Of a DNA stretch of 64,000 nucleotides, positions 1 through 64,000 are shown in pieces. The notes beneath the pieces are model-generated. The model had not been told where the DNA came from, did no database searches, and was given only the letters and a program-made list of their open reading frames with translations. How positions within the stretch are numbered: position 1 is the first letter of the stretch; each line of letters starts with the position of its first letter. The position numbers and the translations under genes are program-made. The stretch is from an uncultured bacterium (GTDB lineage Bacteria > Armatimonadota > Hebobacteria > CAIYQO01), in contig CAYYJR010000001.1 in the NCBI GenBank assembly GCA_964472305.1, positions 117,220 through 181,219 of the forward strand, given 5' to 3'.

Positions 1-744
1 CAGCGAGATAACGCGACGATCTTCGTTCAGGGTGTGAAAATGCGCGATCACCTCCCGCTCCGCCGTGGCGACCTTGACCGCCTGTACCGCGCCGAATAAC
101 TCGCCGATGAAACCGCTGACGATGCCCGACGCGCGGCGGCTGGCACGGCGATACTCCTCCACGCGCTTCGTCGAGGCAAAGGCAACCAGGCCAACGACGA
201 TGAACGGCAATATGGCATACAGCGTAATGGTGGCATTGATCTTCGTCATCACGACAACCGCCACCACGCAGAAGGCGATAAGCCCCAGCAGGTCGTTGAG
301 CCACAGCGCGAAGAGCGGCATCTCGAAGGCGTCCCCGCGGAAGCGGCTGATCGCCTCGCCCGGCGAGTCGGGCAGCGCCGCCGCGCCGGGACGGCGCAGG
401 ATGTGACGCAACAGGTTATGGCGCAACAGCGTCAGCGTATGCACGAAAAATGGCACATTGGACAGCACCAGGCCGAGTGCGCTCAATATGGTGACCGCCT
501 CGGTGGCGAAAAGGAACGCCACCAGTGTCCACACGCCGAACTGCGCGGGCGTCTTGCCGCTCAGTAAGTCGAAAAAAGCGCGGATCACCAGCCCCGGCAT
601 CTGGAGCGCGCCCATCATCACCAACATGGCCACCAGGTTGCCCAGCCAGTATCCAGGACGGAAACGAATCAACCGCCAGATGATTTTCCAAGTGGGCATT
701 ACTGCTTGCGGGACGCCGGGCAGGATCTCGGTCGAGGTGGTCAT
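1..744 (-). CDS. ABC transporter transmembrane/ATPase protein, N-terminal membrane-domain part (gene continues past window start)
   Basis: Minus-strand translation from ATG at 744-742 gives hydrophobic ABC-exporter TMD-like sequence (MTTSTEILPGV...WKIIWRLIRFRPGYWLGN...). There is a 4-nt ATGA overlap with the upstream ABC gene stop at 741. Confidence 0.65.
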   Translation of the reverse strand, partial: MTTSTEILPGVPQAVMPTWKIIWRLIRFRPGYWLGNLVAMLVMMGALQMPGLVIRAFFDLLSGKTPAQFGVWTLVAFLFATEAVTILSALGLVLSNVPFFVHTLTLLRHNLLRHILRRPGAAALPDSPGEAISRFRGDAFEMPLFALWLNDLLGLIAFCVVAVVVMTKINATITLYAILPFIVVGLVAFASTKRVEEYRRASRRASGIVSGFIGELFGAVQAVKVATAEREVIAHFHTLNEDRRVISL

Positions 745-2489
745 ACCAGCACCTCCTCGAGTCCGGTTTGATGCAGGGAGTAAAAGCGCGAGGCAGGATC
801 GGCAAGCAGCGCCTGTCGACCGCCATATTCCGCCACGCACCCCTCTTCCAGCACCAGCACGTCGTGCGCGCGGTGCAGCGTGCCCAGGCGGTGGGCGACG
901 ACGATGGCTGAGCGGTTGGCCAGCAGGTGGTCGATGGCACGCTCGATGAGTTGTTCCGTCGCCGGATCGAGCCGCGACGATGCTTCGTCGAGTATGACCA
1001 GCCCCGGATCGCGCAGGAAGACGCGGGTGAACGCCAGCAGTTGCGCCTCCCCGGCGGACAGGCTGCGTCCGCCGGTCTGCAGCCGCGTGTCCAGCCCCTC
1101 CGGCAATCCGGCAAACCAGTCGCTCAACTCCAGCGCGGCGATCACTTCCAGAATGCGCGCGTCGGGAATGTCGGGGTTGAAAAAGGTGATGTTGTCGCGC
1201 ACACTGGCTTGGAAGAGCTGCACGTCCTGGGTGACGAAGGCAACGCGGTGCCGCAGTTCCGCTAACGAGGCCTGGCGAATCTCCGTCCCGTGCAGGCGAA
1301 TGGCGCCATCGCGCTGGTCATACAGTCGAAAGATCAGCCGGGCGATGGTCGTCTTTCCGCTGCCGGTGCGGCCCAGTAGACCGAGTATTTTGCCTGGCGC
1401 CACATGGAAAGAGACTTCGCGCAGGATCGGCTGGTCCGCATGATAGGCGAAGCTCACCCGGTCGAACTCCAGCGACAGCGGTGTGCCGGTCGGCAAGCTG
1501 CTGCCGGGACCGTCCGCGATGCAACTGCGCTGGTGCAACAGCTCGGACATACGCTCCACCGTGGCTCCGATATTTTGGAGGCTTTCCACCTGTTGCGTCA
1601 ACTCGCGGATGGGGCGGGCAATCAATCCGGTATAATGCAGCACCAGATAGGCTGTCCCGATGGTGATCGCACCCGCGTGATAGAGCGAGAGTCCGAGGAC
1701 AAGGGCGGCACCAAACCCACACATCAGCAGCAGGCCGGCCGTGACGCGCACCAGTATGCTCATCAACGACGACTTGCGCCATAAACGGAAGATGCGCGCC
1801 ATCAACTGAAACAGCCGTCGCAGCACGAAATCGACCGCGCCCGCCGACCGCACGTCCTCGGTGCCCGCCAGCCGCTCTTCCAAAAAGCCGAACAGGTCGG
1901 TGGCAGCGTCGCGATGCGCTTTTTGATAGGGAATGGCTACGTTGCGCACGGCGTTGAGCCCGATGAGAGTGATGATGGCAAAGAGCGTGAAGAGCGCACC
2001 CAGGTCGCGGTGAATCAAGAAGAAGGCGATGAGAATACCGAGCAAGAGCAGCAGATTGCCAGCCACGCGCAGCGCCATTTGCGAGAAAAAGTTGGCGAAG
2101 TCCAGGCAATCACCCTCGATGCGCTCGATGAATTCTCCCGGGCTGCGTTCGTGATGAAACTGCATGTCCAACCGCAGGCAGTGCGTTGCCAATTCTTCGC
2201 GCAGCGCGTTGGTGGCGACCCACCCTACGGATTCGCCCACGTAGGCGGCGGAGACCGCCACCCCCTGTTGCAGCAACGCGAGGGTGATAAACGCGATGGC
2301 CAGCTTCAGCAATATGGGCAGCGGCAGATCAGCCCCCGCCGCGTCGATGAAGTCGCGCAGGTTCAGCGGATTGCCCACCTGCAACCCGATGCTGATGAAG
2401 ATTAGCACTGCCAGCAATACCGCGCGCCCCCGTTGCGGGCGCAGGTAGCGCGCCAGGATCTCATAATATTGCCGCAGGGAAATATTCAT
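741..2489 (-). CDS. ABC transporter permease/ATP-binding fusion protein (type I exporter, MsbA-like)
   Basis: 582-aa ORF with an N-terminal 6-TM region, Walker A (GRTGSGKTT), ABC signature (LSAGEAQL), Walker B (ILDEA) and H-loop. Tandem with the preceding ABC gene suggests a heterodimeric exporter. Confidence 0.9.
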   Translation of the reverse strand: MNISLRQYYEILARYLRPQRGRAVLLAVLIFISIGLQVGNPLNLRDFIDAAGADLPLPILLKLAIAFITLALLQQGVAVSAAYVGESVGWVATNALREELATHCLRLDMQFHHERSPGEFIERIEGDCLDFANFFSQMALRVAGNLLLLLGILIAFFLIHRDLGALFTLFAIITLIGLNAVRNVAIPYQKAHRDAATDLFGFLEERLAGTEDVRSAGAVDFVLRRLFQLMARIFRLWRKSSLMSILVRVTAGLLLMCGFGAALVLGLSLYHAGAITIGTAYLVLHYTGLIARPIRELTQQVESLQNIGATVERMSELLHQRSCIADGPGSSLPTGTPLSLEFDRVSFAYHADQPILREVSFHVAPGKILGLLGRTGSGKTTIARLIFRLYDQRDGAIRLHGTEIRQASLAELRHRVAFVTQDVQLFQASVRDNITFFNPDIPDARILEVIAALELSDWFAGLPEGLDTRLQTGGRSLSAGEAQLLAFTRVFLRDPGLVILDEASSRLDPATEQLIERAIDHLLANRSAIVVAHRLGTLHRAHDVLVLEEGCVAEYGGRQALLADPASRFYSLHQTGLEEVLV

Positions 2490-3162
2490 GGATGCTACTC
2501 GAGATCGTCCGGCACCCGGTGGTGCTGAACGTCATTCACACTTATCTTTATCTTCGCTTACGTTGCGGGCGATACCTTTCCGACATGGTGTACAATCATC
2601 AGGCAATTGGCATGGCCGGTGATACCCGGGATTTGAACATTTGTCAAGGTTCGAACCTGCGGGAAACAGGCTCGGTACCTGAATGCGGGAATAATATTAA
2701 CCTGCGTTATGCATCATACTTCGAATAATGTCACAGCCAGTTCGGCAATCCTGTAACGCATGCGCGTGACCAATGAGCGGGCCCGCTCGGTATGGTGGTT
2801 TCACGAAGGCCGCGATGGTGGGGAGAAGGGCGATTCCGGTTCGCGGGTCTCAACCACCGGACCGGGCACTCAAGTTGACAAGCCAGACAACGGTCGGATG
2901 ATGACGCAATCCGTATAAATCGGAACTATTATGCTTAAAATGTGCTGTGGTTACTGGTGTATAAGCGAAGAATTACTGATATAATAATTATGCCGTGTGC
3001 AACTTTTACACATGATCAATCAATAGTAAAGCTTTCTCACGGTGATGCAATCAGTTAGCGATTATCTTAATCGTGTAACTGTTGATTTTCTTGCTGACTA
3101 CTGTTATGCTATATATCGACAAAATCCACTCATACTTGTACCAGCAATGGAGGAATACACAG

Positions 3163-3615
3163 ATGTCCACCATCGATACGATGAACCTCAACGAAATTGA
3201 GGCAACGATAACCGAACTCCGCACTCGGCGTAAAGCATTGAAATCATCGCATCTCACCGCCCAGCGGAAAATCGTTTCACTGGCGCGACGCCGTGAGCGC
3301 CTGATGCAGCAAGTGCATGTGCTCGATGAGCAGATTATTCGACTTCGCGGGAATAACCAGCAGGAGACCGTGACGGACCGACCGCAACCGTCAGCACAGC
3401 AGCGGCGCACCCGTCGGACCCAGACGGACATCACCCAATGTCTGGAAGCCATCATGACCTGCGTCCAGCATCATACGATCACCCAGCGCGCGACGATTAT
3501 TGCGGAGTGTGGACTGTCACCCGCCAATGCGTCAGCGTATCTGCGCCAACTCTGCAAGGCCGGAAAATTGATTCGCCGCGGTGAAAAGCGTGCGACAACC
3601 TATACGTTGCGATAA
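3163..3615 (+). CDS. hypothetical small protein with coiled-coil N-terminus and C-terminal winged-helix-like segment
   Basis: ORF 3082..3615 with probable start MSTIDTMNL at 3163. The C-terminus (IIAECGLSPANASAYLRQLCKAGKLIRRGEKRATTYTLR) looks HTH/wHTH. GC is lower than the flank, and an AT-rich promoter-like region lies upstream. Confidence 0.45.
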   Translation: MSTIDTMNLNEIEATITELRTRRKALKSSHLTAQRKIVSLARRRERLMQQVHVLDEQIIRLRGNNQQETVTDRPQPSAQQRRTRRTQTDITQCLEAIMTCVQHHTITQRATIIAECGLSPANASAYLRQLCKAGKLIRRGEKRATTYTLR

Positions 3616-4322
3616 TGTGGTGAAGCTGTCCGGTATCGCTGATATCTTCGCTGGCGAATGCAGGCGGTTTCAGTTCAAGCCGTAACCGCTGCGCGTGGTC
3701 CCGCGTACAAGTAATATCTTCAAGCGGCTTGGCGACATCACATAATAATCGCAAAGTGTGATAGCACAACAATAATGGGGCCTGGTCGTGCAGCGATGCC
3801 TCCCCGAGCGGGGAAGTCGTAAACGACCGATGCGTTCGCGACGGATGAAGCGTCGCGCAGTCGACACGGTATGCGCTGGGAGACAGGCTCGGATAGGGGG
3901 CAACGCAATCGAATCGATAGTCAGCAATCCTGACACCCTGCTGCGATGCCGGCCCGAATCCGAGTGGTTTATCACCGGCGGTTGAACGTTCCCCATCAGG
4001 GAGGGTATCCGCAGCGCGGGGAGATGGCTCCCCAAGTATTCGACGCCGCATCACCAGGGGCGCGTAGCCCGATTGGATGTGGGGAGTTAGGTTTTACCCG
4101 AAGAGGCGGGGCGATGAACCGACGGGGACGTTGGCATCGACCTCGCCTCTTCGCCGTTTGGTTTGGGATTCGTATTGGTGAATCACCAACACGGGTTGAT
4201 ATTGCCGGTCATGCAATATTCAATGCACGCCGCCGGCGATGTTGATGACAACATCAATACTCTACCGGGAACCGTGCCGCGGATAGGGAAATAAGGATCT
4301 GCCCCATCCGCGGTACGCACCG

Positions 4323-5790
4323 CTACGGCACCGGGTAGAACAGGTGATTCTGCAAATCATACAAATTGGTGCTGGTGACTTCCTTTACCCGTACCACCAG
4401 CGGAAAGGTGCCTGCCGTACTGGGAGTCCAGGCGATGGTATTCGAACTGCTGTAGTCCCGCAACAGTGTCCAGATAGTGGCGGTGGGATCACCCACCCAG
4501 AACTGGTAGCGCAGGTTGTAGCCGTCCGTCGCCTGCGCCGTCACTGTGCTCGCGTTCCCGACTGTACCGGTCGACGGCGTCACCACCAGCTTGACAGCGG
4601 AGAGCGGCATGCCGGTGTTGCTGATGACATAGCTCTGCTGCGCCTGGATCGCCGGATTCTGGGTGGTGCCGGTCTCCCGCGCGAGGACTTGCAGGCTATA
4701 GGTATCCGCCGTTGTCGGCGTCCAGCTCACCGAGGGGAAGGTCGCGTAGCTCTGCAGCACGGTCGGTACACCCGCGCTGGTAGTGGCGACAAACTGATAC
4801 TGCACCGCCGTCCCGCCGACCGGAGTGGCGGTGAGCGTGACCGTTGTGTTGGTCGGTTGGGGTGACGTGGGTGACGTACTGAGCGACACCCCGCTCAATG
4901 CGGTGGTGACCACCGGATAGAACAGATGGTTCTGCAAGTCATACATTTTAGTACTGGTTGCCTCTTTCACCCGCACCACCAGCGGGAAAGTGCCCGCCGT
5001 GCCGGGGGTCCAGGCGAGGGTGTTCGAACTGCTGTAATCTTGTAGCAGCGTCCAGTTGGTGGCGGTGGGATCACCCACCCAGAACTGGTAGCGAAGATTG
5101 TCGCCGCCCGTCGCCTGCGCCGTCACTGTGCTCGCATTCCCCACCGTACCGGTCGACGGCGTCACCACCAGCTTGACAGCGGTGAGCGGCATGCCGGTGT
5201 TGCTGATGACATAGCTTTGCTGCGCCTGGATCGTCGGATTCTGGGTGGTGCCGGTCTCCCGCGCGAGGACTTGCAGGCTATAGGTATCCGCCGTTGTCGG
5301 CGTCCAGCTCACCGAGGGGAAGGTCGCGTAGCTCTGCAGCACGGTCGGTACACCCGCGCTGGTAGTGGCGACAAACTGATACTGCACCGCCGTCCCGCCG
5401 ACCGGAGTGGCGGTGAGCGTGACCGTTGTGTTGGTCGGTTGGGGTGACGTGGGTGACGTACTGAGCGACACCCCGCTCAATGTGGTGGTAACCACCGGAT
5501 AGAACAGGTGGTTCTGCAAGTCATACATTTTGGTGCTGGTTGCCTCTTTCACCCGCACCACCAGCGGGAAGGTGCCTGCCGTGCCGGGGGTCCAGGCGAT
5601 CGAGCTTGTCGTACTGTAATCCCGCAGCAGCGTCCAGTAGGTGGCAGTGGAATCCCCGACCCAGAACTGGTAGCGCAGATCGCTGCCCCCCGTCGCCTGC
5701 GCCGTCACGGTGGTCGGCTGATTGGCGACACCGGTCGCGGGCGTAACGCCAACCGTGAGACTGGTCAGCGGTAACGTGCCGGGAGTCGTC
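4323..5790 (-). repeat. about 2.5 copies of a 582-bp tandem repeat inside the peptidase gene (194-aa unit of two Y_Y_Y-like domains)
   Basis: Plus-strand antisense ORFs 4635..4865 and 5217..5447 encode an identical 76-aa peptide at an offset of exactly 582 nt. The protein repeat units are nearly identical (a few substitutions), and the last copy is truncated. Confidence 0.85.
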
Positions 5791-6878
5791 ACACTGGCAT
5801 TGCTGGTGAGCGAATCCCCGTTATGCGGATTGTTGTTGTGCATCCGCACGTGATAAGTATATGTTGTTGCCGGCATGACCGCGGTATCACGATATGCGGT
5901 GGTGCCGGCTGCCAACGTCGCGAGATCCCCCGCGCCATCCCGCGATACGATTATCGGATCTACCGAATCCTGATTGACGCTCCACGCGAGTGCCACCGCG
6001 GTAGAAGAAGTGGCCTGCGCCGTGAGACCGGTCGGCGATGGGGTGCGCGTATAGGCCAGAAACGTTACCGCGGTGCCATTCACGATGCCGTTTTGCGGAG
6101 ACCAGCCACCCTGGTTATGGTAATAGTAGGCGATGCCATCGACGAAGATCGGTCCTTGTGTCACGGATAAGACAGTATTATCCGGGAGATACCCAATAAT
6201 TGTGCTGCCGGGGGTTGAGTAGAACGGCAATTTCCCCCCGCCGTTCTGCGTAATGACCCAACAGGGTAAGGGTTCAAACGTAGCGGTAGGCAGTCCGCCG
6301 GTTTTGAACAGATTGCTGCCGTAAATCCAGCGGTTGGGATCGCCAAAGCGATCCTGGAAGCGGACGTTATCCTCGTGTGACGGATCATTGACATACAGAT
6401 CGTTCCCGGAGTAGGCGGTCAGCACGACGAAATGGATATTGGCCTCGTTCTGTCCAATCCGTGTTTCAAGCACGACCGGCAGATTCTGGTCGATCAGCGA
6501 TTTCAAATAGGTGAGATCGGGTGGAGTCGGTTGCCAGGTTCGGCTTTCCACCCAGGCCAATTGCACCGTGTTGGGATAATAGGTCATGACCGGCCATTGG
6601 GGTATATACGGACCATGAAATCCCCCGTTCCCCCGCAGCCAATCACATAACGTGCCAGGATCCAGCGCCACCCCGAGATAAGCCAGCGCCATCGCCCCCG
6701 AGGTGACGCCGCATCCCCAACTCGTCATGGTATAGCCGGGATCCCCCAGCGTTTTGGTCGCCCAGCGTGGATCGTTCTGCAGAAACTTCGGCACATTCAA
6801 CGAGCCCGCGTGGACCAGGGCTGTTGACAGGATGCAGAGGGTCAGCAGCGTCCCGACGACGCGTATGAATCCTCTCAT
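4323..6878 (-). CDS. secreted multidomain protein: signal peptide, papain-like C39-type peptidase domain (PF13529-like), SH3b-like, FN3, then five Y_Y_Y-like beta-sandwich domains
   Basis: 851-aa ORF. N-terminal signal (MRGFIRVVGTLLTLCILSTALVHA). A Q..D..W...GCGVTSGAMALAYLG catalytic-Cys motif with a later IHFVVL His. FN3-like PTGLTAQATSSTAVALAW. A repeated LRYQFWVGD...W motif typical of Y_Y_Y domains. Confidence 0.8.
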   Translation of the reverse strand: MRGFIRVVGTLLTLCILSTALVHAGSLNVPKFLQNDPRWATKTLGDPGYTMTSWGCGVTSGAMALAYLGVALDPGTLCDWLRGNGGFHGPYIPQWPVMTYYPNTVQLAWVESRTWQPTPPDLTYLKSLIDQNLPVVLETRIGQNEANIHFVVLTAYSGNDLYVNDPSHEDNVRFQDRFGDPNRWIYGSNLFKTGGLPTATFEPLPCWVITQNGGGKLPFYSTPGSTIIGYLPDNTVLSVTQGPIFVDGIAYYYHNQGGWSPQNGIVNGTAVTFLAYTRTPSPTGLTAQATSSTAVALAWSVNQDSVDPIIVSRDGAGDLATLAAGTTAYRDTAVMPATTYTYHVRMHNNNPHNGDSLTSNASVTTPGTLPLTSLTVGVTPATGVANQPTTVTAQATGGSDLRYQFWVGDSTATYWTLLRDYSTTSSIAWTPGTAGTFPLVVRVKEATSTKMYDLQNHLFYPVVTTTLSGVSLSTSPTSPQPTNTTVTLTATPVGGTAVQYQFVATTSAGVPTVLQSYATFPSVSWTPTTADTYSLQVLARETGTTQNPTIQAQQSYVISNTGMPLTAVKLVVTPSTGTVGNASTVTAQATGGDNLRYQFWVGDPTATNWTLLQDYSSSNTLAWTPGTAGTFPLVVRVKEATSTKMYDLQNHLFYPVVTTALSGVSLSTSPTSPQPTNTTVTLTATPVGGTAVQYQFVATTSAGVPTVLQSYATFPSVSWTPTTADTYSLQVLARETGTTQNPAIQAQQSYVISNTGMPLSAVKLVVTPSTGTVGNASTVTAQATDGYNLRYQFWVGDPTATIWTLLRDYSSSNTIAWTPSTAGTFPLVVRVKEVTSTNLYDLQNHLFYPVP

Positions 6879-7200
6879 TGCGATTCCTCCTCCTCAATTG
6901 ACGACCGGTTGAGACCGCGAGTTCGACTATCCGGACACCCGGACAGCCATCGCAGACAACCCGGATGAGGATTATCCTCATACCGGAGTTATTTATCCTG
7001 TTTCATCGCAATACTGGTCGTTGATCTCTCTATATTTGAACCAATCGCCGCACTATCCACACCTGGAATCCCCACACATGCTGCCGGGCATGTCGCATCA
7101 TCTGACGCGCAGCGTCAACTTGCCGTCAACAGCAACCGGTCGCCGCATTGCCGCGCATCCGTCGAAATAACACTGCGCCCAAGGTATCCACACCAACAGC

Positions 7201-7237
7201 AAAACGGCTCTGAATCTTGTGATTCAGAGCCGTTTTT
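7201..7237. terminator. perfect 16-bp palindromic hairpin flanked by A/T runs; bidirectional intrinsic terminator downstream of the tRNA operon
   Basis: aaaacggctctgaatc ttgt gattcagagccgtttt followed by t. Confidence 0.7.
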
Positions 7238-7249
7238 ACGCTCGAAAGT

Positions 7250-7325
7250 TGGTACGCCCGGCAGGGATCGAACCTGCGGCCTCTAGGTCCGCAACCTAGC
7301 GCTCTATCCGCTGAGCTACGGGCGC
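7250..7325 (-). tRNA. tRNA-Arg (anticodon reads GCG on my parse)
   Basis: 76-nt cloverleaf on the minus strand: GCGCCCG-TA-GCTC-AGCGGATA-GAGC-G-CTAGG-TTGCGGA-CCTAG-AGGCC-GCAGG-TTCGATC-CCTGC-CGGGCGT-A-CCA. Confidence 0.75.
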
Positions 7326-7343
7326 ATCATCGTATAAACTTGC

Positions 7344-7440
7344 TGGCGGAGAGGCCGGGATTCGAACCCGGGAAGAGAATTTAAAGTTCCCTTACCCGCT
7401 TAGCAGGCGGGCGCCTTCAGCCTGACTCGGCCACCTCTCC
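7344..7440 (-). tRNA. tRNA-Ser (anticodon GCT), long variable arm
   Basis: Minus strand GGAGAGG...CCCGC-CTGCTAA-GCGGG...long variable arm...CCGGG-TTCGAAT-CCCGG-CCTCTCC-G-CCA. Confidence 0.75.
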
Positions 7441-7498
7441 GCGCGACAGTTCATTGTACCAGATCGCGCCGCCGCTGGCAATACGCGGGACACGATAC

Positions 7499-7574
7499 TG
7501 GAGCCACCGGTCGGATTCGAACCGACGACCTGCGGTTTACGAAACCGCTGCTCTGCCAGCTGAGCTACGGTGGC
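7499..7574 (-). tRNA. tRNA-Thr (anticodon CGT)
   Basis: Minus strand GCCACCG-TA-GCTC-AGCTGGCA-GAGC-A-GCGGT-TTCGTAA-ACCGC-AGGTC-GTCGG-TTCGAAT-CCGAC-CGGTGGC-T-CCA. Confidence 0.8.
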
Positions 7575-7740
7575 CCACACGAAGTCCGCCAATCAAGGAC
7601 TGGCGGACGGGATGCAGTATACCGAAGTCGCCGCGCGCTGTCAATATTGCTTTGTCACCTTGTCGGCGTCGCGGGGAAAATATTGCATGGGGGAAAAGTA
7701 CAGGGGCGTTACGGCGCGGTTCGTGCCGCCGCTGGTATGC

Positions 7741-7774
7741 GACGACGGCCCCGACTGACGTCGGGGCCGTCGTG
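7741..7774 (-). terminator. 15-bp perfect stem hairpin just downstream of the groEL stop
   Basis: gacgacggccccgac tgac gtcggggccgtcgtg. No strong T-tract follows, so terminator function is inferred from position. Confidence 0.5.
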
Positions 7775-7794
7775 GTGCGGGTTGGCCGTGCGAA

Positions 7795-9471
<1,677 letters not shown>

Positions 9472-9528
9472 TCAGTCAGATACAGAGAGGCGCGGTGGTC
9501 ACGCGAGGACGTGACGCACCCGGCGCCA

Positions 9529-9807
9529 TTATTTCGCCGCCAGGACGCTGTCCCAGTCCATGATGACGTAGTCGACGCCATCGTGCGTGAGTTCGGTGCC
9601 GCCGTACTTGCTGTAGATGACGGTGTCGCCGATTTTGAAGAACGGCGTCGTCTCTTTGCCGTCCACGATCTTGCCGCGGCCGATCGCGACAACTTCGCCT
9701 TCCGTCGATTTCTTCTTCGCGGTGTCAGGCAGGATGATCCCGCTTGACGTCTTCTCTTCCGCTTCGGCTGGCTTGATCATGACCTTTTCGTCGCCAACTT
9801 TGAGCAT
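9529..9807 (-). CDS. groS: co-chaperonin GroES (Cpn10)
   Basis: Start chosen at MLKVGDEKVMIKP with RBS GGAGG upstream; the track ORF extends further 5' to 9858. GroES family sequence. It lies 70 nt upstream of groEL. Confidence 0.9.
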   Translation of the reverse strand: MLKVGDEKVMIKPAEAEEKTSSGIILPDTAKKKSTEGEVVAIGRGKIVDGKETTPFFKIGDTVIYSKYGGTELTHDGVDYVIMDWDSVLAAK

Positions 9808-9879
9808 GGGTAGAACCTCCTTATCGGAATTACACGGTGTGAGTATGATGGCGGTCACGCAACGGCGACCGCCGTCGTG

Positions 9880-9906
9880 TTAGCACTCGGCAGTTGCGAG
9901 TGCTAA
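9880..9906. promoter_or_regulatory. CIRCE operator (HrcA binding site), perfect match to TTAGCACTC-N9-GAGTGCTAA
   Basis: ttagcactc ggcagttgc gagtgctaa, located between the predicted promoter and the groES start. An extra half-site gagtgctaa sits at 9951-9959. Confidence 0.9.
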
Positions 9907-9917
9907 ATACAGGGGTT

Positions 9918-9945
9918 ATTATAGCAGGGATTTTAGCAGTGTCAA
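9918..9945 (-). promoter_or_regulatory. sigma-A type promoter for groES-groEL (TTGACA-N16-TATAAT on minus strand)
   Basis: Minus-strand read: TTGACA (plus 9940-9945) then a 16-nt spacer then TATAAT (plus 9918-9923), immediately upstream of CIRCE. Confidence 0.6.
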
Positions 9946-9992
9946 GGGGAGAGTGCTAAAAAAATTGGAGTATTGTCGAAGGAATCGCTGTG

Positions 9993-10874
9993 TTATATCG
10001 CTGGCGGTGTATGCAGGAGCGGAAAGCCCATGGCCTCGCGTTGGCGCAGGTAACCGGCGGCGCAGCGGTGGGCGAGGGCGCGGACGCGGTCGATGTAGCC
10101 GGTGCGCTGCGTGACGGAGATGGCGCCGCGCGCGTCGAGCATGTTGAAGGTGTGCGAACAGCGCAGGGTCAGGTCATAGGCGGGGGCGGTGTCCTCGGCG
10201 TCCAGCAGGCGATGCGCGTCGCGTTCGTAGACATCGAACAGCGTTTGTGCCAGCACGGGATCGGACAGTTCGAAGGTGTAGCGTCCCCATTCGTGCTCAT
10301 CCTGACGAAAAATTTCACCGTAGCGCACCAGTGCGTTCCAGTGCAGTTGCTGGTAGTGATCGACGTGCTGCGCGGCCATGCAGATGCGCTCCAGGCCATA
10401 CGTCAGTTCAACGGAGATGGGCGACAGGTCGATGCCGCCCGCGATCTGAAAATAGGTAAACTGGGTGATCTCCAATCCGTCCAGCCACACCTGCCAGCCC
10501 ACTCCGGACGCGCCGAGGGTGGGGGACTCCCAGTCGTCTTCCATGAAGCGGATGTCATGGTGGCGCGGGTCGAAACCCAGCGCGTGCAGGCTTTCCAGGT
10601 ACAACTCCTGGATGTTGTCGGGCGAAGGTTTCAAGGCGACCTGGTACTGATAATGGCGATACAGCCGGTAGGGATTCTCGCCATACCGGCTGTCGGCGGG
10701 ACGGCGGGACGGCTGCACGTAGGCAACCTGCCACGGCTCGGGACCGAGCGCGCGCAGGAAGGTCGCCGGATGCATGGTGCCTGCTCCCATCTCGACATCA
10801 TAGGGTTGCTCGATCAGGCACCCGCGCCGGGCCCAGTATTCTTCGAGTGTTCGGATAGTCTCCTGGAACGTCAC
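9993..10874 (-). CDS. glyQ: glycine--tRNA ligase alpha subunit
   Basis: [18 protein letters not shown]...[19 protein letters not shown]...YVQPSRRP is highly similar to GlyQ. Start placed at GTG (V of RAVTFQE) by alignment to the E. coli N-terminus. No glyS is adjacent. Confidence 0.85.
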
Positions 10875-11132
10875 CGCGCGCAACCTTTCGGGGGCGGATA
10901 CGCGGCGATTATAACACACCGCTCAGCCGGGTCGCAAGGAGACAGGTGATCTTTTCGTATAATCGAGAGGTAACATAGTGCATTGAATAGAAAAATAAGG
11001 AATAATATTATAGAATAACCGTTCAGCATCCCTCCCCAGTTCGTCTCCATGGCGGGGGACGGAGCGCTGAACGGTTGTCCGTTGGGTACACGGATAAGAC
11101 TGTTTCCGAATCGACTACTGCTGGGGGAGAGC

Positions 11133-11567
11133 ATGCGTTTCGCACGCCGCGGATTCACCCTGATCGAAATCCTAATTGTCGTAACCATCATCTCCGTGCT
11201 GATGCTGATCATCATCCCGCGGGTCATGCTGGCGACGACGCAGGCGCGCGAGGACGCGCTGAAGGAAAATCTGCGGCACATGCGGCTGGCAGTGATGCTG
11301 TTCCAATCCGATACCGGCGGCTATCCGACTGCCCTGGAGCAACTGGTGGTGCCGCGGCACCATGCCGCCTCCTTGCTGCCGGAGAAGGATGCCACCGGCA
11401 TGCCCATCAGCGCGGAAGGCTATCGCGGTCCGTATCTCAATCCCGCGCGCATGCCGACCGATCCCTTCACCCGCACCGGCACCTGGGGCTACGACCCGAC
11501 CACCGGCGAAATTACCAGCTTATCCGATCGCACCGCCATCGACGGCTCGCATTACTCCCAGTGGTAA
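11133..11567 (+). CDS. prepilin-type N-terminal cleavage/methylation domain protein (type II secretion pseudopilin / type IV pilin-like)
   Basis: MRFARRGFTLIEILIVVTIISVLMLII carries the class III signal motif G/FTLIE. RBS GGGGGAG upstream. Confidence 0.75.
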   Translation: MRFARRGFTLIEILIVVTIISVLMLIIIPRVMLATTQAREDALKENLRHMRLAVMLFQSDTGGYPTALEQLVVPRHHAASLLPEKDATGMPISAEGYRGPYLNPARMPTDPFTRTGTWGYDPTTGEITSLSDRTAIDGSHYSQW

Positions 11568-11845
11568 CCTGCGTTCGTCACGCAACAGTTCTCGACGGTT
11601 CAGCGAGGGTGTTTCAGTCGTCACTCCGGAACGGAACTACTGTCCCCTCCCCGTCTCGGCGCAGCACTGCCCGCCTCTTTTCACCTGTCCCGTCGGGACA
11701 ACCGTATGCACGGCCGTGGCTTGCGGGGATGAAGCCGCCTGATGGCGCCGGTATTTCCGCAGAACTGATCCTCCGCAGACAAAACCGCCGGGAGGTATCA
11801 TCAATACCTTCCGGCGGCATAACGGTTTGAGACTCGACGGTTTCC

Positions 11846-13168
11846 TTATTTCGCGCACTTGCAGCGCATGCCATCGAAATATCCCACCGTGGGCAACTCG
11901 CCTACCAGCGGGCGCGCGTATTCGATGAAGTCGGGGGTGACGTAACTGCCGCTGGCGGCGATGAAATGATCGGGCAGCGACTTGGTCTCTTTCGCCACTT
12001 CGCACAGCGGAGTGCAGATGTAGTCGATGCCATATTTGCCGTCATGTGCGGTGCGGATCATGGAGACGCTGCCGTCCTGGTCCTGCTGCGTGGCGTATCG
12101 CACCGCCTGGCGGCCGCACTCGCGGGCTTCGGCGGCGTCCACGTCGCTGACCACGCCGGGGAAGGAGCGCTGCAGATAACCGAAGGTGTCGGCGCGCACA
12201 CGCAGTTTGCTGCCCAGTTCGCTGCGCAGGTAATTCGCCAGCCAGTCGCCCAGCATGCCGGACCCGGACAACTGAATGTTGCCGTGTGAATCGCGCTCGA
12301 TACCGCTGAATTTTTTCCACAGCGCGGTGAGTTTGTCCAGATGCTCCTCGGCGACCAGCGCGTCGATGTCGCGCATGGTGCCTTCCAGTTCCTTCACAAT
12401 CACTTCCGCGAAGGTCGTATGCCCGTCGCCGGCTGTGGCGTCTACGATGCCTTCCGACACGGCGATGATGCAGCGGCCCAGGCGATTGTAGACTTCGGCC
12501 ACTTCATCGCGAATCTGTTCGCGGGTCACCGGACGCTCTGGCAGGTAGATGAGATGCGGGCCATCGTCGTCGTGGTTTTTCGCCAGCGCGGCGGCGGCGG
12601 TGAGGAAGCCGGCGTGGCGGCCCATGATGACGTTGATCTTGATGCCGGGCAGCGAGCGGTTGTCCATGTTGTCGCCGATGAAGGCGCTGGCGACGAATTT
12701 CGCGGCGCTGCCGTACCCCGGGCAGTGGTCGGTGACGCGCAAGTCATTGTCCACCGTCTTCGGCACATGGAAGCAGCGCAACTCGTAGCGCGCCTCGGTG
12801 GCCATCTGGTTCACGATGAACGCGGTTTCCGCAGAATCGTTACCGCCGATGTAGAAGAAATATCGCACATCGTTTTTCTTCATCACTTCGAACATCTGGA
12901 CGCACTCGTCCTTGGTCGGCTTCTTGCGTACCGAGCCCAGCGCGGACGACGGCGTCGCGGCGACGGCTTCCAGGGTCTCCTTGCTTTCGTTGAACAGGTC
13001 TACGAAACTCTCGCCCAGGATGCCTTTCACGCCGTGGCGTGCCCCGAGCAGGTGTTCGATTTCCGGCATGAGCTGCGCGGTTTCGATCACGCCGATCAAG
13101 CTTTGATTGATGACGGCAGTGGGACCGCCGGACTGTCCGACAATCGCGTTGCCTCGTAACTTGGCCAC
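11846..13168 (-). CDS. 6-phosphofructokinase family protein (long form; PPi- or ATP-dependent not resolvable)
   Basis: 440 aa with GQSGGPTAVIN, GGNDS and MGRHAGF motifs typical of the PFK family. GTG start with GGAGG RBS. Confidence 0.8.
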   Translation of the reverse strand: MAKLRGNAIVGQSGGPTAVINQSLIGVIETAQLMPEIEHLLGARHGVKGILGESFVDLFNESKETLEAVAATPSSALGSVRKKPTKDECVQMFEVMKKNDVRYFFYIGGNDSAETAFIVNQMATEARYELRCFHVPKTVDNDLRVTDHCPGYGSAAKFVASAFIGDNMDNRSLPGIKINVIMGRHAGFLTAAAALAKNHDDDGPHLIYLPERPVTREQIRDEVAEVYNRLGRCIIAVSEGIVDATAGDGHTTFAEVIVKELEGTMRDIDALVAEEHLDKLTALWKKFSGIERDSHGNIQLSGSGMLGDWLANYLRSELGSKLRVRADTFGYLQRSFPGVVSDVDAAEARECGRQAVRYATQQDQDGSVSMIRTAHDGKYGIDYICTPLCEVAKETKSLPDHFIAASGSYVTPDFIEYARPLVGELPTVGYFDGMRCKCAK

Positions 13169-13354
13169 AGTTAAACCTCCACTTCACATTGCGCCGGCAA
13201 GGGCCGACGGAAAATTCGTACATAGGGTAGCCAATATTGGTGGATTTCGTCAATGCGGACGGGAGGGGTGACCAGTGACGGGTGCGCAGTGTCCGGTGAC
13301 AAGCGATGGGTGATCACCAGCGTGTGGAACAGGGTGACGATCACTGGTGAGTCA

Positions 13355-14173
13355 TCACGCAGGCCCTGCCCCTAACTGTTCGGTGACGAATGCGTAATCG
13401 GCTGGCTCGTCGATGTCAAGGGTGATGCCGGGGTGAGGGATTGACACCGGCAGCAGTCCGATGCCGAAGCGGCGTGAGGCTATGGACGCCATGTGCGCCA
13501 GCGTCAGCAGGTGCCACATATGGACGCCCAGCACGTAGCTGAGGCCGACGCGCAACCCGATGGCCAATGCTGAGGAGATGGGATTCTTGCGCGCGTGATA
13601 GAGCGCGTTCATGCGGCGGGTGGCGTGAGTGTTTCGCATCAGGCGCGGATCGACCAGGAACAGGTTGCCGTGGCAGATGGAGGCGTCTTTAAAGCGGTTA
13701 AACGGCTTGGGGAAATTCACGTACGGGCCGGTGTAATACTGCTGCGGCACTACGGAGAGGAACATATTCTCCGCATACTCGGTTTCGATGACCGCACAGC
13801 CGGTGAGGAAATCGGAGATGGCCCGCGGAGTGATGAGCGGCAGGTCGGCGGTGGCGAACAGCACCATCGGCGCATCGGCGAAGTGCGACAGCCCGCTGAA
13901 GATGCTTTCGATCAGCGATCCGCCGTCCGGCGCGTAGAGATAACGATCACCTTCCGCGCCTAGCGCCGCACGCAGTTCGGCTTCGGGACCGACGATGCAG
14001 ATGCGCTGCACCTGTGGCACTGTGCGCAACGCATCGAGTGTGTAGCGGATGGCGGGTTGGCCGCCGATCGGCAGCAACGCTTTATACCCCGGAGTATCGC
14101 CCGCGAACAACGCGATCTGGTTCACGCCGCCGGCTAACACTACGGCATCGATGCGATCAGTCTGAACACGCAT
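13355..14173 (-). CDS. nucleotidyltransferase family protein (MobA-like NTP-transferase fold)
   Basis: Start at MRVQTDRIDAVVLAGGVNQ with RBS GGAGGAGCGGAGG. A VVLAGG...G....K.LLP..G.P glycine-rich NTP-binding motif. Confidence 0.6.
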   Translation of the reverse strand: MRVQTDRIDAVVLAGGVNQIALFAGDTPGYKALLPIGGQPAIRYTLDALRTVPQVQRICIVGPEAELRAALGAEGDRYLYAPDGGSLIESIFSGLSHFADAPMVLFATADLPLITPRAISDFLTGCAVIETEYAENMFLSVVPQQYYTGPYVNFPKPFNRFKDASICHGNLFLVDPRLMRNTHATRRMNALYHARKNPISSALAIGLRVGLSYVLGVHMWHLLTLAHMASIASRRFGIGLLPVSIPHPGITLDIDEPADYAFVTEQLGAGPA

Positions 14174-14347
14174 ACCTTGCCTCCGCTCCTCCAATTCCAC
14201 CCGCGTCTGTCTTGATCCTTGTACATTGTAGCGCGTTTTACGGAAATGAGCGAATACGCGACAGGTTTTCGTGCCGTCGACCGCGATGGCCGGCATGGTG
14301 TCGCCTTGCCCTTGTGAGTGAGTGGTGTAATCTGGTAGACTCATGGT

Positions 14348-15730
14348 ATGGCAACTTCCGATCCGCGCGCCGTGGCCTTTACCGTGCTGCTGCGCATTGA
14401 AGAAGGCGCGGCGGCGAACGCGGCGCTGGAGCAGGCGCTAGAGCGCGCCGAACTGGAGCCGCGCGACCGCGGACTGGTGACCGAACTGGTCGATGGCACG
14501 CTGCGCTGGCAGGGACGCCTCGATTATCAACTCGGTAAACTGGTCGATCGCCCGCTCACCCACCTGCCGGCACCGATCCGCATCATCTTGCGGATCGGTG
14601 CGTACCAGTTGACACGGTTGGAGCGCATTCCCGCCCACGCCGCGGTGCACAGCGCGGTGGCGCTTGCTCGCCGCCATGGGCACGAAGGCACCGCGAAGCT
14701 GGTCAACGCGGTGCTGCGCAAGCTGGAGCGTGAAGGCGCCGCGTTGGCGTTTCCCGATCCCGCCTTCGATCCGGTGGGCTATCTGTCCACGGCCTATTCC
14801 CACCCGGCTTGGTTGGTGGAACGCTGGCTGACGCGTTTCGGGTTTGCGGAGACGGAAGCATTGCTGCTGCTCGACAACACCCCGCCACCCGTCACCCTGC
14901 GCATCAACCGGCGCTGGATCACCCGCGAAGGATTGATGGCGATCTTCGCGATGCACGAGGTCGAGGTGGCGCCGACGCCGATGTCGCCGTGGGGGCTGTA
15001 TCTGCTCGCTGGGGGCAACCCGCGCGAGTTGGACGAATATCGCGAGGGATTATTCAGCATCCAGGGTGAAGGCTCCATGCTGATGGTGGAGTTGCTGCGT
15101 CCCGGACGTAATCGCCAAGGCTGGGATCTGGCGTCCGGGGTGGGCGGCAAGGCCACCTACCTGGCGGAATGGACCGACGATTCCGGCTCCATCTTGGCCA
15201 CCGACACCTCGCAAGAGCGCATCAATATCCTGGCAAAGGAGATGGTGCGTCTGCAACTGGAGTCCATCAAGTTGTTCCGCGGCGACGCCCGCACCTTCCC
15301 GCTGGAGCCGGAAACGAAAGATTACGCGCTGGTGGATGCCCCCTGTTCCGGCACCGGCTCGCTGCGCCGTCAGGCGGACGCACGCTGGAAGAAAACCCCC
15401 GAGCAACTACCGGAGCTGGCCGTGCTGCAGCGCGAGTTGCTGGAAGCTGCCGCGCGCGCCATCAAGCCGGGCGGCATCATCCTCTACTGCACCTGTTCGC
15501 TGGAACCGGAAGAAAACGAGCAGGTGGTGGAGTCGTTCCTGGCCGACCACCCGGAATGGACGCTGGAGCAAGCCGGCGCCAAGCACCCCGGCCTGCCCGA
15601 CGACGCGCGCGATCCCGCTGGCTATGTGCGCCTGCTGCCCCAGCGCCATGGCACCGACGGCTTCTTCGCCGCGCGCCTGGTGAAAGCATTCCCCCCGGAG
15701 AGCCCCAGCGCTTCGCTGATTTCGGAATGA
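14348..15730 (+). CDS. rsmB: 16S rRNA (cytosine-C5)-methyltransferase RsmB/Sun family
   Basis: 460 aa with an N-terminal NusB-like domain and a C-terminal SAM methyltransferase domain carrying DAPCSGTGSLRRQAD and PGGIILYCTCSL motifs. Confidence 0.85.
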   Translation: MATSDPRAVAFTVLLRIEEGAAANAALEQALERAELEPRDRGLVTELVDGTLRWQGRLDYQLGKLVDRPLTHLPAPIRIILRIGAYQLTRLERIPAHAAVHSAVALARRHGHEGTAKLVNAVLRKLEREGAALAFPDPAFDPVGYLSTAYSHPAWLVERWLTRFGFAETEALLLLDNTPPPVTLRINRRWITREGLMAIFAMHEVEVAPTPMSPWGLYLLAGGNPRELDEYREGLFSIQGEGSMLMVELLRPGRNRQGWDLASGVGGKATYLAEWTDDSGSILATDTSQERINILAKEMVRLQLESIKLFRGDARTFPLEPETKDYALVDAPCSGTGSLRRQADARWKKTPEQLPELAVLQRELLEAAARAIKPGGIILYCTCSLEPEENEQVVESFLADHPEWTLEQAGAKHPGLPDDARDPAGYVRLLPQRHGTDGFFAARLVKAFPPESPSASLISE

Positions 15731-15820
15731 TCGACCGGTGCGTCACACGACGTAATCGCACGGAACAACGACGGTTCCGTGCGATTACGTCTTTTTGTTG
15801 ACTTGCCGGCGCTCCCTGGA

Positions 15821-16729
15821 CTATGTCGCGGCTTTTTCCGGCGCCCCTTGCGCAGCGAGCAAGCTGGCGAGTAGTTCGCGGCTGCCGTCGGGCACCAGCA
15901 CGAGTTGGGCGTCGCTGCTCAGCACGCGTTCCGTCTCCAGAATCTGGAACATCGCCTCGCACACTTCCTCGTCGCGCACAATTTCCGCCAGTGACTTGCC
16001 GATGACGGCCGGGCGCACGGTGGCGGCTTTGGCGAATTCGACGGCGGCGTTGCGTTCCGCGGTGCTGGTGATGACGCTCACCTGGTTAACGCCGTCCTGC
16101 TTGATAGCCGAGGTTACCTGGCGCAGACGGTTTACCACTTTGCTCTCGATTTGATGAATCATCTCCGCATCGCGGAAGTGCACTTTGCGGATGTAGATCG
16201 AGCCGAGCATGTAACCCCACTCGTGCGACTTGGGCGATACTTCGTCGCGCACCGTCTGGCTCATGGCGTGACGATCGACCATCATTTTATCCAGCGGCAG
16301 GTTGCTGAGACAGCGGACGGTCGAGTTGCTGACGTTGGCGGACAGCGATCCGCGCGGATCGGTGTTTTTGAACAGGTAGGCAACGGGATCGCTGATGAAC
16401 ATTTCATACCAGATGCCGATGCCCATCGGCGCGCCTTCTTCGGAATTCACCGGCTGGCTGCGCAGGTATTCCTGGTCCAACCGCATATCGAGGCGGTAGC
16501 ACTTGCCGAAGAAGTTCACGATAAGTGCGTATAACCCCATTTTGGGGAAAAGGAAGTGCAGGCCGGGCTCATCGATAATGGCGATGACGCGCCCGAACAG
16601 CACGAACACCTGACACTGGCGCTCTTCGACGACGGTGTAGAACCCGAACAATCGGAAAATCCCGAAGAGAATGGGGACGGCGATGGAACAGCCGATAAAC
16701 GCGATGATCGCGATAATGATGATCGTCAT
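15821..16729 (-). CDS. SPFH/band-7 domain membrane protein (stomatin/HflC-like)
   Basis: 302 aa with an N-terminal TM helix and an SPFH core. It overlaps the upstream SPFH gene by 1 nt. Confidence 0.7.
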   Translation of the reverse strand: MTIIIIAIIAFIGCSIAVPILFGIFRLFGFYTVVEERQCQVFVLFGRVIAIIDEPGLHFLFPKMGLYALIVNFFGKCYRLDMRLDQEYLRSQPVNSEEGAPMGIGIWYEMFISDPVAYLFKNTDPRGSLSANVSNSTVRCLSNLPLDKMMVDRHAMSQTVRDEVSPKSHEWGYMLGSIYIRKVHFRDAEMIHQIESKVVNRLRQVTSAIKQDGVNQVSVITSTAERNAAVEFAKAATVRPAVIGKSLAEIVRDEEVCEAMFQILETERVLSSDAQLVLVPDGSRELLASLLAAQGAPEKAAT

Positions 16730-17727
16730 TATTTCACCTCCTTGATGGTGCGGCGCGCCTTCTCCAGCAAGCCCAGTTTGACGTTGCGCACGTATAACGG
16801 CAGCACGGCCGGATTCGACATTTTCAGCGTGGAAAGCTGCGCCGCCAGCCGCGTCAGCGGTTCGACCTCCGCCTGCGCCTTCAGCGTCTCGATTTCCACC
16901 GCCCGCCTGGACTGTACGATCTTCTGATCGGCGGAGGCTTGCGCCAGGCTGATGTCGGACGACACCTGGTTGTGTGCGGTATTGATAGCTGCCAGCGCCG
17001 ATTCCACCTCCGGCGGCGGATCGATGCCGGTAATGAGCGACGCTTCCAGCACGATGCCATAACGTGCCGCGGAGGAGCGGCTTTCCAGATCCATATGGTC
17101 GTTCAAATCGCGCAGGTTCTTGCGCAGATCGTTGATGGAGATGCCTTGCACGATGGCGGAATCGGGTTGCATGTCTTCGGCAACCTCGACCGCACGTGCT
17201 GTCGGCGCCTCGAAGTTGGCGATGCGTTCGCGCAGCACGGAGACGAAGTAACCCATGATGTGCGCGATGGGGCTCTTCACCCCGAACAGATATGCATACA
17301 GATTGCGCTCGCTGACGCGATAGCGTATCTGGCCGGTGAGCCCGGTGTTCAATTGGTCCTTCGTCACCGCTTCCAATATGGTCCCGCCGTTGTTAGCCCT
17401 GGGCGCCAACGGATCGTATGCCATACTGACCGTTTCCGTGGCGATGGAGACTTTATGGATTTTCTCCCACGGCCATTTGAAATACGGCCCGCCGGGCATG
17501 ATGACGCGCATCTGCGGAAAGGCGTAACGCTGGCGTTCGTCATCGCGCAACGTATCCGCGATGGGATCGTCCAGGGTGGTAGAGTTGCCCACGCGCTGTG
17601 CCCGTCCGAATACCGTCTTTACCGCGCGTTGATTCTGATCAACCGAGTAAAAGCCGGTGAGAATGCAGCGGACGAAAAACCACGCGAGAGCGCCGATCAC
17701 GATTCCATTGAGGATTTCTTGCTCCAT
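16729..17727 (-). CDS. SPFH/band-7 domain membrane protein (HflK-like)
   Basis: 332 aa with an N-terminal TM helix and a VDQNQRAVKTVFGR band-7 signature. First gene of the two-gene pair. Confidence 0.75.
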   Translation of the reverse strand: MEQEILNGIVIGALAWFFVRCILTGFYSVDQNQRAVKTVFGRAQRVGNSTTLDDPIADTLRDDERQRYAFPQMRVIMPGGPYFKWPWEKIHKVSIATETVSMAYDPLAPRANNGGTILEAVTKDQLNTGLTGQIRYRVSERNLYAYLFGVKSPIAHIMGYFVSVLRERIANFEAPTARAVEVAEDMQPDSAIVQGISINDLRKNLRDLNDHMDLESRSSAARYGIVLEASLITGIDPPPEVESALAAINTAHNQVSSDISLAQASADQKIVQSRRAVEIETLKAQAEVEPLTRLAAQLSTLKMSNPAVLPLYVRNVKLGLLEKARRTIKEVK

Positions 17728-18178
17728 ACAAACCTCCTATAGTGTTGCATTATATTGTGAGGGGATGGCATGTTCGTCATGCCGGTTGCCAATCGGCAGT
17801 GTAACCTTCATCAGTTATCATACACCATATTTTCCGTGTGTGGGTGGATTCCTGATAATGGCATTTGGTCATCGGCTGGTCTCCTGCCTGGCGCAAACGC
17901 GAATCGCACCCTTCGCCGTTGCGAGGGAAGGCGTGTTGGGGAAAGCACGACAGTCCAGAACTACAGAACACACGTTTCTCAGACTGGAGAGGGCGCTGGC
18001 TCCGCAACCGGATTGTCTGCCGGAACATGACGCGCGCCTATTCACAACACCACATCTGCTGACCGTTGGTGCCCCGCATACCCTCGTGCCGCGTTGACAC
18101 TCGATCAACCGCGCCCGTATAATGCAGTCAGACCGTCGCTCGTTCACATTGCGGTCTACCGGGATCAGTGACGACCAT

Positions 18179-19165
18179 ATGCAATATATTGACCTGCACC
18201 CATCGCTCTCACAGTGGATGAGGGAAATTAATACTCGACTGACAACGCTGTTCACCGGCGAGTCTCCCGCATTGCACGCTGCGGGTTTGGCGGTGGTGGG
18301 GTCACGCGGAAAGCGATTGCGACCGGTGTCGCTGTTGCTCTCCTGCGCGAATTTCGGGGAGGTGACGGAGCGGGCGTTGACTTTCTCCGTATTGGTGGAA
18401 TTGATACACACCGCCTCGCTGGCGCACGACGATGTGATCGACGAAGCCGATTCCCGTCGCGGCATGCCGTCCGCTCCCGCGCGCTGGGGCAATAAATTTT
18501 CCATATTGCTGGGCGATTTTCTTTTCGCGCGCGTCTTTGAACTGGCCACCACGGATGGCGACCGGGTGCCGTTGCAGCTCTTATCGTCCGCCTCGACGGA
18601 GATGGGGCGCGCCGTCATCACGGAATGCGCCGGCCTGGATTTCGACAGCACGGAAGCGGATTACCTGCAGGTGATTTACGGAAAAACCGCCTCGCTGTTC
18701 GCGGCGGCTACCGCCATCGGGGCACATCTGGGCGGCGCCACCTATGCGCAGCGCGAGGCGCTGGGCCGGCTGGGTGGGGCATTCGGCATGGCCTTCCAAC
18801 TGGCGGACGATTTGCTGGACCTGCAAGGCACCGATGTGGATACCGGCAAACCGCTGGGTAACGACTGGGCGCAACGCCGCGTCACGCTGCCGCTCATCCA
18901 GGCGCTACGGCATGCGCCACCCTCCATCGGCGACGAGATACGCGCACTCTGGCGTCAGGATCCGTTTACTACCGACCATCAGCGCTCGCTGTTCTATCTG
19001 GTGGAAGCCGCGGGAGGGTTTGAGTATGGTTGGCAGAAGGTAAAGGAATATCGGGAAGAAGCGTGCGGCAACCTGGATGATCTTCCGGCTAGCCATGGGC
19101 GTGACGCATTGCGGCACTTGTGCACCGACGCGTTTCCGTTGCCGATAATGCCCGCCGCGGTCTGA
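18179..19165 (+). CDS. polyprenyl diphosphate synthase (IspB/HepT family, trans-IPPS)
   Basis: LAHDDVIDEADSRRG and FQLADDLLD carry the two DDxxD motifs. Start moved to MQYIDL because the ATG at 18122 sits inside a TATAAT-like box; the start is uncertain. Confidence 0.8.
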   Translation: MQYIDLHPSLSQWMREINTRLTTLFTGESPALHAAGLAVVGSRGKRLRPVSLLLSCANFGEVTERALTFSVLVELIHTASLAHDDVIDEADSRRGMPSAPARWGNKFSILLGDFLFARVFELATTDGDRVPLQLLSSASTEMGRAVITECAGLDFDSTEADYLQVIYGKTASLFAAATAIGAHLGGATYAQREALGRLGGAFGMAFQLADDLLDLQGTDVDTGKPLGNDWAQRRVTLPLIQALRHAPPSIGDEIRALWRQDPFTTDHQRSLFYLVEAAGGFEYGWQKVKEYREEACGNLDDLPASHGRDALRHLCTDAFPLPIMPAAV

Positions 19166-19230
19166 GCGATTCCGTGCGATCACGGACCCGCCTGATCCAC
19201 GGTGCGTAAGACCGTTCACAAGGAGATTCC

Positions 19231-20895
19231 GTGAAAACAGTGTGCGATTGGAGAGCCCTTCTCCTCCTCATCTCACTGGTGCTGGCACTGGCGCCCTCCG
19301 CCATGCGCGCCCAGGCCGCGGACACGCTGTCCGGTGTCGACGCCATTGTCACCCGCGCCAACGCGCTGGGCGACAATCAGAAATACGACGATGCGATCAA
19401 GCTGCTGAACGACGCCATCGAACGCTACCCGACTAATGCGCGCCTGTACCTGGCGCTGGCCAACTGGCAGGAGACGCGCGGCCTCAGCCTGGCCGAGTTG
19501 GACAGCATCACCGAAGGCAAAGCCGCGTTGCGCGAGAAGTTGAACCGTACTCCCTACGCAGTGATCGCGCGCGAGTTGTTCGAGACCTACGGCCGCGCCA
19601 TTATGTATGCGACCGACGTGCAGGAAGTACGCCGGCGCGTTAACGAACTGATGGTCAACGAATACCCGGTGCTCCTGGGTGATAACGGTCCGCTGGTGCT
19701 GCCCGGCAATCCGATGCCGTATACCGCGAATCTGATCGATCCGCAATTGCCGACGGAAAAGCGCGGCGCCTGCCAGTGGCTGGTGACCACCCGTCCATTG
19801 CCGACTTCAGATCGCTACTCAAGCGATCCCAAATATCGCGCGGAAGGCACCGACAATCGGGATCCCCGCTATAGCAACTGGGCTGAGTTCAGCCACATGC
19901 TGCTGGCGTATGAATACGACCGTGCCCAGCGTACCTGGCAGTTAAAATTTCGCGTGATGTGGCAGCAGGCTCCCGGCAACAAAGGGGAAGGCCGACAGCG
20001 CCTGGCACAGCAGTGCGCGCTGTTGCTGCTGCGCTGTTCGTCGCTGTTGCGCGCCTATACCACGTTGACGCCGCGATTTACGCCGGACGGCGCCATTAAC
20101 GTCTGGCTGGCCGAAAAGGGCGTCGCCGGCGGCGAAGCTTATAACGACAGCATCTATTTACACGAGATCGGCACACCGCGCACCACCACGGAGTGGATAC
20201 GCGAGTTGACCCACGAATACGGTCACCAGACGCTGCCCCCCACCGGCGGCTATGTCAAGCCGGAGTGGGCGTCGAACGGCATATTGGGCGAACGGCTCTT
20301 CATGCGCTGGCTGTTGCTGAACCGCAACCCCCAGAAGGATCCTCACCTGTGGGTCAACAGCATGGTTCCGCAGGAGATCACTGAGAACCGCATCGACAAC
20401 CTGATCCGCCTGTTCGCCGCCGCCGGCCCGGAGTCACCCGTATTGAGCGGCACCGACCGCCCGGCGATGGAAGGATTTGTCGGCATGGCGCTCTATCTGG
20501 ACATCACCCGTGGCAGCGACTATCTGGCAATGAGCCTCAAAGGCATGAAAACACCGGCCTTTGCCGGTCCGCAGGGCTTTCTAGAAGCCATTGCCAACCA
20601 GGAAGCCTATTACCAGGGACCGGACCACCCGTTGGTGATGCTGCGCACCGGCGGATTGCCCGCGGATATCCCGCTGTGGGTGTACCTGCGCAAAGGCACT
20701 TGGCGCGGCGAACTGAATTATCGGGAGGAGCCGCCGCAGAAGATCACCATCGAGGTGGACGGCAAGGTGACGAAGATGGAGGAAACGAAAGCCTTCATTG
20801 CCGGCGGCCTGAACGACGGCTGGCACCGCATTTACGTGAAAATGGACGGTAATCCGGCGCCGGTGCTGAATACTATCAAGCTGGTGCGGCAGTAA
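19231..20895 (+). CDS. secreted hypothetical protein with TPR-like N-terminus and an HExxH (HEYGH) putative zinc-peptidase motif
   Basis: GTG start. Signal peptide MKTVCDWRALLLLISLVLALAPSAMRAQA. A single HEYGH motif. The family is not recognised. Confidence 0.6.
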   Translation: MKTVCDWRALLLLISLVLALAPSAMRAQAADTLSGVDAIVTRANALGDNQKYDDAIKLLNDAIERYPTNARLYLALANWQETRGLSLAELDSITEGKAALREKLNRTPYAVIARELFETYGRAIMYATDVQEVRRRVNELMVNEYPVLLGDNGPLVLPGNPMPYTANLIDPQLPTEKRGACQWLVTTRPLPTSDRYSSDPKYRAEGTDNRDPRYSNWAEFSHMLLAYEYDRAQRTWQLKFRVMWQQAPGNKGEGRQRLAQQCALLLLRCSSLLRAYTTLTPRFTPDGAINVWLAEKGVAGGEAYNDSIYLHEIGTPRTTTEWIRELTHEYGHQTLPPTGGYVKPEWASNGILGERLFMRWLLLNRNPQKDPHLWVNSMVPQEITENRIDNLIRLFAAAGPESPVLSGTDRPAMEGFVGMALYLDITRGSDYLAMSLKGMKTPAFAGPQGFLEAIANQEAYYQGPDHPLVMLRTGGLPADIPLWVYLRKGTWRGELNYREEPPQKITIEVDGKVTKMEETKAFIAGGLNDGWHRIYVKMDGNPAPVLNTIKLVRQ

Positions 20896-21095
20896 AAGTG
20901 ACGGGAGAAGGAATACCGACGCAACTCCGCCGCCCCGCACGAAGCTGTCTGCAGCCTTGGCGGCGGCAGTACCCTGGTTGATCAGGAGTCGGGGTTACAA
21001 TCAGCAATCCAGTGTACCGACGCATCGGCGGGCAGTGACACAGGCTGGATTGTTCGGCAGCCTGTTGCGGTCACGACGGAGATGATGTTACCGGT

Positions 21096-21749
21096 TCAGC
21101 GCTTGAACTGTGCCAGCTTGCGGTTATGTCCGAACACCACCAGCACATCGTTCTCTTTGATGACGGTGTTGGTGGTGGGCGTGGTAGTGAACTTCTCGCC
21201 GGACTTCACCAGCAGCACCTGCAGGCCGTAGTGACTGGGCAGTTGCAGATCGCCCAGCGTGCGTTCCCACCATCCACGCGGCGCTTCGATTTCCTCGATG
21301 CCGAAGTCGTCCGAGACATCCATGTAGTCGAACATGCGCGTGCTGGTGGATACCATGTGTGCCAGCCGTTTGCCCATATCGTGCTCCGGCTGCACTATCT
21401 GGTCGGCTCCGATGCGCTCCAGGATCTTCCGCTGTTGGTCGGTCAATGCTTTGCAGATAATGTAGCGCGCGCCCAACTCTTTCAGGTTCAGCGTGATGAG
21501 CACGCTTTCTTCCAATCCGGAACCGCGTCCGACGATGCAGATGTCGAACGAGGGAATATCCAGCGTGCGCAATGCTTCCAGGTTGGTGGCGTCCATCTGC
21601 ATGGCGCTGCCGAGTGATGGCGCGGTGCGCTGCACCACCTCTAATTCTTTATCCACTCCCAGCACGTTATGGCCCAACCGGGCCAGTTCCATCGCCAGGC
21701 TTTCGCCGAAATATCCAAGGCCGATAATTAGAAAATTTAAAATTGTCAT
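21096..21749 (-). CDS. K+ uptake system RCK/NAD-binding subunit (KtrA/TrkA-like, single RCK)
   Basis: Start at MTILNFLIIGLGYFGESLA (Rossmann GxGxxG) with RBS GGAGTCACGAGC. TrkA-N plus TrkA-C domains in 217 aa. Confidence 0.8.
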   Translation of the reverse strand: MTILNFLIIGLGYFGESLAMELARLGHNVLGVDKELEVVQRTAPSLGSAMQMDATNLEALRTLDIPSFDICIVGRGSGLEESVLITLNLKELGARYIICKALTDQQRKILERIGADQIVQPEHDMGKRLAHMVSTSTRMFDYMDVSDDFGIEEIEAPRGWWERTLGDLQLPSHYGLQVLLVKSGEKFTTTPTTNTVIKENDVLVVFGHNRKLAQFKR

Positions 21750-21855
21750 GCTCGTGACTCCTCTGCCGGATCCGGCAATTGCCTCGTGCACCGCGTGCCA
21801 CATCGGTGTGACCGGTGTATTGTCGACTCCATGATACCGCAAACAGCGAGCGAGG

Positions 21856-23280
21856 TCATCCCGCCATCACCGCTTCCGTCGGGAGTCGGTGCAGTTGCGT
21901 GCGTTTGGATTGCGCGAAGGCGAAGACGAACGCCAATGGACCAAGGCGGCCCAGCAGCATGCTCAAGATAATCAGCACCTTCGACACTTCGTGCAGTTTG
22001 GGGGTAATGCCCGCGCTCAAGCCGACGTTGCCGAAGGCGGACAGCACTTCGAAGATCAGGCGCGCATAGTGGGTCATCGTCTCCGCATTGGCGGGCAATC
22101 CCCACAAAGTGATCTCGGTGAAGCTGATGCCGATGATCACCAGCAATGCCGCCAGCAGATACAGGCTGACCAGCGAGAGCGCCAGCCGCACCATCTCACC
22201 GCCGATGCGGCGGTGAAAAACCTCGATATCCGACCGTCGGCGCAGCAGCGTAGCGATGGCGAGAACGATGATGGACAGCGTGGTGGTTTTAATACCGCCG
22301 CCGGCGCCCAACGGCGACGCGCCCACGATCATCAACAGGCTCAGCATCATCAGCGTGGGCGGCGACACTACCGTTAGGTCCACCGGATTGAATCCGCCCG
22401 TGCGGGCCGTCACCGACATGAACCAGCCGGTCACCAGCCGCTGCGTCGGATTGTCCAAGATGCCCAGCGTCTGGTCGTTGCGCGCCTCGAAGAAAAGAAA
22501 TAACAGCATGCCTCCCACGATGAGGATGAGTGTGGTGCCCAGCACCAGCCGGGCATGCAGACTCAAGCGCCGGTGGCGCGGCAGCGTCGCCAGTTCGCGC
22601 AACACGCCGAATCCCAGGCCACCCAGCACGATCAGCGTGCCCAGGATAATCAGCAGCCAGGTATCGGCGCGTAACGTCGGTTGCGCCAATCCCTGAAATC
22701 CGTGCGCCAGTGTGAATCCGGCGTTGCAAAATCCGGAGATTGCGTAAAAGATCCCATGATAAGCGGCTTGCGCCCACCCCAGGTGGAGTTGCGCGGCGAA
22801 GCGCGGCGCCAGCAGCAAAGCCCCGAGAGCCTCCAGCGCGAGAGTGGCGATGATGATGGTGCGCGCAGTGCGCAGGGTATCGCGCGGACTGATGACGCCT
22901 TGTGTCGTGTTGCCCGGTCCGCCGGATTCGCCCACGCGCACCCCAAGCAACCGCGCAACCAGGGTTGCCACGGTCATGTAGCCAATGGCGCCGACCTGAA
23001 CCATCAGCAGCACAAGTCCCTGACCGAACGGCGACCAGGCATCGGCAGTGCTCTGCGTTACCAGCCCGGTCAGGCAGGTGGCAGAGACGGCGGTGAACAG
23101 GCAATCCAGCAAACCGACCGGCGTGCCACGCTGGGCGAAGGGAAAGGAGAGCAGCGAAGCGCCGATGAGGATGGTCGCCGCGAAGCCGAGTATCATGAAT
23201 TGAATAGGCGACAACCGCCGCGGTAACGAGGTGCGGCGTGATACAAACGTGTTGGTTGGCAATTCTCGGCTCCAGGACAT
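21856..23280 (-). CDS. K+ transporter membrane subunit (KtrB/TrkH family)
   Basis: Multi-TM protein with repeated pore-loop glycine motifs (GFCNAGFT, TGGF, GLS). Start placed at MSWSRELPTN; uncertain. Confidence 0.8.
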   Translation of the reverse strand: MSWSRELPTNTFVSRRTSLPRRLSPIQFMILGFAATILIGASLLSFPFAQRGTPVGLLDCLFTAVSATCLTGLVTQSTADAWSPFGQGLVLLMVQVGAIGYMTVATLVARLLGVRVGESGGPGNTTQGVISPRDTLRTARTIIIATLALEALGALLLAPRFAAQLHLGWAQAAYHGIFYAISGFCNAGFTLAHGFQGLAQPTLRADTWLLIILGTLIVLGGLGFGVLRELATLPRHRRLSLHARLVLGTTLILIVGGMLLFLFFEARNDQTLGILDNPTQRLVTGWFMSVTARTGGFNPVDLTVVSPPTLMMLSLLMIVGASPLGAGGGIKTTTLSIIVLAIATLLRRRSDIEVFHRRIGGEMVRLALSLVSLYLLAALLVIIGISFTEITLWGLPANAETMTHYARLIFEVLSAFGNVGLSAGITPKLHEVSKVLIILSMLLGRLGPLAFVFAFAQSKRTQLHRLPTEAVMAG

Positions 23281-23489
23281 GCGTAATGCTCCCGCGGCAT
23301 TATAGCGCGCTTCACCTGTGCCGTAAACCGCGCTGGTGCATGCCGTTGCCTTGTCGTACCGTACCGGCTCTGGTATACTGAATAAACTCGCGGCATGTGG
23401 CCGCTGGTATGGCACAACGCATGACACCATTCCCACGTGCGAGCGAGAACGGAGTTGGTGTTGACATTTCCCTCCCGGGGGTGGCAGAA

Positions 23490-24878
23490 ATGATTCATCA
23501 ACGCGCTGAGATTACCTCGCTCGATATCGAGCCGACCGTCGCTCACGTGCTGGGCATGGGATTGGCCGCCGGTCGTGGCGAGCGCTTTCGCCCACTTACC
23601 CTGAAAGCCAAAGGCTATTTACGCGCCAAAGCGGCCGTGCGCTTCCTCGGTCACCGCGTCCTCGACTGGATCATCCATATTCTGCAAGACCAGGGAATGG
23701 GCGACTTCGTCATGGTGACTAAAGGCAAGGAGAACCGCTACCAGATTAAAAGCATCGTCGGCTACGGTGAGTCGCTGGGCGTGCGAGTGCGTTATTCGCC
23801 CGTGCGTTTCGACCATGAAAACACCGGCAGCGCCGACGCCGTGCTGACCAACCTGGAGTTCTTCGATATCGACGAAACAATCTTCGTCTTCCCCACCGAT
23901 TCGGTGCTCGACATTGATTTGCCCGGCATGCTGGAGGCTCATCAGCGCAGCGGCGCCGTGGTCACCATCGCCACCGCGCACCAGCCGGCGGAGATCATCG
24001 CGAATCGGTACGGGCTGATCAACTGTGCCGTGGACGGGCAGGTGCGCGGCTTCCTTGAAAAACCGTCGCTGGAGAAGATCTACGAACTCTACGGCGGCAC
24101 CGACGGGCAATTTCCGCAATTGCCGCTGTTACCGACGAACGCCGGTTTCTATCTGATCAATTCCGCCCGATTGCGCAAAATAGCCCATCATACCGAGATC
24201 GCCATGATGCGCAAGCACCAGTTCGACATTGGCGGCGACCTGCTGCCATGGCTAGTGCAGAATGGGCACCAGGTATCGACCCACGAAATTGGCCGTATGG
24301 GCGACCTGGGCAATATTCCCAGCTACCTGCAAACGATGGTGGATGCCTTGCAGGGACGCTTCACTTCGCTGACAGCGCTGTTGCCGCGCATCTATCCTGG
24401 CATCGACCGGCTGATGATCGACGAGGAATCGCTGGAGATGACGGATCCGGTCAGCGGCCTGACACTGGCGGAAAAGATTCGGCAAGGACTGGTCACAATT
24501 CGTCCGCCCGTCCGCCTGGGGAAGTACGTGCGCATTTATCCAGGCGTCACGCTGGCGGAATGCAACGTCGATGATGACTGCGAAATTTTCGAGGACGCCA
24601 CCATCGTGCGCTCCTCTATCGGCGCCGGCTCGATGGTCGGACCGTATTCCTACGTGGAAGATACGCTGACCGGGATCATGGTCGAACTGCATTCCTCCCG
24701 TGAACAGCCGGTGCTGCTCAAGCGCTACGTCGCCATCGGCGACGAAGTGGTGGTGCGCGGTGGGGTGGCGCTCACCGATTCCGTCACCATTCATCCGCGT
24801 TTGAAAGTGCCCAGCGGCGTGCGCATTCCCGGACACACCGACGTGGAAAGCGCCGAGCAGATGCTGGAATTCCTCTGA
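23490..24878 (+). CDS. sugar-phosphate nucleotidyltransferase with C-terminal left-handed beta-helix (hexapeptide repeat) domain, paralog 1
   Basis: N-terminal GLAAGRGERFRPLTLKAKGYLRAKAAV is a divergent G-x-G-T-R...K nucleotidyltransferase signature. The C-terminus has I/V/L-G hexapeptide repeats. About 70% identical to the gene at 25113. Start uncertain (23397-23540). Confidence 0.7.
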   Translation: MIHQRAEITSLDIEPTVAHVLGMGLAAGRGERFRPLTLKAKGYLRAKAAVRFLGHRVLDWIIHILQDQGMGDFVMVTKGKENRYQIKSIVGYGESLGVRVRYSPVRFDHENTGSADAVLTNLEFFDIDETIFVFPTDSVLDIDLPGMLEAHQRSGAVVTIATAHQPAEIIANRYGLINCAVDGQVRGFLEKPSLEKIYELYGGTDGQFPQLPLLPTNAGFYLINSARLRKIAHHTEIAMMRKHQFDIGGDLLPWLVQNGHQVSTHEIGRMGDLGNIPSYLQTMVDALQGRFTSLTALLPRIYPGIDRLMIDEESLEMTDPVSGLTLAEKIRQGLVTIRPPVRLGKYVRIYPGVTLAECNVDDDCEIFEDATIVRSSIGAGSMVGPYSYVEDTLTGIMVELHSSREQPVLLKRYVAIGDEVVVRGGVALTDSVTIHPRLKVPSGVRIPGHTDVESAEQMLEFL

Positions 24879-24902
24879 TCACGGCGTTGGCGTTCGCCGC
24901 AA

Positions 24903-24950
24903 CGTCGGTCCCCCATCCCCGGATGGGGGACCGACGTTTTGCGCAGATCC
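24903..24950 (+). terminator. intrinsic terminator between the two paralogs (16-bp perfect stem plus TTTT)
   Basis: cgtcggtcccccatcc ccgg atgggggaccgacg tttt. Confidence 0.75.
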
Positions 24951-25112
24951 CATCCTCGTCTTTCGTGCCTTGCTCATGCGCTGCCGCTCGCATTGTTCCC
25001 ATCCTTCTTGTCGCTCCTCCTCGACACGCATACGTCCGCTGTCGCCTTATACTGGCGGTGAGCACCTGCGGAAGTCCGCGGGCGCTTTCGTCGTTTATGC
25101 GAAGGAGCTTGA

Positions 25113-26453
25113 ATGGAGCATATATTGGGGCTAGGTCTGGCAGCAGGCAGCGGCGTGCGTTTTCGTCCGCTCACGTTAAAGGCCAAAGGTTATCTGCGCG
25201 CCAAAGCAGCCGTGCGGCTGTTGGGCCGTCGTGTGCTGGACTGGATCATCGGCATCCTGCAACAGCAGGGAGTAGTCGACTACGTAATGGTCACCAAGGG
25301 GAAAGAGAACCGTTACCAGATCAAGAGCATTGTCGGATATGGCGAGTCGCTGGGGGTGCGGGTGCGCTATTCGCATGTGCGGCTGGATCACGAAAACACC
25401 GGCAGCGCCGACGCCACGCTGACCAACCTCGATTACTTCGACGTGCATGACACCGTGTTCGTCTTCCCGACCGATTCAGTGCTCGATATCGACTTGCAGG
25501 CCATGCTGGACACCCATCGCCGCTCCAGCGCGGTCGTCACCATCGCCGCCGCCCAACAGCCGGCGGAGGCCATCGCCAATCGGTACGGCCTTATTGACCG
25601 CGCGGCGTCGGGACGGGTATTGGGTTTCATCGAAAAACCATCGCTGGAAGCGATTTATTCCCATTACGGTGTGCATGGCCAGACACGGCAGCAACTGCCG
25701 CCGCTGGTGACGAACGCCGGTTTTTACTTGATGGATTCGCTCGCGTTGCGCGACATCAGCCACCACCCGGAAGTGGCGGCCATGCGCAAGCGGCAGTTCG
25801 ATATCGGCGGCGACTTGCTGCCGTGGCTGGTGGCGCATGGTTATCCGGTCTACAGCTATCAAATTGGACGCATGGGCGACCTGGGCAACATCCCCAGTTA
25901 TCTGGAGACGATGGTTGACGTGTTGCACGGGCGCTTCCCCTCCATGACGGCGCTGATGCCGCAAGTCTATCCCGGTAGTGACCATGTGCTGATTGATGCT
26001 GAATCGCTGGAGCTCACCGATCCTATCAGCCACCTCACCCTGTCGGAAAAGCTGGCGCAACGGCTGGTGATTATCGAGCCTCCCGTGCGCATCGGAAAAT
26101 ACGTGCGCGTTTACCCGGGTGTCACCCTGTCGGAATGCAATATCGACGACGATTGCGAAATTTTTGAACATGCCGCCATCATCCGCTCCTCCATCGGTGC
26201 CGGATCGCTTATCGGACCTTACAGCGAGATCGAGGATACGCTGACCGGTACCATGGTCGAGGTGCAGTCACAACGCCAGCGCCCCATCTCGCTGAAACGC
26301 TTCGTGGCCATCGGCGACGAAGTGATCGTACGTGGCGGCGTCTCGCTGACGAATTCCGTCACTATCCACCCGCGCCTGAAAGTGCCCACCGGTGTCCACA
26401 TCCCCGCCCGCACCGATATCGAAAGCGCGGAACAGTTGTTGGAGTATTTGTAA
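25113..26453 (+). CDS. sugar-phosphate nucleotidyltransferase with C-terminal left-handed beta-helix domain, paralog 2
   Basis: MEHILGLGLAAGSGVRFRPLTLKAKGYLRAKAAV...; same architecture as paralog 1; 446 aa. Confidence 0.75.
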   Translation: MEHILGLGLAAGSGVRFRPLTLKAKGYLRAKAAVRLLGRRVLDWIIGILQQQGVVDYVMVTKGKENRYQIKSIVGYGESLGVRVRYSHVRLDHENTGSADATLTNLDYFDVHDTVFVFPTDSVLDIDLQAMLDTHRRSSAVVTIAAAQQPAEAIANRYGLIDRAASGRVLGFIEKPSLEAIYSHYGVHGQTRQQLPPLVTNAGFYLMDSLALRDISHHPEVAAMRKRQFDIGGDLLPWLVAHGYPVYSYQIGRMGDLGNIPSYLETMVDVLHGRFPSMTALMPQVYPGSDHVLIDAESLELTDPISHLTLSEKLAQRLVIIEPPVRIGKYVRVYPGVTLSECNIDDDCEIFEHAAIIRSSIGAGSLIGPYSEIEDTLTGTMVEVQSQRQRPISLKRFVAIGDEVIVRGGVSLTNSVTIHPRLKVPTGVHIPARTDIESAEQLLEYL

Positions 26454-26488
26454 AGCGCTGTGTGGCGGGTGGCAAGTGACAACTGGTA

Positions 26489-27589
26489 TTAAAATTCCGC
26501 ATACAGGATACGCGCCAATTGGTCGAGGGATTTTTCGGCATCGAAGTGGTCGCGCACGCGGTCGGCGGCGTTGGCGCCCAGGCGGGCGCGCAAAGCGGGG
26601 TCGACACAGTGGGCGAGATGATCGGCCAGCCAGTCAGGTTGGCCGGGCGGAACCAACAGGCCGGTGGCATCGTGCTCGATGGCCTCGGGGATGCCGGATA
26701 GTCGCGAACCCACCGCGGGAAGACCGGTGCACATCGCTTCCAGCAGCACGTTCGGCAGACCGTCGCGGTCGCCGTCCGGCGCCTCCACCGAGGGACAGCA
26801 AAAGACATCCGCCCAGGCATAAGCCGCGCGCAATTGGTGTTGCGGCATCCAGCCGGGCAAAGCTATCTGATGATTCAGTCCCAGCCGCCGGCGTTGTGCT
26901 TCCAGCGCGGAGCGCAGTGGTCCTTCACCGAGGATGCGCAGGGTGAACGGCACGCGGCGTTGGCGCAACCGCGCGCACGCCTCCAGCAGCGTGCTGAAGC
27001 CTTTCTTAGCCACCAGGCGCCCCACCGCCAGCAAACGCAACGGCTCATGCGGTGCGCGCGGGCGCTCGGGTATACTGGCCGCCGTCCACCGGCGCGGCAG
27101 GCCGTGATAGATGGCGTGCATACGCTCGGCATTACCGACGTAATGGTCGCGCAGGTAGCGCAGGTTGGCGCGCGTGCAGGTGACAGTGGCCAGCGCGCGC
27201 GACATCTTCTCTTCCAATCGCTCCCCTTCGACGTAAATATCCCGTGCGTGCAGGCTGAGGAAAAACGGTAAACCTTCCGCCGCCAGCATCGCCACCGTAG
27301 ACGGCAGCGAGCCGAAGTGACCCAGCACGGCTCGATACCCCTTTACGCGAAAAAGCTCGCCCCAGCGCGTCGCCAGCCCCGTCGCCGCCGACGGTCCCAC
27401 CAGCCGGCGCATCAACCGCGCCGCCGCCGACGCCCATCCGTAGTGCACCCCCGGCGCCAGCCCACTCGCCGGTGGGAACAGACTGAAGATGTCCACCTGG
27501 TAGTCGCGCGCCTGCAATCCTTCAATCTCGTTGGCGATGAAGGTTTCCGATGGCGTCGGATAGGTACCCAGGACGTAGGCAATACGCAT
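26489..27589 (-). CDS. glycosyltransferase family 4 (GT-B fold, GT1 clan)
   Basis: C-terminal PNVLLEAMCTGLPAVGSRLSGIPEAIEHDATGLLVPPG resembles the E-x7-E region of GT4 enzymes. Confidence 0.8.
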   Translation of the reverse strand: MRIAYVLGTYPTPSETFIANEIEGLQARDYQVDIFSLFPPASGLAPGVHYGWASAAARLMRRLVGPSAATGLATRWGELFRVKGYRAVLGHFGSLPSTVAMLAAEGLPFFLSLHARDIYVEGERLEEKMSRALATVTCTRANLRYLRDHYVGNAERMHAIYHGLPRRWTAASIPERPRAPHEPLRLLAVGRLVAKKGFSTLLEACARLRQRRVPFTLRILGEGPLRSALEAQRRRLGLNHQIALPGWMPQHQLRAAYAWADVFCCPSVEAPDGDRDGLPNVLLEAMCTGLPAVGSRLSGIPEAIEHDATGLLVPPGQPDWLADHLAHCVDPALRARLGANAADRVRDHFDAEKSLDQLARILYAEF

Positions 27590-27610
27590 AATTCATCGCT
27601 TCGGACCGCG

Positions 27611-28861
27611 TTACGCGCGCAGATGTCCCGCGCCGTAAGCGACCCATTTGTAGCTGGTCAGTTCTTCCGGCCCGACCGGGCCGCGGGCGTGCAGTTTATC
27701 GGTGCTGATACCGACCACGGCGCCCAGACCGTAGTCGCCGCCGCCGGAGAGGCGGGTGGAGGCGTTGACCAGCACTGAAGCGGCATCCACCCCCGCTACG
27801 AAACGGTCGGCCAGCGCCAGCGAGCCGGTGATGATGCCGTCGGTGTGGCCCGAGCCGCAGGTATTGATGTGGACGATAGCGTCCTCGATGCTGTCCACCA
27901 CCTTGACCGACAGAATGGGTGCCAGGTATTCCGTCGTCCAGTCTTCTTCCGTCGCCGGCAGCATATCGACAATGGCGCGGGCGCGTGGACAGCCGCGCAG
28001 TTCCACCCCCTGCGCGCGCAAGGCGTCAGCGAGCACGGGCAGCGCGCGCGAGGCGCAGGCGGCATCCACCAGCAGCGTCTCCAGCGCGTTGCACACCTCG
28101 ACCTTTTCACACTTCGAATTCACCACCACTGCCGTTGCCATCGCCATGTCGGCGTCGGCGGCGATATACTGATGACAGACGCCGTCATAATGCTTGATGA
28201 CCGGGATGCGGCTTTCCGCCGTGATGCGCTCGATGAGCGACTTGCCGCCGCGCGGGATGATGACGTCGATGCAGCGTTCCTGCCGCAACAACTCGCCCAC
28301 CGCCGCGCGGTCGGGCGTGCGCACGATTTGAATCGCCGCCGCGGGCGCACCGGCGGAGTGAGCCGCCGCCGCCATCGTCTCCGCCAGCAGCACGTTGGTG
28401 AGCAGCGCTTCCGAGCCGCCGCGCAGGATCACCGCGTTGCCGCTTTTTAGGCACACTCCGGCAGCGTCAGTGGTGACGTTGGGTCGGGATTCGTAGATGA
28501 TGCCGATGACGCCCAGCGGTACGCTGACGCGCTGCACGCGCAGGCCGGATGGCCGCACGTGGCCGCGCGTCACCACCCCCAGCGGGTCGGGCAACTCGGC
28601 CACCTCGCACAGCCGGTCATACATATAGCGGAGGGTTTTTTCCGACAGCTTCAGCCGCTGCAGCAGCGGTCCCGCCAACCCCTCCGCTTTCGCCGCCGCC
28701 ACATCCCGCGCGTTGGCGGCCATAATGGTGACTTTGTGCGCGGTTAGTGCTTCCGCCATTGCGCGAATCGCCGCCGTGCGTTGTGTGCCGGGCAGCGTGC
28801 CGAGGGTACGCCCGGCCTCGCGCGCCGCCTGCGCCATCTCCGGGATCGTCTGCGTATACAT
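27611..28861 (-). CDS. proA: glutamate-5-semialdehyde dehydrogenase (gamma-glutamyl phosphate reductase)
   Basis: 416 aa. ALDH-superfamily ProA-like sequence along its length, with a catalytic Cys region (ETLLVD...). Confidence 0.85.
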   Translation of the reverse strand: MYTQTIPEMAQAAREAGRTLGTLPGTQRTAAIRAMAEALTAHKVTIMAANARDVAAAKAEGLAGPLLQRLKLSEKTLRYMYDRLCEVAELPDPLGVVTRGHVRPSGLRVQRVSVPLGVIGIIYESRPNVTTDAAGVCLKSGNAVILRGGSEALLTNVLLAETMAAAAHSAGAPAAAIQIVRTPDRAAVGELLRQERCIDVIIPRGGKSLIERITAESRIPVIKHYDGVCHQYIAADADMAMATAVVVNSKCEKVEVCNALETLLVDAACASRALPVLADALRAQGVELRGCPRARAIVDMLPATEEDWTTEYLAPILSVKVVDSIEDAIVHINTCGSGHTDGIITGSLALADRFVAGVDAASVLVNASTRLSGGGDYGLGAVVGISTDKLHARGPVGPEELTSYKWVAYGAGHLRA

Positions 28862-29000
28862 GCCATAATCCTAACACGGATCATGATGTTGTCAAGCGGA
28901 TTGGCGGAATCTGCGGTAGCGAGGAGGAGACGAAACGTGGAAACGCGGATGACACGGCGTTCCGTCACGGTACGGTGTTGCGGACGCTCCCTGTTGCGCA

Positions 29001-29033
29001 AACGGCGCCGGCCCTTGCGGAGCCGGCGCCGTT
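29001..29033 (-). terminator. 12-bp GC-rich hairpin between rpsA and proA
   Basis: aacggcgccggc ccttgcgga gccggcgccgtt. Weak T-tract, so function is inferred from position. Confidence 0.45.
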
Positions 29034-29055
29034 GGTTGCTTGTTCGGGTGACGCG

Positions 29056-30029
29056 TTATTCGTTTTTCTTCAGCTTGCTGAACACGTCGCCGAAGAGATC
29101 TCCCAGCGTGGGAGGGGCGTCGTCGCTGCGCTGGCGCGTCATGAAATCGCGCACTTCGTTGCGCTCACGGTCGCGAGTAGCCTGGCGCAGGCTAAGCACG
29201 ATGCTGCGTTCGCGGTAGCGCACTTCCAAAATCTTCACTTGCAGGTGTTGTCCAGGTTCCAGTGTCGGAGTGGGTTGCTCGCTGCCGCGTCGATCGGTGA
29301 TTTCGCTGAGGGGAATGAAGCCTTCTACGCCTTTCGCCACCTTCGCCACTACGCCGGCTTGCTCCACGCTGAGGACTTCCACCTCTACCATCTTGCCTTC
29401 GCGCAGTTCATTGCGCACCGCGTTCCAGGGATCTTCCTCCAACTGCTTCAGTCCCAGCGAGATGCGTTCGCCGTCTCGCTCGATCTTCAGCACCAGCACG
29501 TTGACCTTCTGACCGACCTGCACGACGTCCGACACCTGTTGCACCTGCTCCCAAGCCAGGTCGGAGATATGCAGCAAGCCGTCGATTCCGCCGATATCCA
29601 CGAAAGCGCCGAAGTCGGTGATGCGGCGTACCACGCCTTCCACCACCTGGCCCTTTTCCAGCTTGGCGAGTGTCTCGATGCGTTTGGCTTCCCGGCGTTC
29701 GTCAGCCACCTTGCGCTGTGACAGCACCACGCGACCTGCGTCGCGGTCCGCTTCCAGCACCTTGGCTTCCAGCGTCTGGCCGATATACCGGTCCAGCCCG
29801 TTCAGGTTGCGTGTGGCGATCTCCGACTTCGGGATAAATCCGCGGACGCCAAGATCGACCGACAACCCGCCCCTGCTGGCATCGATCACCAGTGCGCGCA
29901 CGTTTGTCTGTGCATCGCGTGCAGCGAGCAGGGTATCCCACACGCGGGCATAATCAGTGCTCGTTTTTTCAACGACAATCCCACCTTCGGCGACGGTCGC
30001 CTCGGGATCTTCAACAAATTCGGTCGGCA
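29056..30029 (-). CDS. rpsA: 30S ribosomal protein S1 (short four-S1-domain form)
   Basis: Start at MPTEFVEDPE with RBS GGAGAAGG. Four consecutive S1 domains (GFIPKSEI, GLLHISDLAW, GFIPLSEI). Confidence 0.8.
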
Positions 30030-30457
30030 TGAGCCTTCTCCCTGGAGGATTCCATGATGCCCCACGCCCTTCGAGAGGCATGCGGTTCACTACGCTGAAG
30101 TGTAGCATACCATATTCTTTCAGCAGAGGGAATACCTGTGCAGGCTGCACGCCGAGGAACGTAATTTTTTCACTTGATTCGATTGCCTGTTGTCGGTAAT
30201 CACCGGCGCGGCGTGAAGCCAATCCGAGTGAGTATTGGCAGGGGAGCTGTCGTGATGACGATACTATTACGCAGATTGCATCGTTTGCGCGTTGATACCG
30301 CACGCCGCGCACCGCCGGCCCTGGCTTTGACGCGACGCTGCACTATTCCGCGGACGGATTTGAACTCGCGTAGCGGCTGGCAAGATGACGTCTCCACTCG
30401 TCAACACGCCGGACGTACCGACCTTGACAGCATCGTATTTTATGGTAAGGTTCTCCC

Positions 30458-32587
<2,130 letters not shown>

Positions 32588-32641
32588 CCGGAGCGGGTGA
32601 ATGCCGTTCCGGTTGGCGTGCGGCACTGTCAAGACAGTTGC

Positions 32642-32956
32642 TTAACGCCGCCGTCCGCCACTGTCACCCTGGTACATCCTGCTTCCTGTTTCAAAACGTT
32701 CCGCAACCGGTCGCGCGGGACTGACGGTAATGCGATTTCCCCCAAGTTCTTGTCCATCCAGGGCGGTCATCGCTGCATGCGCCTCTTCATCGGAATCCAT
32801 TTCGACGTAACCAAATCCCTGACTCCGACCCGTTAGACGTCTGGTGACAACCTGTGCGCTGCGTACCGTGCCAAATTGCGAAAACAGGCGCTCAAGGTCC
32901 GCGTTGCCGGTGTCGTCACTCAGGTTGCCCACGTGCAATTTTCTGATCATCGTCAC
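32642..32956 (-). CDS. RRM-type RNA-binding protein (glycine/arginine-rich tail)
   Basis: RNP-2 KLHVGNL and RNP-1 QGFGYVEM motifs in about 100 aa. Confidence 0.8.
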   Translation of the reverse strand: MTMIRKLHVGNLSDDTGNADLERLFSQFGTVRSAQVVTRRLTGRSQGFGYVEMDSDEEAHAAMTALDGQELGGNRITVSPARPVAERFETGSRMYQGDSGGRRR

Positions 32957-33515
32957 ATCTCCTCACCCAACAGCGCCCGGATTCAACAAGGCTGATTTTA
33001 TTTTCCCAGAAACAAATGTTCTACACGAGGTCGCGATGACAATGATTCGCATGGCAAAACGCGGGTGGATACCGGGTGCGCGCCGCCCGGCATGCTGCGG
33101 TCGAGATGGCGCAGATGCTGCCTATTTGCTCTCGTCGTATTGATCGGTTCAGCACGCCGAGGACACTTGCTTGCGCCCGTGACGAAAATCCGGTACACTC
33201 TCGTGGTAGGAAAACCGCGTCGTCTTCCTCGTGACTCTTCACACTCCGTTTGGGTTTGGCTTTGCGCCGGTGTCTGGTGCCTGTGGTAGCCGTCCAAATT
33301 TTTCAGAGACGGCAAGATGACAACGCAGGGATCAGCCATACGGGTGGCCTGGATGCGCAAGGACAATTGTCTGTTGCGCGGCTCCACGCTGCACGCATCG
33401 GCATCCGCTTCTTATTTCCCGATCCGTTCGGTAGCCTGGGTGCCGTCCGACGTGTGTGCCAACCGTCCGGGAAATTGGTTTCCATACTTTAACAGGATGG
33501 TTGGCTGAGGATACG

Positions 33516-35333
33516 ATGCGATATACTGAATTTCCCCTGGACGACCGACTGCAACGAGCACTCGCCACGGCCGGATTTGTCTCGCCGACACCTATTCAAG
33601 CCGCGGCGCTGCCGGTGGCGATGGCCGGACGTGACCTGGTGGGTACGGCACAGACCGGCACCGGAAAAACGGCAGCTTTTGTGCTGCCCATTCTGCAGCG
33701 GCTTATCGCGCTGCCGCTGGAAAGCCGCAAGACCCGTGCGGTGATTCTGGCCCCCACCCGCGAACTGGTAGAGCAGATTCTCGCCATGGTGCGCGAACTG
33801 GGCATCCATACCAACGTGCGCACCGTCGCCGTCTACGGCGGCGTCGCCATGCATCAGCAGACACGCGCCTTGCGGAATGGCGTGGAACTGGTTATTGCCT
33901 GCCCGGGCCGCCTGCTCGATCATATCAACCGCCGTAACACCGATTTTCGTCAACTGGACTGCCTGGTGCTGGATGAAGCGGACCGCATGTTGGATATGGG
34001 ATTTCTGCCGTCGATTCAGGAAATCCTCGAGCATGTGCCCGACAAACGGCAAACCATGCTCTACTCCGCCACCTTCCCGAGATCACTGAACGCCTTCGTG
34101 CAGCAGACGCTGCGCGATCCCGTGCGCGTGGAAGTAGATACCGCGGTGCCGGCGCAAACAGTGCGCCATACCCTGTATCAGGTTAATCACGGCATGAAAA
34201 CTGCCATGCTCACCAGTCTGTTGCGTCAACTGATTCCGGATTCGGATTCGGTGCTCATCTTCACGCAAACTCGCGTGACCGCCAATCAGGTAGCCGCCGA
34301 CCTGTATGCCGCGGGCATGCACGCGGATGTGTTGCATGCGGAAAAAACGCAACGGGCACGCCAGGATACGCTGGATCAATTCCGCGCCGGTGTCTTTCCC
34401 TATTTGGTGGCGACGGATATCGCCGCGCGGGGCATTGATGTGACCAGCATCTCACATGTGATTAATTACGACATCCCGGGCAAAGCCGATGATTATCTGC
34501 ATCGTATCGGACGCACCGGGCGCATGGAGCGCGCCGGTCACGCCATCTCACTGATGACCAGAGGGGATATTCGTTCCGTGCGCGAGATCGAGCGCATGCT
34601 CGGGAAGCGCATTGAGATTGCACAGTTGGAGAACGACTCTGCAGGGATGAACGACGACGGCGCCTCCCCGCACGATGATATGGCGCGCCCGCGGGCAGCT
34701 ACCCGTGCCGCGTCGCATCCTTCACGGCGCCAGGACGAGGAACGTCCACGCTGCGCGCCGCGCCGCGATACGCCCATGGCGTCCGCTGGGCGTGCCGACC
34801 GTCCGGAACGCGCGCGACATGCCGATGCGCCGCGAAATGAACGTTCCGACCGGAGATCGGCGTCAGACGCCCCCGCGCGGGCGGCACGTCCGGGCAAACA
34901 CCACGTTGACGCGGCGCCCCCCCGTGCCGACCATTCGCAGCGCCGGCATGACACGGAGCCACTGTCACGGAAAGAACGTCGCCGCATTCAATTCGGTGAA
35001 AATCCGACAGCGCGATCACCGCAATCCGAGCCGGTGGACCGTCGGCACCGAGATGGAGAAGCAACCTCTGCACCACGACGACGGGAACATGCCGCGGAAC
35101 ACCGTGATACCGCGGCGGCGCCTTCCGAGACGCCGCGCCGCGAGCGTTCCGGTGGGAAACATTTCACCGGCATGGCGGCAGTTGCCAGGCATAACCGGAA
35201 ATTCGCCGGGACAAAACGCCAACCCGGCGAGGTATCATCCGGCCCGCGCCCACATGCAAAAGCCGCTGCCACGCATCAATCCGCTGCCGTGCATGCCACG
35301 CATGCAAAACGACAGGCCGGTCGCGGACGATAG
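33516..35333 (+). CDS. DEAD-box ATP-dependent RNA helicase with ~250-aa Arg-rich low-complexity C-terminal tail
   Basis: Q motif (FVSPTPIQ), Walker A (AQTGTGKTAAF), DEAD (VLDEADRM), SAT and HRIGRTGR motifs. RBS GAGGA upstream of MRYTEF. Confidence 0.9.
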   Translation: MRYTEFPLDDRLQRALATAGFVSPTPIQAAALPVAMAGRDLVGTAQTGTGKTAAFVLPILQRLIALPLESRKTRAVILAPTRELVEQILAMVRELGIHTNVRTVAVYGGVAMHQQTRALRNGVELVIACPGRLLDHINRRNTDFRQLDCLVLDEADRMLDMGFLPSIQEILEHVPDKRQTMLYSATFPRSLNAFVQQTLRDPVRVEVDTAVPAQTVRHTLYQVNHGMKTAMLTSLLRQLIPDSDSVLIFTQTRVTANQVAADLYAAGMHADVLHAEKTQRARQDTLDQFRAGVFPYLVATDIAARGIDVTSISHVINYDIPGKADDYLHRIGRTGRMERAGHAISLMTRGDIRSVREIERMLGKRIEIAQLENDSAGMNDDGASPHDDMARPRAATRAASHPSRRQDEERPRCAPRRDTPMASAGRADRPERARHADAPRNERSDRRSASDAPARAARPGKHHVDAAPPRADHSQRRHDTEPLSRKERRRIQFGENPTARSPQSEPVDRRHRDGEATSAPRRREHAAEHRDTAAAPSETPRRERSGGKHFTGMAAVARHNRKFAGTKRQPGEVSSGPRPHAKAAATHQSAAVHATHAKRQAGRGR

Positions 35334-35803
35334 CGCATTACGATAACAGGCGATGCGGTTTGTCGTTTTCGCGTTCACTCCGGAGATGACGAAATGTGAA
35401 GCGTAACCTTCTCGGTGACCCCGGATACACCAGTATCCGGGGTCGCCTGACGTGAATCCCATCCCACTGGCCATCCGGAGATGGCCGGGAGCACCCCATC
35501 GGTCTTGATGCGTTGTTACCACTGTCACCCCTCCCATTTTTGAAACACTTTTGCAGTATTGGCACACCGACAGGGTCGCCCGGTGCTTGGCTGACGGTCA
35601 TTTTGCGAAAACGACCAATTCAAACCGCATCGGATGGGGAGCACTGTCAGGAAAGGTGTGAGCGAAAGCATGACGAATAGTCTTGCTTTGGTGAATGAGA
35701 TAAGCTGGCGTATTTCGTAATTTAGACCTCTTCATGTTATGTAATGCAGGAAATTGAGCGATGCCGCGGCACTCGCACAGCAGCAGCGAATGAGTTTACG
35801 GTA

Positions 35804-36478
35804 ATGCTGATGACAGATGGTACTCAAGATGCCGGATCGGTTCACACCTCGTCTGTGGCGGCTCCTTCAGGTAGAAAATTGGCGAATGAGGAGCAGCTCA
35901 CCTTGCTGGTACGTCGTTTTCAACTTGGCGATGGCCATGCATTCGAGACGCTGCTCGAACACGTCACTCCGTGCATCACTCCGATTATCTCCCGCTTCGC
36001 TCGTCATCACGCTGACGCCCAGGATGTTATGCAGGAAGTCGCGATTCAACTGTTGCGTGCATTACCGCGCTTTCGCAGTGAATGCCAGGTGTCAACTTTC
36101 ATCTATCGCGTGACGCTCAACGTCTGCATGAATTGTAAAAAGCGGTGGGCGCATACACCGTTGACATTCACCGATATTGCTTTCGCTGACACCGATGAAC
36201 CATGCGACCGCACACTATCCGTACCCCCGTATCCCACCCCCGAGCATGCTTTCATACAGAGAGAGCGGGAGGAAGTCTTGCACGCGTTGATTTACAGTCT
36301 CGATCCCAAGTTTCGCGCGGTCCTGGTCTTGACGGATATCTGTGGGATGAGTCAGCAGGAAATTGCCCAGATTATGCAAACCCCGCTGAACACCGTGAAA
36401 ACGCGACAGAAACGGGCGCGGGATGCGATGCGAAAAAAAATTCTCGCGCGGCAGGAACTATTTGACCGTGTCGGGTGA
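35804..36478 (+). CDS. RNA polymerase sigma-70 factor, ECF subfamily
   Basis: Region 2 (LVRRFQLGDGHAFETLL...QDVMQEVAIQLLRALPRF) and region 4 (DICGMSQQEIAQIMQTPLNTVKTRQKRAR). The track ORF starts at 35744; start chosen at MLMTDG, uncertain. Confidence 0.85.
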   Translation: MLMTDGTQDAGSVHTSSVAAPSGRKLANEEQLTLLVRRFQLGDGHAFETLLEHVTPCITPIISRFARHHADAQDVMQEVAIQLLRALPRFRSECQVSTFIYRVTLNVCMNCKKRWAHTPLTFTDIAFADTDEPCDRTLSVPPYPTPEHAFIQREREEVLHALIYSLDPKFRAVLVLTDICGMSQQEIAQIMQTPLNTVKTRQKRARDAMRKKILARQELFDRVG

Positions 36479-37611
36479 CGAAGGTGAGTATGCAGTGTCG
36501 CCAGATATCAGCACAGATCATCGCCTATCTGAAAGGTGAACTCGCGCGGGAGGAAGCCACGCGCGTTACATCGCATCTCGCCGCCTGCCCGCGGTGCCGT
36601 GATGAAGCACGCGTGCTGGGCAACGCTTTCAGCGAGATGGCACGGCTGCCGACCTTTCGCGTCACTTATGACATTCACGCGATCGAGGCGGGGGCCTGGC
36701 GTCAGCCACCGGCGGCGCCCATCCGCCAGTGGTGGAAACTTGTGCCCGCGGTCGCCTGTGCCGCCGTGATTGTCATTATGGGATTCCTGGTCTATCATCG
36801 CATCTCGACCACACGGATCGCGCAGCGTCCAAGGCTATCCCCGCGTTCGCCCGCGCCCGCGGTTGCGCCCCGGCCCAAGGTTCCCGTTCGTATGGGGCCG
36901 GACGAAAGTGATCAACCGCACATCGCGATGCGCCGGCACGAAGAGCGCCAGGTGGTGGCTGACAACCGGCGCCATGCACACCGGCAGGTGGCACCCCGGC
37001 AGCAACGCACGGCGCCACGCGCTGAACGGCAGCACGCGACCCCGCGTGGAACGGTACAGCATCCGCCGCGGCAGGAATCGGTTCCCCCCGTCGACGGGGA
37101 TGCGGTGATTGCGCAATACGTCGATACGCTGGCGCTGTGCATGACCCAATCCGATAATCCTCGCGCCTCAATTTCCTGTTCGATACTGCCGGTCGCCACT
37201 GCCGACGAACGGGATTTGCCCGTCGCTGACTCGCTGACCGCCGCGCTGGTGTGCGCGTTCAATGACCGGCATGTCACAATCGATATCAAGCGGTTGGCCC
37301 CGTTGGCGACGACGGCTGATCTGCAAACACTGACGCCGAATGCCGCCACCCTCGCACGCCTTGCCGACACGGTAACGGGTGATTATGTGATTGCCGGGCA
37401 CTTGAAAAAGGCGAAAGCCGGGTATGTGCTATCGCTCTATGCCTTCGACAAGCAGGGGCAGTCGATGGTCTTTGACGGCGACCATCCGATTTTATTGCCG
37501 TCCAGTGTGATACCCCGGTTCAGCGACATAATCAGTCACGGCATGATGCGCACGATCGCGATCGCATCCGCCGCGAAACACCGTCAACAATACCGGCAAT
37601 CATGCTCCTGA
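36475..37611 (+). CDS. anti-sigma factor with ZAS zinc-finger, one TM helix and a periplasmic TolB-N/LpoB-like C-terminal domain
   Basis: 4-nt overlap with the sigma gene. HLAACPRC ZAS motif. TM WWKLVPAVACAAVIVIMGFLVY. C-terminal ...TVTGDYVIAGHLKKAKAGYVLSLYAFDKQGQ pattern. Confidence 0.8.
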   Translation: MTKVSMQCRQISAQIIAYLKGELAREEATRVTSHLAACPRCRDEARVLGNAFSEMARLPTFRVTYDIHAIEAGAWRQPPAAPIRQWWKLVPAVACAAVIVIMGFLVYHRISTTRIAQRPRLSPRSPAPAVAPRPKVPVRMGPDESDQPHIAMRRHEERQVVADNRRHAHRQVAPRQQRTAPRAERQHATPRGTVQHPPRQESVPPVDGDAVIAQYVDTLALCMTQSDNPRASISCSILPVATADERDLPVADSLTAALVCAFNDRHVTIDIKRLAPLATTADLQTLTPNAATLARLADTVTGDYVIAGHLKKAKAGYVLSLYAFDKQGQSMVFDGDHPILLPSSVIPRFSDIISHGMMRTIAIASAAKHRQQYRQSCS

Positions 37612-37684
37612 TCCGGGAACTATTTTCCATCGCCGGCGTACAAAGCAAGCAAATCAACGTTATCTATCCCAAGGAGGTAGCAGC

Positions 37685-38659
37685 ATGAGATTCGTAGCTC
37701 GAATACACAGGGGTCTGCTCATTTCCGTCCTGGCACTTTGCGGTCTGACCGGTGCGTTCGCGCAGGCGGCGACCACGACGAAGGTGTCCGTTGAAGTCAC
37801 CAATGTGGTGGATGTCATCGGCGACGGAAAGATCGACTGGTCAAAAGAAGAGATTCGCGCACGGGGCATCGGTTTTGCGCCCAAGTTCGCGAAAACCCCC
37901 GGTCAGATGACCGTGCTGGCGCGGGAAGCGGCACTGGTCGCGGCGGAACGCAACCTGCTGAAGGTAATAAATGGCGTGCATGTCACGTCGGAAACGACGG
38001 TCGAAAACCTGGAAGTGACGCAGGATATCATCAAGACAAGTGTGAAAGGTCTCCTGAAAGGCGCGGTGATCGTCAGCGAGAAGCCGTTTGGCGAGAATGG
38101 CTACGAAGTGGTGCTGGCCGTGAATCTTTATGACGAGAAAAATGCTCTGTCGCAGAGCATTGATCTCCCCGTCCAGTTCAAAGCGGCGAATCCGGGTGTC
38201 ACGATTGTCCCGACCACGCCGAAGGAAGATCCGAAGTCCGACATTACGCCCGTGATTACGCCCCCGGTTACCCCATCGGTTACGCCCTCCGCTCCCGAAC
38301 AGCAGCCGGAGCGTTATACCGGACTCGTCATCGATTGCCGCGGGCTCGGTCTGGCGCGCTCCATGTGTCCCCGCATCCTCGATCAGACTGGGGGGAATCT
38401 CTGGAGTACCTCGATGGTGTCTGTGGAACTTGTCAACGAACGGGGTATTGCGGGTTACTTCACGACGCTGGATGATCCTGCCTTGCTTGATCGCGTCGGC
38501 AAACACCCGCTGGTGGTGACGGCGCTGCGACTTGGGGGCGGCAAGCAATTCAAAACGGATGCGATTGTCAGTCCGGCGGATGCGGAGTTGATCCGTACGG
38601 AAAATCAACAGGCCTTGTTCCTCGACAAATTGAATGTCGCCTTCCTGACCGAAAATTAA
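37685..38659 (+). CDS. secreted LPP20-like domain protein with Pro/Thr linker and unknown C-terminal domain (cluster gene 1)
   Basis: RBS GGAGG. Signal peptide with a possible lipobox (LALCG). N-terminal domain ...VHVTSETTVENLEVTQDIIKTSVKGLLKGAVIV...YEVVLAV fits the LPP20/FlgP pattern. Confidence 0.7.
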   Translation: MRFVARIHRGLLISVLALCGLTGAFAQAATTTKVSVEVTNVVDVIGDGKIDWSKEEIRARGIGFAPKFAKTPGQMTVLAREAALVAAERNLLKVINGVHVTSETTVENLEVTQDIIKTSVKGLLKGAVIVSEKPFGENGYEVVLAVNLYDEKNALSQSIDLPVQFKAANPGVTIVPTTPKEDPKSDITPVITPPVTPSVTPSAPEQQPERYTGLVIDCRGLGLARSMCPRILDQTGGNLWSTSMVSVELVNERGIAGYFTTLDDPALLDRVGKHPLVVTALRLGGGKQFKTDAIVSPADAELIRTENQQALFLDKLNVAFLTEN

Positions 38660-38701
38660 CCGCGCCGTGGCGCGTAGCGAATGATTGAAAAGGAGTATCC
38701 C

Positions 38702-39514
38702 ATGAAACGATATGTTCTCTGGCTCAACTGTCTGGTGCTGTTGCTGGCTGCGGTGAGCGCGCTGGCGGCGCCCGCCGAAAAAGTGAACCCGACACCAAAA
38801 TGTAATAAGCGTGCCATCCTCTGGCGCTCCCTTGATATGCCGGCGAATGCCCATGACGGCGATATCTGGATCAATCCCATCGACGGCATGGAGATGGTGT
38901 ATATCGGCAAGGGTTCCTTCCGCATGGGCAGCAATGAAGTCGCCGATGAGCGACCCTATCATAAAGTCAGCACCAAAGCATATTGGATCGCCAGGTACGA
39001 GGTGAGCGTAGCGCAATATCGCAAATTCAGCGAAATCACCAAACACCCGATGGCGGCTATGCCGGATGTGCGCTGGCTGGAGAATTCGCCGATCGTGAAC
39101 GTCGATTGGAACGACGCGGTCGCTTACGGCAAGTGGGCGAACGGCCGCCTGCCGTCCGAAGCCGAGTGGGAAAAAGCGGCGCGCGGGCGAAAAAGCCAGA
39201 TTTATCCCTGGGGCAATGCCTGGGATGCCGCTCGCTGCAATAACGGGTTGGAAGGGAAGAATGCGCCGATGAAAGTCGGCAGCTTCCCCGCCGGCGTCAG
39301 TTTCTATGGCGTGATGGATATGGCGGGTAATGTCAGCGAGTGGTGTGACGGCGTCTATGAGAAGCAAGGTGATCTCATGGACTATCGCGTTCTCCGCGGC
39401 GGCTCCTGCCATGACATCACCTCGAACGCGTATCGCGCCAGCCGGCGCGATTACCTGTCCCCCGCCACCCGCGCGAATGTCATCGGCATGCGCTACGTGA
39501 TGGATGCCCGGTAA
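38702..39514 (+). CDS. secreted FGE-sulfatase (SUMF1/GldK-like fold) domain protein (cluster gene 2)
   Basis: RBS AAGGAG. Signal peptide MKRYVLWLNCLVLLLAAVSALAAPA. Family hallmarks: RGGSC, NLGFR-like and WEKAARG/YPWGN motifs. Confidence 0.75.
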   Translation: MKRYVLWLNCLVLLLAAVSALAAPAEKVNPTPKCNKRAILWRSLDMPANAHDGDIWINPIDGMEMVYIGKGSFRMGSNEVADERPYHKVSTKAYWIARYEVSVAQYRKFSEITKHPMAAMPDVRWLENSPIVNVDWNDAVAYGKWANGRLPSEAEWEKAARGRKSQIYPWGNAWDAARCNNGLEGKNAPMKVGSFPAGVSFYGVMDMAGNVSEWCDGVYEKQGDLMDYRVLRGGSCHDITSNAYRASRRDYLSPATRANVIGMRYVMDAR

Positions 39515-39578
39515 CGACGAAGCGCAGCGCGGAAACAGGAAGCTACCGCTCGCTTCTCGAATGCTGAAAGGAAATACC

Positions 39579-40751
39579 ATGCGACACTATATTCATTGTG
39601 TCCCATTTTGGCGGATGCTCGCTGCCGTTCTCCTCACCCTGATGCTGGTGTTTGCCGTGAGCCTTGCCGTCATGGCGCAGGACGGCAAGGCGGAGTCCGA
39701 GTTCAAAACGGTCGTCGCGCAGGGCGTCGGCGCCGGTCCGGATCGTGCCAAAGCCCGCGACGATGCGATACAGGATGCCCAGCGCAAAGCGGTGGAACAG
39801 GGATTGGGCCTGTATATTAAGTCCGAGACGGTGGTGAACAACCTGGAACTGGTTTCCGACACGATTTATAAAGACTCCGCCGGTTTCGTGCACACGTATA
39901 CCGTGACCGCCGAGAATTATGATGACGCCAAGGACCTGTACTGGGTAAAAATCACTGCCAAGGTGTCCCTGCAGCGGTTGGAAAATCGGCTGGACGATCT
40001 GTATGACAAGCTGAAGATCGCCGGAAATCCGCGCATCATCATGGCGCTCAACGGCACCGACAGCCTGCGCGATCCCGACGGCATCGTGAATGCGTTGACC
40101 AGCGAGATGGTGGAGAAAGGCTATAAAGTCATCGACGAGGATCAGCTCACGTCCGTGCGGCAGAAAGACGCGTTGCGCCTGATTCGCCAGGGGGAAGTCG
40201 ATGCCAATACGGTGATGCTGCTGCAGGATAAAGCGGACATCATCATCACCGGCAAGGTGTCGGCGGATAATCCCGAGCGCATCATGGACGATCCGGCTAC
40301 CTTCTCGCAGAAGGTGACCTTGGACGCGAAAATCATCCGGACGGATACCGCCCAGATACTGGGCGCCAAACGCGGCCTCGGGGTGGGCGCGGCATTCTCG
40401 ACCAAGGCGGCGCTGGAAGCCGCGGAAGATAAAGTCGGCGCCGACTATTTGAGCAAGAATCAACGCACGCTGTTGCGCGCCGTGCTCGACCCGTGCAAGG
40501 AATATACGGTCAAAGTGGCGCCCTGCACCTTCGCCCAGTTGTCCGCCGTCGAGAGCAAGCTCATCCAGTCGCGCTTCGTCCGCCAGGCGGATGCGCGCTT
40601 CGAGGAAGGCTATGGCGTGCTGACGGTCTCGTTCACCGGCAATGCCAAAACGCTGGCCATGCACCTGGAATCGCATATCGGGAAAGAAATTCGCCTGAAG
40701 GTGATTTCCGTCACCGGGGTGACGGTGATGGTGAAACCCGTCGCCGAGTGA
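39579..40751 (+). CDS. secreted LPP20-like plus TolB-N/CsgG/LpoB-like two-domain protein (cluster gene 3)
   Basis: RBS GAAAGGAAAT. N-terminal TM/signal sequence. GVGAGPDRAKARDDAIQDAQRKAVEQGLGLYIKSETVV LPP20 pattern. A central domain ending in an (I/V)xGxVS motif. The track ORF starts earlier, at 39504. Confidence 0.7.
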   Translation: MRHYIHCVPFWRMLAAVLLTLMLVFAVSLAVMAQDGKAESEFKTVVAQGVGAGPDRAKARDDAIQDAQRKAVEQGLGLYIKSETVVNNLELVSDTIYKDSAGFVHTYTVTAENYDDAKDLYWVKITAKVSLQRLENRLDDLYDKLKIAGNPRIIMALNGTDSLRDPDGIVNALTSEMVEKGYKVIDEDQLTSVRQKDALRLIRQGEVDANTVMLLQDKADIIITGKVSADNPERIMDDPATFSQKVTLDAKIIRTDTAQILGAKRGLGVGAAFSTKAALEAAEDKVGADYLSKNQRTLLRAVLDPCKEYTVKVAPCTFAQLSAVESKLIQSRFVRQADARFEEGYGVLTVSFTGNAKTLAMHLESHIGKEIRLKVISVTGVTVMVKPVAE

Positions 40752-40965
40752 AACGACCAGGGGAATGCCGGGTGGGTCGATATGGCTTGTCGGATGCAAG
40801 CACATGTCTATCTGGAGATACGGACCTGCTCGACCACACGACTACCGTCACGCCCTGACAAATACAGGAGGCATGGTGTATCATATCTGGTCGTAGGAGC
40901 ATGATCGCCTGCCCGGCATTCTTTCAATGTGTTTATACATTTCACAGTAAGGAGGACACCTACAG

Positions 40966-41934
40966 ATGATCCGTATAATCGTATCATTGCTGCTGCTGGC
41001 AGTCGGCCTATCGGCGTTCGCACAAGGCTCGGGGGATTTGCGTAGCGGAGAAAGGCCGTTTAATTATGAATTCGCTAAACGAGTTACCGGTGCCGGATGG
41101 ACTTACAAAGGTGAAGCTACCATTACTGGAATACTCTTTGATAATTACGGATTGATCGAGCATATATATCAAAATGTCGATTGGATAACTTTCAATATTA
41201 CCGGTTGGGATCACTTCGTCGCATATATCGGCATCTCGGATGATAAAACAGGCAATAGCGATATTGTCATCGAGACAGACGGCACGCAGGTTTTCTCACG
41301 AAAGGTCACTGCCGGCGACAGGGCCGTTGCCATCGATATCCCGCTCACCGGGCGCAAGACGATGACGATACGTGCGAAAACCCCGGCGATTTTCGCTGAT
41401 CCCAAGTTGGTGAAAGGAAACCCAACACAACCTCCTGTACAACAACCATCAACCTCATCAACTACAATACCCCCTTCACAGCCGGCCACCTTCGTGGTTG
41501 ATCCCAGCGATCTCGATAAACTCGCTTCGGCTCTGCGTAAGCGCGTAGACAACAAGCCGGAATTGAAGACGAAACTGGATAACGGTTTCATGGCGGTGAT
41601 GACGTTCAACCTGATCGACATCCCATCTGCATCTATCTCATTGAATGTCATCGAGGATTTGTCCACCCGCATGATTAACGCCGATTTTCAGCTTGTCGAG
41701 CGCGGGCAACTCGACAAGGCGTTGAAAGAGTTGAAGATACAAGATTCCGCCTTGATCGACCAGGCGACGGCGCAAAAACTCGGCCAACTTACCGGCTGCA
41801 ACTATATCCTCGTCGGCAGCGTCTCCGACCGCGGGCAGTTCATCGTGATGAACGCGCGCATCCTGGAGACGGCAACCGGCAAAGCCATCGCCGCCGAGAG
41901 CGTGGAGTGCCGGAAGATTCCGATCAATCGATGA
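40966..41934 (+). CDS. secreted protein with lower-GC N-terminal beta-sandwich-like domain, Pro/Ser/Thr linker, and C-terminal TolB-N/CsgG/LpoB-like domain (cluster gene 4)
   Basis: RBS AAGGAGG. Signal peptide. C-terminal AVMTFNLID...VERGQLDKALKELKIQ...AQKLGQLTGCNYILVGSVSDRGQFIVMNARILETATGKAIA. Confidence 0.7.
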   Translation: MIRIIVSLLLLAVGLSAFAQGSGDLRSGERPFNYEFAKRVTGAGWTYKGEATITGILFDNYGLIEHIYQNVDWITFNITGWDHFVAYIGISDDKTGNSDIVIETDGTQVFSRKVTAGDRAVAIDIPLTGRKTMTIRAKTPAIFADPKLVKGNPTQPPVQQPSTSSTTIPPSQPATFVVDPSDLDKLASALRKRVDNKPELKTKLDNGFMAVMTFNLIDIPSASISLNVIEDLSTRMINADFQLVERGQLDKALKELKIQDSALIDQATAQKLGQLTGCNYILVGSVSDRGQFIVMNARILETATGKAIAAESVECRKIPINR

Positions 41935-41974
41935 CCCTGTATGAGCACAGTCAATCCGTGAGAATGGAGGCATT

Positions 41975-43555
41975 ATGGGAAGGGTGTGGTTTGTTGTCGC
42001 CATGGTGATGGCCGGCGCGGTTTTCGTGCAGGCAGCGTCTGCGCAGGATGTCATGCGCACCGTGGCGGTCGCCATGGTGGAGCAGATTGTCGGGAATCCC
42101 GATGTCCAGCGGTTGCAGGGGAAGACGGTGGCCGTCGCGCGGTTTCGCAATCGCGGCACGGATGAAAATCTTGACGTGTCGGCCTTGCAGGATAAAGTCA
42201 TCACCGCGCTTGTGAAGGCGAAACTTTTCACCGTGGTCGAGCGCGAGCAACTCAACACGGCGCTGCAACAGTTGAAGATCGACGTTGCCAGCGGATTGAT
42301 CGACCGAAACGAGCAGAAGGAACTGGGCAAGTTTCTCTCTGCGGATTATCTGTTGATCGGCGTCGTATCCGGCGACAGCCTGCACCCGTCGGTGGACGCG
42401 CGCCTGATGAAAATCGAAACGGGCGCGCTGGTCGCGGCGGCCGAGTATCCGGCGGAGAACGGGCGCGGCGGCCTCCCGGGGGATCCCGGTCCCGCGGAGC
42501 CGACGCCCGCGGCGGTGAAGTCGACCATTCAACTAATTTCCTACAATACCAGCATCTTCACACTGTCTTCGACCGCCGACAAAGAGGCGGATGCTGGCAG
42601 CGATGCGATTCGCTGGCTGGTTGACCAGCGTATTTTCGCCGATGCCAAAGACGTGCTCGAACGCTGGACGCCCGAGATCACCGGCAAAATCTATCGCAGT
42701 CCCGCGCGGCTGGTCGCGAAAGTCACGCCCCGCGCGGACGCCTATTACCTGGATGTCAATTTCGCCCAGATGATGCGCGAACTGGTTTTCATTATCTTCG
42801 GCAAAGTCACTCCGCGTATCGCGGTCGATACATCGGAAACCATCCTGCGCCGCAATCCCCCCGATCCGGCGGTGAAAACCGTCATCGAAGGCGCATTCCT
42901 CAAATACGGCTTCCAAGTGGTTGATACCGACCGGGCAAAAATGGCGCTGTTGCGCGAGGCATTGCGCCAGACCGAGGCTGGCGACAGCCTGGCGCCCAAT
43001 CTGGTGAAACAGTATCTGGGCGAGGTGCAGAGCGATATCATCGCCGTGGGCGACAGTTTCGCGGAAGAACGCGCCGAGCGCGACGGATTCGATGCGCGCA
43101 TAGAGTTCAAACTCGTTGAGGTAAACACCGGGCGAGTGCTCGCGTCGATTGAGAATACCGCCACCCTGTCGCGAAAGGATTATCCAGCGGTGGATGTGAC
43201 GTCGAGCGTACTCGGCAAGTTGGTATTGCAGCGCGCCGCGGAGGGGACGACCATTCGCATGTGCGCCGACATCCTGAAGTCATACGGCCAACCGGTCTAC
43301 GCCGTGCGCGTGTGGCATATCGGCAGCCTGGCCAATAAGCGGACGATCGAGGAGTGCCTGACGGAGCAGTTGCCCGGCGCGACGGTGACGACAACGTCGT
43401 TAGATTTACGGGCGACGAACTGCGCGCTCTTCAGCGTCATGACGAAACGGACGGCTGACCAGGTTGCCGAAGCGTTGGAAAAGGTTCCCGGCCTTCACGT
43501 TGCCGTTACTGGCATCGACTGCCGCTCGATTGTGTGTGAAATACCGGTTAAATAG
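41975..43555 (+). CDS. secreted protein with N-terminal TolB-N/CsgG/LpoB-like domain and further degenerate copies of the same fold (cluster gene 5)
   Basis: RBS GGAGG. Signal peptide. VAVARFRN...VVEREQLNTALQQLKID...LGKFLSADYLLIGVVSGD. Later repeats (...DIIAVGDSF...LVEVNTGRVLAS). Confidence 0.7.
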   Translation: MGRVWFVVAMVMAGAVFVQAASAQDVMRTVAVAMVEQIVGNPDVQRLQGKTVAVARFRNRGTDENLDVSALQDKVITALVKAKLFTVVEREQLNTALQQLKIDVASGLIDRNEQKELGKFLSADYLLIGVVSGDSLHPSVDARLMKIETGALVAAAEYPAENGRGGLPGDPGPAEPTPAAVKSTIQLISYNTSIFTLSSTADKEADAGSDAIRWLVDQRIFADAKDVLERWTPEITGKIYRSPARLVAKVTPRADAYYLDVNFAQMMRELVFIIFGKVTPRIAVDTSETILRRNPPDPAVKTVIEGAFLKYGFQVVDTDRAKMALLREALRQTEAGDSLAPNLVKQYLGEVQSDIIAVGDSFAEERAERDGFDARIEFKLVEVNTGRVLASIENTATLSRKDYPAVDVTSSVLGKLVLQRAAEGTTIRMCADILKSYGQPVYAVRVWHIGSLANKRTIEECLTEQLPGATVTTTSLDLRATNCALFSVMTKRTADQVAEALEKVPGLHVAVTGIDCRSIVCEIPVK

Positions 43556-43567
43556 CAGGAGGACTCG

Positions 43568-45565
43568 ATGTTTTGTGGTGTCACATTTTTTTGTTCGCCC
43601 CGTATGCTCGGGGTGTTGATGCTGTGTGTCGTCACCGGTATCGCCGCACAGGCGGGATTGTACCAGCATTACATTATCGATCGTTCAGATGGTGGAAGCA
43701 TCTTTAAAGTTCCCTATTATGCTTACATCATCAGCAATATCCCGGAGCTGGATGTCATGCGTCCCATGTGTCGGACGGTGTTGATGCGGCGCCATAAAAA
43801 TACGCCCCACGTGTTGTATATCCCGCTGGCGCAAGTCGGGACATACGGCAGAAAAAAGACGGAGTTGCTCCCATACGATCACCTGAAGAACACGGAAACA
43901 GTGGTCGTGATCGACCGCTCCCGGTTGACCGATGCGGAGAAGACCGCGCTTGGCAAACTCCAACTCTATGTGTTCCCGCTTATGGCGCCGTTGCCGCAAT
44001 CCGGGTGTGTGCGCACCTGGGTGCAGACGACCGGAGCCGAGGAATACCAGGTATACGTTGAACTTCCCGAGGTGAGTTGGATCGAGCAGGCGGCGAATGA
44101 TTTGTGGGCATTGCCCAGCACGGCGCCGGTGAGCGTACAGCAGACGCTGGACATCGTACACAAAGTCTGCCGGACGGCGATGTTGTCCAACGATGCGCAG
44201 GCACGCAATGCGCTGCTCGCGGTCATTAAATACAGCCGGGTGCAATCGTTCACCCTGGACGATTACGAGAAGTTTGCCGGCCTCCGCGACGTCGATCAGA
44301 AATTGATCGCGTTGAATTGGAACGGCGAAGAAGAATGCACCGCCGAAATGGCGGTGCGAATTCTTCCACCGAGCTTGCGCGCGCCATGTCATTTGCAGAC
44401 GCCGGACCGCGTGGGACTGACGGGATGGCAGCGCTTCTGCCGGACGGCGGTGGCACGGCACGAAAAAGGCGAAGAGGATACCTGGGCTATCTGCGCGCCC
44501 ACCGCGCAGTTTCTCAATGAACTGGTTACCAAAGTGATTGCCCGTAATTTCGAAGGCGGACCCTACGATATACCGGTGTATGATCTCAGTTATATTACCA
44601 GCCTTGCGGTGGGCACATCCCTCGGGGTGGGCGATCCTGATCGCGAACGCTTGCTGCCCGGGCCAGTGCAGATGCAAATGGAGGAGGTTGCGGGAACGGC
44701 ATTTCGCATGAAAGTCCGCTCGATGGTTTCCACGCAGAACTGGGGTCGTGTCCTCGACGAAGCACTTGGCAAAAACGCCGACACGGATGATCCCTTGCGC
44801 AAGCCGGACACCATCCGCCGGGTCAATCAGGCCAGTAACACCGATGCAGTCCTGCTGCTTATGGTGCGCAAACTCTCTCCGCAGGTGACGTATACGTTCC
44901 CCCGTAATCGGATTACCGAACCTTATCCAGCGTTCACAGAAAAGGAACCGGATAAACCGAATAAGCCGGATGCCGACAGGCGTAAATCGCCATTCGGGCC
45001 GCATGTATATCCGGGTGAAGCACACAAAGATCGTGTCAACTCCCGTGAATATCAGGAAGACCTGGCGAAATATACCTATATCGAACTCCCCAAATGGGAG
45101 CGTGCGCGTGAGAAGTGGGAGCAAAATCGCCGGGAATGGGAGCGCGGGAAATCATCGTACCAGGTGAATTATGAGTTCGAGGTGGTCACCACCCCCGCGA
45201 TGTCGCTGGGTGGGCAACTGAAATTATTGGATATGTATGCCACGCAAAATGTGTTGTGGAGTACGGACGTGAACCTGGCCAGCAACGGTGAGCGGAAACA
45301 GATACTCACAATTCCGGTTCAGGTGACCGGCGAAGATACCGATCCCCCCCAACCGCGCGCGATGAACAATTATTCGAATAAATATACCTGGAGTGACTGC
45401 AGCGCCACAGTCGGTTCCGATACCGTTTACGGCATGGGGCAATCCCTGTTGGTCAGGTCATTACGGGACGGTGTCGCGGAACTGGTGAAGACGGCGCTCT
45501 GGTACACTGATTTGAAGCCATGGAGCCGGCCGGGAAAAACATCGCGCGGCACGCCATACGAATAA
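43568..45565 (+). CDS. large hypothetical membrane-anchored/secreted protein, 665 aa, no recognised domain (cluster gene 6)
   Basis: RBS AGGAGG 13 nt after the gene-5 stop. N-terminal hydrophobic segment. Lower-GC 5' end. Confidence 0.6.
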   Translation: MFCGVTFFCSPRMLGVLMLCVVTGIAAQAGLYQHYIIDRSDGGSIFKVPYYAYIISNIPELDVMRPMCRTVLMRRHKNTPHVLYIPLAQVGTYGRKKTELLPYDHLKNTETVVVIDRSRLTDAEKTALGKLQLYVFPLMAPLPQSGCVRTWVQTTGAEEYQVYVELPEVSWIEQAANDLWALPSTAPVSVQQTLDIVHKVCRTAMLSNDAQARNALLAVIKYSRVQSFTLDDYEKFAGLRDVDQKLIALNWNGEEECTAEMAVRILPPSLRAPCHLQTPDRVGLTGWQRFCRTAVARHEKGEEDTWAICAPTAQFLNELVTKVIARNFEGGPYDIPVYDLSYITSLAVGTSLGVGDPDRERLLPGPVQMQMEEVAGTAFRMKVRSMVSTQNWGRVLDEALGKNADTDDPLRKPDTIRRVNQASNTDAVLLLMVRKLSPQVTYTFPRNRITEPYPAFTEKEPDKPNKPDADRRKSPFGPHVYPGEAHKDRVNSREYQEDLAKYTYIELPKWERAREKWEQNRREWERGKSSYQVNYEFEVVTTPAMSLGGQLKLLDMYATQNVLWSTDVNLASNGERKQILTIPVQVTGEDTDPPQPRAMNNYSNKYTWSDCSATVGSDTVYGMGQSLLVRSLRDGVAELVKTALWYTDLKPWSRPGKTSRGTPYE

Positions 45566-45735
45566 CCGGCGGGCACTGCCTCCCCGCGGTGAACGGCACG
45601 GCGCTGTCGAGTGACGTCGTCTGTTCTGCGACCTGAGCGCCAGGCAGCGCCTCACGGCGATGGTCATCATGGCGTCGAATGTAATTGTCGCGACCGGTCG
45701 TAAGATAACATTGCGATTTGCTGAGCCGTATTGAT

Positions 45736-46059
45736 TTACTCGTGCCGTGCAATTGCCGACATGTCGACCAGCGCGCCTTGCGCCCGCAGCGCCGCGCGCA
45801 AGGCATCCATCTCGATCCGCGCAAACGGGATGGCGCGCGCGGCAACCTGTGCCGCCACCACTCCCACGGCTTCGCCCATTGCCATCACCCGTAGCGGTCC
45901 CAGCACGTCGCACTCGACGCTCACCGCACGGCCCGGGCAGATAAGATTTTCGACCGGTTGGGGCAGCATGATGCGGTAGGGGATCGGTGTGACCGGCACC
46001 GTACGTTGAAAGTGCAATGGTGAATGCCGCATACAGCGATCCTTTCCGCCGACAACCAT
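45736..46059 (-). pseudogene. possible remnant: C-terminal fragment resembling an FAD-dependent oxidoreductase, with no upstream N-terminal domain
   Basis: 107-aa ORF ...LICPGRAVSVECDVLGPLRVMAMGEAVGVVAAQVAARA... in an otherwise ORF-poor 880-bp gap. The identification is weak. Confidence 0.3.
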
Positions 46060-46219
46060 CCATCTAGATTAGAAGACGGCCAGGTATTGTATTCAGCACC
46101 GTAGTTCTCACACCTGCTTGCCCTTAGTTTTCGTCGCACTGACCCAAATACGTGTGGCAAGTAATGGCTAAAATATATCAAATTGCCCTTCGACAATAGA
46201 GGGTACCCCGTGATTTTGG

Positions 46220-46248
46220 TTGACAGGCATTGAACGCTGTGTTACACT
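46220..46248 (+). promoter_or_regulatory. sigma-A type promoter TTGACA-N17-TACACT, followed by a ~195-nt 5' UTR for the SLH-OMP gene
   Basis: ttgacaggcattgaacgctgtgttacact. Confidence 0.55.
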
Positions 46249-46445
46249 AGCCCATAGTAGGTCAGAGGAAGATCGCATCTCGAAACGGCGGTATCTCCCT
46301 TACTGATCGTCAAACGCTTTCGGTTATGGCGGTAGCTCGTACATCTTAGAATGGGCGCAAAGGAAATTTAGACAACTATTCGCCTCTTCACCCACGATGC
46401 CGGCATGGCCACATTCCAAGCTTTACTTTGAAGGAGGTACAACAC

Positions 46446-48260
46446 ATGAGAAAGTGGATCGGAGCCTTCGTGGTCTCCCTCCTGATCGCCTCCGCTTTCC
46501 CAGTATTCGCGGAAGGGCCATTCTCGGATGTCCCCGAGACGCACTGGGCTGCCAAAGCGGTTGCTGATCTTGCACAGGCCGGCATTCTGGAAGGCGTGCG
46601 CGTCGGAACGACGGCACAATTCCAGGGCACACGTCCCATGACCCGTTTTGAGATTGCCATGGCACTGGCGCGCGTGCTCGAAATTGTCGAAGGCGTGAAG
46701 CCTTCCACGCCAGGCAAACAACTCACCATGCAGGACGTGATCAACGAGATTCAGAACAACCCGCAGGTGCAGGCGAAACTGCGCGGTCCCGCCGGTCCCG
46801 CCGGCGCTCCGGGTGCTGTCGGTCCTGCCGGCGCTCCGGGTGCTCCGGGCGCGATTGGTCCTGCCGGTCCTGCCGGTACTCCTGGTACACCAGGCATCGC
46901 CGGTCCCGCCGGTCCTGCCGGTCCTGCCGGTCCTGCCGGCCCTCCGGGAAAAGGTTTGACTGACGAGCAGATTGCGCAGTTAACCAAATTGCTGACCACC
47001 TTCGGGCCGGAAATCGCCGCGGTGCGCGGCGACATCCGCAGCTTGCAGGAGCGCGTCACTGCGCTGGAAGCGGCCGTGGGCAACAAAACCCCGCAATTGC
47101 GCACCAGCGTGCACGGCGCCATGCGCTTCGGCGTTCAGGGAAGCGGACTGGATTTCAGTGCCGGCGCTGACTCGAACACTAATGGCATTGAAGACTCGGT
47201 TGAAGCGATCGGCGCCCTTCCGGACTTTGCGAAAGACGCATCGAAGTCGTCGCGCTTCGGCGTTTACCAGACTGACGTGAATTTCGACGGTTCCGTGTCG
47301 GAGAATCTGGCCGGGCACCTGACCATGCGCATCGTCAGCCCGATCTCGGCAACGCCCGTCGGCAATCCTGTATACTCCGGAACTATCGTAGCCGACAATC
47401 TGCAGTTGTGGGATTGGTACGCGACCTTCAACGCGCCCCAGATCTTCGGTCAGAAGATCGCCGTGACGGCTGGTCGGCACTCGACCATCATCGCCCAGGG
47501 CCTGGCGGTCGACACCAATCGGCGCCCGCTGGCCGGCATCTCGCTTGACAGCGGCACCGGCAACTATACCTACGGCGCGAACTTCTCGACCAATGACGGC
47601 CACAGCCCGGTCATGTATGGCTACCTGGGCTACAATATCGGCGATTTGTCCGATACCCTGACGAACTGGAACGTGGTTGGCAATTACATGCCGCGCGGTC
47701 TTGCGGGCGAGAGCGTATGGAACATCGGCGCGGAAGGCAACATTGCCGGCTATCGCGTGTTCGGTGAATATGCGCATGAGAATCTAGGTGCCATCAGTGG
47801 TTTGTTCAGCGATTTGGATAATCGCGGGGCACTCGTCATCGGCGCTGACGTGCTGAATAACTGGAACGGTCTGAATATGACCGCGCGGATCGGGAAAATT
47901 GGAGCCGGATACACCAACACCACCGGCATTCTGAATCCGTATACTTCGGCGAACGCGTTCGATCTCGATTGGGTCGATCGTCCGCTCTTCCTGAGCCAGA
48001 CCAATGTCACCGATGGGTGGGAAACTGATTTCCATTACACCTACGGGAAAGACACCCTGCTGCGCGCTCGCATTTATGGCGGGTTCGGCGATCAGAATGC
48101 CGGGGCGTCGGGCGATACCGCCCTCATCCTGTCGGCGAAGAAACCCATCGCCACTGGTGTCGCCGCCAATCTGCTGTGGGGTTACCGCGGCATTTCCGTG
48201 CCCACCGATAGCGCGAGCAACCTGCAAGTGTTGCGCGCCGGTCTTGAATTCACGCTGTAG
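46446..48260 (+). CDS. outer-membrane protein: signal peptide, SLH domain, collagen-like Gly-X-Y segment, coiled coil, C-terminal beta-barrel-like region (OmpM/Slp-like)
   Basis: RBS GGAGG. SLH motif [25 protein letters not shown]...[13 protein letters not shown]. 19 GPA/GAP triplets. A coiled-coil stretch [41 protein letters not shown]. The C-terminal ~400 aa has an alternating hydrophobic pattern. Confidence 0.8.
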
Positions 48261-48283
48261 CCTGAATTCGCGACCCGACATCC

Positions 48284-48313
48284 GAACGGCCTTCCCGCAA
48301 GGGGAGGCCGTTC
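48284..48313 (+). terminator. 13-bp perfect hairpin after the OMP gene
   Basis: gaacggccttccc gcaa ggggaggccgttc. Confidence 0.6.
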
Positions 48314-48498
48314 GCCGTTCTGGGATACGCCATACCCACCCCTGTCGCATGGTAACGCCATCACCCGGCTTGCTTTGCAAGCACAGGTATGCTATATTGA
48401 ACATAGAAGTTGACTCACACCGGCCACACGGGAGCGCGTTCCATCGCAACGGAACCCGGTATGGCAATTATCGGTAAGACGGAGGAGTTCCTCGGGCA

Positions 48499-48945
48499 AT
48501 GCGCACCGTCTTTGTGATCCACGGACCCAATCTGAATCTGTTAGGGCGACGGGAGCCGGAAGTATACGGCACTGTCACGTTGGACGATATTAACTCGCGT
48601 CTGCGTGCACTGGCCACCGAATTGGGGCTGGAGATCCGCATTCTGCAATCAAATAGCGAGGGAGAGATTGTCTCTGCTATTCAAGACGCCGGTGATTGGG
48701 CTGAAGTGCTGATCCTCAACGCCGGCGGTTACACACACACCAGTGTGGCGATTCCCGACGCTATCAAAGGGGTGAGCCTTCCGACTATCGAGGTGCACCT
48801 CAGCAACATCCACGCGCGCGAATCGTTCCGCCAGCAAAACTACCTCTCTCGGGTGTGCGTGGGCCAAATTTGCGGATTTGGCGCGCAAAGTTATCTGCTC
48901 GCGCTACACGCCGCCCACGCTCTGAATGCCAACCTGTCCTTGTGA
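48499..48945 (+). CDS. aroQ: 3-dehydroquinate dehydratase, type II
   Basis: 148 aa. VIHGPNLNLLGRREPEVYG...LNAGGYTHTSVA...HLSNIHARE. Confidence 0.9.
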   Translation: MRTVFVIHGPNLNLLGRREPEVYGTVTLDDINSRLRALATELGLEIRILQSNSEGEIVSAIQDAGDWAEVLILNAGGYTHTSVAIPDAIKGVSLPTIEVHLSNIHARESFRQQNYLSRVCVGQICGFGAQSYLLALHAAHALNANLSL

Positions 48946-48957
48946 GGTGAGAGTGTC

Positions 48958-50040
48958 ATGGCGACCCGCATTGAGCGCTTACGCGCACGGATGAGCGAAG
49001 AGAGCCTGCCCGCATTCCTGGTCACCCGTCCGGAGAACGTGTTTTACCTCGCTGGCTTCAGCGGTTCTGCCGGCATGCTGGTGATTACCCCTACTCACCA
49101 GTTGCTACTCACTGATTTTCGCTACCTGCTGCATGCCGCTGAGGTATCGCCCGACTGGGAAGTCGTGCAGGTCGACCCGCGCTTCGATGTCACACTGCGT
49201 CGCGTGTTGAGCGGATTGGGAGTGGAGCGCGTTGGCTTTGAGTCGGATCATCTCACCGTGGCCAGTTATTACCAATATGGCGGTGATGATGCCTCGCTCC
49301 CGTATGTGCTGACGCCGGCACCGGAACTGGTGGAAGGACTGCGCCTGGTAAAGGAACCGGATGAACTCGCACGAATACGCGAGGCGGTGCGCATCACTGA
49401 CGCTGCGTATCAGCACGTGCTCAACTGTGCAAAGCCGGGCATCAGTGAGCGTGAATTGGCGTTGGAAGCCGACTGGTTCATGCGGCACCATGGCGCGCAG
49501 GGTCCGGCATTCGAGATTATCATCGCCACCGGTGCGCACAGCGCCTTACCCCATGCCGAACCGGACACCCGCCCGCTGCAGTCCGGCGATCTGGTGGTCG
49601 TGGATATGGGCGCATGTGTGGCGCATTACTGTGCGGATATGACACGCACTTTCGCGGTTGGCGATCCGCCGCCGCTGGCCTGTGAAATTTATCGTATCTG
49701 CCTGCGCGCGCAACTGGCTGGATTGGATGGCATCCGAGCGGGGATTACCGGGCGTGACGCCGATGGTATCGTGCGGGCGGTGATCGAGGATGCCGGTTAC
49801 GGCGCGGAGTTCGGTCATGGCACCGGCCACGGCGTCGGCCTGGCCATACATGAAGCGCCGCGGCTGAATCGTCTGTCCGAAGAAGTGCTGCCGGCCGGAA
49901 CCCTGGTAACCGTGGAGCCGGGTATCTATTTGCCCGATTTCGGGGGAGTGCGCATCGAAGATCTCTGCGTGCTGACCGCCACGGGAGTCGAGGTACTTAC
50001 CGGAACGCCGAAACCACCCGAATTGCCAGTATGCGCCTGA
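48958..50040 (+). CDS. M24 family Xaa-Pro aminopeptidase/dipeptidase
   Basis: 360 aa. Creatinase N-terminal-like domain plus a pita-bread domain with HGTGHGVGLAIHEAP and VEPGIY motifs. Confidence 0.85.
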   Translation: MATRIERLRARMSEESLPAFLVTRPENVFYLAGFSGSAGMLVITPTHQLLLTDFRYLLHAAEVSPDWEVVQVDPRFDVTLRRVLSGLGVERVGFESDHLTVASYYQYGGDDASLPYVLTPAPELVEGLRLVKEPDELARIREAVRITDAAYQHVLNCAKPGISERELALEADWFMRHHGAQGPAFEIIIATGAHSALPHAEPDTRPLQSGDLVVVDMGACVAHYCADMTRTFAVGDPPPLACEIYRICLRAQLAGLDGIRAGITGRDADGIVRAVIEDAGYGAEFGHGTGHGVGLAIHEAPRLNRLSEEVLPAGTLVTVEPGIYLPDFGGVRIEDLCVLTATGVEVLTGTPKPPELPVCA

Positions 50041-50186
50041 TTGAAGTGATAGAACATTGCTTAAATAAATGGAATAGATTATGCAGTGCAGCAATGCAGC
50101 ACGATATGACATTAAGATGACCCCTGTGTTGCCCTTCGGAGCATCCGAGGTGACTGTGTATCTGCATGGAAAAGGGGGAGATCGAC

Positions 50187-50579
50187 ATGGCTCATCGTAT
50201 ACTTGTCGTCGATGATGAACAGGACATTCGTCAATTAATCACCCTGATTCTCCAATCATCAGGATATGAGGTTCTCTGTGCAAGCGGCGGGGTGGAAGCC
50301 CTGACCATGCTCGAGCAGTTTGAAATTGACATGGTCATTCTGGACATCATGATGCCCGAGATGGATGGCTGGGAAGTGTGCCGTCACATCAAGAGTCGCC
50401 CGCGCACGAAAGACTTGTCGGTGTTGATTCTCACTGTGCGCAGCCAGCCGCTGGACCGTGTGATCGGACTCGAAGTCGTGCATGCGGATGCTTACCTGAC
50501 CAAACCATTCGAGCGTCATGAACTGCTGGGCACGGTAGAACAATTGCTGACCGTGCCAACCTCGGCAACGGAATCCTGA
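50187..50579 (+). CDS. single-domain response regulator (CheY-like receiver only)
   Basis: MAHRILVVDDEQDIRQLI...DMVILDIMMPEMDGWEV...LTKPF. Lower GC than the flank. Confidence 0.8.
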   Translation: MAHRILVVDDEQDIRQLITLILQSSGYEVLCASGGVEALTMLEQFEIDMVILDIMMPEMDGWEVCRHIKSRPRTKDLSVLILTVRSQPLDRVIGLEVVHADAYLTKPFERHELLGTVEQLLTVPTSATES

Positions 50580-50609
50580 TGACCAGGGTCTTGCCGAAAT
50601 AACCGCCGT

Positions 50610-51755
50610 TTGGTATTGTCACTATACACCATTGATTCACGGGATGCGGAGGCGTTTCTCATTTCCGAGCAAAAAACATCCTGGGGCCAGCAACTGCGTC
50701 AAAACTGGAAATCCAAAGTCTACCAGCTTAAACTGGTTGCCCTGGTCTTAATCATTCTATCCGCCATCGGCGCCATCTTTTACCGGATTGTGCTGGGCTG
50801 GTCGCTGTCGGAAGCATTGCTGCAGATCGTCAACACCATCAGCACGCTGGGGGGTAATGTCAAGCCCGTCGAGGAAGCGCTACGTCCCCTGCACGAATGG
50901 TTCAGTATCTTCTACATCACCACCATCCTCGTGGTCGTCCTCTGGGGCGTCAGTCTGCTTATTGAAGCCATGGTGCGCGGCGAATTAGTCTATTACTGGG
51001 GGGCACGGCGTATGGAACGACGCATCGCGCAATTATCCAAACACTACATCATTTGCGGATTCGGCCGCATGGGCCAGGAAATCGCCCGCTCGTTCCTGCA
51101 ATCCCGCAAAGCGTTTGTCGTGGTCGAACACAACCCGATTCAGTTGCCGGCGCTGGAGAACTCAAACTACCTGTATGTGCAGGGGGATGCTCGTGAAGAC
51201 GAGTCATTGTTGCGCGCTGCTGTTGTCCGCGCGCGCGGCTTGGTCGCCGTTGCCGCCACGGACGAGGAAAACGTCTACATCACCCTCAGCGCGCGTGTGC
51301 TGAACCCCGAAATATTCATTGTCACCCGCTGTTCACAAGCCTCGGGCGAAGCGAAATTGCTGCGTGCGGGCGCCGACCGGGTTATTTCACCCTATGTCAC
51401 CGGGGGACGGCGCATCGCCCAGGCCATATTGCGTCCGTCAGTGGTTGAATTCCTCGATACTGTCATTCATGGCGAACAAATGGAGATGGTGCTCGAAGAA
51501 GTCACCATCGAGAGGGATTCACCCGCCAACGGCACTGCATTGGGTGACGGCACCGATCCGGAAACCCAGTTGGGTGTGCATGTGCTGGGCATCATGACGC
51601 GAGACGGGCGCATGCTGATGCGCGAATTTCATGCGTATGTCCTGCAGGTTGGTGATACGTTAATCCTGCTGGGCGAACCGGCACCCATGCAGGCGGCCAT
51701 CAAGCGCCTCACCGGAAAAGTGGTGGAACTGACCGAAGGCGCTTCACTGGTATGA
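50610..51755 (+). CDS. ion-channel-like membrane protein with RCK (TrkA-N/TrkA-C) domains
   Basis: N-terminal TM segments. HYIICGFGRMGQEIA Rossmann motif plus a C-terminal TrkA-C. The track start is TTG at 50610; the true start is uncertain. No canonical TVGYG filter. Confidence 0.65.
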   Translation: MVLSLYTIDSRDAEAFLISEQKTSWGQQLRQNWKSKVYQLKLVALVLIILSAIGAIFYRIVLGWSLSEALLQIVNTISTLGGNVKPVEEALRPLHEWFSIFYITTILVVVLWGVSLLIEAMVRGELVYYWGARRMERRIAQLSKHYIICGFGRMGQEIARSFLQSRKAFVVVEHNPIQLPALENSNYLYVQGDAREDESLLRAAVVRARGLVAVAATDEENVYITLSARVLNPEIFIVTRCSQASGEAKLLRAGADRVISPYVTGGRRIAQAILRPSVVEFLDTVIHGEQMEMVLEEVTIERDSPANGTALGDGTDPETQLGVHVLGIMTRDGRMLMREFHAYVLQVGDTLILLGEPAPMQAAIKRLTGKVVELTEGASLV

Positions 51756-51961
51756 TCGCCTGGCAGTTGCGCAGGCCTGAACAGCGTCTCGCCGCACTGC
51801 TGACCGACTCAACCACCGTACCGGGCACTCGCTTTAACCGACCAAACCACGGTCAAATGCTGACGCAATCGGTATGACGCGCAGAAATACCTGCGGCGGC
51901 ACCACGAAAAATGCCGGGCACGTAGCACGTGCCCGGCGTTGAATGCTTCACGACGCAGCGG

Positions 51962-52609
51962 TCAGGCGATTACCATCATGCTCTTCAGCGACTTGCCGAT
52001 TTTGCGTTTGGCGCGCTGCAGGGCGTTGTCGATGGACTTCACCCGGCGATTCAACTCCACCGCGATTTCCTGATACGATTTGCCTTCCAGATGGCTGCGC
52101 AGCACGGCGCTTTCCAGGCTGGACAGGTCACGGCGAATGCGGCGGCGCAAATCGTCGGAGAATTGCTGGGTAATCACCACTTCTTCGGGATCGCTGGTGG
52201 CTGTTTCGGCGAGTGTATCGAGCAGGGTGCGGTCGGAATCGGAGTCGAACAGATTGGTATGCAGGCTGACGTAGGAATTGAGCGGAATGTGTTTCTGGCG
52301 AGTGGCGGCCTTGATGGCGGTGAAGATCTGACGGCTGATACATAACTCGGCGAAGGCACGGAACGGCAGCATGCGGTCGTTGCGGAAATCGCGGATCGCT
52401 TTGAACAGGCCGATCATGCCTTCCTGCACGATGTCTTCATGGTCAGCGCCGACCAGGAAATAGGAGCGCGCTTTTCCTTCAACGACACTGCGGTATTTAC
52501 AGAGAAGATGCTCGGTGGCCAATTGCGAGCCTTCCTTGGCATAGATGACGACCTCTTCATCGCCCATTCCGTGGAAATTGACGAAGTGATCGCGTATCGT
52601 CAAAAACAT
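51962..52609 (-). CDS. sigH: RNA polymerase sigma factor SigH (sigma-H, early sporulation/stationary-phase type)
   Basis: KARSYFLVGADHEDIVQEGMIGLFKAIRDF and FRAFAELCISRQIFTAIKAATRQKHIPLNSYVSLHTNLFDSDSDRTLLDTL closely match my recollection of Bacillus SigH region 2 and the following segment. Confidence 0.8.
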   Translation of the reverse strand: MFLTIRDHFVNFHGMGDEEVVIYAKEGSQLATEHLLCKYRSVVEGKARSYFLVGADHEDIVQEGMIGLFKAIRDFRNDRMLPFRAFAELCISRQIFTAIKAATRQKHIPLNSYVSLHTNLFDSDSDRTLLDTLAETATSDPEEVVITQQFSDDLRRRIRRDLSSLESAVLRSHLEGKSYQEIAVELNRRVKSIDNALQRAKRKIGKSLKSMMVIA

Positions 52610-52767
52610 AATCCGCCCTCCATTCTACCCAAAAGTTTCCTATGCAAGGTCAGGGGCGAAAGCCGGGTGACCCGGGAGGCGCTCGCTCCACCGCTGGGGG
52701 AAAGATTGAAAGTCCGTCTCTGTTGCGGATGACACACCAGTGATCCCTCTTCACGAATCACAGTGAA

Positions 52768-52797
52768 ATTATAGGAACAAGGACAAGCGAGCGTCAA
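52768..52797 (-). promoter_or_regulatory. strong sigma-A type promoter TTGACG-N18-TATAAT upstream of sigH (about 150-nt leader)
   Basis: Minus-strand read cTTGACGctcgcttgtccttgttccTATAATttc. Confidence 0.55.
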
Positions 52798-52925
52798 GGG
52801 CCTTTGGGGGGGCAAGTCGGTTTTTCTTACAAAATTCCTCCTTGCCGGCGAAAATATTTTTTCGCTTGCCCGTCAATAGCCCTACCGGCGTGTTAGGGAT
52901 GACACGGAAATGGGAGATTTTCACG

Positions 52926-53717
52926 CTAAATAGCACGTGGAGCCGGCGTGCGGCCCAACAATGTCCGCACCGCCGCTTCAATATCCGCACTGGCCATCAA
53001 CGCCTCTCCGACCAGTACGGCGGCTACTCCGGCGGCCTCCAGTTCCATCACCTGGTCGGATGTGGTGATGCCGCTCTCACTGACTGCCAGACGATCGGCG
53101 GGGATATGCGGCAACAGCGCGTACGTGGTGCGCAGATCGATGGTAAAGGTATGCAGGTCGCGGTTGTTGATGCCGATCACGCGGGCGTCTGCCGCGAGGG
53201 CGATCTCCAGCTCAGCCTGATCGTGCACCTCCACCAGTGCGTCCAACCCGCAGGCGGTCGCCAGGCGCAGCAGTTCGGTCAACTCGGTGGGTGCGAGCGC
53301 CGCCACGATCAGTAGCACGGCATCCGCGCGTCCGACGGCTTCGAATATTTGCGCCGGATGAATGATGAAGTCCTTGCGCAACAGCGGCAGCGTGGCGACG
53401 GCGCGCACCGTGTCAAGGTAAGCCAGCTTTCCCTGGAAAAACGGTTCGTCGGTGAGCACCGAGATGGCGGACGCACCGGCAGCCTGGTAGGCGCGGGCAA
53501 TAGCCTCGGGGTGAAAGTCGGCGCGGATGAGGCCGCGTGACGGCGACGCCTTTTTAACTTCGGCAATGAGGGCGATGCCGGGCGCGGCAAGCGCACGCAT
53601 GAATCCGCGCGCCGGCGGTGCGGTGGGCGGCGCGGTCGGCAGATCGGTTCGCGATGCCAGCATGGCCTCCGTCGTCGCCAGAATGCGGTCGAGATAGGTT
53701 CCGGTCTGTTTGGGCAT
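52926..53717 (-). CDS. trpC: indole-3-glycerol phosphate synthase
   Basis: Start at MPKQTGTYLDRILA. ...IAEVKKASPSRG...AISVLTDEPFFQG...LLRKDFII...NNRDL...ESGI. The track ORF extends 5' to 54176, probably spuriously. Confidence 0.85.
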   Translation of the reverse strand: MPKQTGTYLDRILATTEAMLASRTDLPTAPPTAPPARGFMRALAAPGIALIAEVKKASPSRGLIRADFHPEAIARAYQAAGASAISVLTDEPFFQGKLAYLDTVRAVATLPLLRKDFIIHPAQIFEAVGRADAVLLIVAALAPTELTELLRLATACGLDALVEVHDQAELEIALAADARVIGINNRDLHTFTIDLRTTYALLPHIPADRLAVSESGITTSDQVMELEAAGVAAVLVGEALMASADIEAAVRTLLGRTPAPRAI

Positions 53718-53819
53718 GGGTCGTGCGATGTCCTCTCTGCGCAAGGTACGGGTGTATTCTCGCATATTCCGGGAACATGGACAAGGAACACCGGCGAAAA
53801 GGGCGAAAAAGGCGGGAAC

Positions 53820-54863
53820 ATGAGGTGGATAATCGATGGACATGAAGATCTGGCATGGAATGCCGTGATGCTGGGACGCGACCTGGCCGCTCCGGTGGCG
53901 ACTATCCGTCAGGCGGAGGGGCCGGTCCCCGCTCATGGCGACGGTACGGCGACGGTCAGCCTGCCCGCGTTGCGCGCGGCGGATGTCCGCGTGGTGCTGG
54001 CGACCCTTTTCGTCCTGCCGCAGCGTCCGGGACGCGATCCCGTCCGGTGTTATCATTCTCCGGAAGAAGCCCATTGTCAGGCCATTGCCCAGCTCGAATA
54101 TTACGAGCATTCGGCTGCTGTCGGCGAGGTGACGCTGCTGCACACCGCGGACGATCTGGCGGCGGCGGTTGCACAACGCGTGCCCACCCCCGGACTGGTG
54201 CTGTTGATGGAAGGCGCCGATCCGCTGCGCACGCCGGACGACCTGAGCCTTTTCGTGGAACGCGGCGTGCGCAGCATCGGACTGTCATGGAAAGGCACAC
54301 GTTACGCCGGCGGCACCGACGAACCAGGGCCGCTGACCCTGTTGGGTGAGACGTTGCTGCGCGAGATGGAGCGGCTGGGTGTAGCGTTGGATCTGAGCCA
54401 TCTGGCGGACGTGGCCTGCTGGCAGGCGCTGCGGCGCTTCCGCGGGCGTGTCATCGCCTCGCATGCCAATTGTCGCGCGCTTTCACCCGGTGATCGGCAA
54501 TTAAGCGACGACTTGATTCGCGCCATCGCCGACCGCGACGGCGCCGTCGGGTTGGTCATGTATAATCGTTTCATCCGCCCGGACTGGGACAGCTCGGCGG
54601 GGAAAGACGCGGTGAGGCTGGCCGATCTGGCTGCCCACGCGCGTTACATCGCCGACCTGGTCGGCCCGCGTTACGTGGCGTTGGGTACCGATCTCGACGG
54701 AGGCCTTGGACGCGAGGATGTCCCCCGTGAGATCGATACCGTGCTCGATCTGCCGCGTTTCGCCGACGCGCTGGCAAACGCGGGATTCACCCGGCTGGAG
54801 ATCGACGGCGTGCTGGGCGAAAATTGGCGGCGCGTGTTGAGCGGCATCTTACCCTCCGCGTGA
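53820..54863 (+). CDS. membrane dipeptidase (peptidase M19 family)
   Basis: MRWIIDGHEDLAWN (the D-G-H-x-D-L motif), then ...GLSW... and ALGTDLDGG. Confidence 0.75.
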   Translation: MRWIIDGHEDLAWNAVMLGRDLAAPVATIRQAEGPVPAHGDGTATVSLPALRAADVRVVLATLFVLPQRPGRDPVRCYHSPEEAHCQAIAQLEYYEHSAAVGEVTLLHTADDLAAAVAQRVPTPGLVLLMEGADPLRTPDDLSLFVERGVRSIGLSWKGTRYAGGTDEPGPLTLLGETLLREMERLGVALDLSHLADVACWQALRRFRGRVIASHANCRALSPGDRQLSDDLIRAIADRDGAVGLVMYNRFIRPDWDSSAGKDAVRLADLAAHARYIADLVGPRYVALGTDLDGGLGREDVPREIDTVLDLPRFADALANAGFTRLEIDGVLGENWRRVLSGILPSA

Positions 54864-54916
54864 GACGCGCAGGAAGAGATTGCTGTTCAGCAGGATCCCA
54901 AATAAAGGAGTATGCG

Positions 54917-55708
54917 ATGCAATTGACGATTGGCGAGTTGGAGATGTATTACGAAATCTCGGGCGAGGGCATCCCGCTGTTGTGCCTGCCCGCCTTTCCC
55001 TTCGACCACCGCATGTGGCACGCCCAGCAACCGCTGGATGATATCGCGCAGCGCATTTTGCCCGATTATCGCGGCACGGGCGCTTCGTCGCTGACACCGG
55101 GGCCCTATACGATGGATTTGCTGGCGGACGACATGCTGGCACTGCTCGATCACCTGCGGATCGACCGCGCGGTGGTGATGGGTGTCTCCATGGGTGTCTA
55201 CACGGCTTTTGCCTTGTACGCGAAGGCTCCGGAACGTTTCCGTGGCTTCATCATCGCCGACACGCGCGCGGAGGCGGACAGCGCGGAAACCGCCGCCCGG
55301 CGCATGCGCACGGTCGAGGGGCTTCGCGCGGAAGGCACCGCCTTTTTGCGCGAGCGCGTGAACGACCTGTTCGCCGCCACCACGCGGCGCGAGCATCCGG
55401 AACTGGTGGAGGAGATGCAGGCGGTGGCGCTGTCGCAGCATCCGGAGGGCCTGGCGCAGATCACCATCGGCATGGCGCTGCGCCCCGACCGCACCGATAT
55501 GCTGACGCAGATCCTCACCCCGACGCTGGTGTTGTGCGGCGAGGAAGACACCGTCAGTCCGGCATCCGGCATGCTCACTATGGCCAATCTCATTCCCGGT
55601 TCGCGCTTTTACCTCATTCCGCGCGCGGGGCATCTCTCCCCGCTGGAACATCCCGCCGTCGTCAATCTGCGCATACGCGATTTTTTAGCCAGCTTGCCTC
55701 CCGTGTAA
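54917..55708 (+). CDS. alpha/beta hydrolase fold protein
   Basis: Nucleophile elbow GVSMGV. Typical length of about 260 aa. The track ORF begins at 54824; start chosen at MQLTIGEL. Confidence 0.7.
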   Translation: MQLTIGELEMYYEISGEGIPLLCLPAFPFDHRMWHAQQPLDDIAQRILPDYRGTGASSLTPGPYTMDLLADDMLALLDHLRIDRAVVMGVSMGVYTAFALYAKAPERFRGFIIADTRAEADSAETAARRMRTVEGLRAEGTAFLRERVNDLFAATTRREHPELVEEMQAVALSQHPEGLAQITIGMALRPDRTDMLTQILTPTLVLCGEEDTVSPASGMLTMANLIPGSRFYLIPRAGHLSPLEHPAVVNLRIRDFLASLPPV

Positions 55709-55832
55709 CCCGCGCCTTGCTTTCCGTGGATAATCTGTTTATCATTGGGCAATCCGGTATGAACCATCAAGGCACAACGACTCCGAGATAATTCGTTGTG
55801 GCCTGGTATCCTGGTGGTGTAGAAAAACAGCC

Positions 55833-56627
55833 ATGATCATCGATATGCATACGCATGCCTTTCCAGACGCACTGGCGGAGCGCGCGGTGCGGTCGCTGGC
55901 GGCGACGGCGCAGGTGGAACCGCATTCCGACGGCACCTGTGCTGCACTGCGCGCGTCCATGCGCCGTGCCGGCATTGGATTGTCCGTCATCGCGCCCATC
56001 GCCACCAAACCGTCGCAGGCGCGTGCCATCAACGCCTGGGCGGCGGCGGTGAACCGGCAGTATGACGACTTGATCTGTTTTGGCAGCATTCACCCAGCCC
56101 AGGATGACTGGGCGGCGGAGATCGCGCGAATGCTCGCCGACGGCCTGCGCGGGGTGAAGTTTCATGGTGATTATCAGGATTTTTTCGCCGATGAGCCGCG
56201 CATGCTGCCCATCTATCGCGCGCTGGCGGACGCCGGTCTGATCGTGCTCTTTCACGCCGGGGTGGATATCGGCCTGCCACCGCCAGTGCACTGCACGCCC
56301 GAACGGCTAGCGCGCGTGCTGGACCAGGTTCCGCAGATGACTGCCATCGCTTCGCACATGGGCGGTTATGCGCAGTGGCACGATGTCGAGCGCTGGCTGC
56401 TGGGCCGCGAGTTGTTTTTTGACACGTCGTATGCGCAGGCCGACATGGGCGCCGAATACATGACCGCGCTCATCGAGGCGCATGATCCCGCGCGCGTGCT
56501 GTTCGGCACCGACTCGCCGTGGACCGATCAGGCGGCGGAAGTCGCCGCTTTCCGCGAGTTGCCGCTCACCGAAGTCGCGCAAGCCGCCGTGCTCGGGGAC
56601 AACGCCGCGCGGTTATTGCACCGATAA
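55833..56627 (+). CDS. amidohydrolase-2 family (TIM-barrel metal-dependent hydrolase)
   Basis: MIIDMHTHAFPD N-terminal metal-binding motif. 264 aa. Confidence 0.7.
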   Translation: MIIDMHTHAFPDALAERAVRSLAATAQVEPHSDGTCAALRASMRRAGIGLSVIAPIATKPSQARAINAWAAAVNRQYDDLICFGSIHPAQDDWAAEIARMLADGLRGVKFHGDYQDFFADEPRMLPIYRALADAGLIVLFHAGVDIGLPPPVHCTPERLARVLDQVPQMTAIASHMGGYAQWHDVERWLLGRELFFDTSYAQADMGAEYMTALIEAHDPARVLFGTDSPWTDQAAEVAAFRELPLTEVAQAAVLGDNAARLLHR

Positions 56628-56648
56628 TCCCACCCCCGAGAGGAGAAA

Positions 56649-57964
56649 TGATCGTGACCTGTACCGCTTTACGCGTGTTTCGCACCAGTGAGCTCTCCCC
56701 GGCGGAAATCAATCGACGGCTGTTGCCGCCGGCGGCGGACCTGGCCCGTGTGCAGGAGATCGTGGACGGCATTGTCGCTCGCGTGCGCGCGGAAGGCGAC
56801 GCGGCGGTGCTGGAGTTGATCCGCCGGTTCGACTGGCCGCAGGCGACCCTCGACCAGCTCACCGTCACCCCTGACGAGATGGCGCGCGCGGCGGCGGAGA
56901 TCGATGTGTCTACACGGGACGCCATGAAGCGGGCAGCCGAACACATCCGCCGATATCACCAGCGGCAAATGCCGTGCGACTGGTTCGACGCAATGGAGCC
57001 CGGCCTCGTTCTCGGCCAGCGCCACACCCCGGTGGACAGCGTGGCCTGTTACGTGCCAACCCGCAAGGCATCCATCCCTTCCTCACTGCTGATGAGCGTG
57101 GTCCCCGCGCAGGTGGCGGGAGTGCCGCGCATCGTGGTGGTCGGTCCGTGCCAGGCAGACGGCGCCATGCCTGCCGGCGTACTCGCCGCAGCGCATCTGC
57201 TGGGCGTCACCGAGATGTATAAACTGGGTGGTGCGGTGGCGATGGCCGCGCTGGCGTTCGGCACCGACACCTTCTCCAGGGTCGATAAAATCGTCGGCCC
57301 GGCGAATATCTTCGGCACGCTGGCGAAGAAGGCGCTATACGGCGAGGTGGGCGTGGACGGCCTTTATGGCCCCAGCGAGGTGGTAGTGATCGCCGACGGC
57401 AGCGTACCCGCGGCGTGGGTGGCGGTAGACCTGGTCAGCCAGTCGGAGCACGGCGAAGATTCACAGAGCGTGCTCATCACCCCTGACGAAGCGTATGCCG
57501 CCGCGGTGGACGCCGCCGTGCAGGCGCTGCTCGCTGCTTCGCCGCGCGCGCAATATCTGGCGACCGCGCTGGAGCAGCGCGGGGCAGTGGTGCTGGTGCG
57601 CGACCTGGCGGAGGCGGTGGAGATGGCCAATCTGCTGGCGGCGGAACACCTCGAACTGGCGGTGGCCGCGCCGGAAACACTGTTCCCTGCCATCCGCCAC
57701 GCCGGCTCCATCTTGCTGGGCGGCCATGCGCCGGTACCGGTGGGCGACTATTACGCCGGTCCCAGCCACATCCTTCCCACCGGCCGCACCGCGCGCTTTT
57801 CCAGCGGCCTGGGCGTCATGGATTTCCTCAAACGCTCCAGTCTTATCCAACTCACCCCCGACTGGCTTGCGGTCGCCGGCAGCGACATTACCACCCTCGC
57901 CGACCACGAAGGCCTGGACGCCCACGCGCAGGCGGTGAAGGTGCGGGTGGAGCAAGAGCGGTAG
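56649..57964 (+). CDS. hisD: histidinol dehydrogenase
   Basis: RBS GAGAGGAGAAATG. ...CYVPTRKASIPSSLLMSVVPAQVAGV...SQSEHGEDSQ...HLEL... characteristic of HisD. Confidence 0.88.
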
Positions 57965-58006
57965 AGAGCAACACTGCGTCGCAGTTGGCCTGGCCTTACG
58001 CTGTAT

Positions 58007-58399
58007 TCATTTTCCCGGGCGCCCGCGATCAGCTTGGGCTTTGAATGCCTTGTACTTGGCAACGGCTTCGGCGACGTAGTCGGTGACGAGTTGCGTATCG
58101 AGCTGCTCGAGCGAGGTGATGTCCAGCGTTTTCAGGATGCTGGTGCCCGCGCGCAACACACCGCGCGGGTCGTCGAGCATGGTGCCGTAGAGGAAGCGCA
58201 GGCAGACCGCGTGCTTTGTTACCCCGATGGCGCAAATCCACCGCCAGTAGTCATTGTTGAGCGTGTAAGTGAGCATGCGGTATTTAATCGCGGTGTCGAA
58301 AGCTGGGCGCGCGCGCAGCACGGCGCCGTCGAGTGCCTGCACAATCGGCACAAAGCGCGCGTCGATGCCGGCCAGAAAAGTCTCGAGTGCCGATGCCAT
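58007..58399 (-). CDS. DUF1801 (YdhG-like) domain protein
   Basis: Start at MASALETFLAGIDARF. Small alpha/beta protein. Weak family assignment. Confidence 0.5.
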   Translation of the reverse strand: MASALETFLAGIDARFVPIVQALDGAVLRARPAFDTAIKYRMLTYTLNNDYWRWICAIGVTKHAVCLRFLYGTMLDDPRGVLRAGTSILKTLDITSLEQLDTQLVTDYVAEAVAKYKAFKAQADRGRPGK

Positions 58400-58476
58400 C
58401 AGCGTTGCCTCCCCACGGGTGATCCCTACCAGATTCGGCGTTGAACGCGATTGGCCTGCACCCGAACACACCGCGA

Positions 58477-60915
58477 TTATTTTCCCCACTGTAGCAACGA
58501 CTGCAGCCACTGCAGCAGCGTACGCGGCCAGGGCATTGTTTGCTGTATATCCGGTGGTGGGGTGGGGCGCACCGGCGGCGGTGCGACGATCTGGTCATCG
58601 GGAGTCGGCTGAGTGAGATCATCCGGTGGGGAATCCGGTGAAGTGAAGGGGCCGGGCGTGGTCTCGTGCGCGGGGCGCTTGGATGCCGTCGCTTTGGGAT
58701 AACTCGGCACGATTGGCGCGACTGGCGGCGCGAGTGTCGGTGCCGGGGCGGGCACGGTGGTCGGTGCCGGTTCAACCGTCCGAGTCGACGGGGTGGGCGG
58801 AAGTATGGCCGGCAATTCCGTTGTATCGGGCAGATCGTCCGCCCCTGGGAAGATGTCGGGCATCGGGCTGATCTCCGGTGAAGAGGGCTCACTGAGATGC
58901 AGGAGGCACTCGGTAGGCACACGATCCGCGGGTAGGTAGCGCAGCATGGACGGGCAACCGGGGGTCGCGCACAACCCGGTGTCGCGGCAGAGCATCACCC
59001 GCACCAGCCCCGGCGGCACAGGAAAATCGCTGGGCGGCACGCCGCGCAGCGCGGCACGCATGAAGGCCGCCCATGTCTGTGCCGGCAGGCTGCCGCCGGA
59101 GACCCCCGCCATCGGCCGGTGATCGTCGTTGCCCATCCACACCGCGGCGCACAAGTCGGGTGTGTAACCGATGAACCAGGCGTCGCGGAAGTCGTTGGCG
59201 GTGCCGGTTTTGCCGGCCGCCGGGCGGCCAATCACTGCACGGCGGCCGGTGCCGGTGGCGATCACCGCCTGTAATCCCTGTGTCAACAGAAACGCCGTTT
59301 TCGGCGTGATGCGTTGCTGCGCGACAGGGGCCAGGCGAAACAGCACGGCATCGCCGCGGCGGATTTCACGAATCAACGCCGGCTCGATGGCTTTGCCTCC
59401 ATTGGCGAAGGTGGCAAAGGCGCGTGCCATTTCCAGCGGCGTCACCTCCGACACACCCAGCGCGAGCGGCAGCGTCGGGGTGAGCGGACTGGTTATGCCC
59501 GCCGCACGTGCGGCCGCGACAACGGCATACGGGCTGACTTGTTGTGCCAACCGTATCGCGACGCTGTTCAGCGAGCGCGCCAGCGCGGTTTCCAGCAGCA
59601 CCGGACCGTTATACCGATCGCTGTAGTTGTGTGGCGACCAATCGCCGACGGTGATGGGCGCGTCCAGTTCCGTGTCATTCATCAGCCGCCCGTGTTCCAG
59701 TGCCGCCAGATACACGAATGCTTTGAATGCCGATCCGGGTTGCCGGTGTGCCTGCAAGGCGCGGTTGAACTGGCTGCGGCGAAAGGCGGCGCCGCCCACC
59801 AGCGCGCGGATAGCGCCGGTGTGCGGATCGAGTGCCACCAGCGCCCCATTGCCCACCTGTTGTGCCGCGCCCGCCGCCAGCGCGTTCCGCATGGCGCGTT
59901 CCGCCGCTTGCTGCATCCCCGCGTCGACGGTGGTGACGATAGTCAAGCCGCCGTGGTAGATCACGTCGCGGTCATACTCCGTCAGCAATTCCCGCCGCAC
60001 CGCTTCCACTACGTAAGGTGCGCGCCAGGAAGGGCGCGCGCGACGGTGCAGGCGCAACGGCTGCGCCAGCGCCTGCCGATACTGCGCCGCGGACAACCAG
60101 TGCAGCGTCCGCATTGCGGCAAGCACACTCCGCTGGCGCTGCACCGCCGTCGCGAAATGATAGCGCGGGTCGCCGCCCCCCGGCGCGCGAATGAGTCCGG
60201 CAAGCAGCGCACTTTCCGCCGTGGTGAGGCGGTTAACCGGCTTGCCGAAATACGCTTCAGCCGCGGCGGCGATGCCGTAGGCGCCGTTGCCGAAATAGAC
60301 AGCGTTCAGGTAGCGTTCCAGGATTTCGCGCTTGGAGTGTGCGCGTTCCACGCGCAGCGCCAGCACCACTTCGCGCAGCTTGCGGCGAAATGTCCGCCGT
60401 TCATCCAGGAGATCCAGCCGCACCAGTTGCTGGGTGATAGTGCTGCCGCCCTGCACCACCCGCCCCGCGCGCAGATTTGCCCACGCCGCGCGCAGTATGC
60501 CCCGTCCATCCAGTCCGTGATGAGAAAAAAAGCGGCGATCCTCGGCAGCCAGCACGGCGTGCACGGTGGAGGACGGCACCTGGTACAGCGTAACCGGCCT
60601 GCGGTAGCGGTCGTAGAGCATTGCCAGCAACTCGCCGTCACCGGACAGGATGCGGGTAGGGCCGGGATAACGATCGGCAGGCAGTGTCAGCGGGACCAGC
60701 GTGGCAGCCAGCAACAACACGCCCAACGCCGCCACGGTATAGACGGCAATCAGCCATGCCCACGTCAGCCAACGCCAGGAGCGGCGGGTAGTGTCACGAT
60801 GCTTGCGCCGTAACCGTGCGCCGGGCCGGCGCACGCCGTCCCACCGGCCATACAGCGCCGGGAGAGCGAGTCGCGGTGCGGAATCCGGATCTTTCGACGG
60901 TTCGTGCTGTGACAT
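58477..60915 (-). CDS. class A penicillin-binding protein (PBP1A-type glycosyltransferase/transpeptidase) with ~170-aa Pro-rich C-terminal tail
   Basis: N-terminal TM. GT51 motifs (...ITQQLVRL...RKLREVVLALRVE...). Transpeptidase SAFK, SLN and KTG motifs. C-terminus P/T/A-rich, ending LLQWLQSLLQWGK. Confidence 0.9.
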   Translation of the reverse strand: MSQHEPSKDPDSAPRLALPALYGRWDGVRRPGARLRRKHRDTTRRSWRWLTWAWLIAVYTVAALGVLLLAATLVPLTLPADRYPGPTRILSGDGELLAMLYDRYRRPVTLYQVPSSTVHAVLAAEDRRFFSHHGLDGRGILRAAWANLRAGRVVQGGSTITQQLVRLDLLDERRTFRRKLREVVLALRVERAHSKREILERYLNAVYFGNGAYGIAAAAEAYFGKPVNRLTTAESALLAGLIRAPGGGDPRYHFATAVQRQRSVLAAMRTLHWLSAAQYRQALAQPLRLHRRARPSWRAPYVVEAVRRELLTEYDRDVIYHGGLTIVTTVDAGMQQAAERAMRNALAAGAAQQVGNGALVALDPHTGAIRALVGGAAFRRSQFNRALQAHRQPGSAFKAFVYLAALEHGRLMNDTELDAPITVGDWSPHNYSDRYNGPVLLETALARSLNSVAIRLAQQVSPYAVVAAARAAGITSPLTPTLPLALGVSEVTPLEMARAFATFANGGKAIEPALIREIRRGDAVLFRLAPVAQQRITPKTAFLLTQGLQAVIATGTGRRAVIGRPAAGKTGTANDFRDAWFIGYTPDLCAAVWMGNDDHRPMAGVSGGSLPAQTWAAFMRAALRGVPPSDFPVPPGLVRVMLCRDTGLCATPGCPSMLRYLPADRVPTECLLHLSEPSSPEISPMPDIFPGADDLPDTTELPAILPPTPSTRTVEPAPTTVPAPAPTLAPPVAPIVPSYPKATASKRPAHETTPGPFTSPDSPPDDLTQPTPDDQIVAPPPVRPTPPPDIQQTMPWPRTLLQWLQSLLQWGK

Positions 60916-61015
60916 GACTGCGCGCGCTCCATCCCGAACAGGTAATGGAAATGTACCCGCCGGGAGACGCGATGGAGAAGAAGCGATGGGGGATTCGCCT
61001 CACAAAGCGGCGCGG

Positions 61016-62227
61016 TTATTCATTGGAGGTCGCGCCAACCGGGCCGCCTTCGCGTCGCAGCAATTCTTTGCGCGCTAACTGCTTCACCAGGCTTACGTCA
61101 TTGCGGATGGCCGTCGGCACGCTGCCACCCGTCATGCGGCCGATTACCACATCGAGGCGCGTCAACGCCTGCAGATCGACCAGGGTGACGAGGTGGGGAT
61201 AGGTGACGAGCATCTCGCGCAGCACATGAAAGGCATCGTTTGCGGTCTTCTCGTCGGTAGCGTATTCGATCAAGGGTCGCACGGCGCGCGGATCGCCCAG
61301 CATGCTCAGCGCCGCAACGGCCTTCCAGCGCACCGCGGGCACGTCGTCATCAAAGGCTTTTTCCAGCGCGGCAATGGCGCGCGGGTCGCGCAGCATCCCC
61401 AGCGCTTCCGCCGCCGCCTTGCGTAAGTCGGGATTCTTATCTTTCAGCGCCGTCAGCAGCGGGTCCACCGCGCGTGGATTGCCGATGGTGCCGAGTGCCG
61501 TCGCCGCGCGCGCGCGGATGACCGCTTTGCCACGGGTGAGCAGGAAGATCAACGGCTCCACCGCGGTCTCGCCAAAGCCGACCAGCGCGGAAACAGCGCG
61601 GAACTGCACCCATTCCTCGGTGTCGGCGATTGCGGCTAGCAGCGCGTTGATGACGCGCGGATTGCCCAAACGACCCAGCGCCTCGGCAGCCGCCGCGCGC
61701 ACCTCGCCCTTCTCGTCATTGCGCAACAGCGCCAGCAGCGGATCGATGGCGCGCTCGTTGCCGAGTTTACCCACCGCGCGCGCCGATACCTCGCGAATGC
61801 GTTCGTCAGTATCCGATAATCCGGCCAGCAACGCCTCGACCTCACGTGTATCGCCGTTGTCGCCCAGCGTCTCGATCATTAACAGTCGGGTGGCGACATC
61901 GGCCATGTGCAGCGCGGAGATGAGTAGATTGGTCGCCTGCGGGCCGACTAATGCGCGCAATGCGGCGACCGCGCTCTTCCGCACCGCGGGATCGCTGTCG
62001 GCGAACGCGCGCACGAGCGGTTTCACCACGATGGTGACCCCGAAGCGCCCGAGCCCCTCCACCGCCTTGCTGCGGATAATCGGGTCATCATCACGCGTAG
62101 ACGACAACAGCAATCCCAACGCGCGCGGATCATCGGAAGCCGCTAATTGCTCGACGGCATATAACCGATCCGACTGCACGAAGGAACGCAGGTCAAAACG
62201 CAATTTGATGAGTCGCAGCCAGTGCAT
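61016..62227 (-). CDS. HEAT-repeat (PBS lyase-like) protein
   Basis: 403 aa of repeated ...RxxAxxALGxLGDPRAVxPL... units. Confidence 0.75.
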   Translation of the reverse strand: MHWLRLIKLRFDLRSFVQSDRLYAVEQLAASDDPRALGLLLSSTRDDDPIIRSKAVEGLGRFGVTIVVKPLVRAFADSDPAVRKSAVAALRALVGPQATNLLISALHMADVATRLLMIETLGDNGDTREVEALLAGLSDTDERIREVSARAVGKLGNERAIDPLLALLRNDEKGEVRAAAAEALGRLGNPRVINALLAAIADTEEWVQFRAVSALVGFGETAVEPLIFLLTRGKAVIRARAATALGTIGNPRAVDPLLTALKDKNPDLRKAAAEALGMLRDPRAIAALEKAFDDDVPAVRWKAVAALSMLGDPRAVRPLIEYATDEKTANDAFHVLREMLVTYPHLVTLVDLQALTRLDVVIGRMTGGSVPTAIRNDVSLVKQLARKELLRREGGPVGATSNE

Positions 62228-62626
62228 CGTCGAACGTCCCCTGTCTTCAACGGCGACGCCAGCGAAATCCCGTGTTGCGGTGTCGTCGTCTACGAATTCT
62301 TCGCCTCATCCGTTAACCGCCGATCCATACAATCGACCGGCATTCTTCTATCATGATAATGATAACATGAATTCGGTGGCGATGGTACACGCAGCAGGAA
62401 ATCGCTGATGATTTCGCCGTGGGCACGGCCGCACGGCAACACGAAGCCTGTCCTGTCCAACCACCGAGCCGGCACACGGGATGCACAGGCTGTGATCCTG
62501 CTACGTCAATGCGCTGCATCAGGCGTTTCGGGTGAGCCCCTGTATGCTCAAAGGAGCCACCGTACCCTCCTCACAACAAAAAAATTTCCCGTGGTGCAAT
62601 GATCTTACATGTTTAGATAGCAGCAC

Positions 62627-62647
62627 GCTTGACAACAATAGACTCAA
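62627..62647. promoter_or_regulatory. HAIR-like inverted repeat (HspR operator type) overlapping the dnaK -35
   Basis: CTTGACA acaatag ACTCAAG versus the HAIR consensus CTTGAGT-N7-ACTCAAG. Right arm 7/7, left arm 5/7. Confidence 0.5.
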
Positions 62648-62656
62648 GCTATATGC
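62628..62656 (+). promoter_or_regulatory. sigma-A type promoter for dnaK (TTGACA-N17-TATGCT)
   Basis: ttgacaacaatagactcaagctatatgct, about 60 nt upstream of the dnaK ATG. Confidence 0.55.
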
Positions 62657-62716
62657 TATAAGCAATGATAGCCGTCGCGAAAGCCAGGCGGCAAATTCAA
62701 GTGGAGGTATCACACC

Positions 62717-64000
62717 ATGGCAAAGGTTATCGGAATTGACCTCGGGACTACCAACTCGGTCGTGTCGGTGATGGAAGGCGGTGAGCCAACCGTCATCACG
62801 AATCCCGAAGGCAGCCGCCTGACGCCCTCGGTGGTGGCGTTCACCAAGGCCGGTGAGCGATTGGTCGGCCAACCCGCCAAACGGCAGGCGACCATCAATT
62901 CGGAAAATACGGTCTTTTCCATCAAGCGTTTCATGGGGCGCCGGTATGACGAGGTCGCCACCGAACGCGGGATGGTGCCCTATAAGGTCACCACCGGAGC
63001 CGGCGGCATGGCGGTGGTGGAGGTACAGGGGAAAACCTACACCCCCGAGGAAATTTCCGCGATGGTGCTGCAAAAACTGAAATCCGACGCGGAAACTTAC
63101 CTGGGCGAAAAGGTGGACGAGGCCGTCATCACCGTTCCGGCTTACTTCAACGACGCGCAGCGCACCGCCACCAAAACGGCGGGCGAGATCGCGGGATTGA
63201 AGGTGCTGCGCATCATCAACGAGCCGACGGCGGCGGCGCTGGCCTACGGGCTGGACCGCAAGAAGGACGAGACCATCCTGGTCTGGGACCTGGGCGGCGG
63301 CACCTTCGACGTGTCGGTACTCGACGTGGGCGACGGCGTATTTGAAGTGCGCTCTACCAACGGCGACACCCACCTGGGCGGCGACGACTGGGACGAGTGC
63401 ATCGTGAACTGGATGGCGGACGAATTTAAGAAGGAGCAGGGCATCGACCTGCGCCAGGACCGCCAGGCGTTGCAGCGTCTGCGCGAGGCGGCGGAGAAGG
63501 CGAAGATCGAGCTGTCCACCACGGTGCAGACGAACATTAACCTGCCCTTCGTCACCGCGGACCAGAACGGGCCGAAGCACCTGGATATGGTGCTCACCCG
63601 CGCGAAGTTCGAAGATTTGACGCACGACCTCGTGAAGCGGATGGAAGTACCGTTCCAGAGCGCGCTGCGCGATGCCGGCCTTTCCGCCAGCGAGTTGGAC
63701 GAGGTGATCATGGTCGGCGGGTCCACCCGCATGCCGATGGTTATCGAACTGGTACGCAAGCTGGCTGGCAAGGAGCCCCATCGCGGCGTGAACCCGGACG
63801 AAGTGGTCGCGGTCGGCGCTGCCATCCAGGGATCGGTGCTGGCCGGCGAGACCACGGGCGTGGTGCTGCTCGACGTCACCCCGCTGACACTGGGCATCGA
63901 GACTGCGGGCGGCATCTTTACCCGCATGATCGAGCGCAACACCACCATCCCGACGCGGAAGACGGAGACCTTCACCACCTACGGCGATGGCCAGACGGCG
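62717..64000 (+). CDS. dnaK: molecular chaperone DnaK (Hsp70), 5' part; continues past window end
   Basis: [28 protein letters not shown]...[10 protein letters not shown]...; absent from the ORF track only because it has no stop in the window. Confidence 0.97.

Follow-up and report, generated by a model that had tools for sequence, protein, structure and literature searches.

The rings under the outer membrane of V. cholerae have C26 symmetry for FlgT and C58 symmetry for FlgP and FlgO (bioRxiv 10.64898/2025.12.02.691832). In the FlgP of C. jejuni, a β-hairpin insert builds the continuous β-sheet of the ring (PMC12222027). Studies of LipL46, a surface lipoprotein of Leptospira, have treated it as an adhesin or antigen, and it is not known to play a structural part. 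The α/β fold of LpoB, CsgG, PelC and the N-terminal domain of TolB (TolB-N) is used by the 12-mer rings of PelC and the 9-mer rings of CsgG under the outer membrane. We know of no function for the D1-D2 tandem of T. pallidum Tp0624. Around 50 proteins consisting of D1-D2 only were noted earlier in other bacteria, in a paper that did not recognise D1 as LPP20/FlgP-like (PMC5104382).

Here we analyse a 64-kb stretch of Armatimonadota DNA (the window), in which modules of the FlgO/P/T ring type are encoded without flagellar genes, suggesting an undescribed periplasmic scaffold. A first-pass annotation of the window had named no described system of this composition, and no description of the gene combination was found in the literature searched.

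Layout of the locus

Eight closely packed ORFs, all on the + strand, encode a sigma factor, an anti-sigma factor and six further proteins, g1-g6; both the ORF list and the gene calls, which were made on a Logan contig identical to the window, bear out the co-directional packing first annotated. The gaps from anti-sigma/g1 through g5/g6 are 73, 42, 64, 214, 40 and 12 nt, that between g1 and g2 falling to 21 nt if the alternative g2 start at 38681 is used, and AGGAGG ribosome-binding sites are visible 5′ of g1 and of g4. The start of the sigma gene is uncertain (35744, 35804 or 35903, the last being chosen by the gene caller). Its reported 4-nt overlap with the anti-sigma gene holds with the GTG start at 36475 and gives way to an 11-nt gap with the ATG at 36490; in loci L011 and L006 the orthologous genes share 4-8 nt.

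Each of the six downstream products starts with charged residues, followed by a hydrophobic stretch and an AxA-type site, when the translations are read by eye, in agreement with the signal peptides first assigned to them, and by the same reading a canonical lipobox is absent from all six. FlgP, FlgO, LpoB, PelC and CsgG, in contrast, are lipoproteins, a difference that we count against the scaffold proposed below.

The SLH-porin gene had been placed directly downstream of the cluster. It starts 863 nt 3′ of g6, past a reverse-strand fragment of a FAD-oxidoreductase gene, and the adjacency is missing in both relatives whose sequence runs past g6, so that description does not stand; the neighbourhood is probably incidental and the porin outside the unit.

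Regulatory genes and promoter

The ECF-type sigma factor (35744..36478, + strand) has regions 2 and 4 only; it matches Pfam Sigma70_r2, Sigma70_r4_2 and Sigma70_r4 and scores 80.8 bits on NCBIfam TIGR02937 sigma70-ECF (cut-off, 42.9). L006, L011, L021 and L022 each have an orthologue directly 5′ of the cluster; at the P0044 locus the orthologue is divergently oriented. The single-pass ZAS anti-sigma factor (36475..37611, + strand) has an N-terminal HxxxCxxC zinc finger (Pfam zf-HC2, E = 5.3e-10), a transmembrane helix at residues ∼88-108, a Pro/Arg/Gln-rich linker and an extracytoplasmic C-terminal domain (residues ∼226-345) that is kept in L006, L007 and L011. Both genes had been called correctly from the outset. 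Comparison of the C-terminal domain with the LpoB-like module described below (hhalign) gave probabilities of 46-77% and E-values of 2e-5 to 2e-4, under the usual confidence threshold, which is suggestive of what may be another LpoB-like copy.

An ECF-type promoter motif, GGGAAC-N16-CGTAC (37615..37641, + strand), lies in the anti-sigma/g1 intergenic region, ∼45 nt 5′ of the g1 start; the exact pattern occurs twice on the two strands of the window, where 0.62 occurrences are expected. The motif recurs at the same place 5′ of g1 in L011 (4043), L006 (8041) and L007 (391), with the variants GGGAAC-N16-TCGAC in L010 and TGGAAC-N16-TTTAC in L022; L019 has the -35 element, GGGAACTTTT, in common with the window. 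The motif also precedes an orphan g5-g6 pair in L002 (8269), with no sigma gene nearby. The consensus over several lineages is GGGAAC, 15-16 nt, nnTAC. Because the motif is conserved 5′ of g1, it gives independent support for the dependence of g1-g6 on the ECF sigma factor, from which we infer that their transcription is under its control.

Two modules in the secreted proteins

A single recurring α/β domain had been proposed for five of the proteins. Profile-profile comparison instead separates two modules, in four proteins: since the probability is 0.1% between the LPP20-like and LpoB-like modules and 99.7-100% within the LpoB-like set, we treat LPP20/SHS2 and LpoB/TolB-N-like as unrelated. 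The SHS2/LPP20 module, as in FlgP and FlgT-N, is present in g1 and g3, and the LpoB/TolB-N/FlgO/PelC module in g3, in g4, twice in g5 and, by predicted structure only, in g6. The CsgG likeness is limited to profile positions 12-99 of 210, which is the periplasmic α/β part, so no channel is implied; nor does the LpoB-like fold alone imply a ring, because it is also found in the non-ring proteins LpoB, LptE, PqiC and TolB. Domain searches, named in the first-pass annotation as a test, supported its LPP20, CsgG/LpoB/FlgO and FGE assignments, with the following detail.

In g1 (37685..38659, + strand), an SHS2 domain of the LPP20/FlgP type (residues ∼35-147) is joined by a Pro/Thr linker to a Tp0624 'D2'-type domain (residues ∼200-324). 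The single sequence matches LPP20 weakly (16.4 bits; cut-off, 25.9), while at the family level the assignment is strong: in a PDB search the family profile A4 found C. jejuni FlgP (9hmf_C, E = 1.3e-22), Tp0624 across both domains (5jir_B, E = 5.2e-19) and Vibrio FlgP chains (E = 1e-9 to 2e-12), and PF02169 is present in many homologues. The alignment of the g1 family with FlgP is gap-free through the region that forms the ring-building β-hairpin.

The FGE-sulfatase fold of g2 (38702..39514, + strand) is clear (PF03781, E = 3.6e-46), and the protein scores far under the cut-offs of the GldK, EgtB and PvdO models. The CHESYC of T. curvata FGE aligns with CHDITS of g2, and the second catalytic Cys is missing from three orthologues also. 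We rejected a working FGE on this ground; judged from these alignments, g2 is a catalytically degenerate FGE-fold protein.

The domains of g3 (39579..40751, + strand) are an SHS2/LPP20-like N domain, which matches C. jejuni FlgP (E = 4.9e-6), an LpoB/TolB-N-like middle domain and a small C-terminal α/β domain. The best PDB match of its model is full-length FlgT, whose three domains follow one another as in g3 (Foldseek E = 1.6e-10; 11-14% sequence identity in structure alignments); in Pfam searches FlgT_N is under its cut-off and FlgT_M and FlgT_C were not detected. By predicted structure, then, g3 is homologous to FlgT of the flagellar H-ring along its full length and in all three domains. 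The insert region forms helices rather than a hairpin in the AF2 monomer model, which, like the variable cluster content and the occurrence of the LpoB-like fold in non-ring proteins, we count against a scaffold.

An NPCBM-like carbohydrate-binding module (residues 74-137), a Pro/Ser/Thr linker and a FlgO/LpoB/CsgG-N-like domain (residues 186-313) make up g4 (40966..41934, + strand), with Pfam scores (gathering cut-offs) of 34.4 (20.8) bits for CsgG, 31.0 (22.6) for FlgO, 31.1 (23.9) for NPCBM and 29.5 (22.3) for LpoB. The N-terminal LpoB-like domain of g5 (41975..43555, + strand; residues 28-160) likewise exceeds Pfam gathering scores (LpoB, E = 9e-15, 55 bits; CsgG, E = 1e-11), as expected from the LpoB/CsgG-like copies annotated in both proteins. 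A second copy in g5 (residues ∼296-392) scores 55-96 bits in iterative searches, and the C domain, which matches that of g3 with 75% probability (hhalign, E = 2.6e-5), appears to be a FlgT-C-like end.

For g6 (43568..45565, + strand; 665 residues), the original description as a protein with no recognisable domain holds for sequence searches, in which no Pfam model matches, and fails for the AlphaFold model, which matches the PelC, CsgG and LpoB folds. The protein founds a rare family, with PelC/CsgG/LpoB-type α/β modules predicted from structure only.

Conservation of the cluster

At least eight more loci from Armatimonadota carry the cluster, fully or largely, in keeping with the co-conservation that a functional unit had been expected to show. 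The complete order is found in L011 (sigma, anti-sigma, g1, g2, (g1′), g3, g4, (g5′), g5, g6) and large parts in L005, L006, L007, L010, L021, L022 and the P0044 locus. The P0044 locus, L002, L011 and L022 keep the g5-g6 pair. So, probably, does L003, in which the contig end leaves only the last 135 residues of g5 before g6. The genes g1 and g3 are also adjacent in the Thermotogae contig L012 and in L020, and g1 and g3 occur together with g4 between them in the Acidobacteriota contig L008. Lineages differ in content, g2, g4 and g6 being dispensable and caspase, PEGA, PKD or Big_2 proteins being added; the core that is always retained is g1 and g3 with LpoB-like proteins.

Proposed function and alternatives

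By their profiles and models, g1, g3 and g4/g5 would correspond to FlgP, FlgT and FlgO of the Vibrio H-ring. The most likely reading, to which we give an even chance, is a self-contained, ECF-induced regulon in which g1-g6 co-assemble into an oligomeric scaffold, in the periplasm or associated with the outer membrane, that is akin to FlgO/P/T rings; speaking of an assembly system draws on homology to ring-forming proteins. The sigma factor would be held by the anti-sigma factor until released, and would then direct transcription from the motif just 5′ of g1 through the six genes. Their Sec-exported, non-lipidated products would form a ring or lattice fixed to the wall or outer membrane, produced on demand upon an envelope signal, and the anti-sigma factor may sense the assembly state via its paralogous domain.

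A rather unlikely alternative is an envelope-stress regulon of periplasmic proteins that act individually, without higher-order assembly, such as chaperones, binding proteins or LpoB-like proteins that regulate peptidoglycan synthases or hydrolases. Envelope maintenance genes are often under ECF sigma control, many monomeric envelope proteins (LptE, PqiC, TolB-N) have the LpoB-like fold, and both the differing gene content and the Pfam LpoB score of g5 would fit; however, the score on the LpoB equivalog TIGR02722 is 59 bits (cut-off, 110), and the sole class A PBP in the window shows no UB2H docking domain. Moreover, the FlgP-, FlgT- and FlgO-like genes remain linked from phylum to phylum, which fits interacting partners better than independent proteins.

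We hold it distinctly unlikely that the products form an accessory ring or disk of a flagellar motor or other trans-envelope machine with core genes elsewhere in the genome, in which case they would be true functional homologues of the FlgO/FlgP/FlgT H-ring or of the basal disk made by FlgP. Besides the FlgT homology of g3, the FlgP-type domain of g1 and the FlgO match of g4, this would account for the lone g3-type genes of Nitrospirota that adjoin CheX, CheW-LysM or PilZ genes, and for the PilZ gene 5′ of g1-g3 in L020. As first annotated, however, a scan of the large ORFs across the window found no flagellar, curli or T9SS genes, so that the cluster does not flank a locus of these kinds there, and gene tables and Pfam scans of the ∼20-kb loci of Armatimonadota relatives showed no flagellar genes. 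The cluster also comes with an ECF sigma/anti-sigma pair and an ECF-type promoter of its own, unlike described flagellar regulation; the FGE-fold protein, NPCBM, the caspase-PEGA proteins and g6 are without flagellar counterparts, g1-g6 are not lipoproteins, and MotX/MotY, the partners of FlgT, were not seen.

Peptidase_C14-CsgG-PEGA(-FGE) fusions adjoin g1-, g3- and g5-type genes in L007, L019, L022 and the P0044 locus, caspase-FGE architecture being already known from surveys (PMC3501461). They raise the very unlikely alternative that the cluster derives, without the protease, from a broader extracytoplasmic caspase/FGE/PEGA system, in which secreted caspase-like proteases would have the LPP20-/LpoB-like proteins as their scaffolds, substrates or regulators and would act in cell-surface processing, programmed death or conflict. 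Against it, scans of the large ORFs in the window turned up no caspase, nor was one seen in L011 and L006 as far as sequenced, PADLOC defence models match 0 of the 8 cluster proteins, and the protease is not in the retained core.

Comparison with known systems

The fold of g2 is that of PorK/GldK and true FGEs. Its first-drawn analogy to PorK/GldK reduces to generic FGE-fold likeness, with 75 bits on TIGR03525 (cut-off, 350) and PorK chains aligning only over residues 155-230, so a PorK was rejected; unlike true FGEs, g2 and its orthologues are without the second catalytic Cys. LipL46 (NCBIfam NF033164) is the only named full-length family similar to g3 (residues 38-260, E = 6e-9); g3 scores 35 bits on it (cut-off, 400). 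The LpoB/CsgG/PelC/TolB-N fold is shared by the g3 middle domain, the g4 C domain, two g5 domains and modules of the g6 model, but the cluster proteins do not have the transmembrane hairpins of CsgG and, unlike LpoB, do not reach the equivalog score and are not lipoproteins; no pel, curli or tol genes lie near the cluster. The homology of g1 to Tp0624 (5JIR) covers the whole D1-D2 tandem (profile positions 38-297), without the OmpA-like D3 domain. The best sequence match of the g1 family is the basal-disk FlgP of C. jejuni (9HMF chain C), a 171-residue single-domain lipoprotein, whereas g1 is non-lipidated with a second (D2) domain.

With the Vibrio H-ring, for which FlgT, FlgP and FlgO structures were compared (PDB 3W1E, 8Z5N, 9YDS, 9YEF), the proposed scaffold shares FlgT-, FlgP- and FlgO-type building blocks that are encoded together and are all extracytoplasmic. 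It differs in being under an ECF sigma factor, without lipidation sites and without flagellar genes in the window, and in adding Tp0624-D2, NPCBM, an FGE-fold protein, g6 and several paralogues.

Gene layout and surroundings

The secreted proteins of this cluster are encoded in a conserved operon with an ECF link; g1 is homologous to FlgP, g3 to FlgT and g4/g5 to FlgO. Its eight co-directional forward-strand genes, proposed in the first-pass annotation, are borne out by the ORF listing, and gene calls made independently on a Logan contig of identical sequence agree. They encode an ECF-type sigma factor with regions 2 and 4 (35744-36478), a zf-HC2 anti-sigma factor (36475-37611) and six further proteins: g1 (37685-38659; weak Pfam match to LPP20, 16 bits), g2 (38702-39514; Pfam FGE-sulfatase, E 3.6e-46), g3 (39579-40751; weak FlgT_N match in Pfam and distant LipL46 similarity in NCBIfam), g4 (40966-41934; NPCBM with CsgG, FlgO and LpoB, each above its Pfam gathering score), g5 (41975-43555; Pfam LpoB and CsgG) and g6 (43568-45565; no match in Pfam or NCBIfam). 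Intergenic gaps from the anti-sigma gene through g6 are 73, 42, 64, 214, 40 and 12 nt. The 4-nt overlap reported for the sigma and anti-sigma genes holds only with the GTG start at 36475; the orthologues in two related loci, L011 and L006, overlap likewise. Translations read by eye have the expected signal-peptide-like N-termini with an AxA-type site in all six downstream products, and a canonical lipobox in none of them. The window comes from a metagenome-assembled genome of Armatimonadota, and the nearest source-named homologues of g1, g3 and g6 are labelled Armatimonadota.

The remainder of the window encodes housekeeping functions. Among its large ORFs there are no flagellar, curli, T9SS or caspase genes, and flagellar genes were also not found in the related Armatimonadota loci. 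Immediately upstream of the cluster lies a DEAD-box helicase gene (33456-35333, +), whose product ends in an Arg/Ala/Pro/His-rich tail of ~200 aa. Downstream, a 107-aa ORF (45736-46059, -) matches the C-terminal end only of FAD_oxidored PF12831 (positions 346-416 of 416) and is probably a truncated gene remnant, lying between g6 and an SLH-porin gene. The latter (46428-48260, +) encodes a protein with an SLH domain and, at aa ~120-175, a collagen-like tract of Gly-Pro-Ala repeats; it weakly resembles the iron-uptake (SomB-type) porins of cyanobacteria, and porins with SLH domains such as this one appear to be present in the Armatimonadota outer membrane. The porin is rejected as a cluster member: 863 nt and the reverse-strand gene fragment intervene, and the gene is preceded by a TG-extended sigma-70-like site of its own (46220-46248). 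Its adjacency to the cluster, to which the first-pass annotation had pointed, is not repeated in the two relatives with sequence beyond g6, where no porin follows. A second ECF-type sigma gene (Sigma70_r2 and r4_2) lies ~6 kb downstream of the cluster at 51962-52609 (-), and at 4323-6878 (-) an 851-aa protein shows an unusual pairing of N-terminal Peptidase_C39-like and Y_Y_Y domains.

Sigma factor, anti-sigma factor and promoter motif

The sigma factor matches Pfam Sigma70_r2, r4 and r4_2, scores 80.8 bits on TIGR02937 (cut-off 42.9) and has regions 2 and 4 only. The adjacent, co-oriented anti-sigma gene encodes a zf-HC2 domain (E 5.3e-10) in which the HxxxCxxC motif reads HLAACPRC, so that by sequence the two have the features of an ECF sigma factor with a ZAS (zf-HC2) anti-sigma factor. 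Outside the cytoplasm the anti-sigma factor has a conserved domain, which aligns with the LpoB-like module of the downstream proteins at 46-77% hhalign probability (E 2e-5 to 2e-4), a suggestive resemblance.

Between the anti-sigma gene and g1 lies GGGAAC-N16-CGTAC (37615-37641), with the architecture of the classic ECF promoter, an AAC-containing -35 and a CGT-like -10 element. This motif upstream of g1 is conserved in position in six other loci. At the corresponding position L011 reads GGGAAC-N16-TTTAC, L006 GGGAAC-N16-GATAC, L007 GGGAAC-N15-GATAC, L010 GGGAAC-N16-TCGAC and L022 TGGAAC-N16-TTTAC, and L019 has GGGAACTTTT in common with the window motif; L002 has the full motif ~70 nt upstream of an orphan g5-g6 pair. 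The exact pattern occurs twice in the window against 0.62 expected. For any single upstream stretch of 100 nt the odds of meeting it are ~5e-4, so that its return in several divergent lineages, AT-rich ones included, is not a matter of chance. We infer that the window's own sigma factor uses it. Elsewhere, the 214-nt g3-g4 gap holds a chance-level sigma-70-like site only, scans of the cluster for sigma-70 promoters and terminators give uninformative, chance-level counts, and the search for an autoregulatory promoter upstream of the sigma gene returned only a weak GTAAC-N16-GATAC site at 35403. A second motif, GGAACT(A/T)TT, falls in the 3' end of the sigma gene (window 36453-36478; L006 7015-7041; L021 8794; L022 8752), a stretch that codes for the conserved C-terminal (Q/R)ELF; either coding constraint or an internal ECF promoter serving the anti-sigma gene may account for it.

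Two modules

The first-pass annotation had derived five of the proteins from one recurring domain. This does not survive comparison: the LPP20-like and LpoB-like modules align at 0.1% probability (hhalign) and are unrelated. By iterative searches and hhalign, an SHS2/LPP20 module makes up the N domains of g1 and g3, and an LpoB/TolB-N-like module the middle of g3, the C-terminal part of g4, the N-terminal part of g5 and an internal g5 copy, with mutual probabilities of 99.7-100%, to be read with the caveat that the jackhmmer profiles have members in common and that the database is small. The LpoB/TolB-N-like domains are already linked by single-sequence phmmer (E 1e-7 to 1e-10). A weaker link joins the g5 C-terminus to the g3 C domain (75%, E 2.6e-5, hhalign).

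g1. The LPP20 assignment is weak for the single sequence (16.4 bits, cut-off 25.9) and stands for the family, whose profile matches FlgP: a 33-sequence g1 profile reaches E 1.3e-22 on C. jejuni FlgP (9hmf_C) and E 1e-9 to 2e-12 on FlgP chains from Vibrio, and PF02169 is present in many g1 homologues. The family profile aligns gap-free through a FlgP segment, ~residues 110-140 of 9hmf_C, that corresponds to an insert said to correlate with ring formation; in the Campylobacter basal disk, FlgP alone forms concentric rings (PMC12222027). The g1 profile A4 also matches Treponema pallidum Tp0624 (5jir_B, E 5.2e-19), with profile positions 38-297 aligned to chain residues 11-263, that is, with both N-terminal domains in the same order. 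Since this match spans both g1 domains, g1 corresponds to the D1-D2 tandem unit of Tp0624, described as uncharacterised by Parker et al. (PMC5104382). On this profile evidence, D1 of the Tp0624-type unit can now be recognized as an LPP20/FlgP SHS2 domain.

g3. The predicted model (pLDDT 81, built from 17 sequences) finds the H-ring protein FlgT as its best PDB matches by Foldseek (3w1e, E 1.6e-10; 8z5n_0, E 6e-10), with alignments of ~380 columns each that cover the whole length of both proteins. Its domains (N 42-130, M 152-303, C 306-388) run parallel to the published FlgT boundaries of 24-109, 121-287 and 292-377. Against the Pfam FlgT models, g3 scores 17.4 bits on FlgT_N (cut-off 28.8), and FlgT_M and FlgT_C are not detected; four members of the g3 family have a precomputed FlgT_N match, and the family profile matches FlgP via the N domain (E 4.9e-6). 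On the LipL46 equivalog (NF033164) g3 scores 35.1 bits, where the cut-off is 400.

g4 and g5. Pfam finds CsgG, FlgO and LpoB in g4, LpoB and CsgG in g5 and FGE-sulfatase in g2, in keeping with the CsgG/LpoB-like and FGE-fold reading of the first-pass annotation. One stretch of g4 scores 31.0 bits on FlgO (PF17680; cut-off 22.6), but CsgG (34.4) and LpoB (29.5) match the same stretch, and g5 stays under the FlgO cut-off at 21.1 bits; judged by these scores, FlgO membership of g4 is at clan level only. A CsgG-type channel is rejected because the profile (PF03783) is matched in part only, at positions 53-99 (g4) and 12-98 (g5) of 210, and the transmembrane part is absent; there are also no curli genes for the partners CsgE and CsgF. 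LpoB proper (TIGR02722, cut-off 110.55) is rejected as well, with 59.4 bits for g5, 33.2 for g4, no lipobox and a window PBP that lacks UB2H, the LpoB docking site of E. coli PBP1b. This class A PBP (58477-60915, -) has Transgly and Transpeptidase domains only, with no UB2H domain detected.

g2 and g6. Where T. curvata FGE has CHESYC (C-x4-C), g2 reads CHDITS, and the replacement of the second Cys is identical in three orthologues. An active FGE is therefore rejected on sequence grounds, the catalytic, copper-binding Cys pair being incomplete in g2 and its orthologues. The proposed analogy with the T9SS ring lipoprotein PorK/GldK is dropped too: g2 scores 75.1 bits on TIGR03525 (cut-off 350), the similarity is generic and the window has no T9SS genes. 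The g6 family is rare, with 76 cluster representatives among 1.84 billion proteins, and has no Pfam coverage. Four g6 segments compared with every cluster module gave no match above 20% probability, and a g6 profile search of PDB sequences returned noise only; kinship with the LpoB-like module by sequence is rejected on these searches, and the tie between the two is one of predicted fold. Several g6 homologues (P0002, P0083, P0094 and the 813-850-aa g6-type genes of L022 and the P0044 locus) end in a C-terminal Cu_amine_oxidN1 domain ('copper amine oxidase N-terminal-like') that is absent from the window g6. With no PADLOC match for any of the eight proteins, an anti-phage defence system is also rejected.

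Conservation across loci

Fourteen loci found with g3 in a GTDB-wide scan, together with contigs from exact-protein look-ups, were mapped with the window proteins and the module profiles. The neighbourhood is conserved, as the first-pass annotation would have it: the cluster recurs whole in L011 (sigma, anti-sigma, g1, g2, g1', g3, g4, g5', g5, g6) and partly in other Armatimonadota loci. L006 has sigma, anti-sigma, g1, g2, g3, g1' and g5 before the contig ends; L022 has sigma, anti-sigma, g1, g1' and g3, then, beyond intervening genes, g5 and g6 and, further on, a caspase-CsgG-PEGA-FGE gene; L021 has sigma, anti-sigma, g1 and FGE. In the P0044 locus, sigma and anti-sigma are divergent from FGE and g1, followed at a distance by LpoB-like, g6-like and LpoB-like genes. 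L007, L005 and L010 contain large parts of the cluster, and L002 g5-g6 only.

Genes of g1 and g3 type are adjacent or one gene apart in Armatimonadota, L008 (Acidobacteriota), L012 (Thermotogae) and L020. From the gene-order comparison, the FlgP-like, FlgT-like and LpoB/FlgO-like proteins therefore make up the functional core, to which the version found in Armatimonadota typically adds the sigma/anti-sigma pair, g2 and g6. Accessory genes differ between loci and encode caspase-PEGA(-FGE) fusions, CarboxypepD_reg, Big_2, beta-helix or PKD proteins. The fusions are large secreted proteins in which Peptidase_C14 (caspase) is joined to a CsgG-like domain and PEGA repeats, often with FGE-sulfatase as well (L007 4651-7155; L019 4032-6740, 9910-11985 and 12221-14146; L022 19799-20966). 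A compact variant in L020 (9499-13172) comprises, in this order, PilZ, g1-type, g3-type (FlgT_N), PEGA and FecR-domain genes; there a FecR-type sensor replaces the ZAS anti-sigma factor, and there is no sigma gene within 10 kb. Nitrospirota have g3-type genes alone (L015 9923-11236, L016 4688-5905, L018 4182-5516), adjoining PilZ, CheX/CheC or CheW-LysM genes, and these relatives may be motility-associated.

Interpretation

We read the cluster as encoding scaffold proteins of the H-ring/basal-disk type outside a flagellar setting and under ECF regulation; the cluster itself is firmly observed, and its function is what we infer. The products would co-assemble into an oligomeric periplasmic scaffold, which might bind sugar via the NPCBM module of g4. 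The C26 and C58 rings of the H-ring, which lies under the outer membrane in Vibrio, are built from FlgT, FlgP and FlgO (bioRxiv 10.64898/2025.12.02.691832), and the gap-free alignment through the FlgP ring insert argues for a scaffold. Against it stand the lack of predicted lipidation in any g1-g6 protein and the occurrence of the same fold in monomeric proteins. One rival has these as individually acting envelope-stress proteins; the finding would then shrink to a lineage-specific envelope-stress regulon. A second rival takes the cluster for a protease-less version of a caspase/FGE/PEGA system: the related clusters of L007, L019 and L022 carry a caspase fusion, whereas the window cluster has no such protease. 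The ECF control, the partner proteins and the gene context make a flagellar accessory with its core genes elsewhere in the genome less likely.

Going beyond the scaffold itself, it is possible, if rather doubtful, that the cluster builds something new: a non-flagellar periplasmic ring or lattice of FlgP-, FlgT- and FlgO-like subunits, governed by the ECF factor, with the anti-sigma factor monitoring assembly via its paralogous LpoB-like domain. Free-standing, it would be a relative and possibly the evolutionary source of the H-ring and basal disk, which high-torque flagellar motors took up later. By the conserved g1-g3 pair, this ring or lattice reading covers Armatimonadota and some Acidobacteriota and Thermotogae. 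Within the searchable literature, there turned up no description of the window gene set and nothing relevant on the domain combination or on Armatimonadota flagella or envelope.

The origin of the disks and rings of high-torque motors (FlgP, FlgT, FlgO) is an open question on which the cluster bears, with FlgP-, FlgT- and FlgO-like proteins in one conserved operon outside any flagellar locus and with their own ECF pair and promoter. It is a concrete candidate for the role of these modules when not in a motor, and an object that researchers in flagellar evolution and envelope biology can test. It also gives a first context for the uncharacterised Tp0624 D1-D2 unit and for LipL46-like proteins, defines a new protein family (g6) and offers a handle on the envelope of a poorly studied phylum.

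Comparison with known systems

Equivalog or gathering scores for FlgT, LpoB, GldK and LipL46 are not reached by the cluster proteins. Tp0624 has an OmpA-like D3 domain, which g1 lacks. FlgP is an outer-membrane lipoprotein, whereas the g1 N-terminus, ...LALCGLTGAFAQA, has an AxA signal-peptidase-I site in place of a canonical [LVI][ASTVI][GAS]C lipobox; FlgP proper belongs to the basal disk in a flagellar context, and g1 is without flagellar genes in the window or the related Armatimonadota loci. FlgT associates with the LP-ring and MotX/MotY, for which no genes were found in the window, and its three-domain N-M-C architecture is also that of the predicted g3 model. Compared with Vibrio FlgT, FlgP and FlgO together, the cluster proteins differ in having neither lipidation sites nor a flagellar context, but they have modules in common with all three and, in g3, the whole architecture of FlgT.

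Follow-up and report, generated by a model that had tools for sequence, protein, structure and literature searches.

The C-terminal sensors of the RsgI anti-sigma factors of Clostridium thermocellum belong to families that also occur in cellulosomal components (CBM3, GH10 and PA14; PMC10328401). The anti-sigma factor examined here resembles RsgI, the partner of SigI, in being a transmembrane protein with a predicted extracytoplasmic C-terminal module behind a long spacer, and in that families of the module recur in the regulated complex: its sensor domain belongs to a superfamily common to the products of g3, g4 and g5 of the neighboring gene cluster. The two systems differ in several respects. 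SigI is not an ECF sigma factor, the N-terminal domain of RsgI is not of the ZAS type, the RsgI sensors bind the polysaccharide substrate rather than the complex itself, the autoproteolytic Asn-Pro periplasmic domain of RsgI was not found in this anti-sigma factor, and the RsgI host is Gram-positive. By analogy, RsgI may be taken as a partial precedent for a shared sensor module, and the logic that an earlier note had called unusual for ECF signaling is not unprecedented.

The RseA/RseB-sigmaE system of Escherichia coli and the class-I ZAS anti-sigma factors share with this locus the pairing of an ECF sigma factor with a co-transcribed single-pass anti-sigma factor. RseA, however, is not of the ZAS type and its periplasmic domain, which is guarded by RseB, is unrelated in fold, whereas the sensor here is an LpoB/FlgO-like domain on a tether of ~100 aa. 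In FecR-type anti-sigma factors, the periplasmic domain is protected from proteolysis by binding to a partner protein (PMC11637429). The role of partner-protein binder that we propose for the present periplasmic domain would be similar, but the domain of FecR has another fold and its partner, a TonB-dependent transducer, is absent here. The PBP1B activator LpoB (4q6l, 4q6z, 2mii) has the same globular fold as our sensor-domain model. In LpoB, too, the domain is carried by a long, flexible tether, with which it can span the periplasm. This protein is a lipoprotein of the outer membrane that has its anchor at the N-terminus and lacks a signaling domain, whereas the present anti-sigma factor is held by the inner membrane and has the domain at its C-terminus, joined to an anti-sigma domain. 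The cluster itself is reminiscent of FlgO/FlgP/FlgT and PelC/CsgG, g1 being similar to FlgP, g3 combining FlgT_N- and LpoB-like domains and g4 and g5 being similar to FlgO/CsgG. FlgP and PelC form rings (PMC12222027; PDB titles). Unlike the genes of the flagellar outer ring, those of the cluster have no flagellar genes in the flanks examined. A literature search for anti-sigma factors with LpoB-, TolB- or CsgG-like sensors yielded nothing relevant.

Layout of the anti-sigma factor

The locus lies in a stretch of 64,000 nucleotides from an uncultured member of the Armatimonadota, below called the window, and its features are compiled in Table 1. The start of the sigma factor gene is uncertain, a gene caller placing it at ~35903 on the identical contig. 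Its end overlaps the anti-sigma ORF in the same orientation. Translation of the anti-sigma factor probably starts at ATG 36490 (M6), and the database protein P0001 has the same sequence from M6 on. The protein is a class-I (ZAS) single-pass membrane protein. Pfam zf-HC2 (PF13490) matches aa 8-42 with 39.7 bits (gathering cutoff 22.2), the translation contains the ZAS motif C8...H34-LAA-C38-PR-C41 (H-x3-C-x2-C plus an upstream Cys), and the hydrophobic stretch of the predicted transmembrane helix is conserved in the anti-sigma alignment A1.

Table 1. Features of the sigma/anti-sigma locus and the adjacent cluster, with positions in the window
Feature	Position	Strand	Evidence or remark
ECF sigma factor gene	35744..36478	+	Pfam Sigma70_r2 and r4_2; NCBIfam TIGR02937, 80.8 bits vs cutoff 42.9
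ECF-type promoter-like motif AGGAACTATTTGACCGTGTCGGGTGACGAAG	36453..36483	+	PWM 18.8 bits
Anti-sigma ORF, ZAS-type, transmembrane	36475..37611	+	ORF start GTG 36475
Predicted single TM helix of anti-sigma (~aa 88-108)	36736..36798	+	hydrophobic stretch KLVPAVACAAVIVIMGFLVYH
Anti-sigma linker, Pro/Arg/Gln-rich, little conserved (~aa 109-208)	36799..37098	+	composition; low pLDDT
LpoB/FlgO/TolB-N-like alpha/beta C-terminal domain of anti-sigma (aa 209-345, 137 aa)	37099..37509	+	AF2, Foldseek, hhalign
ECF-type promoter motif GGGAACTATTTTCCATCGCCGGCGTACAAAG upstream of g1	37615..37645	+	PWM 29 bits
g1, exported, FlgP/LPP20-like with second C-terminal domain	37685..38659	+	9hmf_C E=1.1e-6; 5jir_B E=1.4e-3
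g2, exported FGE-sulfatase fold, PorK/GldK-like	38681..39514	+	Pfam FGE-sulfatase E=3.6e-46
g3, FlgT-like: SHS2/FlgT_N-like N-domain, LpoB-like middle, C-terminal domain	39504..40751	+	weak FlgT_N match
g4, NPCBM and C-terminal CsgG/FlgO/LpoB domain	40966..41934	+	Pfam CsgG E=1.8e-8, FlgO E=2.6e-7, LpoB E=8e-7
g5, N-terminal LpoB/CsgG, divergent second copy, C-terminal domain	41975..43555	+	Pfam LpoB E=9e-15, CsgG E=1e-11
g6, exported, without family match	43568..45565	+	no Pfam match; kept with cluster

The linker behind the helix is a Pro/Arg-rich tether of ~100 residues that is poorly conserved, of low complexity and modeled with low confidence. Across the orthologues it comprises 69-118 aa with 6-29% Pro and is net positive in every full-length sequence. 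The stretch right after the helix is Arg-rich, which is atypical of a translocated region. A single-sequence AF2 model of the full-length protein was uninformative (pLDDT 43), and it is in this model that the linker has low pLDDT. The C-terminal domain is better conserved than any other part of the protein (mean column identity 48% vs 35% overall) and carries the private invariant motifs ADTLTA and FDGxHPxLLP, which are absent from the cluster domains. A disulfide between conserved Cys residues was considered and dropped because C235 alone is invariant and a possible partner occurs in only 7 of the 14 orthologues. The earlier note had assigned the whole range 36900-37611 to the sensor; its conserved globular part is limited to the domain listed in Table 1, while 36900-37098 belongs to the linker and 37510-37608 is a tail without conservation. 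The peptide quoted there is present at ORF aa 290-333 (AATLARLADTVTGDYVIAGHLKKAKAGYVLSLYAFDKQGQSMVF), within the globular domain.

Fold of the sensor domain and its relation to the cluster proteins

Orthologues were obtained by an exhaustive phmmer search over 1.84 billion representatives, among which about 15 exist, and an alignment of 14 of them was used to build an AF2 model of the C-terminal domain (pLDDT 86.3, pTM 0.82). In Foldseek against the PDB, all 15 top matches were TolB-N, LpoB, FlgT, GNA1162, CT253 or PelC (E 4e-5 to 5e-3, probability 1.00), for example TolB 7mx5 (4e-5), LpoB 4q6l (5e-5), FlgT 3w1e (2e-4), GNA1162 4hrv (2e-4) and PelC 5t0z (1e-3); the LpoB entries matched with E=5e-5 to 1e-3 and TM 0.55-0.59. 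Several of the matched structures were deposited as ring assemblies (a PelC dodecamer and an LPHT ring containing FlgT). At the sequence level the domain is more elusive. No Pfam model of the superfamily, LpoB included, matches the C-domain of the window's anti-sigma factor, and the profile of the domain reached only E ~0.4-2 against PDB sequences, with three marginal matches, one of which was PelC 5t0z. FlgO is the best Pfam family of the sensor domain, all of whose Pfam matches lie below gathering thresholds: 5 of the 14 orthologues match it, the best with 17.9 bits (cutoff 22.6), in the same register as the hhalign alignment. The anti-sigma factor does not contain LpoB proper, as TIGR02722 was unmatched and the domain lies C-terminal to the TM helix and the anti-sigma domain; a lipobox was not evident in this protein or in the cluster proteins, whose signal peptides were judged by eye.

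The earlier note had attributed the fold of the sensor to genes 1-5 of the cluster. This can be upheld for the C-terminal domain of g4, for the N-terminal and middle domains of g5 and for the middle domain of g3, which we place in the superfamily because of its profile links to g5 (hhalign P=1.2e-9 with the middle and P=1.2e-6 with the N-domain of g5). The g5 family profile also matches LpoB 4q6l, 4q6z and 2mii by sequence (E=5e-7 to 4e-6), the same LpoB entries that the C-domain model matches in Foldseek. For g1 and g2 the shared fold had to be given up because hhalign gave no signal for g1 and g2 is an FGE-sulfatase. The LPP20 match of g1 in Pfam is weak, and all Pfam matches of g1 and g3 are below gathering thresholds; g2 scores 75 bits with NCBIfam GldK, which is under the cutoff of that model. 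The LpoB-like fold is not shared by g1, g2 and g6.

Pairwise searches with blastp and phmmer found nothing when the anti-sigma C-terminal region was compared with g1-g6. The profile-profile comparison on which the proposed relationship hinged did point to a weak one: hhalign aligned the C-domain with a profile of 22 cluster LpoB-like domains at P=6.3e-5 (probability 64%) and with the g5 N-domain at P=4.8e-4, the matches sharing one constant register and a collinear global alignment, and none of 200 column shuffles reached the observed score. Taken gene by gene the result was mixed, since no signal was obtained with the N- or C-domain of g1, the N-, middle or C-domain of g3, the middle or C-domain of g5 or the N-domain of g4. 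An HMM derived from the cluster domains gave two orthologues scores of 19.7 bits (P=2.3e-8) and 14.1 bits (P=1.2e-6, full length), but the anti-sigma factor of the window just 2.8 bits (P=0.004). Among the 596 ORFs of the window, g4 and g5 ranked only 4th and 5th (E ~2). Direct sequence similarity between the anti-sigma factor and the cluster therefore appears weak but consistent. Overall, the identity of the C-domain and its superfamily link to g3, g4 and g5 are very probably correct, and the proteins are distant relatives only. The domain is about equally near to the generic Pfam FlgO model and to the cluster's own domains, so that the term paralogous, used in the earlier note, holds only at the level of the superfamily, and nothing indicates a recent duplication of the sensor domain from the cluster genes. 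The absence of its motifs ADTLTA and HPxLLP from g4 and g5 also argues against simple co-polymerization via a common interface.

Promoter motifs and conservation of the locus

Only two PWM matches above 12 bits occur in the whole window, one in front of the anti-sigma gene and one in front of g1. GGGAACTATTTTCCATCGCCGGCGTACAAAG has a conserved counterpart upstream of g1 in L002, L003, L005, L007, L009 and L010, and the motif also precedes relocated g4-like and g5-like genes in other genomes; predicted sites that carry it include seven that had been left out of matrix building. AGGAACTATTTGACCGTGTCGGGTGACGAAG is located in the 3'-terminal part of the sigma gene, and 6 nt separate its end from the anti-sigma ATG 36490. 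A transcript made from it would be leaderless, with a predicted start at ~36488-36490. The position of AGGAACTATTTGACCGTGTCGGGTGACGAAG is likewise matched in L002, L003, L005, L006, L009 and L010, but coding constraint is a confounding factor because the motif shares nucleotides with the conserved ELF-stop codons of the sigma gene. The promoters of sigmaE/RpoE are of the GGAACTT type and resemble the motif found here. In E. coli, the sigma-dependent promoter rseA P3 is located inside the sigma gene and drives the anti-sigma gene, analogous to the AGGAACTATTTGACCGTGTCGGGTGACGAAG site.

At 10 of 10 loci the genes for sigma factor, anti-sigma factor, g1 and g3 lie next to one another, with anti-sigma identities as low as 26%. 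Genes of the g4/g5 type are not adjacent at every locus and are absent from the L010 neighborhood, g6 has orthologues in L003, L007 and L009, and the conserved cluster contains no protease or RseB-like gene. No homologue of the anti-sigma family outside the g1/g3 context was found among the 1.84 billion representatives. Word-index searches returned no homologue with the C-domain alone and one protein with the C-domain alignment; genome scans returned nothing with the full anti-sigma protein and one Armatimonadota MAG with the reduced alignment A3. A Pfam scan of ten other long ZAS anti-sigma factors from the exhaustive phmmer search detected no LpoB/FlgO-like domains. As judged from sequence, the GGAACT-type motifs suggest a link between the sigma factor and the genes of the cluster and support the presumed regulation of these genes by the cognate sigma factor. 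Together with the pairing kept at all loci, this agrees with the earlier assumption that the cluster is the regulated target.

Possible functions of the tethered domain

We propose that both conserved GGAACT-type promoters, the one immediately in front of the anti-sigma gene and the one in front of g1, are served by the sigma factor, and that sigma activity would therefore raise its own inhibitor as well as the exported proteins similar to FlgP, FlgT and FlgO. In this view the tethered domain would be a protein-binding sensor that spans the periplasm from the inner membrane, in mirror image to LpoB, which does so from the outer membrane, and would dock onto a scaffold of cluster proteins or onto free subunits of this scaffold. 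Its occupancy would set the susceptibility of the anti-sigma factor to regulated proteolysis and hence sigma release, and the outcome would be homeostatic control of assembly. As a whole, we give this tethered-sensor explanation slightly less than an even chance; docking and assembly sensing, taken as a mechanism, are put forward more tentatively. The shared fold suggests but does not prove that the anti-sigma factor senses protein assembly by direct binding, and a homotypic interaction or incorporation of the sensor domain is purely conjectural. It is conceivable, though unlikely, that the anti-sigma factor acts as a tethered pseudo-subunit that docks into or caps a non-flagellar periplasmic ring or disk of FlgP-, FlgT- and FlgO-like proteins, sigma release then reporting the state of assembly.

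LpoB and TolB-N, which are among the top structural matches, bind unrelated partners and do not assemble homotypically. The LpoB/TolB-N-like module could accordingly be a generic envelope sensor whose target, perhaps peptidoglycan, a peptidoglycan synthase or some component of the outer membrane, does not belong to the cluster. The fold shared with g3-g5 would then be incidental and the cluster would be the output of an envelope-stress regulon, not the object sensed. This would agree with the equal distance of the domain from generic FlgO and the cluster domains, with its private invariant motifs and with the L010 neighborhood lacking g4/g5-type genes. Still, we consider it somewhat unlikely given that the anti-sigma family is tied to the g1/g3 cluster at each of the 10 loci examined and that the exhaustive search returned no homologue in another context.

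The domain might also bind no ligand and merely keep a site-1 protease away from the linker or the juxtamembrane region, while the signal is sensed by the protease or another protein. Such passive protection follows the classical logic of ECF-regulated proteolysis, in which the periplasmic domain of RseA shields together with RseB, and a long exposed linker would indeed be open to a protease. However, the surface-type invariant motifs and the high conservation suggest a specific interface and the conserved cluster lacks a protease or RseB-like gene, which makes this explanation improbable. Finally, an amphipathic helix plus hairpin could have matched by chance, the AF2 fold being an artefact of a shallow alignment. 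The negative pairwise searches, the marginal HMM score of the window's own protein and the alignment of only 14 sequences would fit an absence of homology. Against this, the model is confident, its 15 top Foldseek matches represent one fold family, the hhalign, Pfam FlgO and HMM matches agree in register and the shuffled columns never reached the observed score, leaving a chance resemblance highly improbable.

FlgM, an export checkpoint, and RsgI, which senses a substrate, are relatives of the assembly-sensing idea; we know of no ECF system for which an assembly checkpoint based on recognition between domains of the same superfamily has been reported. If the domain binds products of its regulon, the locus would encode an ECF system that measures the assembly of an envelope structure via a same-superfamily domain, a simple feedback design. 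Even if the binding idea is wrong, the domain adds a new type of sensor domain to the ZAS anti-sigma factors. In addition, the locus reveals a conserved set of FlgP-, FlgT-, FlgO- and PorK-like exported proteins outside a flagellar context in Armatimonadota, which may point to a scaffold of the periplasm or outer membrane, as yet undescribed, in this poorly studied diderm phylum.

Gene string and layout of the anti-sigma factor

The sigma factor, the anti-sigma factor and the six downstream genes g1 to g6 lie in one string in the same orientation, and the regulatory pair is a bona fide member of the ZAS/ECF class. The sigma start codon is ambiguous (244-aa open reading frame versus 191-aa gene call), and a database protein identical to the anti-sigma factor begins at M6, the ATG at 36490. 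The structure code matched by g1 is found in a paper on the C. jejuni flagellar motor that models FlgP rings (PMC12222027).

Genes of the sigma/anti-sigma locus (window coordinates)
Feature	Position	Remarks
ECF sigma factor	35744-36478	
ZAS anti-sigma factor	36475-37611	zf-HC2 39.7 bits; motif C8...H34-x3-C38-x2-C41
g1	37685-38659	exported; FlgP/LPP20-like; 9hmf_C match, E=1e-6
g2	38681-39514	exported; FGE-sulfatase fold, PorK/GldK-like
g3	39504-40751	exported; FlgT-like
g4	40966-41934	exported; NPCBM domain and CsgG/FlgO/LpoB domain
g5	41975-43555	exported; LpoB 9e-15, CsgG 1e-11
g6	43568-45565	exported; 665 aa, without family match

An exhaustive phmmer search returned about 15 full-length anti-sigma homologues with 24-58% identity; word-indexed searches with the C-terminus found none. 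In their alignment, the conserved ZAS domain and a single TM helix are followed by a Pro-rich, net positive linker of 69-118 aa with little conservation. The well conserved C-terminal block after it (asC; 137 aa, aa 209-345, nt 37099-37509) has a mean column identity of 48% and contains the invariant motifs ADTLTA and HPxLLP. The range 36900-37611, which the earlier note assigned to the periplasmic sensor, is wider than this domain, with some 200 nt of linker sequence before it and a tail after it that is not conserved. Directly after the TM helix (36799-37098) the linker contains 18% Arg with a net charge of +10, and every full-length orthologue likewise has a net positive linker. Judged from sequence, this appears unusual for a translocated segment under the positive-inside rule. 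The tether of about 100 aa looks disordered, being Pro-rich, unconserved and modelled with low confidence.

Fold of the C-terminal domain and its likeness to the cluster proteins

The AlphaFold2 model of asC, built on a 14-sequence alignment, is confident (pLDDT 86.3, pTM 0.82) and has the topology a0-b1-a1-b2-a-a2-b3-b4-b5. The top 15 Foldseek matches in the PDB all belong to one fold family, with query-normalised TM-scores of 0.39-0.59. They comprise the TolB N-domain (7mx5, E 4e-5), the LpoB C-domain (4q6l, 5e-5; 4q6z, 1e-4) and LpoB (2mii, 1e-3), FlgT (3w1e, 2e-4) and the LPHT ring containing it (8z5n, 5e-4), GNA1162 (4hrv, 2e-4), CT253 (6uxc, 8.5e-4) and PelC (5t0z, 9h80; 1e-3 to 5e-3).

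Among the cluster proteins, g4 and g5 have significant Pfam matches to LpoB, CsgG and FlgO, and the g5 family profile matches 4q6l, 4q6z and 2mii on sequence (5e-7 to 4e-6) as well as CsgG. Within the cluster, hhalign connects the g5 N-domain with the g4 C-domain (2.6e-22), the middle domains of g5 and g3 (1.2e-9), and the g5 N-domain with the g3 middle domain (1.2e-6), so g3, g4 and g5 all contain the LpoB-like fold. When the anti-sigma C-terminus was compared with g1-g6 sequence by sequence, no similarity was found. By hhalign, asC matched the g5 N-domain (P=4.8e-4) and the g4 C-domain (P=0.012) in one register, asC 82-125 on positions 86-129, and gave no signal with any g1 domain, the N-, middle or C-domains of g3 or the middle and C-domains of g5. 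Against a 22-sequence profile of the cluster LpoB-like domains the match was stronger (P=6.3e-5, probability 64%), and the global alignment is collinear with every secondary-structure element paired. Sub-threshold Pfam FlgO matches occur in the same register in 5 of 14 orthologues (best 17.9 bits, cutoff 22.6).

Could the resemblance to the cluster proteins be due to chance? With an HMM derived from the cluster, one orthologue scored 19.7 bits (P=2.3e-8) and another 14.1 bits over the full length (P=1.2e-6), whereas the window's own anti-sigma factor reached no more than 2.8 bits (P=0.004). In hhalign, none of 200 column-shuffled profiles attained the observed score, 28.1 (mean of the shuffles 11.6, SD 2.1). 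The direct signals are weak but consistent, and superfamily-level homology between asC and the cluster domains appears well supported through predicted structure and intermediate sequences. The proposal that the sensor shares its fold with genes 1-5 stands at this level for g3, g4 and g5; g1 and g2 do not have that fold. Generic FlgO is as close to asC as the cluster domains are, so nothing indicates that asC arose recently by duplication of cluster genes.

Synteny, predicted promoters and neighboring genes

Sigma, anti-sigma, g1 and g3 are syntenic in all ten loci compared, the most divergent anti-sigma homologues included; an FGE-sulfatase gene and g5-like genes usually lie in the vicinity. 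The motif GGGAACT(A/T)TT-N12-13-(T/G)(A/T)AC(T/A)AA is conserved 5' of g1, and we take it to resemble RpoE-type promoters. A matrix derived from nine sites matched the 64-kb window only twice, at 37615 before g1 and at 36453. The latter site lies within the last sigma codons (...QELFDRVG-stop), and 6 nt separate its end from the anti-sigma ATG (36453-36490). Both positions recur in other loci, with seven sites outside the matrix set. In L002, L003, L005, L006 and L010 the conserved Met likewise follows at a distance of 5-6 nt, which suggests a sigma-dependent, possibly leaderless anti-sigma transcript. A g4-like gene relocated in L003 and a g5-like gene in divergent position in L007 also have the motif in front of them. 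As a caveat, the internal site overlaps conserved ELF-stop coding sequence; the GAA-CTN-TTY codons used there are rich in AT, given a genome of 60% GC. Upstream of the sigma gene (35334-35743, and in related loci) the GGAACT motif was not found; unlike in the usual ECF operon, sigma thus seems not to be under autoregulation from it. Regulation of the cluster by the pair, presumed in the earlier note, is likely given synteny and the recurring motif, with sigma dependence as a prediction.

In the operon 37685-45565, flagellar outer-ring proteins have homologues in g1 (FlgP-like), g3 (FlgT-like), and g4 and g5 (FlgO/CsgG-like), encoded together with g6 and the PorK/GldK-like g2; no flagellar or T9SS genes were found near it. 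The g1 C-terminal domain (aa 196-319, 38270-38659) weakly matches a 5jir_B domain annotated 'OOP family OmpA-OmpF porin' (E=1.4e-3); a second paralogue of g1, about 290-310 aa long and absent from the window, lies between g2 and g3 in many of the related loci. The g3 N-domain (aa 90-159, 39771-39980) marginally matches the solved anti-sigma-I factor RsgI9 (7sjy_A, E=0.045), probably an SHS2-like fold resemblance or chance. Homologues of g6 are longer elsewhere (813-881 aa; L003 17207-19648, L007 4672-7317) and contain a Cu_amine_oxidN1 domain missing here. The L003 g4-like gene (6324-7296) is seemingly split, perhaps by a frameshift or an assembly error, into overlapping reading frames of 145 and 194 aa, and keeps its upstream promoter motif at 6211. 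Large fusion proteins near the cluster in related genomes (L003 21017 onward; JGI locus 15261-17765) combine Peptidase_C14 (caspase-like), CsgG-like and PEGA domains, in L003 also with an FGE-sulfatase domain. Further downstream in the window, a 610-aa protein (46428-48260) joins an SLH domain to a collagen-like Gly-X-Y repeat (about aa 115-175) and a coiled-coil-like segment; its C-terminal region is porin-like, with a weak match to a 'somb' iron-uptake porin. The protein may tether the outer membrane to the cell wall with a collagen spacer. A second ECF-type sigma gene lies about 15 kb downstream (51962-52609, minus strand).

A proposed tethered sensor and its alternatives

Outer-membrane LpoB reaches through the periplasm by means of a long linker. 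The anti-sigma factor, anchored in the inner membrane and bearing an LpoB-like globular head on its tether of about 100 aa, would be the mirror image of this arrangement, and it differs from LpoB proper in lacking a lipobox and in its opposite anchoring. Likewise, its domain differs from flagellar FlgO in having no flagellar context. The head would act as a tethered protein-binding sensor that docks on the FlgP/FlgT/FlgO-like scaffold or its free subunits, and its occupancy would set the proteolytic stability of the anti-sigma factor. Sigma activity would raise both its inhibitor, possibly from a leaderless transcript, and the cluster proteins. Partner-mediated protection from proteolysis is known for FecR-type systems (PMC11637429).

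The homotypic assembly sensing proposed earlier is a hypothetical reading of the shared fold. Ring assemblies occur among the fold matches (PelC dodecamer, LPHT ring), and FlgP forms rings (PMC12222027). RsgI/SigI of C. thermocellum, whose sensor module is of the same family as the regulated complex (PMC10328401), is a partial precedent for such family-sharing. Simple co-polymerisation of the sensor domain with cluster proteins has several points against it: the private invariant motifs of asC are missing from g4 and g5, generic FlgO and the cluster domains are equally distant from asC, L010 has no g4/g5 neighbours, and LpoB and TolB-N work via heterotypic partners. We infer that the tethered protein-binding sensor is the best-supported working model; its rivals are a generic envelope sensor, a passive protease shield and a chance resemblance. 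As far as the literature and the anti-sigma comparisons made here show, an LpoB-like sensor is a new type for anti-sigma factors, and the operon that accompanies it is a candidate source of a so far undescribed periplasmic scaffold of Armatimonadota.

Follow-up and report, generated by a model that had tools for sequence, protein, structure and literature searches.

The gene at positions 46446–48260 of the window (i.e., the whole 64,000-nt stretch of DNA analysed here) specifies a protein of 604 amino acids, which we consider with moderate confidence to be a porin and tether of the OmpM/SlpA type that would act as a trimer and carry a collagen-type triple helix in its stalk. From the N-terminus, it consists of a signal peptide, one SLH domain, a short conserved helix-turn-helix, 19 Gly-X-Y triplets, a coiled coil of five heptads and an 18-strand barrel. 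Its identity as an OmpM-like tethering porin with a collagen-like stalk segment, already proposed in the initial annotation, is upheld since the SLH domain scores above the Pfam cut-off and has invariant binding residues, the family profile matches OmpM1 and SlpA, and the barrel counts 18 strands and resembles those of OmpM1 and MOMP in Foldseek searches. The same annotation described the triplets as inserted ahead of the coiled coil; they are not peculiar to this protein, since the tract is common to relatives in Armatimonadota and Abditibacteriota families, and it is a conserved, probably ancestral, feature of the superfamily that spans them.

Gene and modules of the OmpM-like protein

The coding sequence is the plus-strand ORF as delimited in the initial annotation, from the ATG at 46446 to the stop codon at 48258–48260, and all features below are on the plus strand unless stated otherwise. 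A perfect Shine-Dalgarno sequence (AAGGAGGT, 46431–46438, read from the sequence) is located 8 nt before this ATG, and the TTG at 46428, where the mechanically predicted ORF begins, is therefore not the real start codon. Homologues of the 604-residue protein likewise begin with MRKWIG. The signal peptide (residues 1–22, followed by EG; 46446–46511; also read from the sequence) is without a lipobox cysteine, and its n-region, h-region and VFA cleavage pattern are kept in the family consensus.

A single SLH domain follows (residues 25–71; 46518–46658), recognised by the Pfam model PF00395 with 28.0 bits against a cut-off of 20.8. Its ligand-binding motifs are W34, G61 and T66-R67-F68-E69, the counterparts of W34, G58 and TRYE in VpOmpM1 (PMC10628300). 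Three of these residues (W34, G61 and R67) are invariant in an alignment of 49 family sequences (A1). Directly before the first Gly-X-Y triplet, residues 93–113 (46722–46784) make up the short conserved helix-turn-helix, defined by alignment and by the AlphaFold2 model, in which its helices are located at residues 95–104 and 106–113. The family consensus of this element is TLDQIRNLILTDPDVQxxLRG, and it is duplicated, together with a short GXY block, in the homologues P0024, P0027, P0028, P0029, P0032 and P0121.

On the far side of the Gly-X-Y tract, the five heptads of the coiled coil (residues 171–213; 46956–47084) are evident from the perfect 3-4 spacing of hydrophobic residues read from the sequence (I176, L179, L183, F186, I190, V193, I197, L200, V204, L207 and V211), and AlphaFold2 models residues 173–213 as a single helix. 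The conserved motif of the coiled coil is LTPEQ...LLxEFGPEIAAIRGDIRxL..RVxALE, and its length is constant (42–52 residues) across the 76-member family. It aligns with the coiled coil of SlpA (7ZGX) and with positions 73–126 of the cyanobacterial por_somb. Membership of the SomA/SomB porins (NCBIfam NF033921, por_somb) was considered and rejected: the match reaches 31 bits against a cut-off of 100 and covers residues 172–225 only. The protein shares only the stalk module with SomA/SomB and is not a member of that family.

Residues 218–603 (47097–48254) are predicted by AlphaFold2 to form an outer-membrane beta-barrel of 18 strands, with a pLDDT mostly above 90 and an amphipathic last strand, LRAGLEFTL. 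In Foldseek, the barrel is matched best by those of Campylobacter jejuni MOMP (5LDT; E = 1e-12) and Veillonella parvula OmpM1 (8BYS; E = 3.6e-12), with MOMP and OmpM1 entries ranging from 1e-12 to 1e-10, and it is also matched by AlgE and OprD. The two domain assignments of the initial annotation, an SLH domain at the N-terminal end and a barrel at the C-terminal end, both stand on these results. The barrel is not covered by any Pfam or NCBIfam model, and, used alone, it finds no solved structure by sequence, so that the link is one of fold similarity only (Foldseek).

The even number of strands, with the coiled coil leading straight into strand 1, implies that the N-terminal part is periplasmic, as in the solved structures of OmpM1 and SlpA. 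Collagen-like segments known in outer-membrane proteins are extracellular (Bucl8, PMC7682875, PMC4565658; the YadA-like proteins of Glaesserella parasuis, with 111–129 triplets), and by that precedent the SLH-collagen part could be exposed at the surface as a collagen-like adhesin or S-layer anchor, in the manner of Bucl8 and the trimeric autotransporters, rather than be part of a periplasmic tether. We regard this as extremely improbable: besides the topology of the barrel, the SLH domain retains its cell-wall-binding residues and the protein is without an autotransporter or passenger-domain architecture.

The Gly-X-Y tract and its distribution in relatives

The collagen-like tract occupies residues 114–170 (46785–46955). 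The Pfam Collagen model (PF01391) matches residues 114–169 with 32.8 bits against a cut-off of 27.2, and a regular-expression scan counts 18 strict triplets over residues 114–167, to which the final GKG adds one, making the 19 consecutive, uninterrupted triplets ahead of the coiled coil that had been counted at the outset. GPA occurs nine times, GAP three times, GTP twice, and GAV, GAI, GIA, GPP and GKG once each. Nineteen glycines in a perfect period of three are far beyond chance. Proline is found at 10 of the 19 X positions and at 6 of the 19 Y positions. In the AlphaFold2 monomer, the tract has a pLDDT below 50, as expected of a triple-helix-forming segment modelled as a monomer. The tract is GPA-rich and nearly without charged residues; judged from host-guest peptide data, its triple helix might, taken alone, be marginally stable.

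The occurrence of the tract in other proteins was assessed in a census with barrel-only queries, which replaced a first homologue search by word index in which GPAGP-type words had drawn in unrelated collagens. With phmmer, the barrel alone yielded only 50 matches among 1.84 billion cluster representatives, and a GXY tract is present in 28 of the 29 matches that include the SLH end. Homologues are at most 52% identical to the query protein, and the window is assigned to an uncultured bacterium of Armatimonadota on the basis of these homologues. In the query family, 75 of 76 full-length members have the tract, uninterrupted in 60 of the 75, and the number of triplets ranges from 6 to 62 (12 to 22 in the clade of the query). 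All 54 members of a second Armatimonadota family carry it, with 14 or 15 triplets in 37 of them, as do 51 of 110 members of a family in Abditibacteriaceae. Among GTDB species-representative genomes, it was found in 12 out of 12 full-length loci. The three families are homologous from end to end according to hhalign (probability 100%, E = 1.7e-89 and 8.3e-58), and the position of the tract is the same in all, at identities between families down to 22–27%.

Within the alignment, several of the tract glycines are invariant or nearly so, at a barrel identity of only 31–45%. The tracts of the family add up to 1219 triplets of 133 different types, and they are therefore not recent simple repeats. 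Over these 1219 triplets, proline takes up 46% of the X positions, 15.5% of the Y positions and 30.6% of X and Y together; Ala, Gln, Val and Thr are frequent at Y. For comparison, the collagens of Gram-positive bacteria have 31% proline at X (PMC8968730).

At the DNA level, the tract region (67% G+C) is a partly degenerate 9-nt repeat, for which Tandem Repeats Finder reports about 10 copies with a 75% match; three perfect GGTCCTGCC copies are located near 46893–46940. The period, the copies and the base composition, along with the differences in triplet number between close relatives, are what one would expect if the tract were a neutral low-complexity expansion, generated by replication slippage of the 9-nt GGNCCNGCN repeat in G+C-rich DNA and tolerated as a linker without a structural role. 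We consider such an origin very unlikely, given that the tract keeps its position in three homologous families of such low mutual identity, that most of each tract is non-repetitive as protein, and that specific glycines are invariant. Moreover, decay of a neutral repeat would cost Gly codons and add single-residue indels, yet four-fifths of the tracts in the query family (the 60 of 75 mentioned above) are without interruption. The last few GPA triplets of the query are near-perfect 9-nt repeats and may be the product of recent replication slippage, not of selection.

The tract is not found in every relative. In 59 of the 110 Abditibacteriaceae homologues, including that of the cultured Abditibacterium utsteinense, a Pro/Thr-rich linker is present instead, so that a tether of this kind can do without the collagen segment. 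In P0138, 11 consecutive prolines take the place of the tract, and P0121, the closest relative by its barrel (52% identity), has only 5 + 4 triplets and a non-collagen linker. These replacements and the largely degenerate version in P0121 would suit an OmpM-type tether in which the tract is a flexible, proline-rich spacer, i.e., three independent chains, polyproline-II-like or disordered, that act as an elastic leash from the SLH module to the coiled coil. The same can be said of the wide variation in tract length and of the scarcity, in the query, of charged residues, which have a stabilising role in bacterial collagens of the Scl2 type; in addition, a mobile stalk is known in VpOmpM1 (PMC10628300).

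A flexible spacer would not need a Gly in each triplet, however, and the period is nonetheless unbroken in up to 62 triplets, in proteins whose barrels are only 31–45% identical and over 133 types of triplet. The asymmetry of proline between X and Y corresponds to the preference of the triple helix, and the narrow modes in length (14–15 in the second family, 12–22 in the clade of the query) suggest that length is defined. A triple helix is, furthermore, most favoured where trimeric modules keep the three chains in register at either end. On these grounds, we think it rather unlikely that the tract is a leash; were it only that, it would still be a phylum-level signature of these tethers, albeit of less interest.

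Proposed working of the tether and comparison with known systems

In the reading that we favour, a trimeric tether with a collagen-type stalk, the protein would probably have a dual role as a diffusion channel and as a non-covalent connection between the outer membrane and the cell wall. The chains would be exported via Sec, and their 18-strand barrels inserted by the BAM machinery and assembled into trimers; the five-heptad coiled coil just below the barrel (~6 nm) would then bring the three chains into register and nucleate the folding of the adjoining 19-triplet tract into a collagen-type triple helix, the length of which would be ~16 nm (57 residues × 0.286 nm). The N-terminal end would be closed by the helix-turn-helix as a cap and by three SLH domains, one per chain, the latter constituting a pseudo-trimeric module that may bind peptidoglycan or a pyruvylated secondary cell-wall polymer via W34, G61 and R67. 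The composite stalk would thus be a rod of ~22–25 nm and would determine how far apart the outer membrane and the cell wall are held.

The order of the domains, the HMM matches, the predicted fold of the barrel and the retention of the tract across the family are results of the analysis; that the protein trimerises and forms a triple helix is inferred from them, as are its ligand and its function as a ruler. As far as the sequences can tell, the strict periodicity of glycine, the enrichment of proline at X and the trimerising modules on either flank point to a triple helix of ~16 nm that would be under selection. The flanking modules themselves (the coiled coil with the barrel on one side, the SLH domain with the helix-turn-helix on the other) would be trimeric by analogy with OmpM1 and SlpA. 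Bacterial collagens are known to form stable triple helices in the absence of hydroxyproline when a trimerisation domain adjoins them (PMC8968730). The tenfold variation in tract length over the superfamily, between 6 and 62 triplets, counts against the reading as a triple-helix stalk.

We tentatively propose, beyond the query protein, that a collagen triple helix may be the ancestral periplasmic spacer of the Armatimonadota/Abditibacteriota tethers. It would be the first collagen to work in the periplasm and would provide a ruler tunable in steps of 0.86 nm by in-frame 9-nt slippage, the gap from outer membrane to cell wall being fixed, lineage by lineage, by the number of triplets.

OmpM1 of Veillonella parvula (PDB 8BYM, 8BYS and 8BYT; Silale et al. 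2023, PMC10628300) has, like the query, a signal peptide, a single SLH domain, a coiled-coil stalk, which is trimeric in OmpM1, and a C-terminal porin barrel, and the W/G/TRxE motifs of the SLH domain occur at almost identical positions in both. The family profile matches OmpM1 over the SLH and coiled-coil region (8BYS, E = 5e-24; 8BYM, E = 1.7e-22), and Foldseek relates the two barrels at E = 3.6e-12 and a TM-score of 0.60, with a sequence identity of only 12–13%. The barrel of OmpM1 has 16 strands, whereas 18 are predicted for the query. In OmpM1, the core helix of the SLH domain runs directly into a coiled coil of ~50 residues (R64–R113), whereas a linker, the helix-turn-helix and the 19 Gly-X-Y triplets lie between SLH domain and coiled coil in the query. 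The ligand of OmpM1 is polyamine-modified peptidoglycan.

SlpA of Deinococcus radiodurans (PDB 7ZGX and 7ZGY; von Kuegelgen et al. 2022, PMC9388160) likewise combines an SLH domain, a coiled coil and an outer-membrane barrel, and the family profile matches 7ZGX at E = 3.5e-23 over profile positions 12–199, again the SLH and coiled-coil region. The long span of SlpA is, however, wholly an alpha-helical coiled coil and its barrel has 30 strands, in contrast to the collagen-like segment and the 18 strands of the query. Armatimonadetes are listed among the phyla with SlpA-like/OmpM proteins, in which coiled-coil length and barrel size (8 to 30 strands) vary (PMC9388160).

A Gly-X-Y tract fused to an obligatorily trimeric outer-membrane protein is also found in Bucl8 of Burkholderia and in YadA-like trimeric autotransporters of Glaesserella parasuis, where the membrane domain supplies trimerisation. 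There, the collagen region is extracellular (predicted or known) and associated with adhesion or host interaction, while that of the query would be on the periplasmic side, between the cell-wall-binding domain and the barrel. The junction of a collagen triple helix and a trimeric coiled coil, which nucleates the trimer, is familiar from collectins (SP-D, MBL) and class A scavenger receptors, although these are eukaryotic, hydroxylated and extracellular and unrelated to the query by descent. Rod-like spacers, trimeric or dimeric, are known in Braun's lipoprotein Lpp and Omp-alpha of Thermotoga; their length fixes the width of the gap from outer membrane to cell wall. Omp-alpha starts with an SLH domain, and Lpp is a lipoprotein covalently linked to peptidoglycan; unlike the stalk of the query, both rods are purely alpha-helical coiled coils.

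While OmpM in Armatimonadetes is already known, a collagen-like stalk is apparently undescribed: in a literature search, we found no paper that describes such a stalk in OmpM-type tethers or links Armatimonadetes with collagen. The word "collagen" is absent from PMC9388160, and a search for it returned nothing relevant in three OmpM papers or in a 2026 preprint on trimeric autotransporters. Connectors of the OmpM/SlpA type are regarded as the ancestral means of attaching the outer membrane to the cell wall in Terrabacteria, and descriptions of their stalk have so far been limited to an alpha-helical coiled coil. If the proposed triple helix is real, it would be a second structural solution to span the periplasm, almost twice as long for the same number of residues (a rise of 0.286 nm per residue vs. 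~0.15 nm for the alpha-helix), and the known roles of bacterial collagens would extend from surface adhesins to internal architecture. It would likewise provide a predictor of envelope geometry, readable from sequence, in a phylum with few cultured members, and short, naturally registered triple-helix modules free of hydroxyproline for collagen engineering.

Gene neighbourhood and flanking signals

As for genes that could be linked to the function, neither a CsaB pyruvyl transferase nor a prolyl hydroxylase was detected when 40 ORFs of the window were compared with Pfam. In two related loci (L001 and L002), ORFs downstream were considered as tandem paralogues and rejected: they are unrelated and resemble GspE/PilB-type ATPases (GPTGSGKTT motif). 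No gene neighbourhood is common to L001/L002 and the window, where aroQ follows.

Upstream of the gene, an intergenic stretch of 48% G+C includes a sigma-70-like pattern (TTGACA-17 nt-TACACT with a TG extension; 46220–46248), a candidate promoter only, which agrees with the consensus at 10 of 12 positions. One match was found vs. a mean of 1.4 in shuffled sequence, and the pattern is therefore not significant by itself. The leader it would imply is about 190 nt long. The initial annotation had postulated a promoter with a stabilising leader, a claim that is unsupported apart from this one consensus match; the predicted folding of the leader region (46255–46450) is no more stable than that of shuffled sequence (z = 0.04), and Rfam yields no match over 45900–48500 at E < 0.1. 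The idea of a structured or stabilising leader was dropped for both reasons.

At the other end, a G+C-rich hairpin of 14 bp (48283–48314), found by folding, begins 23 nt after the stop codon, with a folding energy of −37.7 kcal/mol (z = −4.2; none of 200 shuffles folds as well). Its T-tract is weak. The hairpin is a probable terminator or stabiliser of the 3′ end. Two minus-strand ORFs that overlap the coding sequence (46751–47122 and 46980–47777) were treated as shadows of G+C-rich coding DNA.

Domain architecture of the OmpM-like protein

The ompM-like gene (46446-48260, plus strand; ATG at 46446, stop codon at 48258-48260) encodes 604 amino acids behind a perfect Shine-Dalgarno sequence, AAGGAGGT (46431-46438), and is a real gene with exactly the coordinates of the initial annotation. 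The mechanical ORF start, TTG 46428, was ruled out as the true start, as the N-termini of homologues read MRKWIG, like that of the query. A signal peptide (aa 1-22; ending VFA, then EG) without lipobox cysteine is followed by the S-layer homology (SLH) domain (aa 25-71), the assignment of which holds above the curated Pfam cut-off (28.0 versus 20.8 bits). Its ligand-motif residues are W34, G61 and T66-R67-F68-E69, with W34, G61 and R67 invariant in the alignment of 49 family members; they correspond to W34, G58 and TRYE in Veillonella parvula OmpM1, the residues to which sugar and pyruvate ketal are bound in ligand complexes of SLH domains (PMC10628300).

Behind the SLH domain come a linker and a helix-turn-helix (aa 93-113; family consensus TLDQIRNLILTDPDVQxxLRG), and in both the family alignment and the AlphaFold2 model this consensus stops exactly at the first glycine of a collagen-like Gly-X-Y tract (aa 114-170; 46785-46955, plus strand). 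Pfam recognises the collagen triple-helix repeat over aa 114-169 (32.8 bits versus 27.2). Five residues (LTDEQ) after the tract, a coiled coil with perfect 3-4 hydrophobic spacing extends from I176 to V211, and the outer-membrane barrel occupies aa 218-603.

The AlphaFold2 monomer model (49-sequence alignment; mean pLDDT 75.9) predicts one continuous helix for aa 173-213 and a barrel of 18 strands, most with pLDDT above 90; pLDDT below 50 in the tract is to be expected of a triple-helix-forming segment modelled as a monomer. With Foldseek, the matches in the PDB were outer-membrane barrels only: the best was the 18-stranded Campylobacter jejuni MOMP (5LDT; E = 1e-12), and further best matches included V. 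parvula OmpM1 (8BYS_B; 3.6e-12; TM-score 0.60 on target), AlgE and the OprD/Occ family. The C-terminal barrel proposed initially is thus borne out by prediction and fold comparison. The family profile matched OmpM1 (8BYS, 5e-24; 8BYM, 1.7e-22) and, over the SLH domain and coiled coil, Deinococcus radiodurans SlpA (7ZGX, 3.5e-23). The barrel searched alone had no sequence-level match among solved structures and is covered by no Pfam or NCBIfam model; the cyanobacterial por_somb model matches the coiled coil only (31 bits versus a cut-off of 100).

The SLH, collagen, coiled-coil and barrel evidence together support the core reading, an OmpM-like protein with a collagen-like stalk segment, and we assign the protein to the OmpM-type connectors with high confidence. 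In every feature of the OmpM/SlpA connectors that was testable it agrees with them; its differences are the composite stalk and the divergent 18-strand barrel.

Composition and distribution of the Gly-X-Y tract

A direct scan found 18 strict triplets, or the 19 consecutive ones originally described if the terminal GKG is counted: nine GPA, three GAP, two GTP and one each of GAV, GAI, GIA, GPP and GKG. This periodicity is far beyond chance. In the family, 1219 triplets represent 133 distinct types. Proline occupies 46% of X, 15.5% of Y and 30.6% of X and Y together, and the residues preferred at Y are Ala, Gln, Val and Thr, a pattern that resembles that of collagens (PMC8968730). Two tract glycines, G141 and G162, do not vary in the family alignment, six more are kept in at least 90% of sequences, and the periodicity persists although the barrels are only 31-45% identical.

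The final GPA triplets of the query are encoded by near-perfect 9-nt repeats, and a neutral origin of the tract by replication slippage would account for them; we regard it as improbable, since the 133 triplet types mean that the tracts are no recent microsatellites. Within the Gly-X-Y-coding region, at about 46893-46940, the unit GGTCCTGCC occurs in three perfect copies and a fourth, near-perfect one, and in-frame slippage there could alter the stalk by one triplet (~0.86 nm) within a population.

Full-length homologues share 31-45% identity over their whole length (P0121, 52% over the barrel). As the first homologue search was biased to collagen-like words, the census was redone with barrel-only queries. 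When aa 215-604 were compared by phmmer with 1.84 billion cluster representatives, no more than 50 hits resulted, so that the family is a narrow one; in 28 of the 29 hits retaining the SLH end, the tract follows the SLH domain. The exception, P0138, has 11 prolines between SLH domain and coiled coil, not Gly-X-Y. In the combined set, 75 of 76 full-length members of the query's family carry the tract (uninterrupted in 60 of the 75), with a median of 15 triplets and a range of 6-62 (12-22 in the query's clade), followed by a coiled coil of near-constant length (42-52 aa).

Two further families carry the tract. All 54 full-length members of a second Armatimonadota family, typified by P0054, have it (14 or 15 triplets in 37). 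In an Abditibacteriaceae family it is, by present counts, optional: 51 of 110 proteins have 4-18 triplets and 59 have no tract, which is also absent from the homologue (P0241) of the cultured Abditibacterium utsteinense. In those 59 proteins, a Pro/Thr-rich linker and an extra short helix take its place. Profile-profile comparison established that the three families are homologous throughout, SLH domain and final barrel strand included (probability 100%; E = 1.7e-89 and 8.3e-58; 524-534 aligned columns). The triplets are therefore not an insertion in this one gene, as had been thought; on the simplest reading, the tract would be ancestral to the superfamily, and some lineages would since have lost or replaced it. 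Furthermore, in a scan that covered a single genome for each GTDB species, the motif [DN]W[IV]DRPLFL was found at 13 loci, all in metagenome-assembled genomes; nine are labelled Armatimonadota/Armatimonadetes or its class Candidatus Hebobacteria and one Bacillota, and in each of the 12 full-length loci an SLH domain is encoded and then the tract. An uncultured member of the Armatimonadota is therefore the most likely source of the window; a protein identical to the query was not found in the assembly collection.

In a subclade (P0024, P0027, P0028, P0029, P0032, P0121 and the related locus L001), the helix-turn-helix (here ATVDQLRxLILNDxxVQxKLRG) is duplicated together with a short Gly-X-Y block, which divides the tract into 5 + 8 triplets. 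Helix-turn-helix and tract thus seem to evolve together as one module.

A putative triple-helical stalk

The protein would most likely work as a trimer, both porin and tether, in the manner of OmpM/SlpA. A helix-turn-helix cap, a collagen-like triple helix and the coiled coil would together form its periplasmic stalk, a composite rod; the coiled-coil stalk of V. parvula OmpM1, for comparison, has ~50 residues (R64-R113; PMC10628300). We infer the triple helix itself from sequence, and think it somewhat favoured that the tract adopts it in the cell. Gly periodicity, the variety of triplet types and the bias of proline to X all speak for it, and, by analogy with solved relatives, modules that are trimeric there would keep the chains aligned from either end. 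Bacterial collagens do not need hydroxyproline to fold if a trimerisation domain nucleates them (PMC8968730). On the other side stand the near-absence of charged residues from the query's tract, its terminal 9-nt repeats, and the very short, degenerate or non-collagen linkers of some relatives. The main rival, a flexible proline-rich leash, we hold to be clearly the less probable. A surface-exposed adhesin is very unlikely. The collagen-like segments so far known from outer-membrane proteins, those of Bucl8 and YadA-like autotransporters, are extracellular, unlike the predicted periplasmic stalk of the query.

If the tract is triple-helical, the dimensions of the rod can be estimated. The rise per residue is 0.286 nm in a collagen triple helix and 0.15 nm in a coiled coil. 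The cap would contribute ~3 nm, the triple helix (57 residues) ~16 nm and the coiled coil (41 residues) ~6 nm, giving ~22-25 nm in total from SLH module to barrel. As the barrels would be inserted as monomers, the stalk would fold after barrel trimerisation, beginning at the coiled coil and zipping up in the N-terminal direction.

The number of triplets might set the distance between outer membrane and cell wall at ~0.86 nm per triplet. This ruler hypothesis is directly testable, and P0138 and the tract-less Abditibacteriaceae proteins are natural "no-collagen" controls for it. Some members (P0127, P0132, P0135, P0157 and P0130) have 28-62 triplets; as straight triple helices these would span 24-53 nm, far beyond the ordinary gap between outer membrane and peptidoglycan, and the periplasm may be very wide there, or the stalk bent or tilted.

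OmpM/SlpA-like proteins of Armatimonadetes have been reported before, with a coiled coil of variable length as stalk (bioRxiv 10.1101/2021.05.31.446380; PMC9388160). The word "collagen" is absent from the text of both reports and of Silale et al. 2023, and our literature search found no paper linking OmpM, SLH-barrel proteins or Armatimonadetes to collagen-like sequences. Automatic annotation has picked up both domains in at least one homologue, P0355, to which JGI gives the label "Collagen triple helix repeat / S-layer homology domain"; the feature is therefore visible in databases but uninterpreted, and it would surprise specialists of the cell envelope or of collagen.

Transcription signals and genomic neighbourhood

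A candidate sigma-70-like promoter, TG-extended and reading TTGACA-17 nt-TACACT (46220-46248), is situated in an intergenic stretch of 48% G+C and would give a leader of ~190 nt. The pattern matches once, and chance alone would give 1.4 matches; folding of the leader does not exceed that of shuffled sequence (z = 0.04), and it matches no Rfam family. The earlier proposal of a promoter with a stabilising leader thus found no support. A strong 14-bp hairpin after the stop codon (48283-48314; z = -4.2) indicates that the gene is probably transcribed on its own.

The neighbourhood in the window was not found in related loci. Its downstream genes are housekeeping ones (aroQ, M24 peptidase), and aroQ holds the position taken in two Armatimonadota loci, L001 (5231-7006) and L002 (5287-7119), by a GspE/PilB-type ATPase gene (GPTGSGKTT motif) that adjoins the ompM-like gene downstream. 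Upstream, at 45736-46059, an FAD-dependent oxidoreductase is represented by no more than its final ~70 aa (minus strand; PF12831, profile positions 346-416 of 416), and the minus-strand frames preceding them (46060-46450) are all full of stop codons. This looks like a gene remnant abutting the ompM-like promoter region, and hints at an old rearrangement.

At the end of the window, a Pfam match to PF10712, "NAD-specific glutamate dehydrogenase" (62519-63781, minus strand), was rejected as an antisense shadow: the opposite strand encodes DnaK/Hsp70 (about 62717-64000, plus strand), which runs past the window end. Just upstream of the ompM-like gene, a run of same-strand genes (35744-45565, plus strand) may form an envelope-related operon; it encodes an ECF sigma factor, a zf-HC2 anti-sigma factor, two proteins without Pfam match, an FGE-sulfatase domain protein, two CsgG/LpoB/FlgO-like proteins (40966-41934, also with an NPCBM domain, and 41975-43555) and a 665-aa protein without Pfam match.
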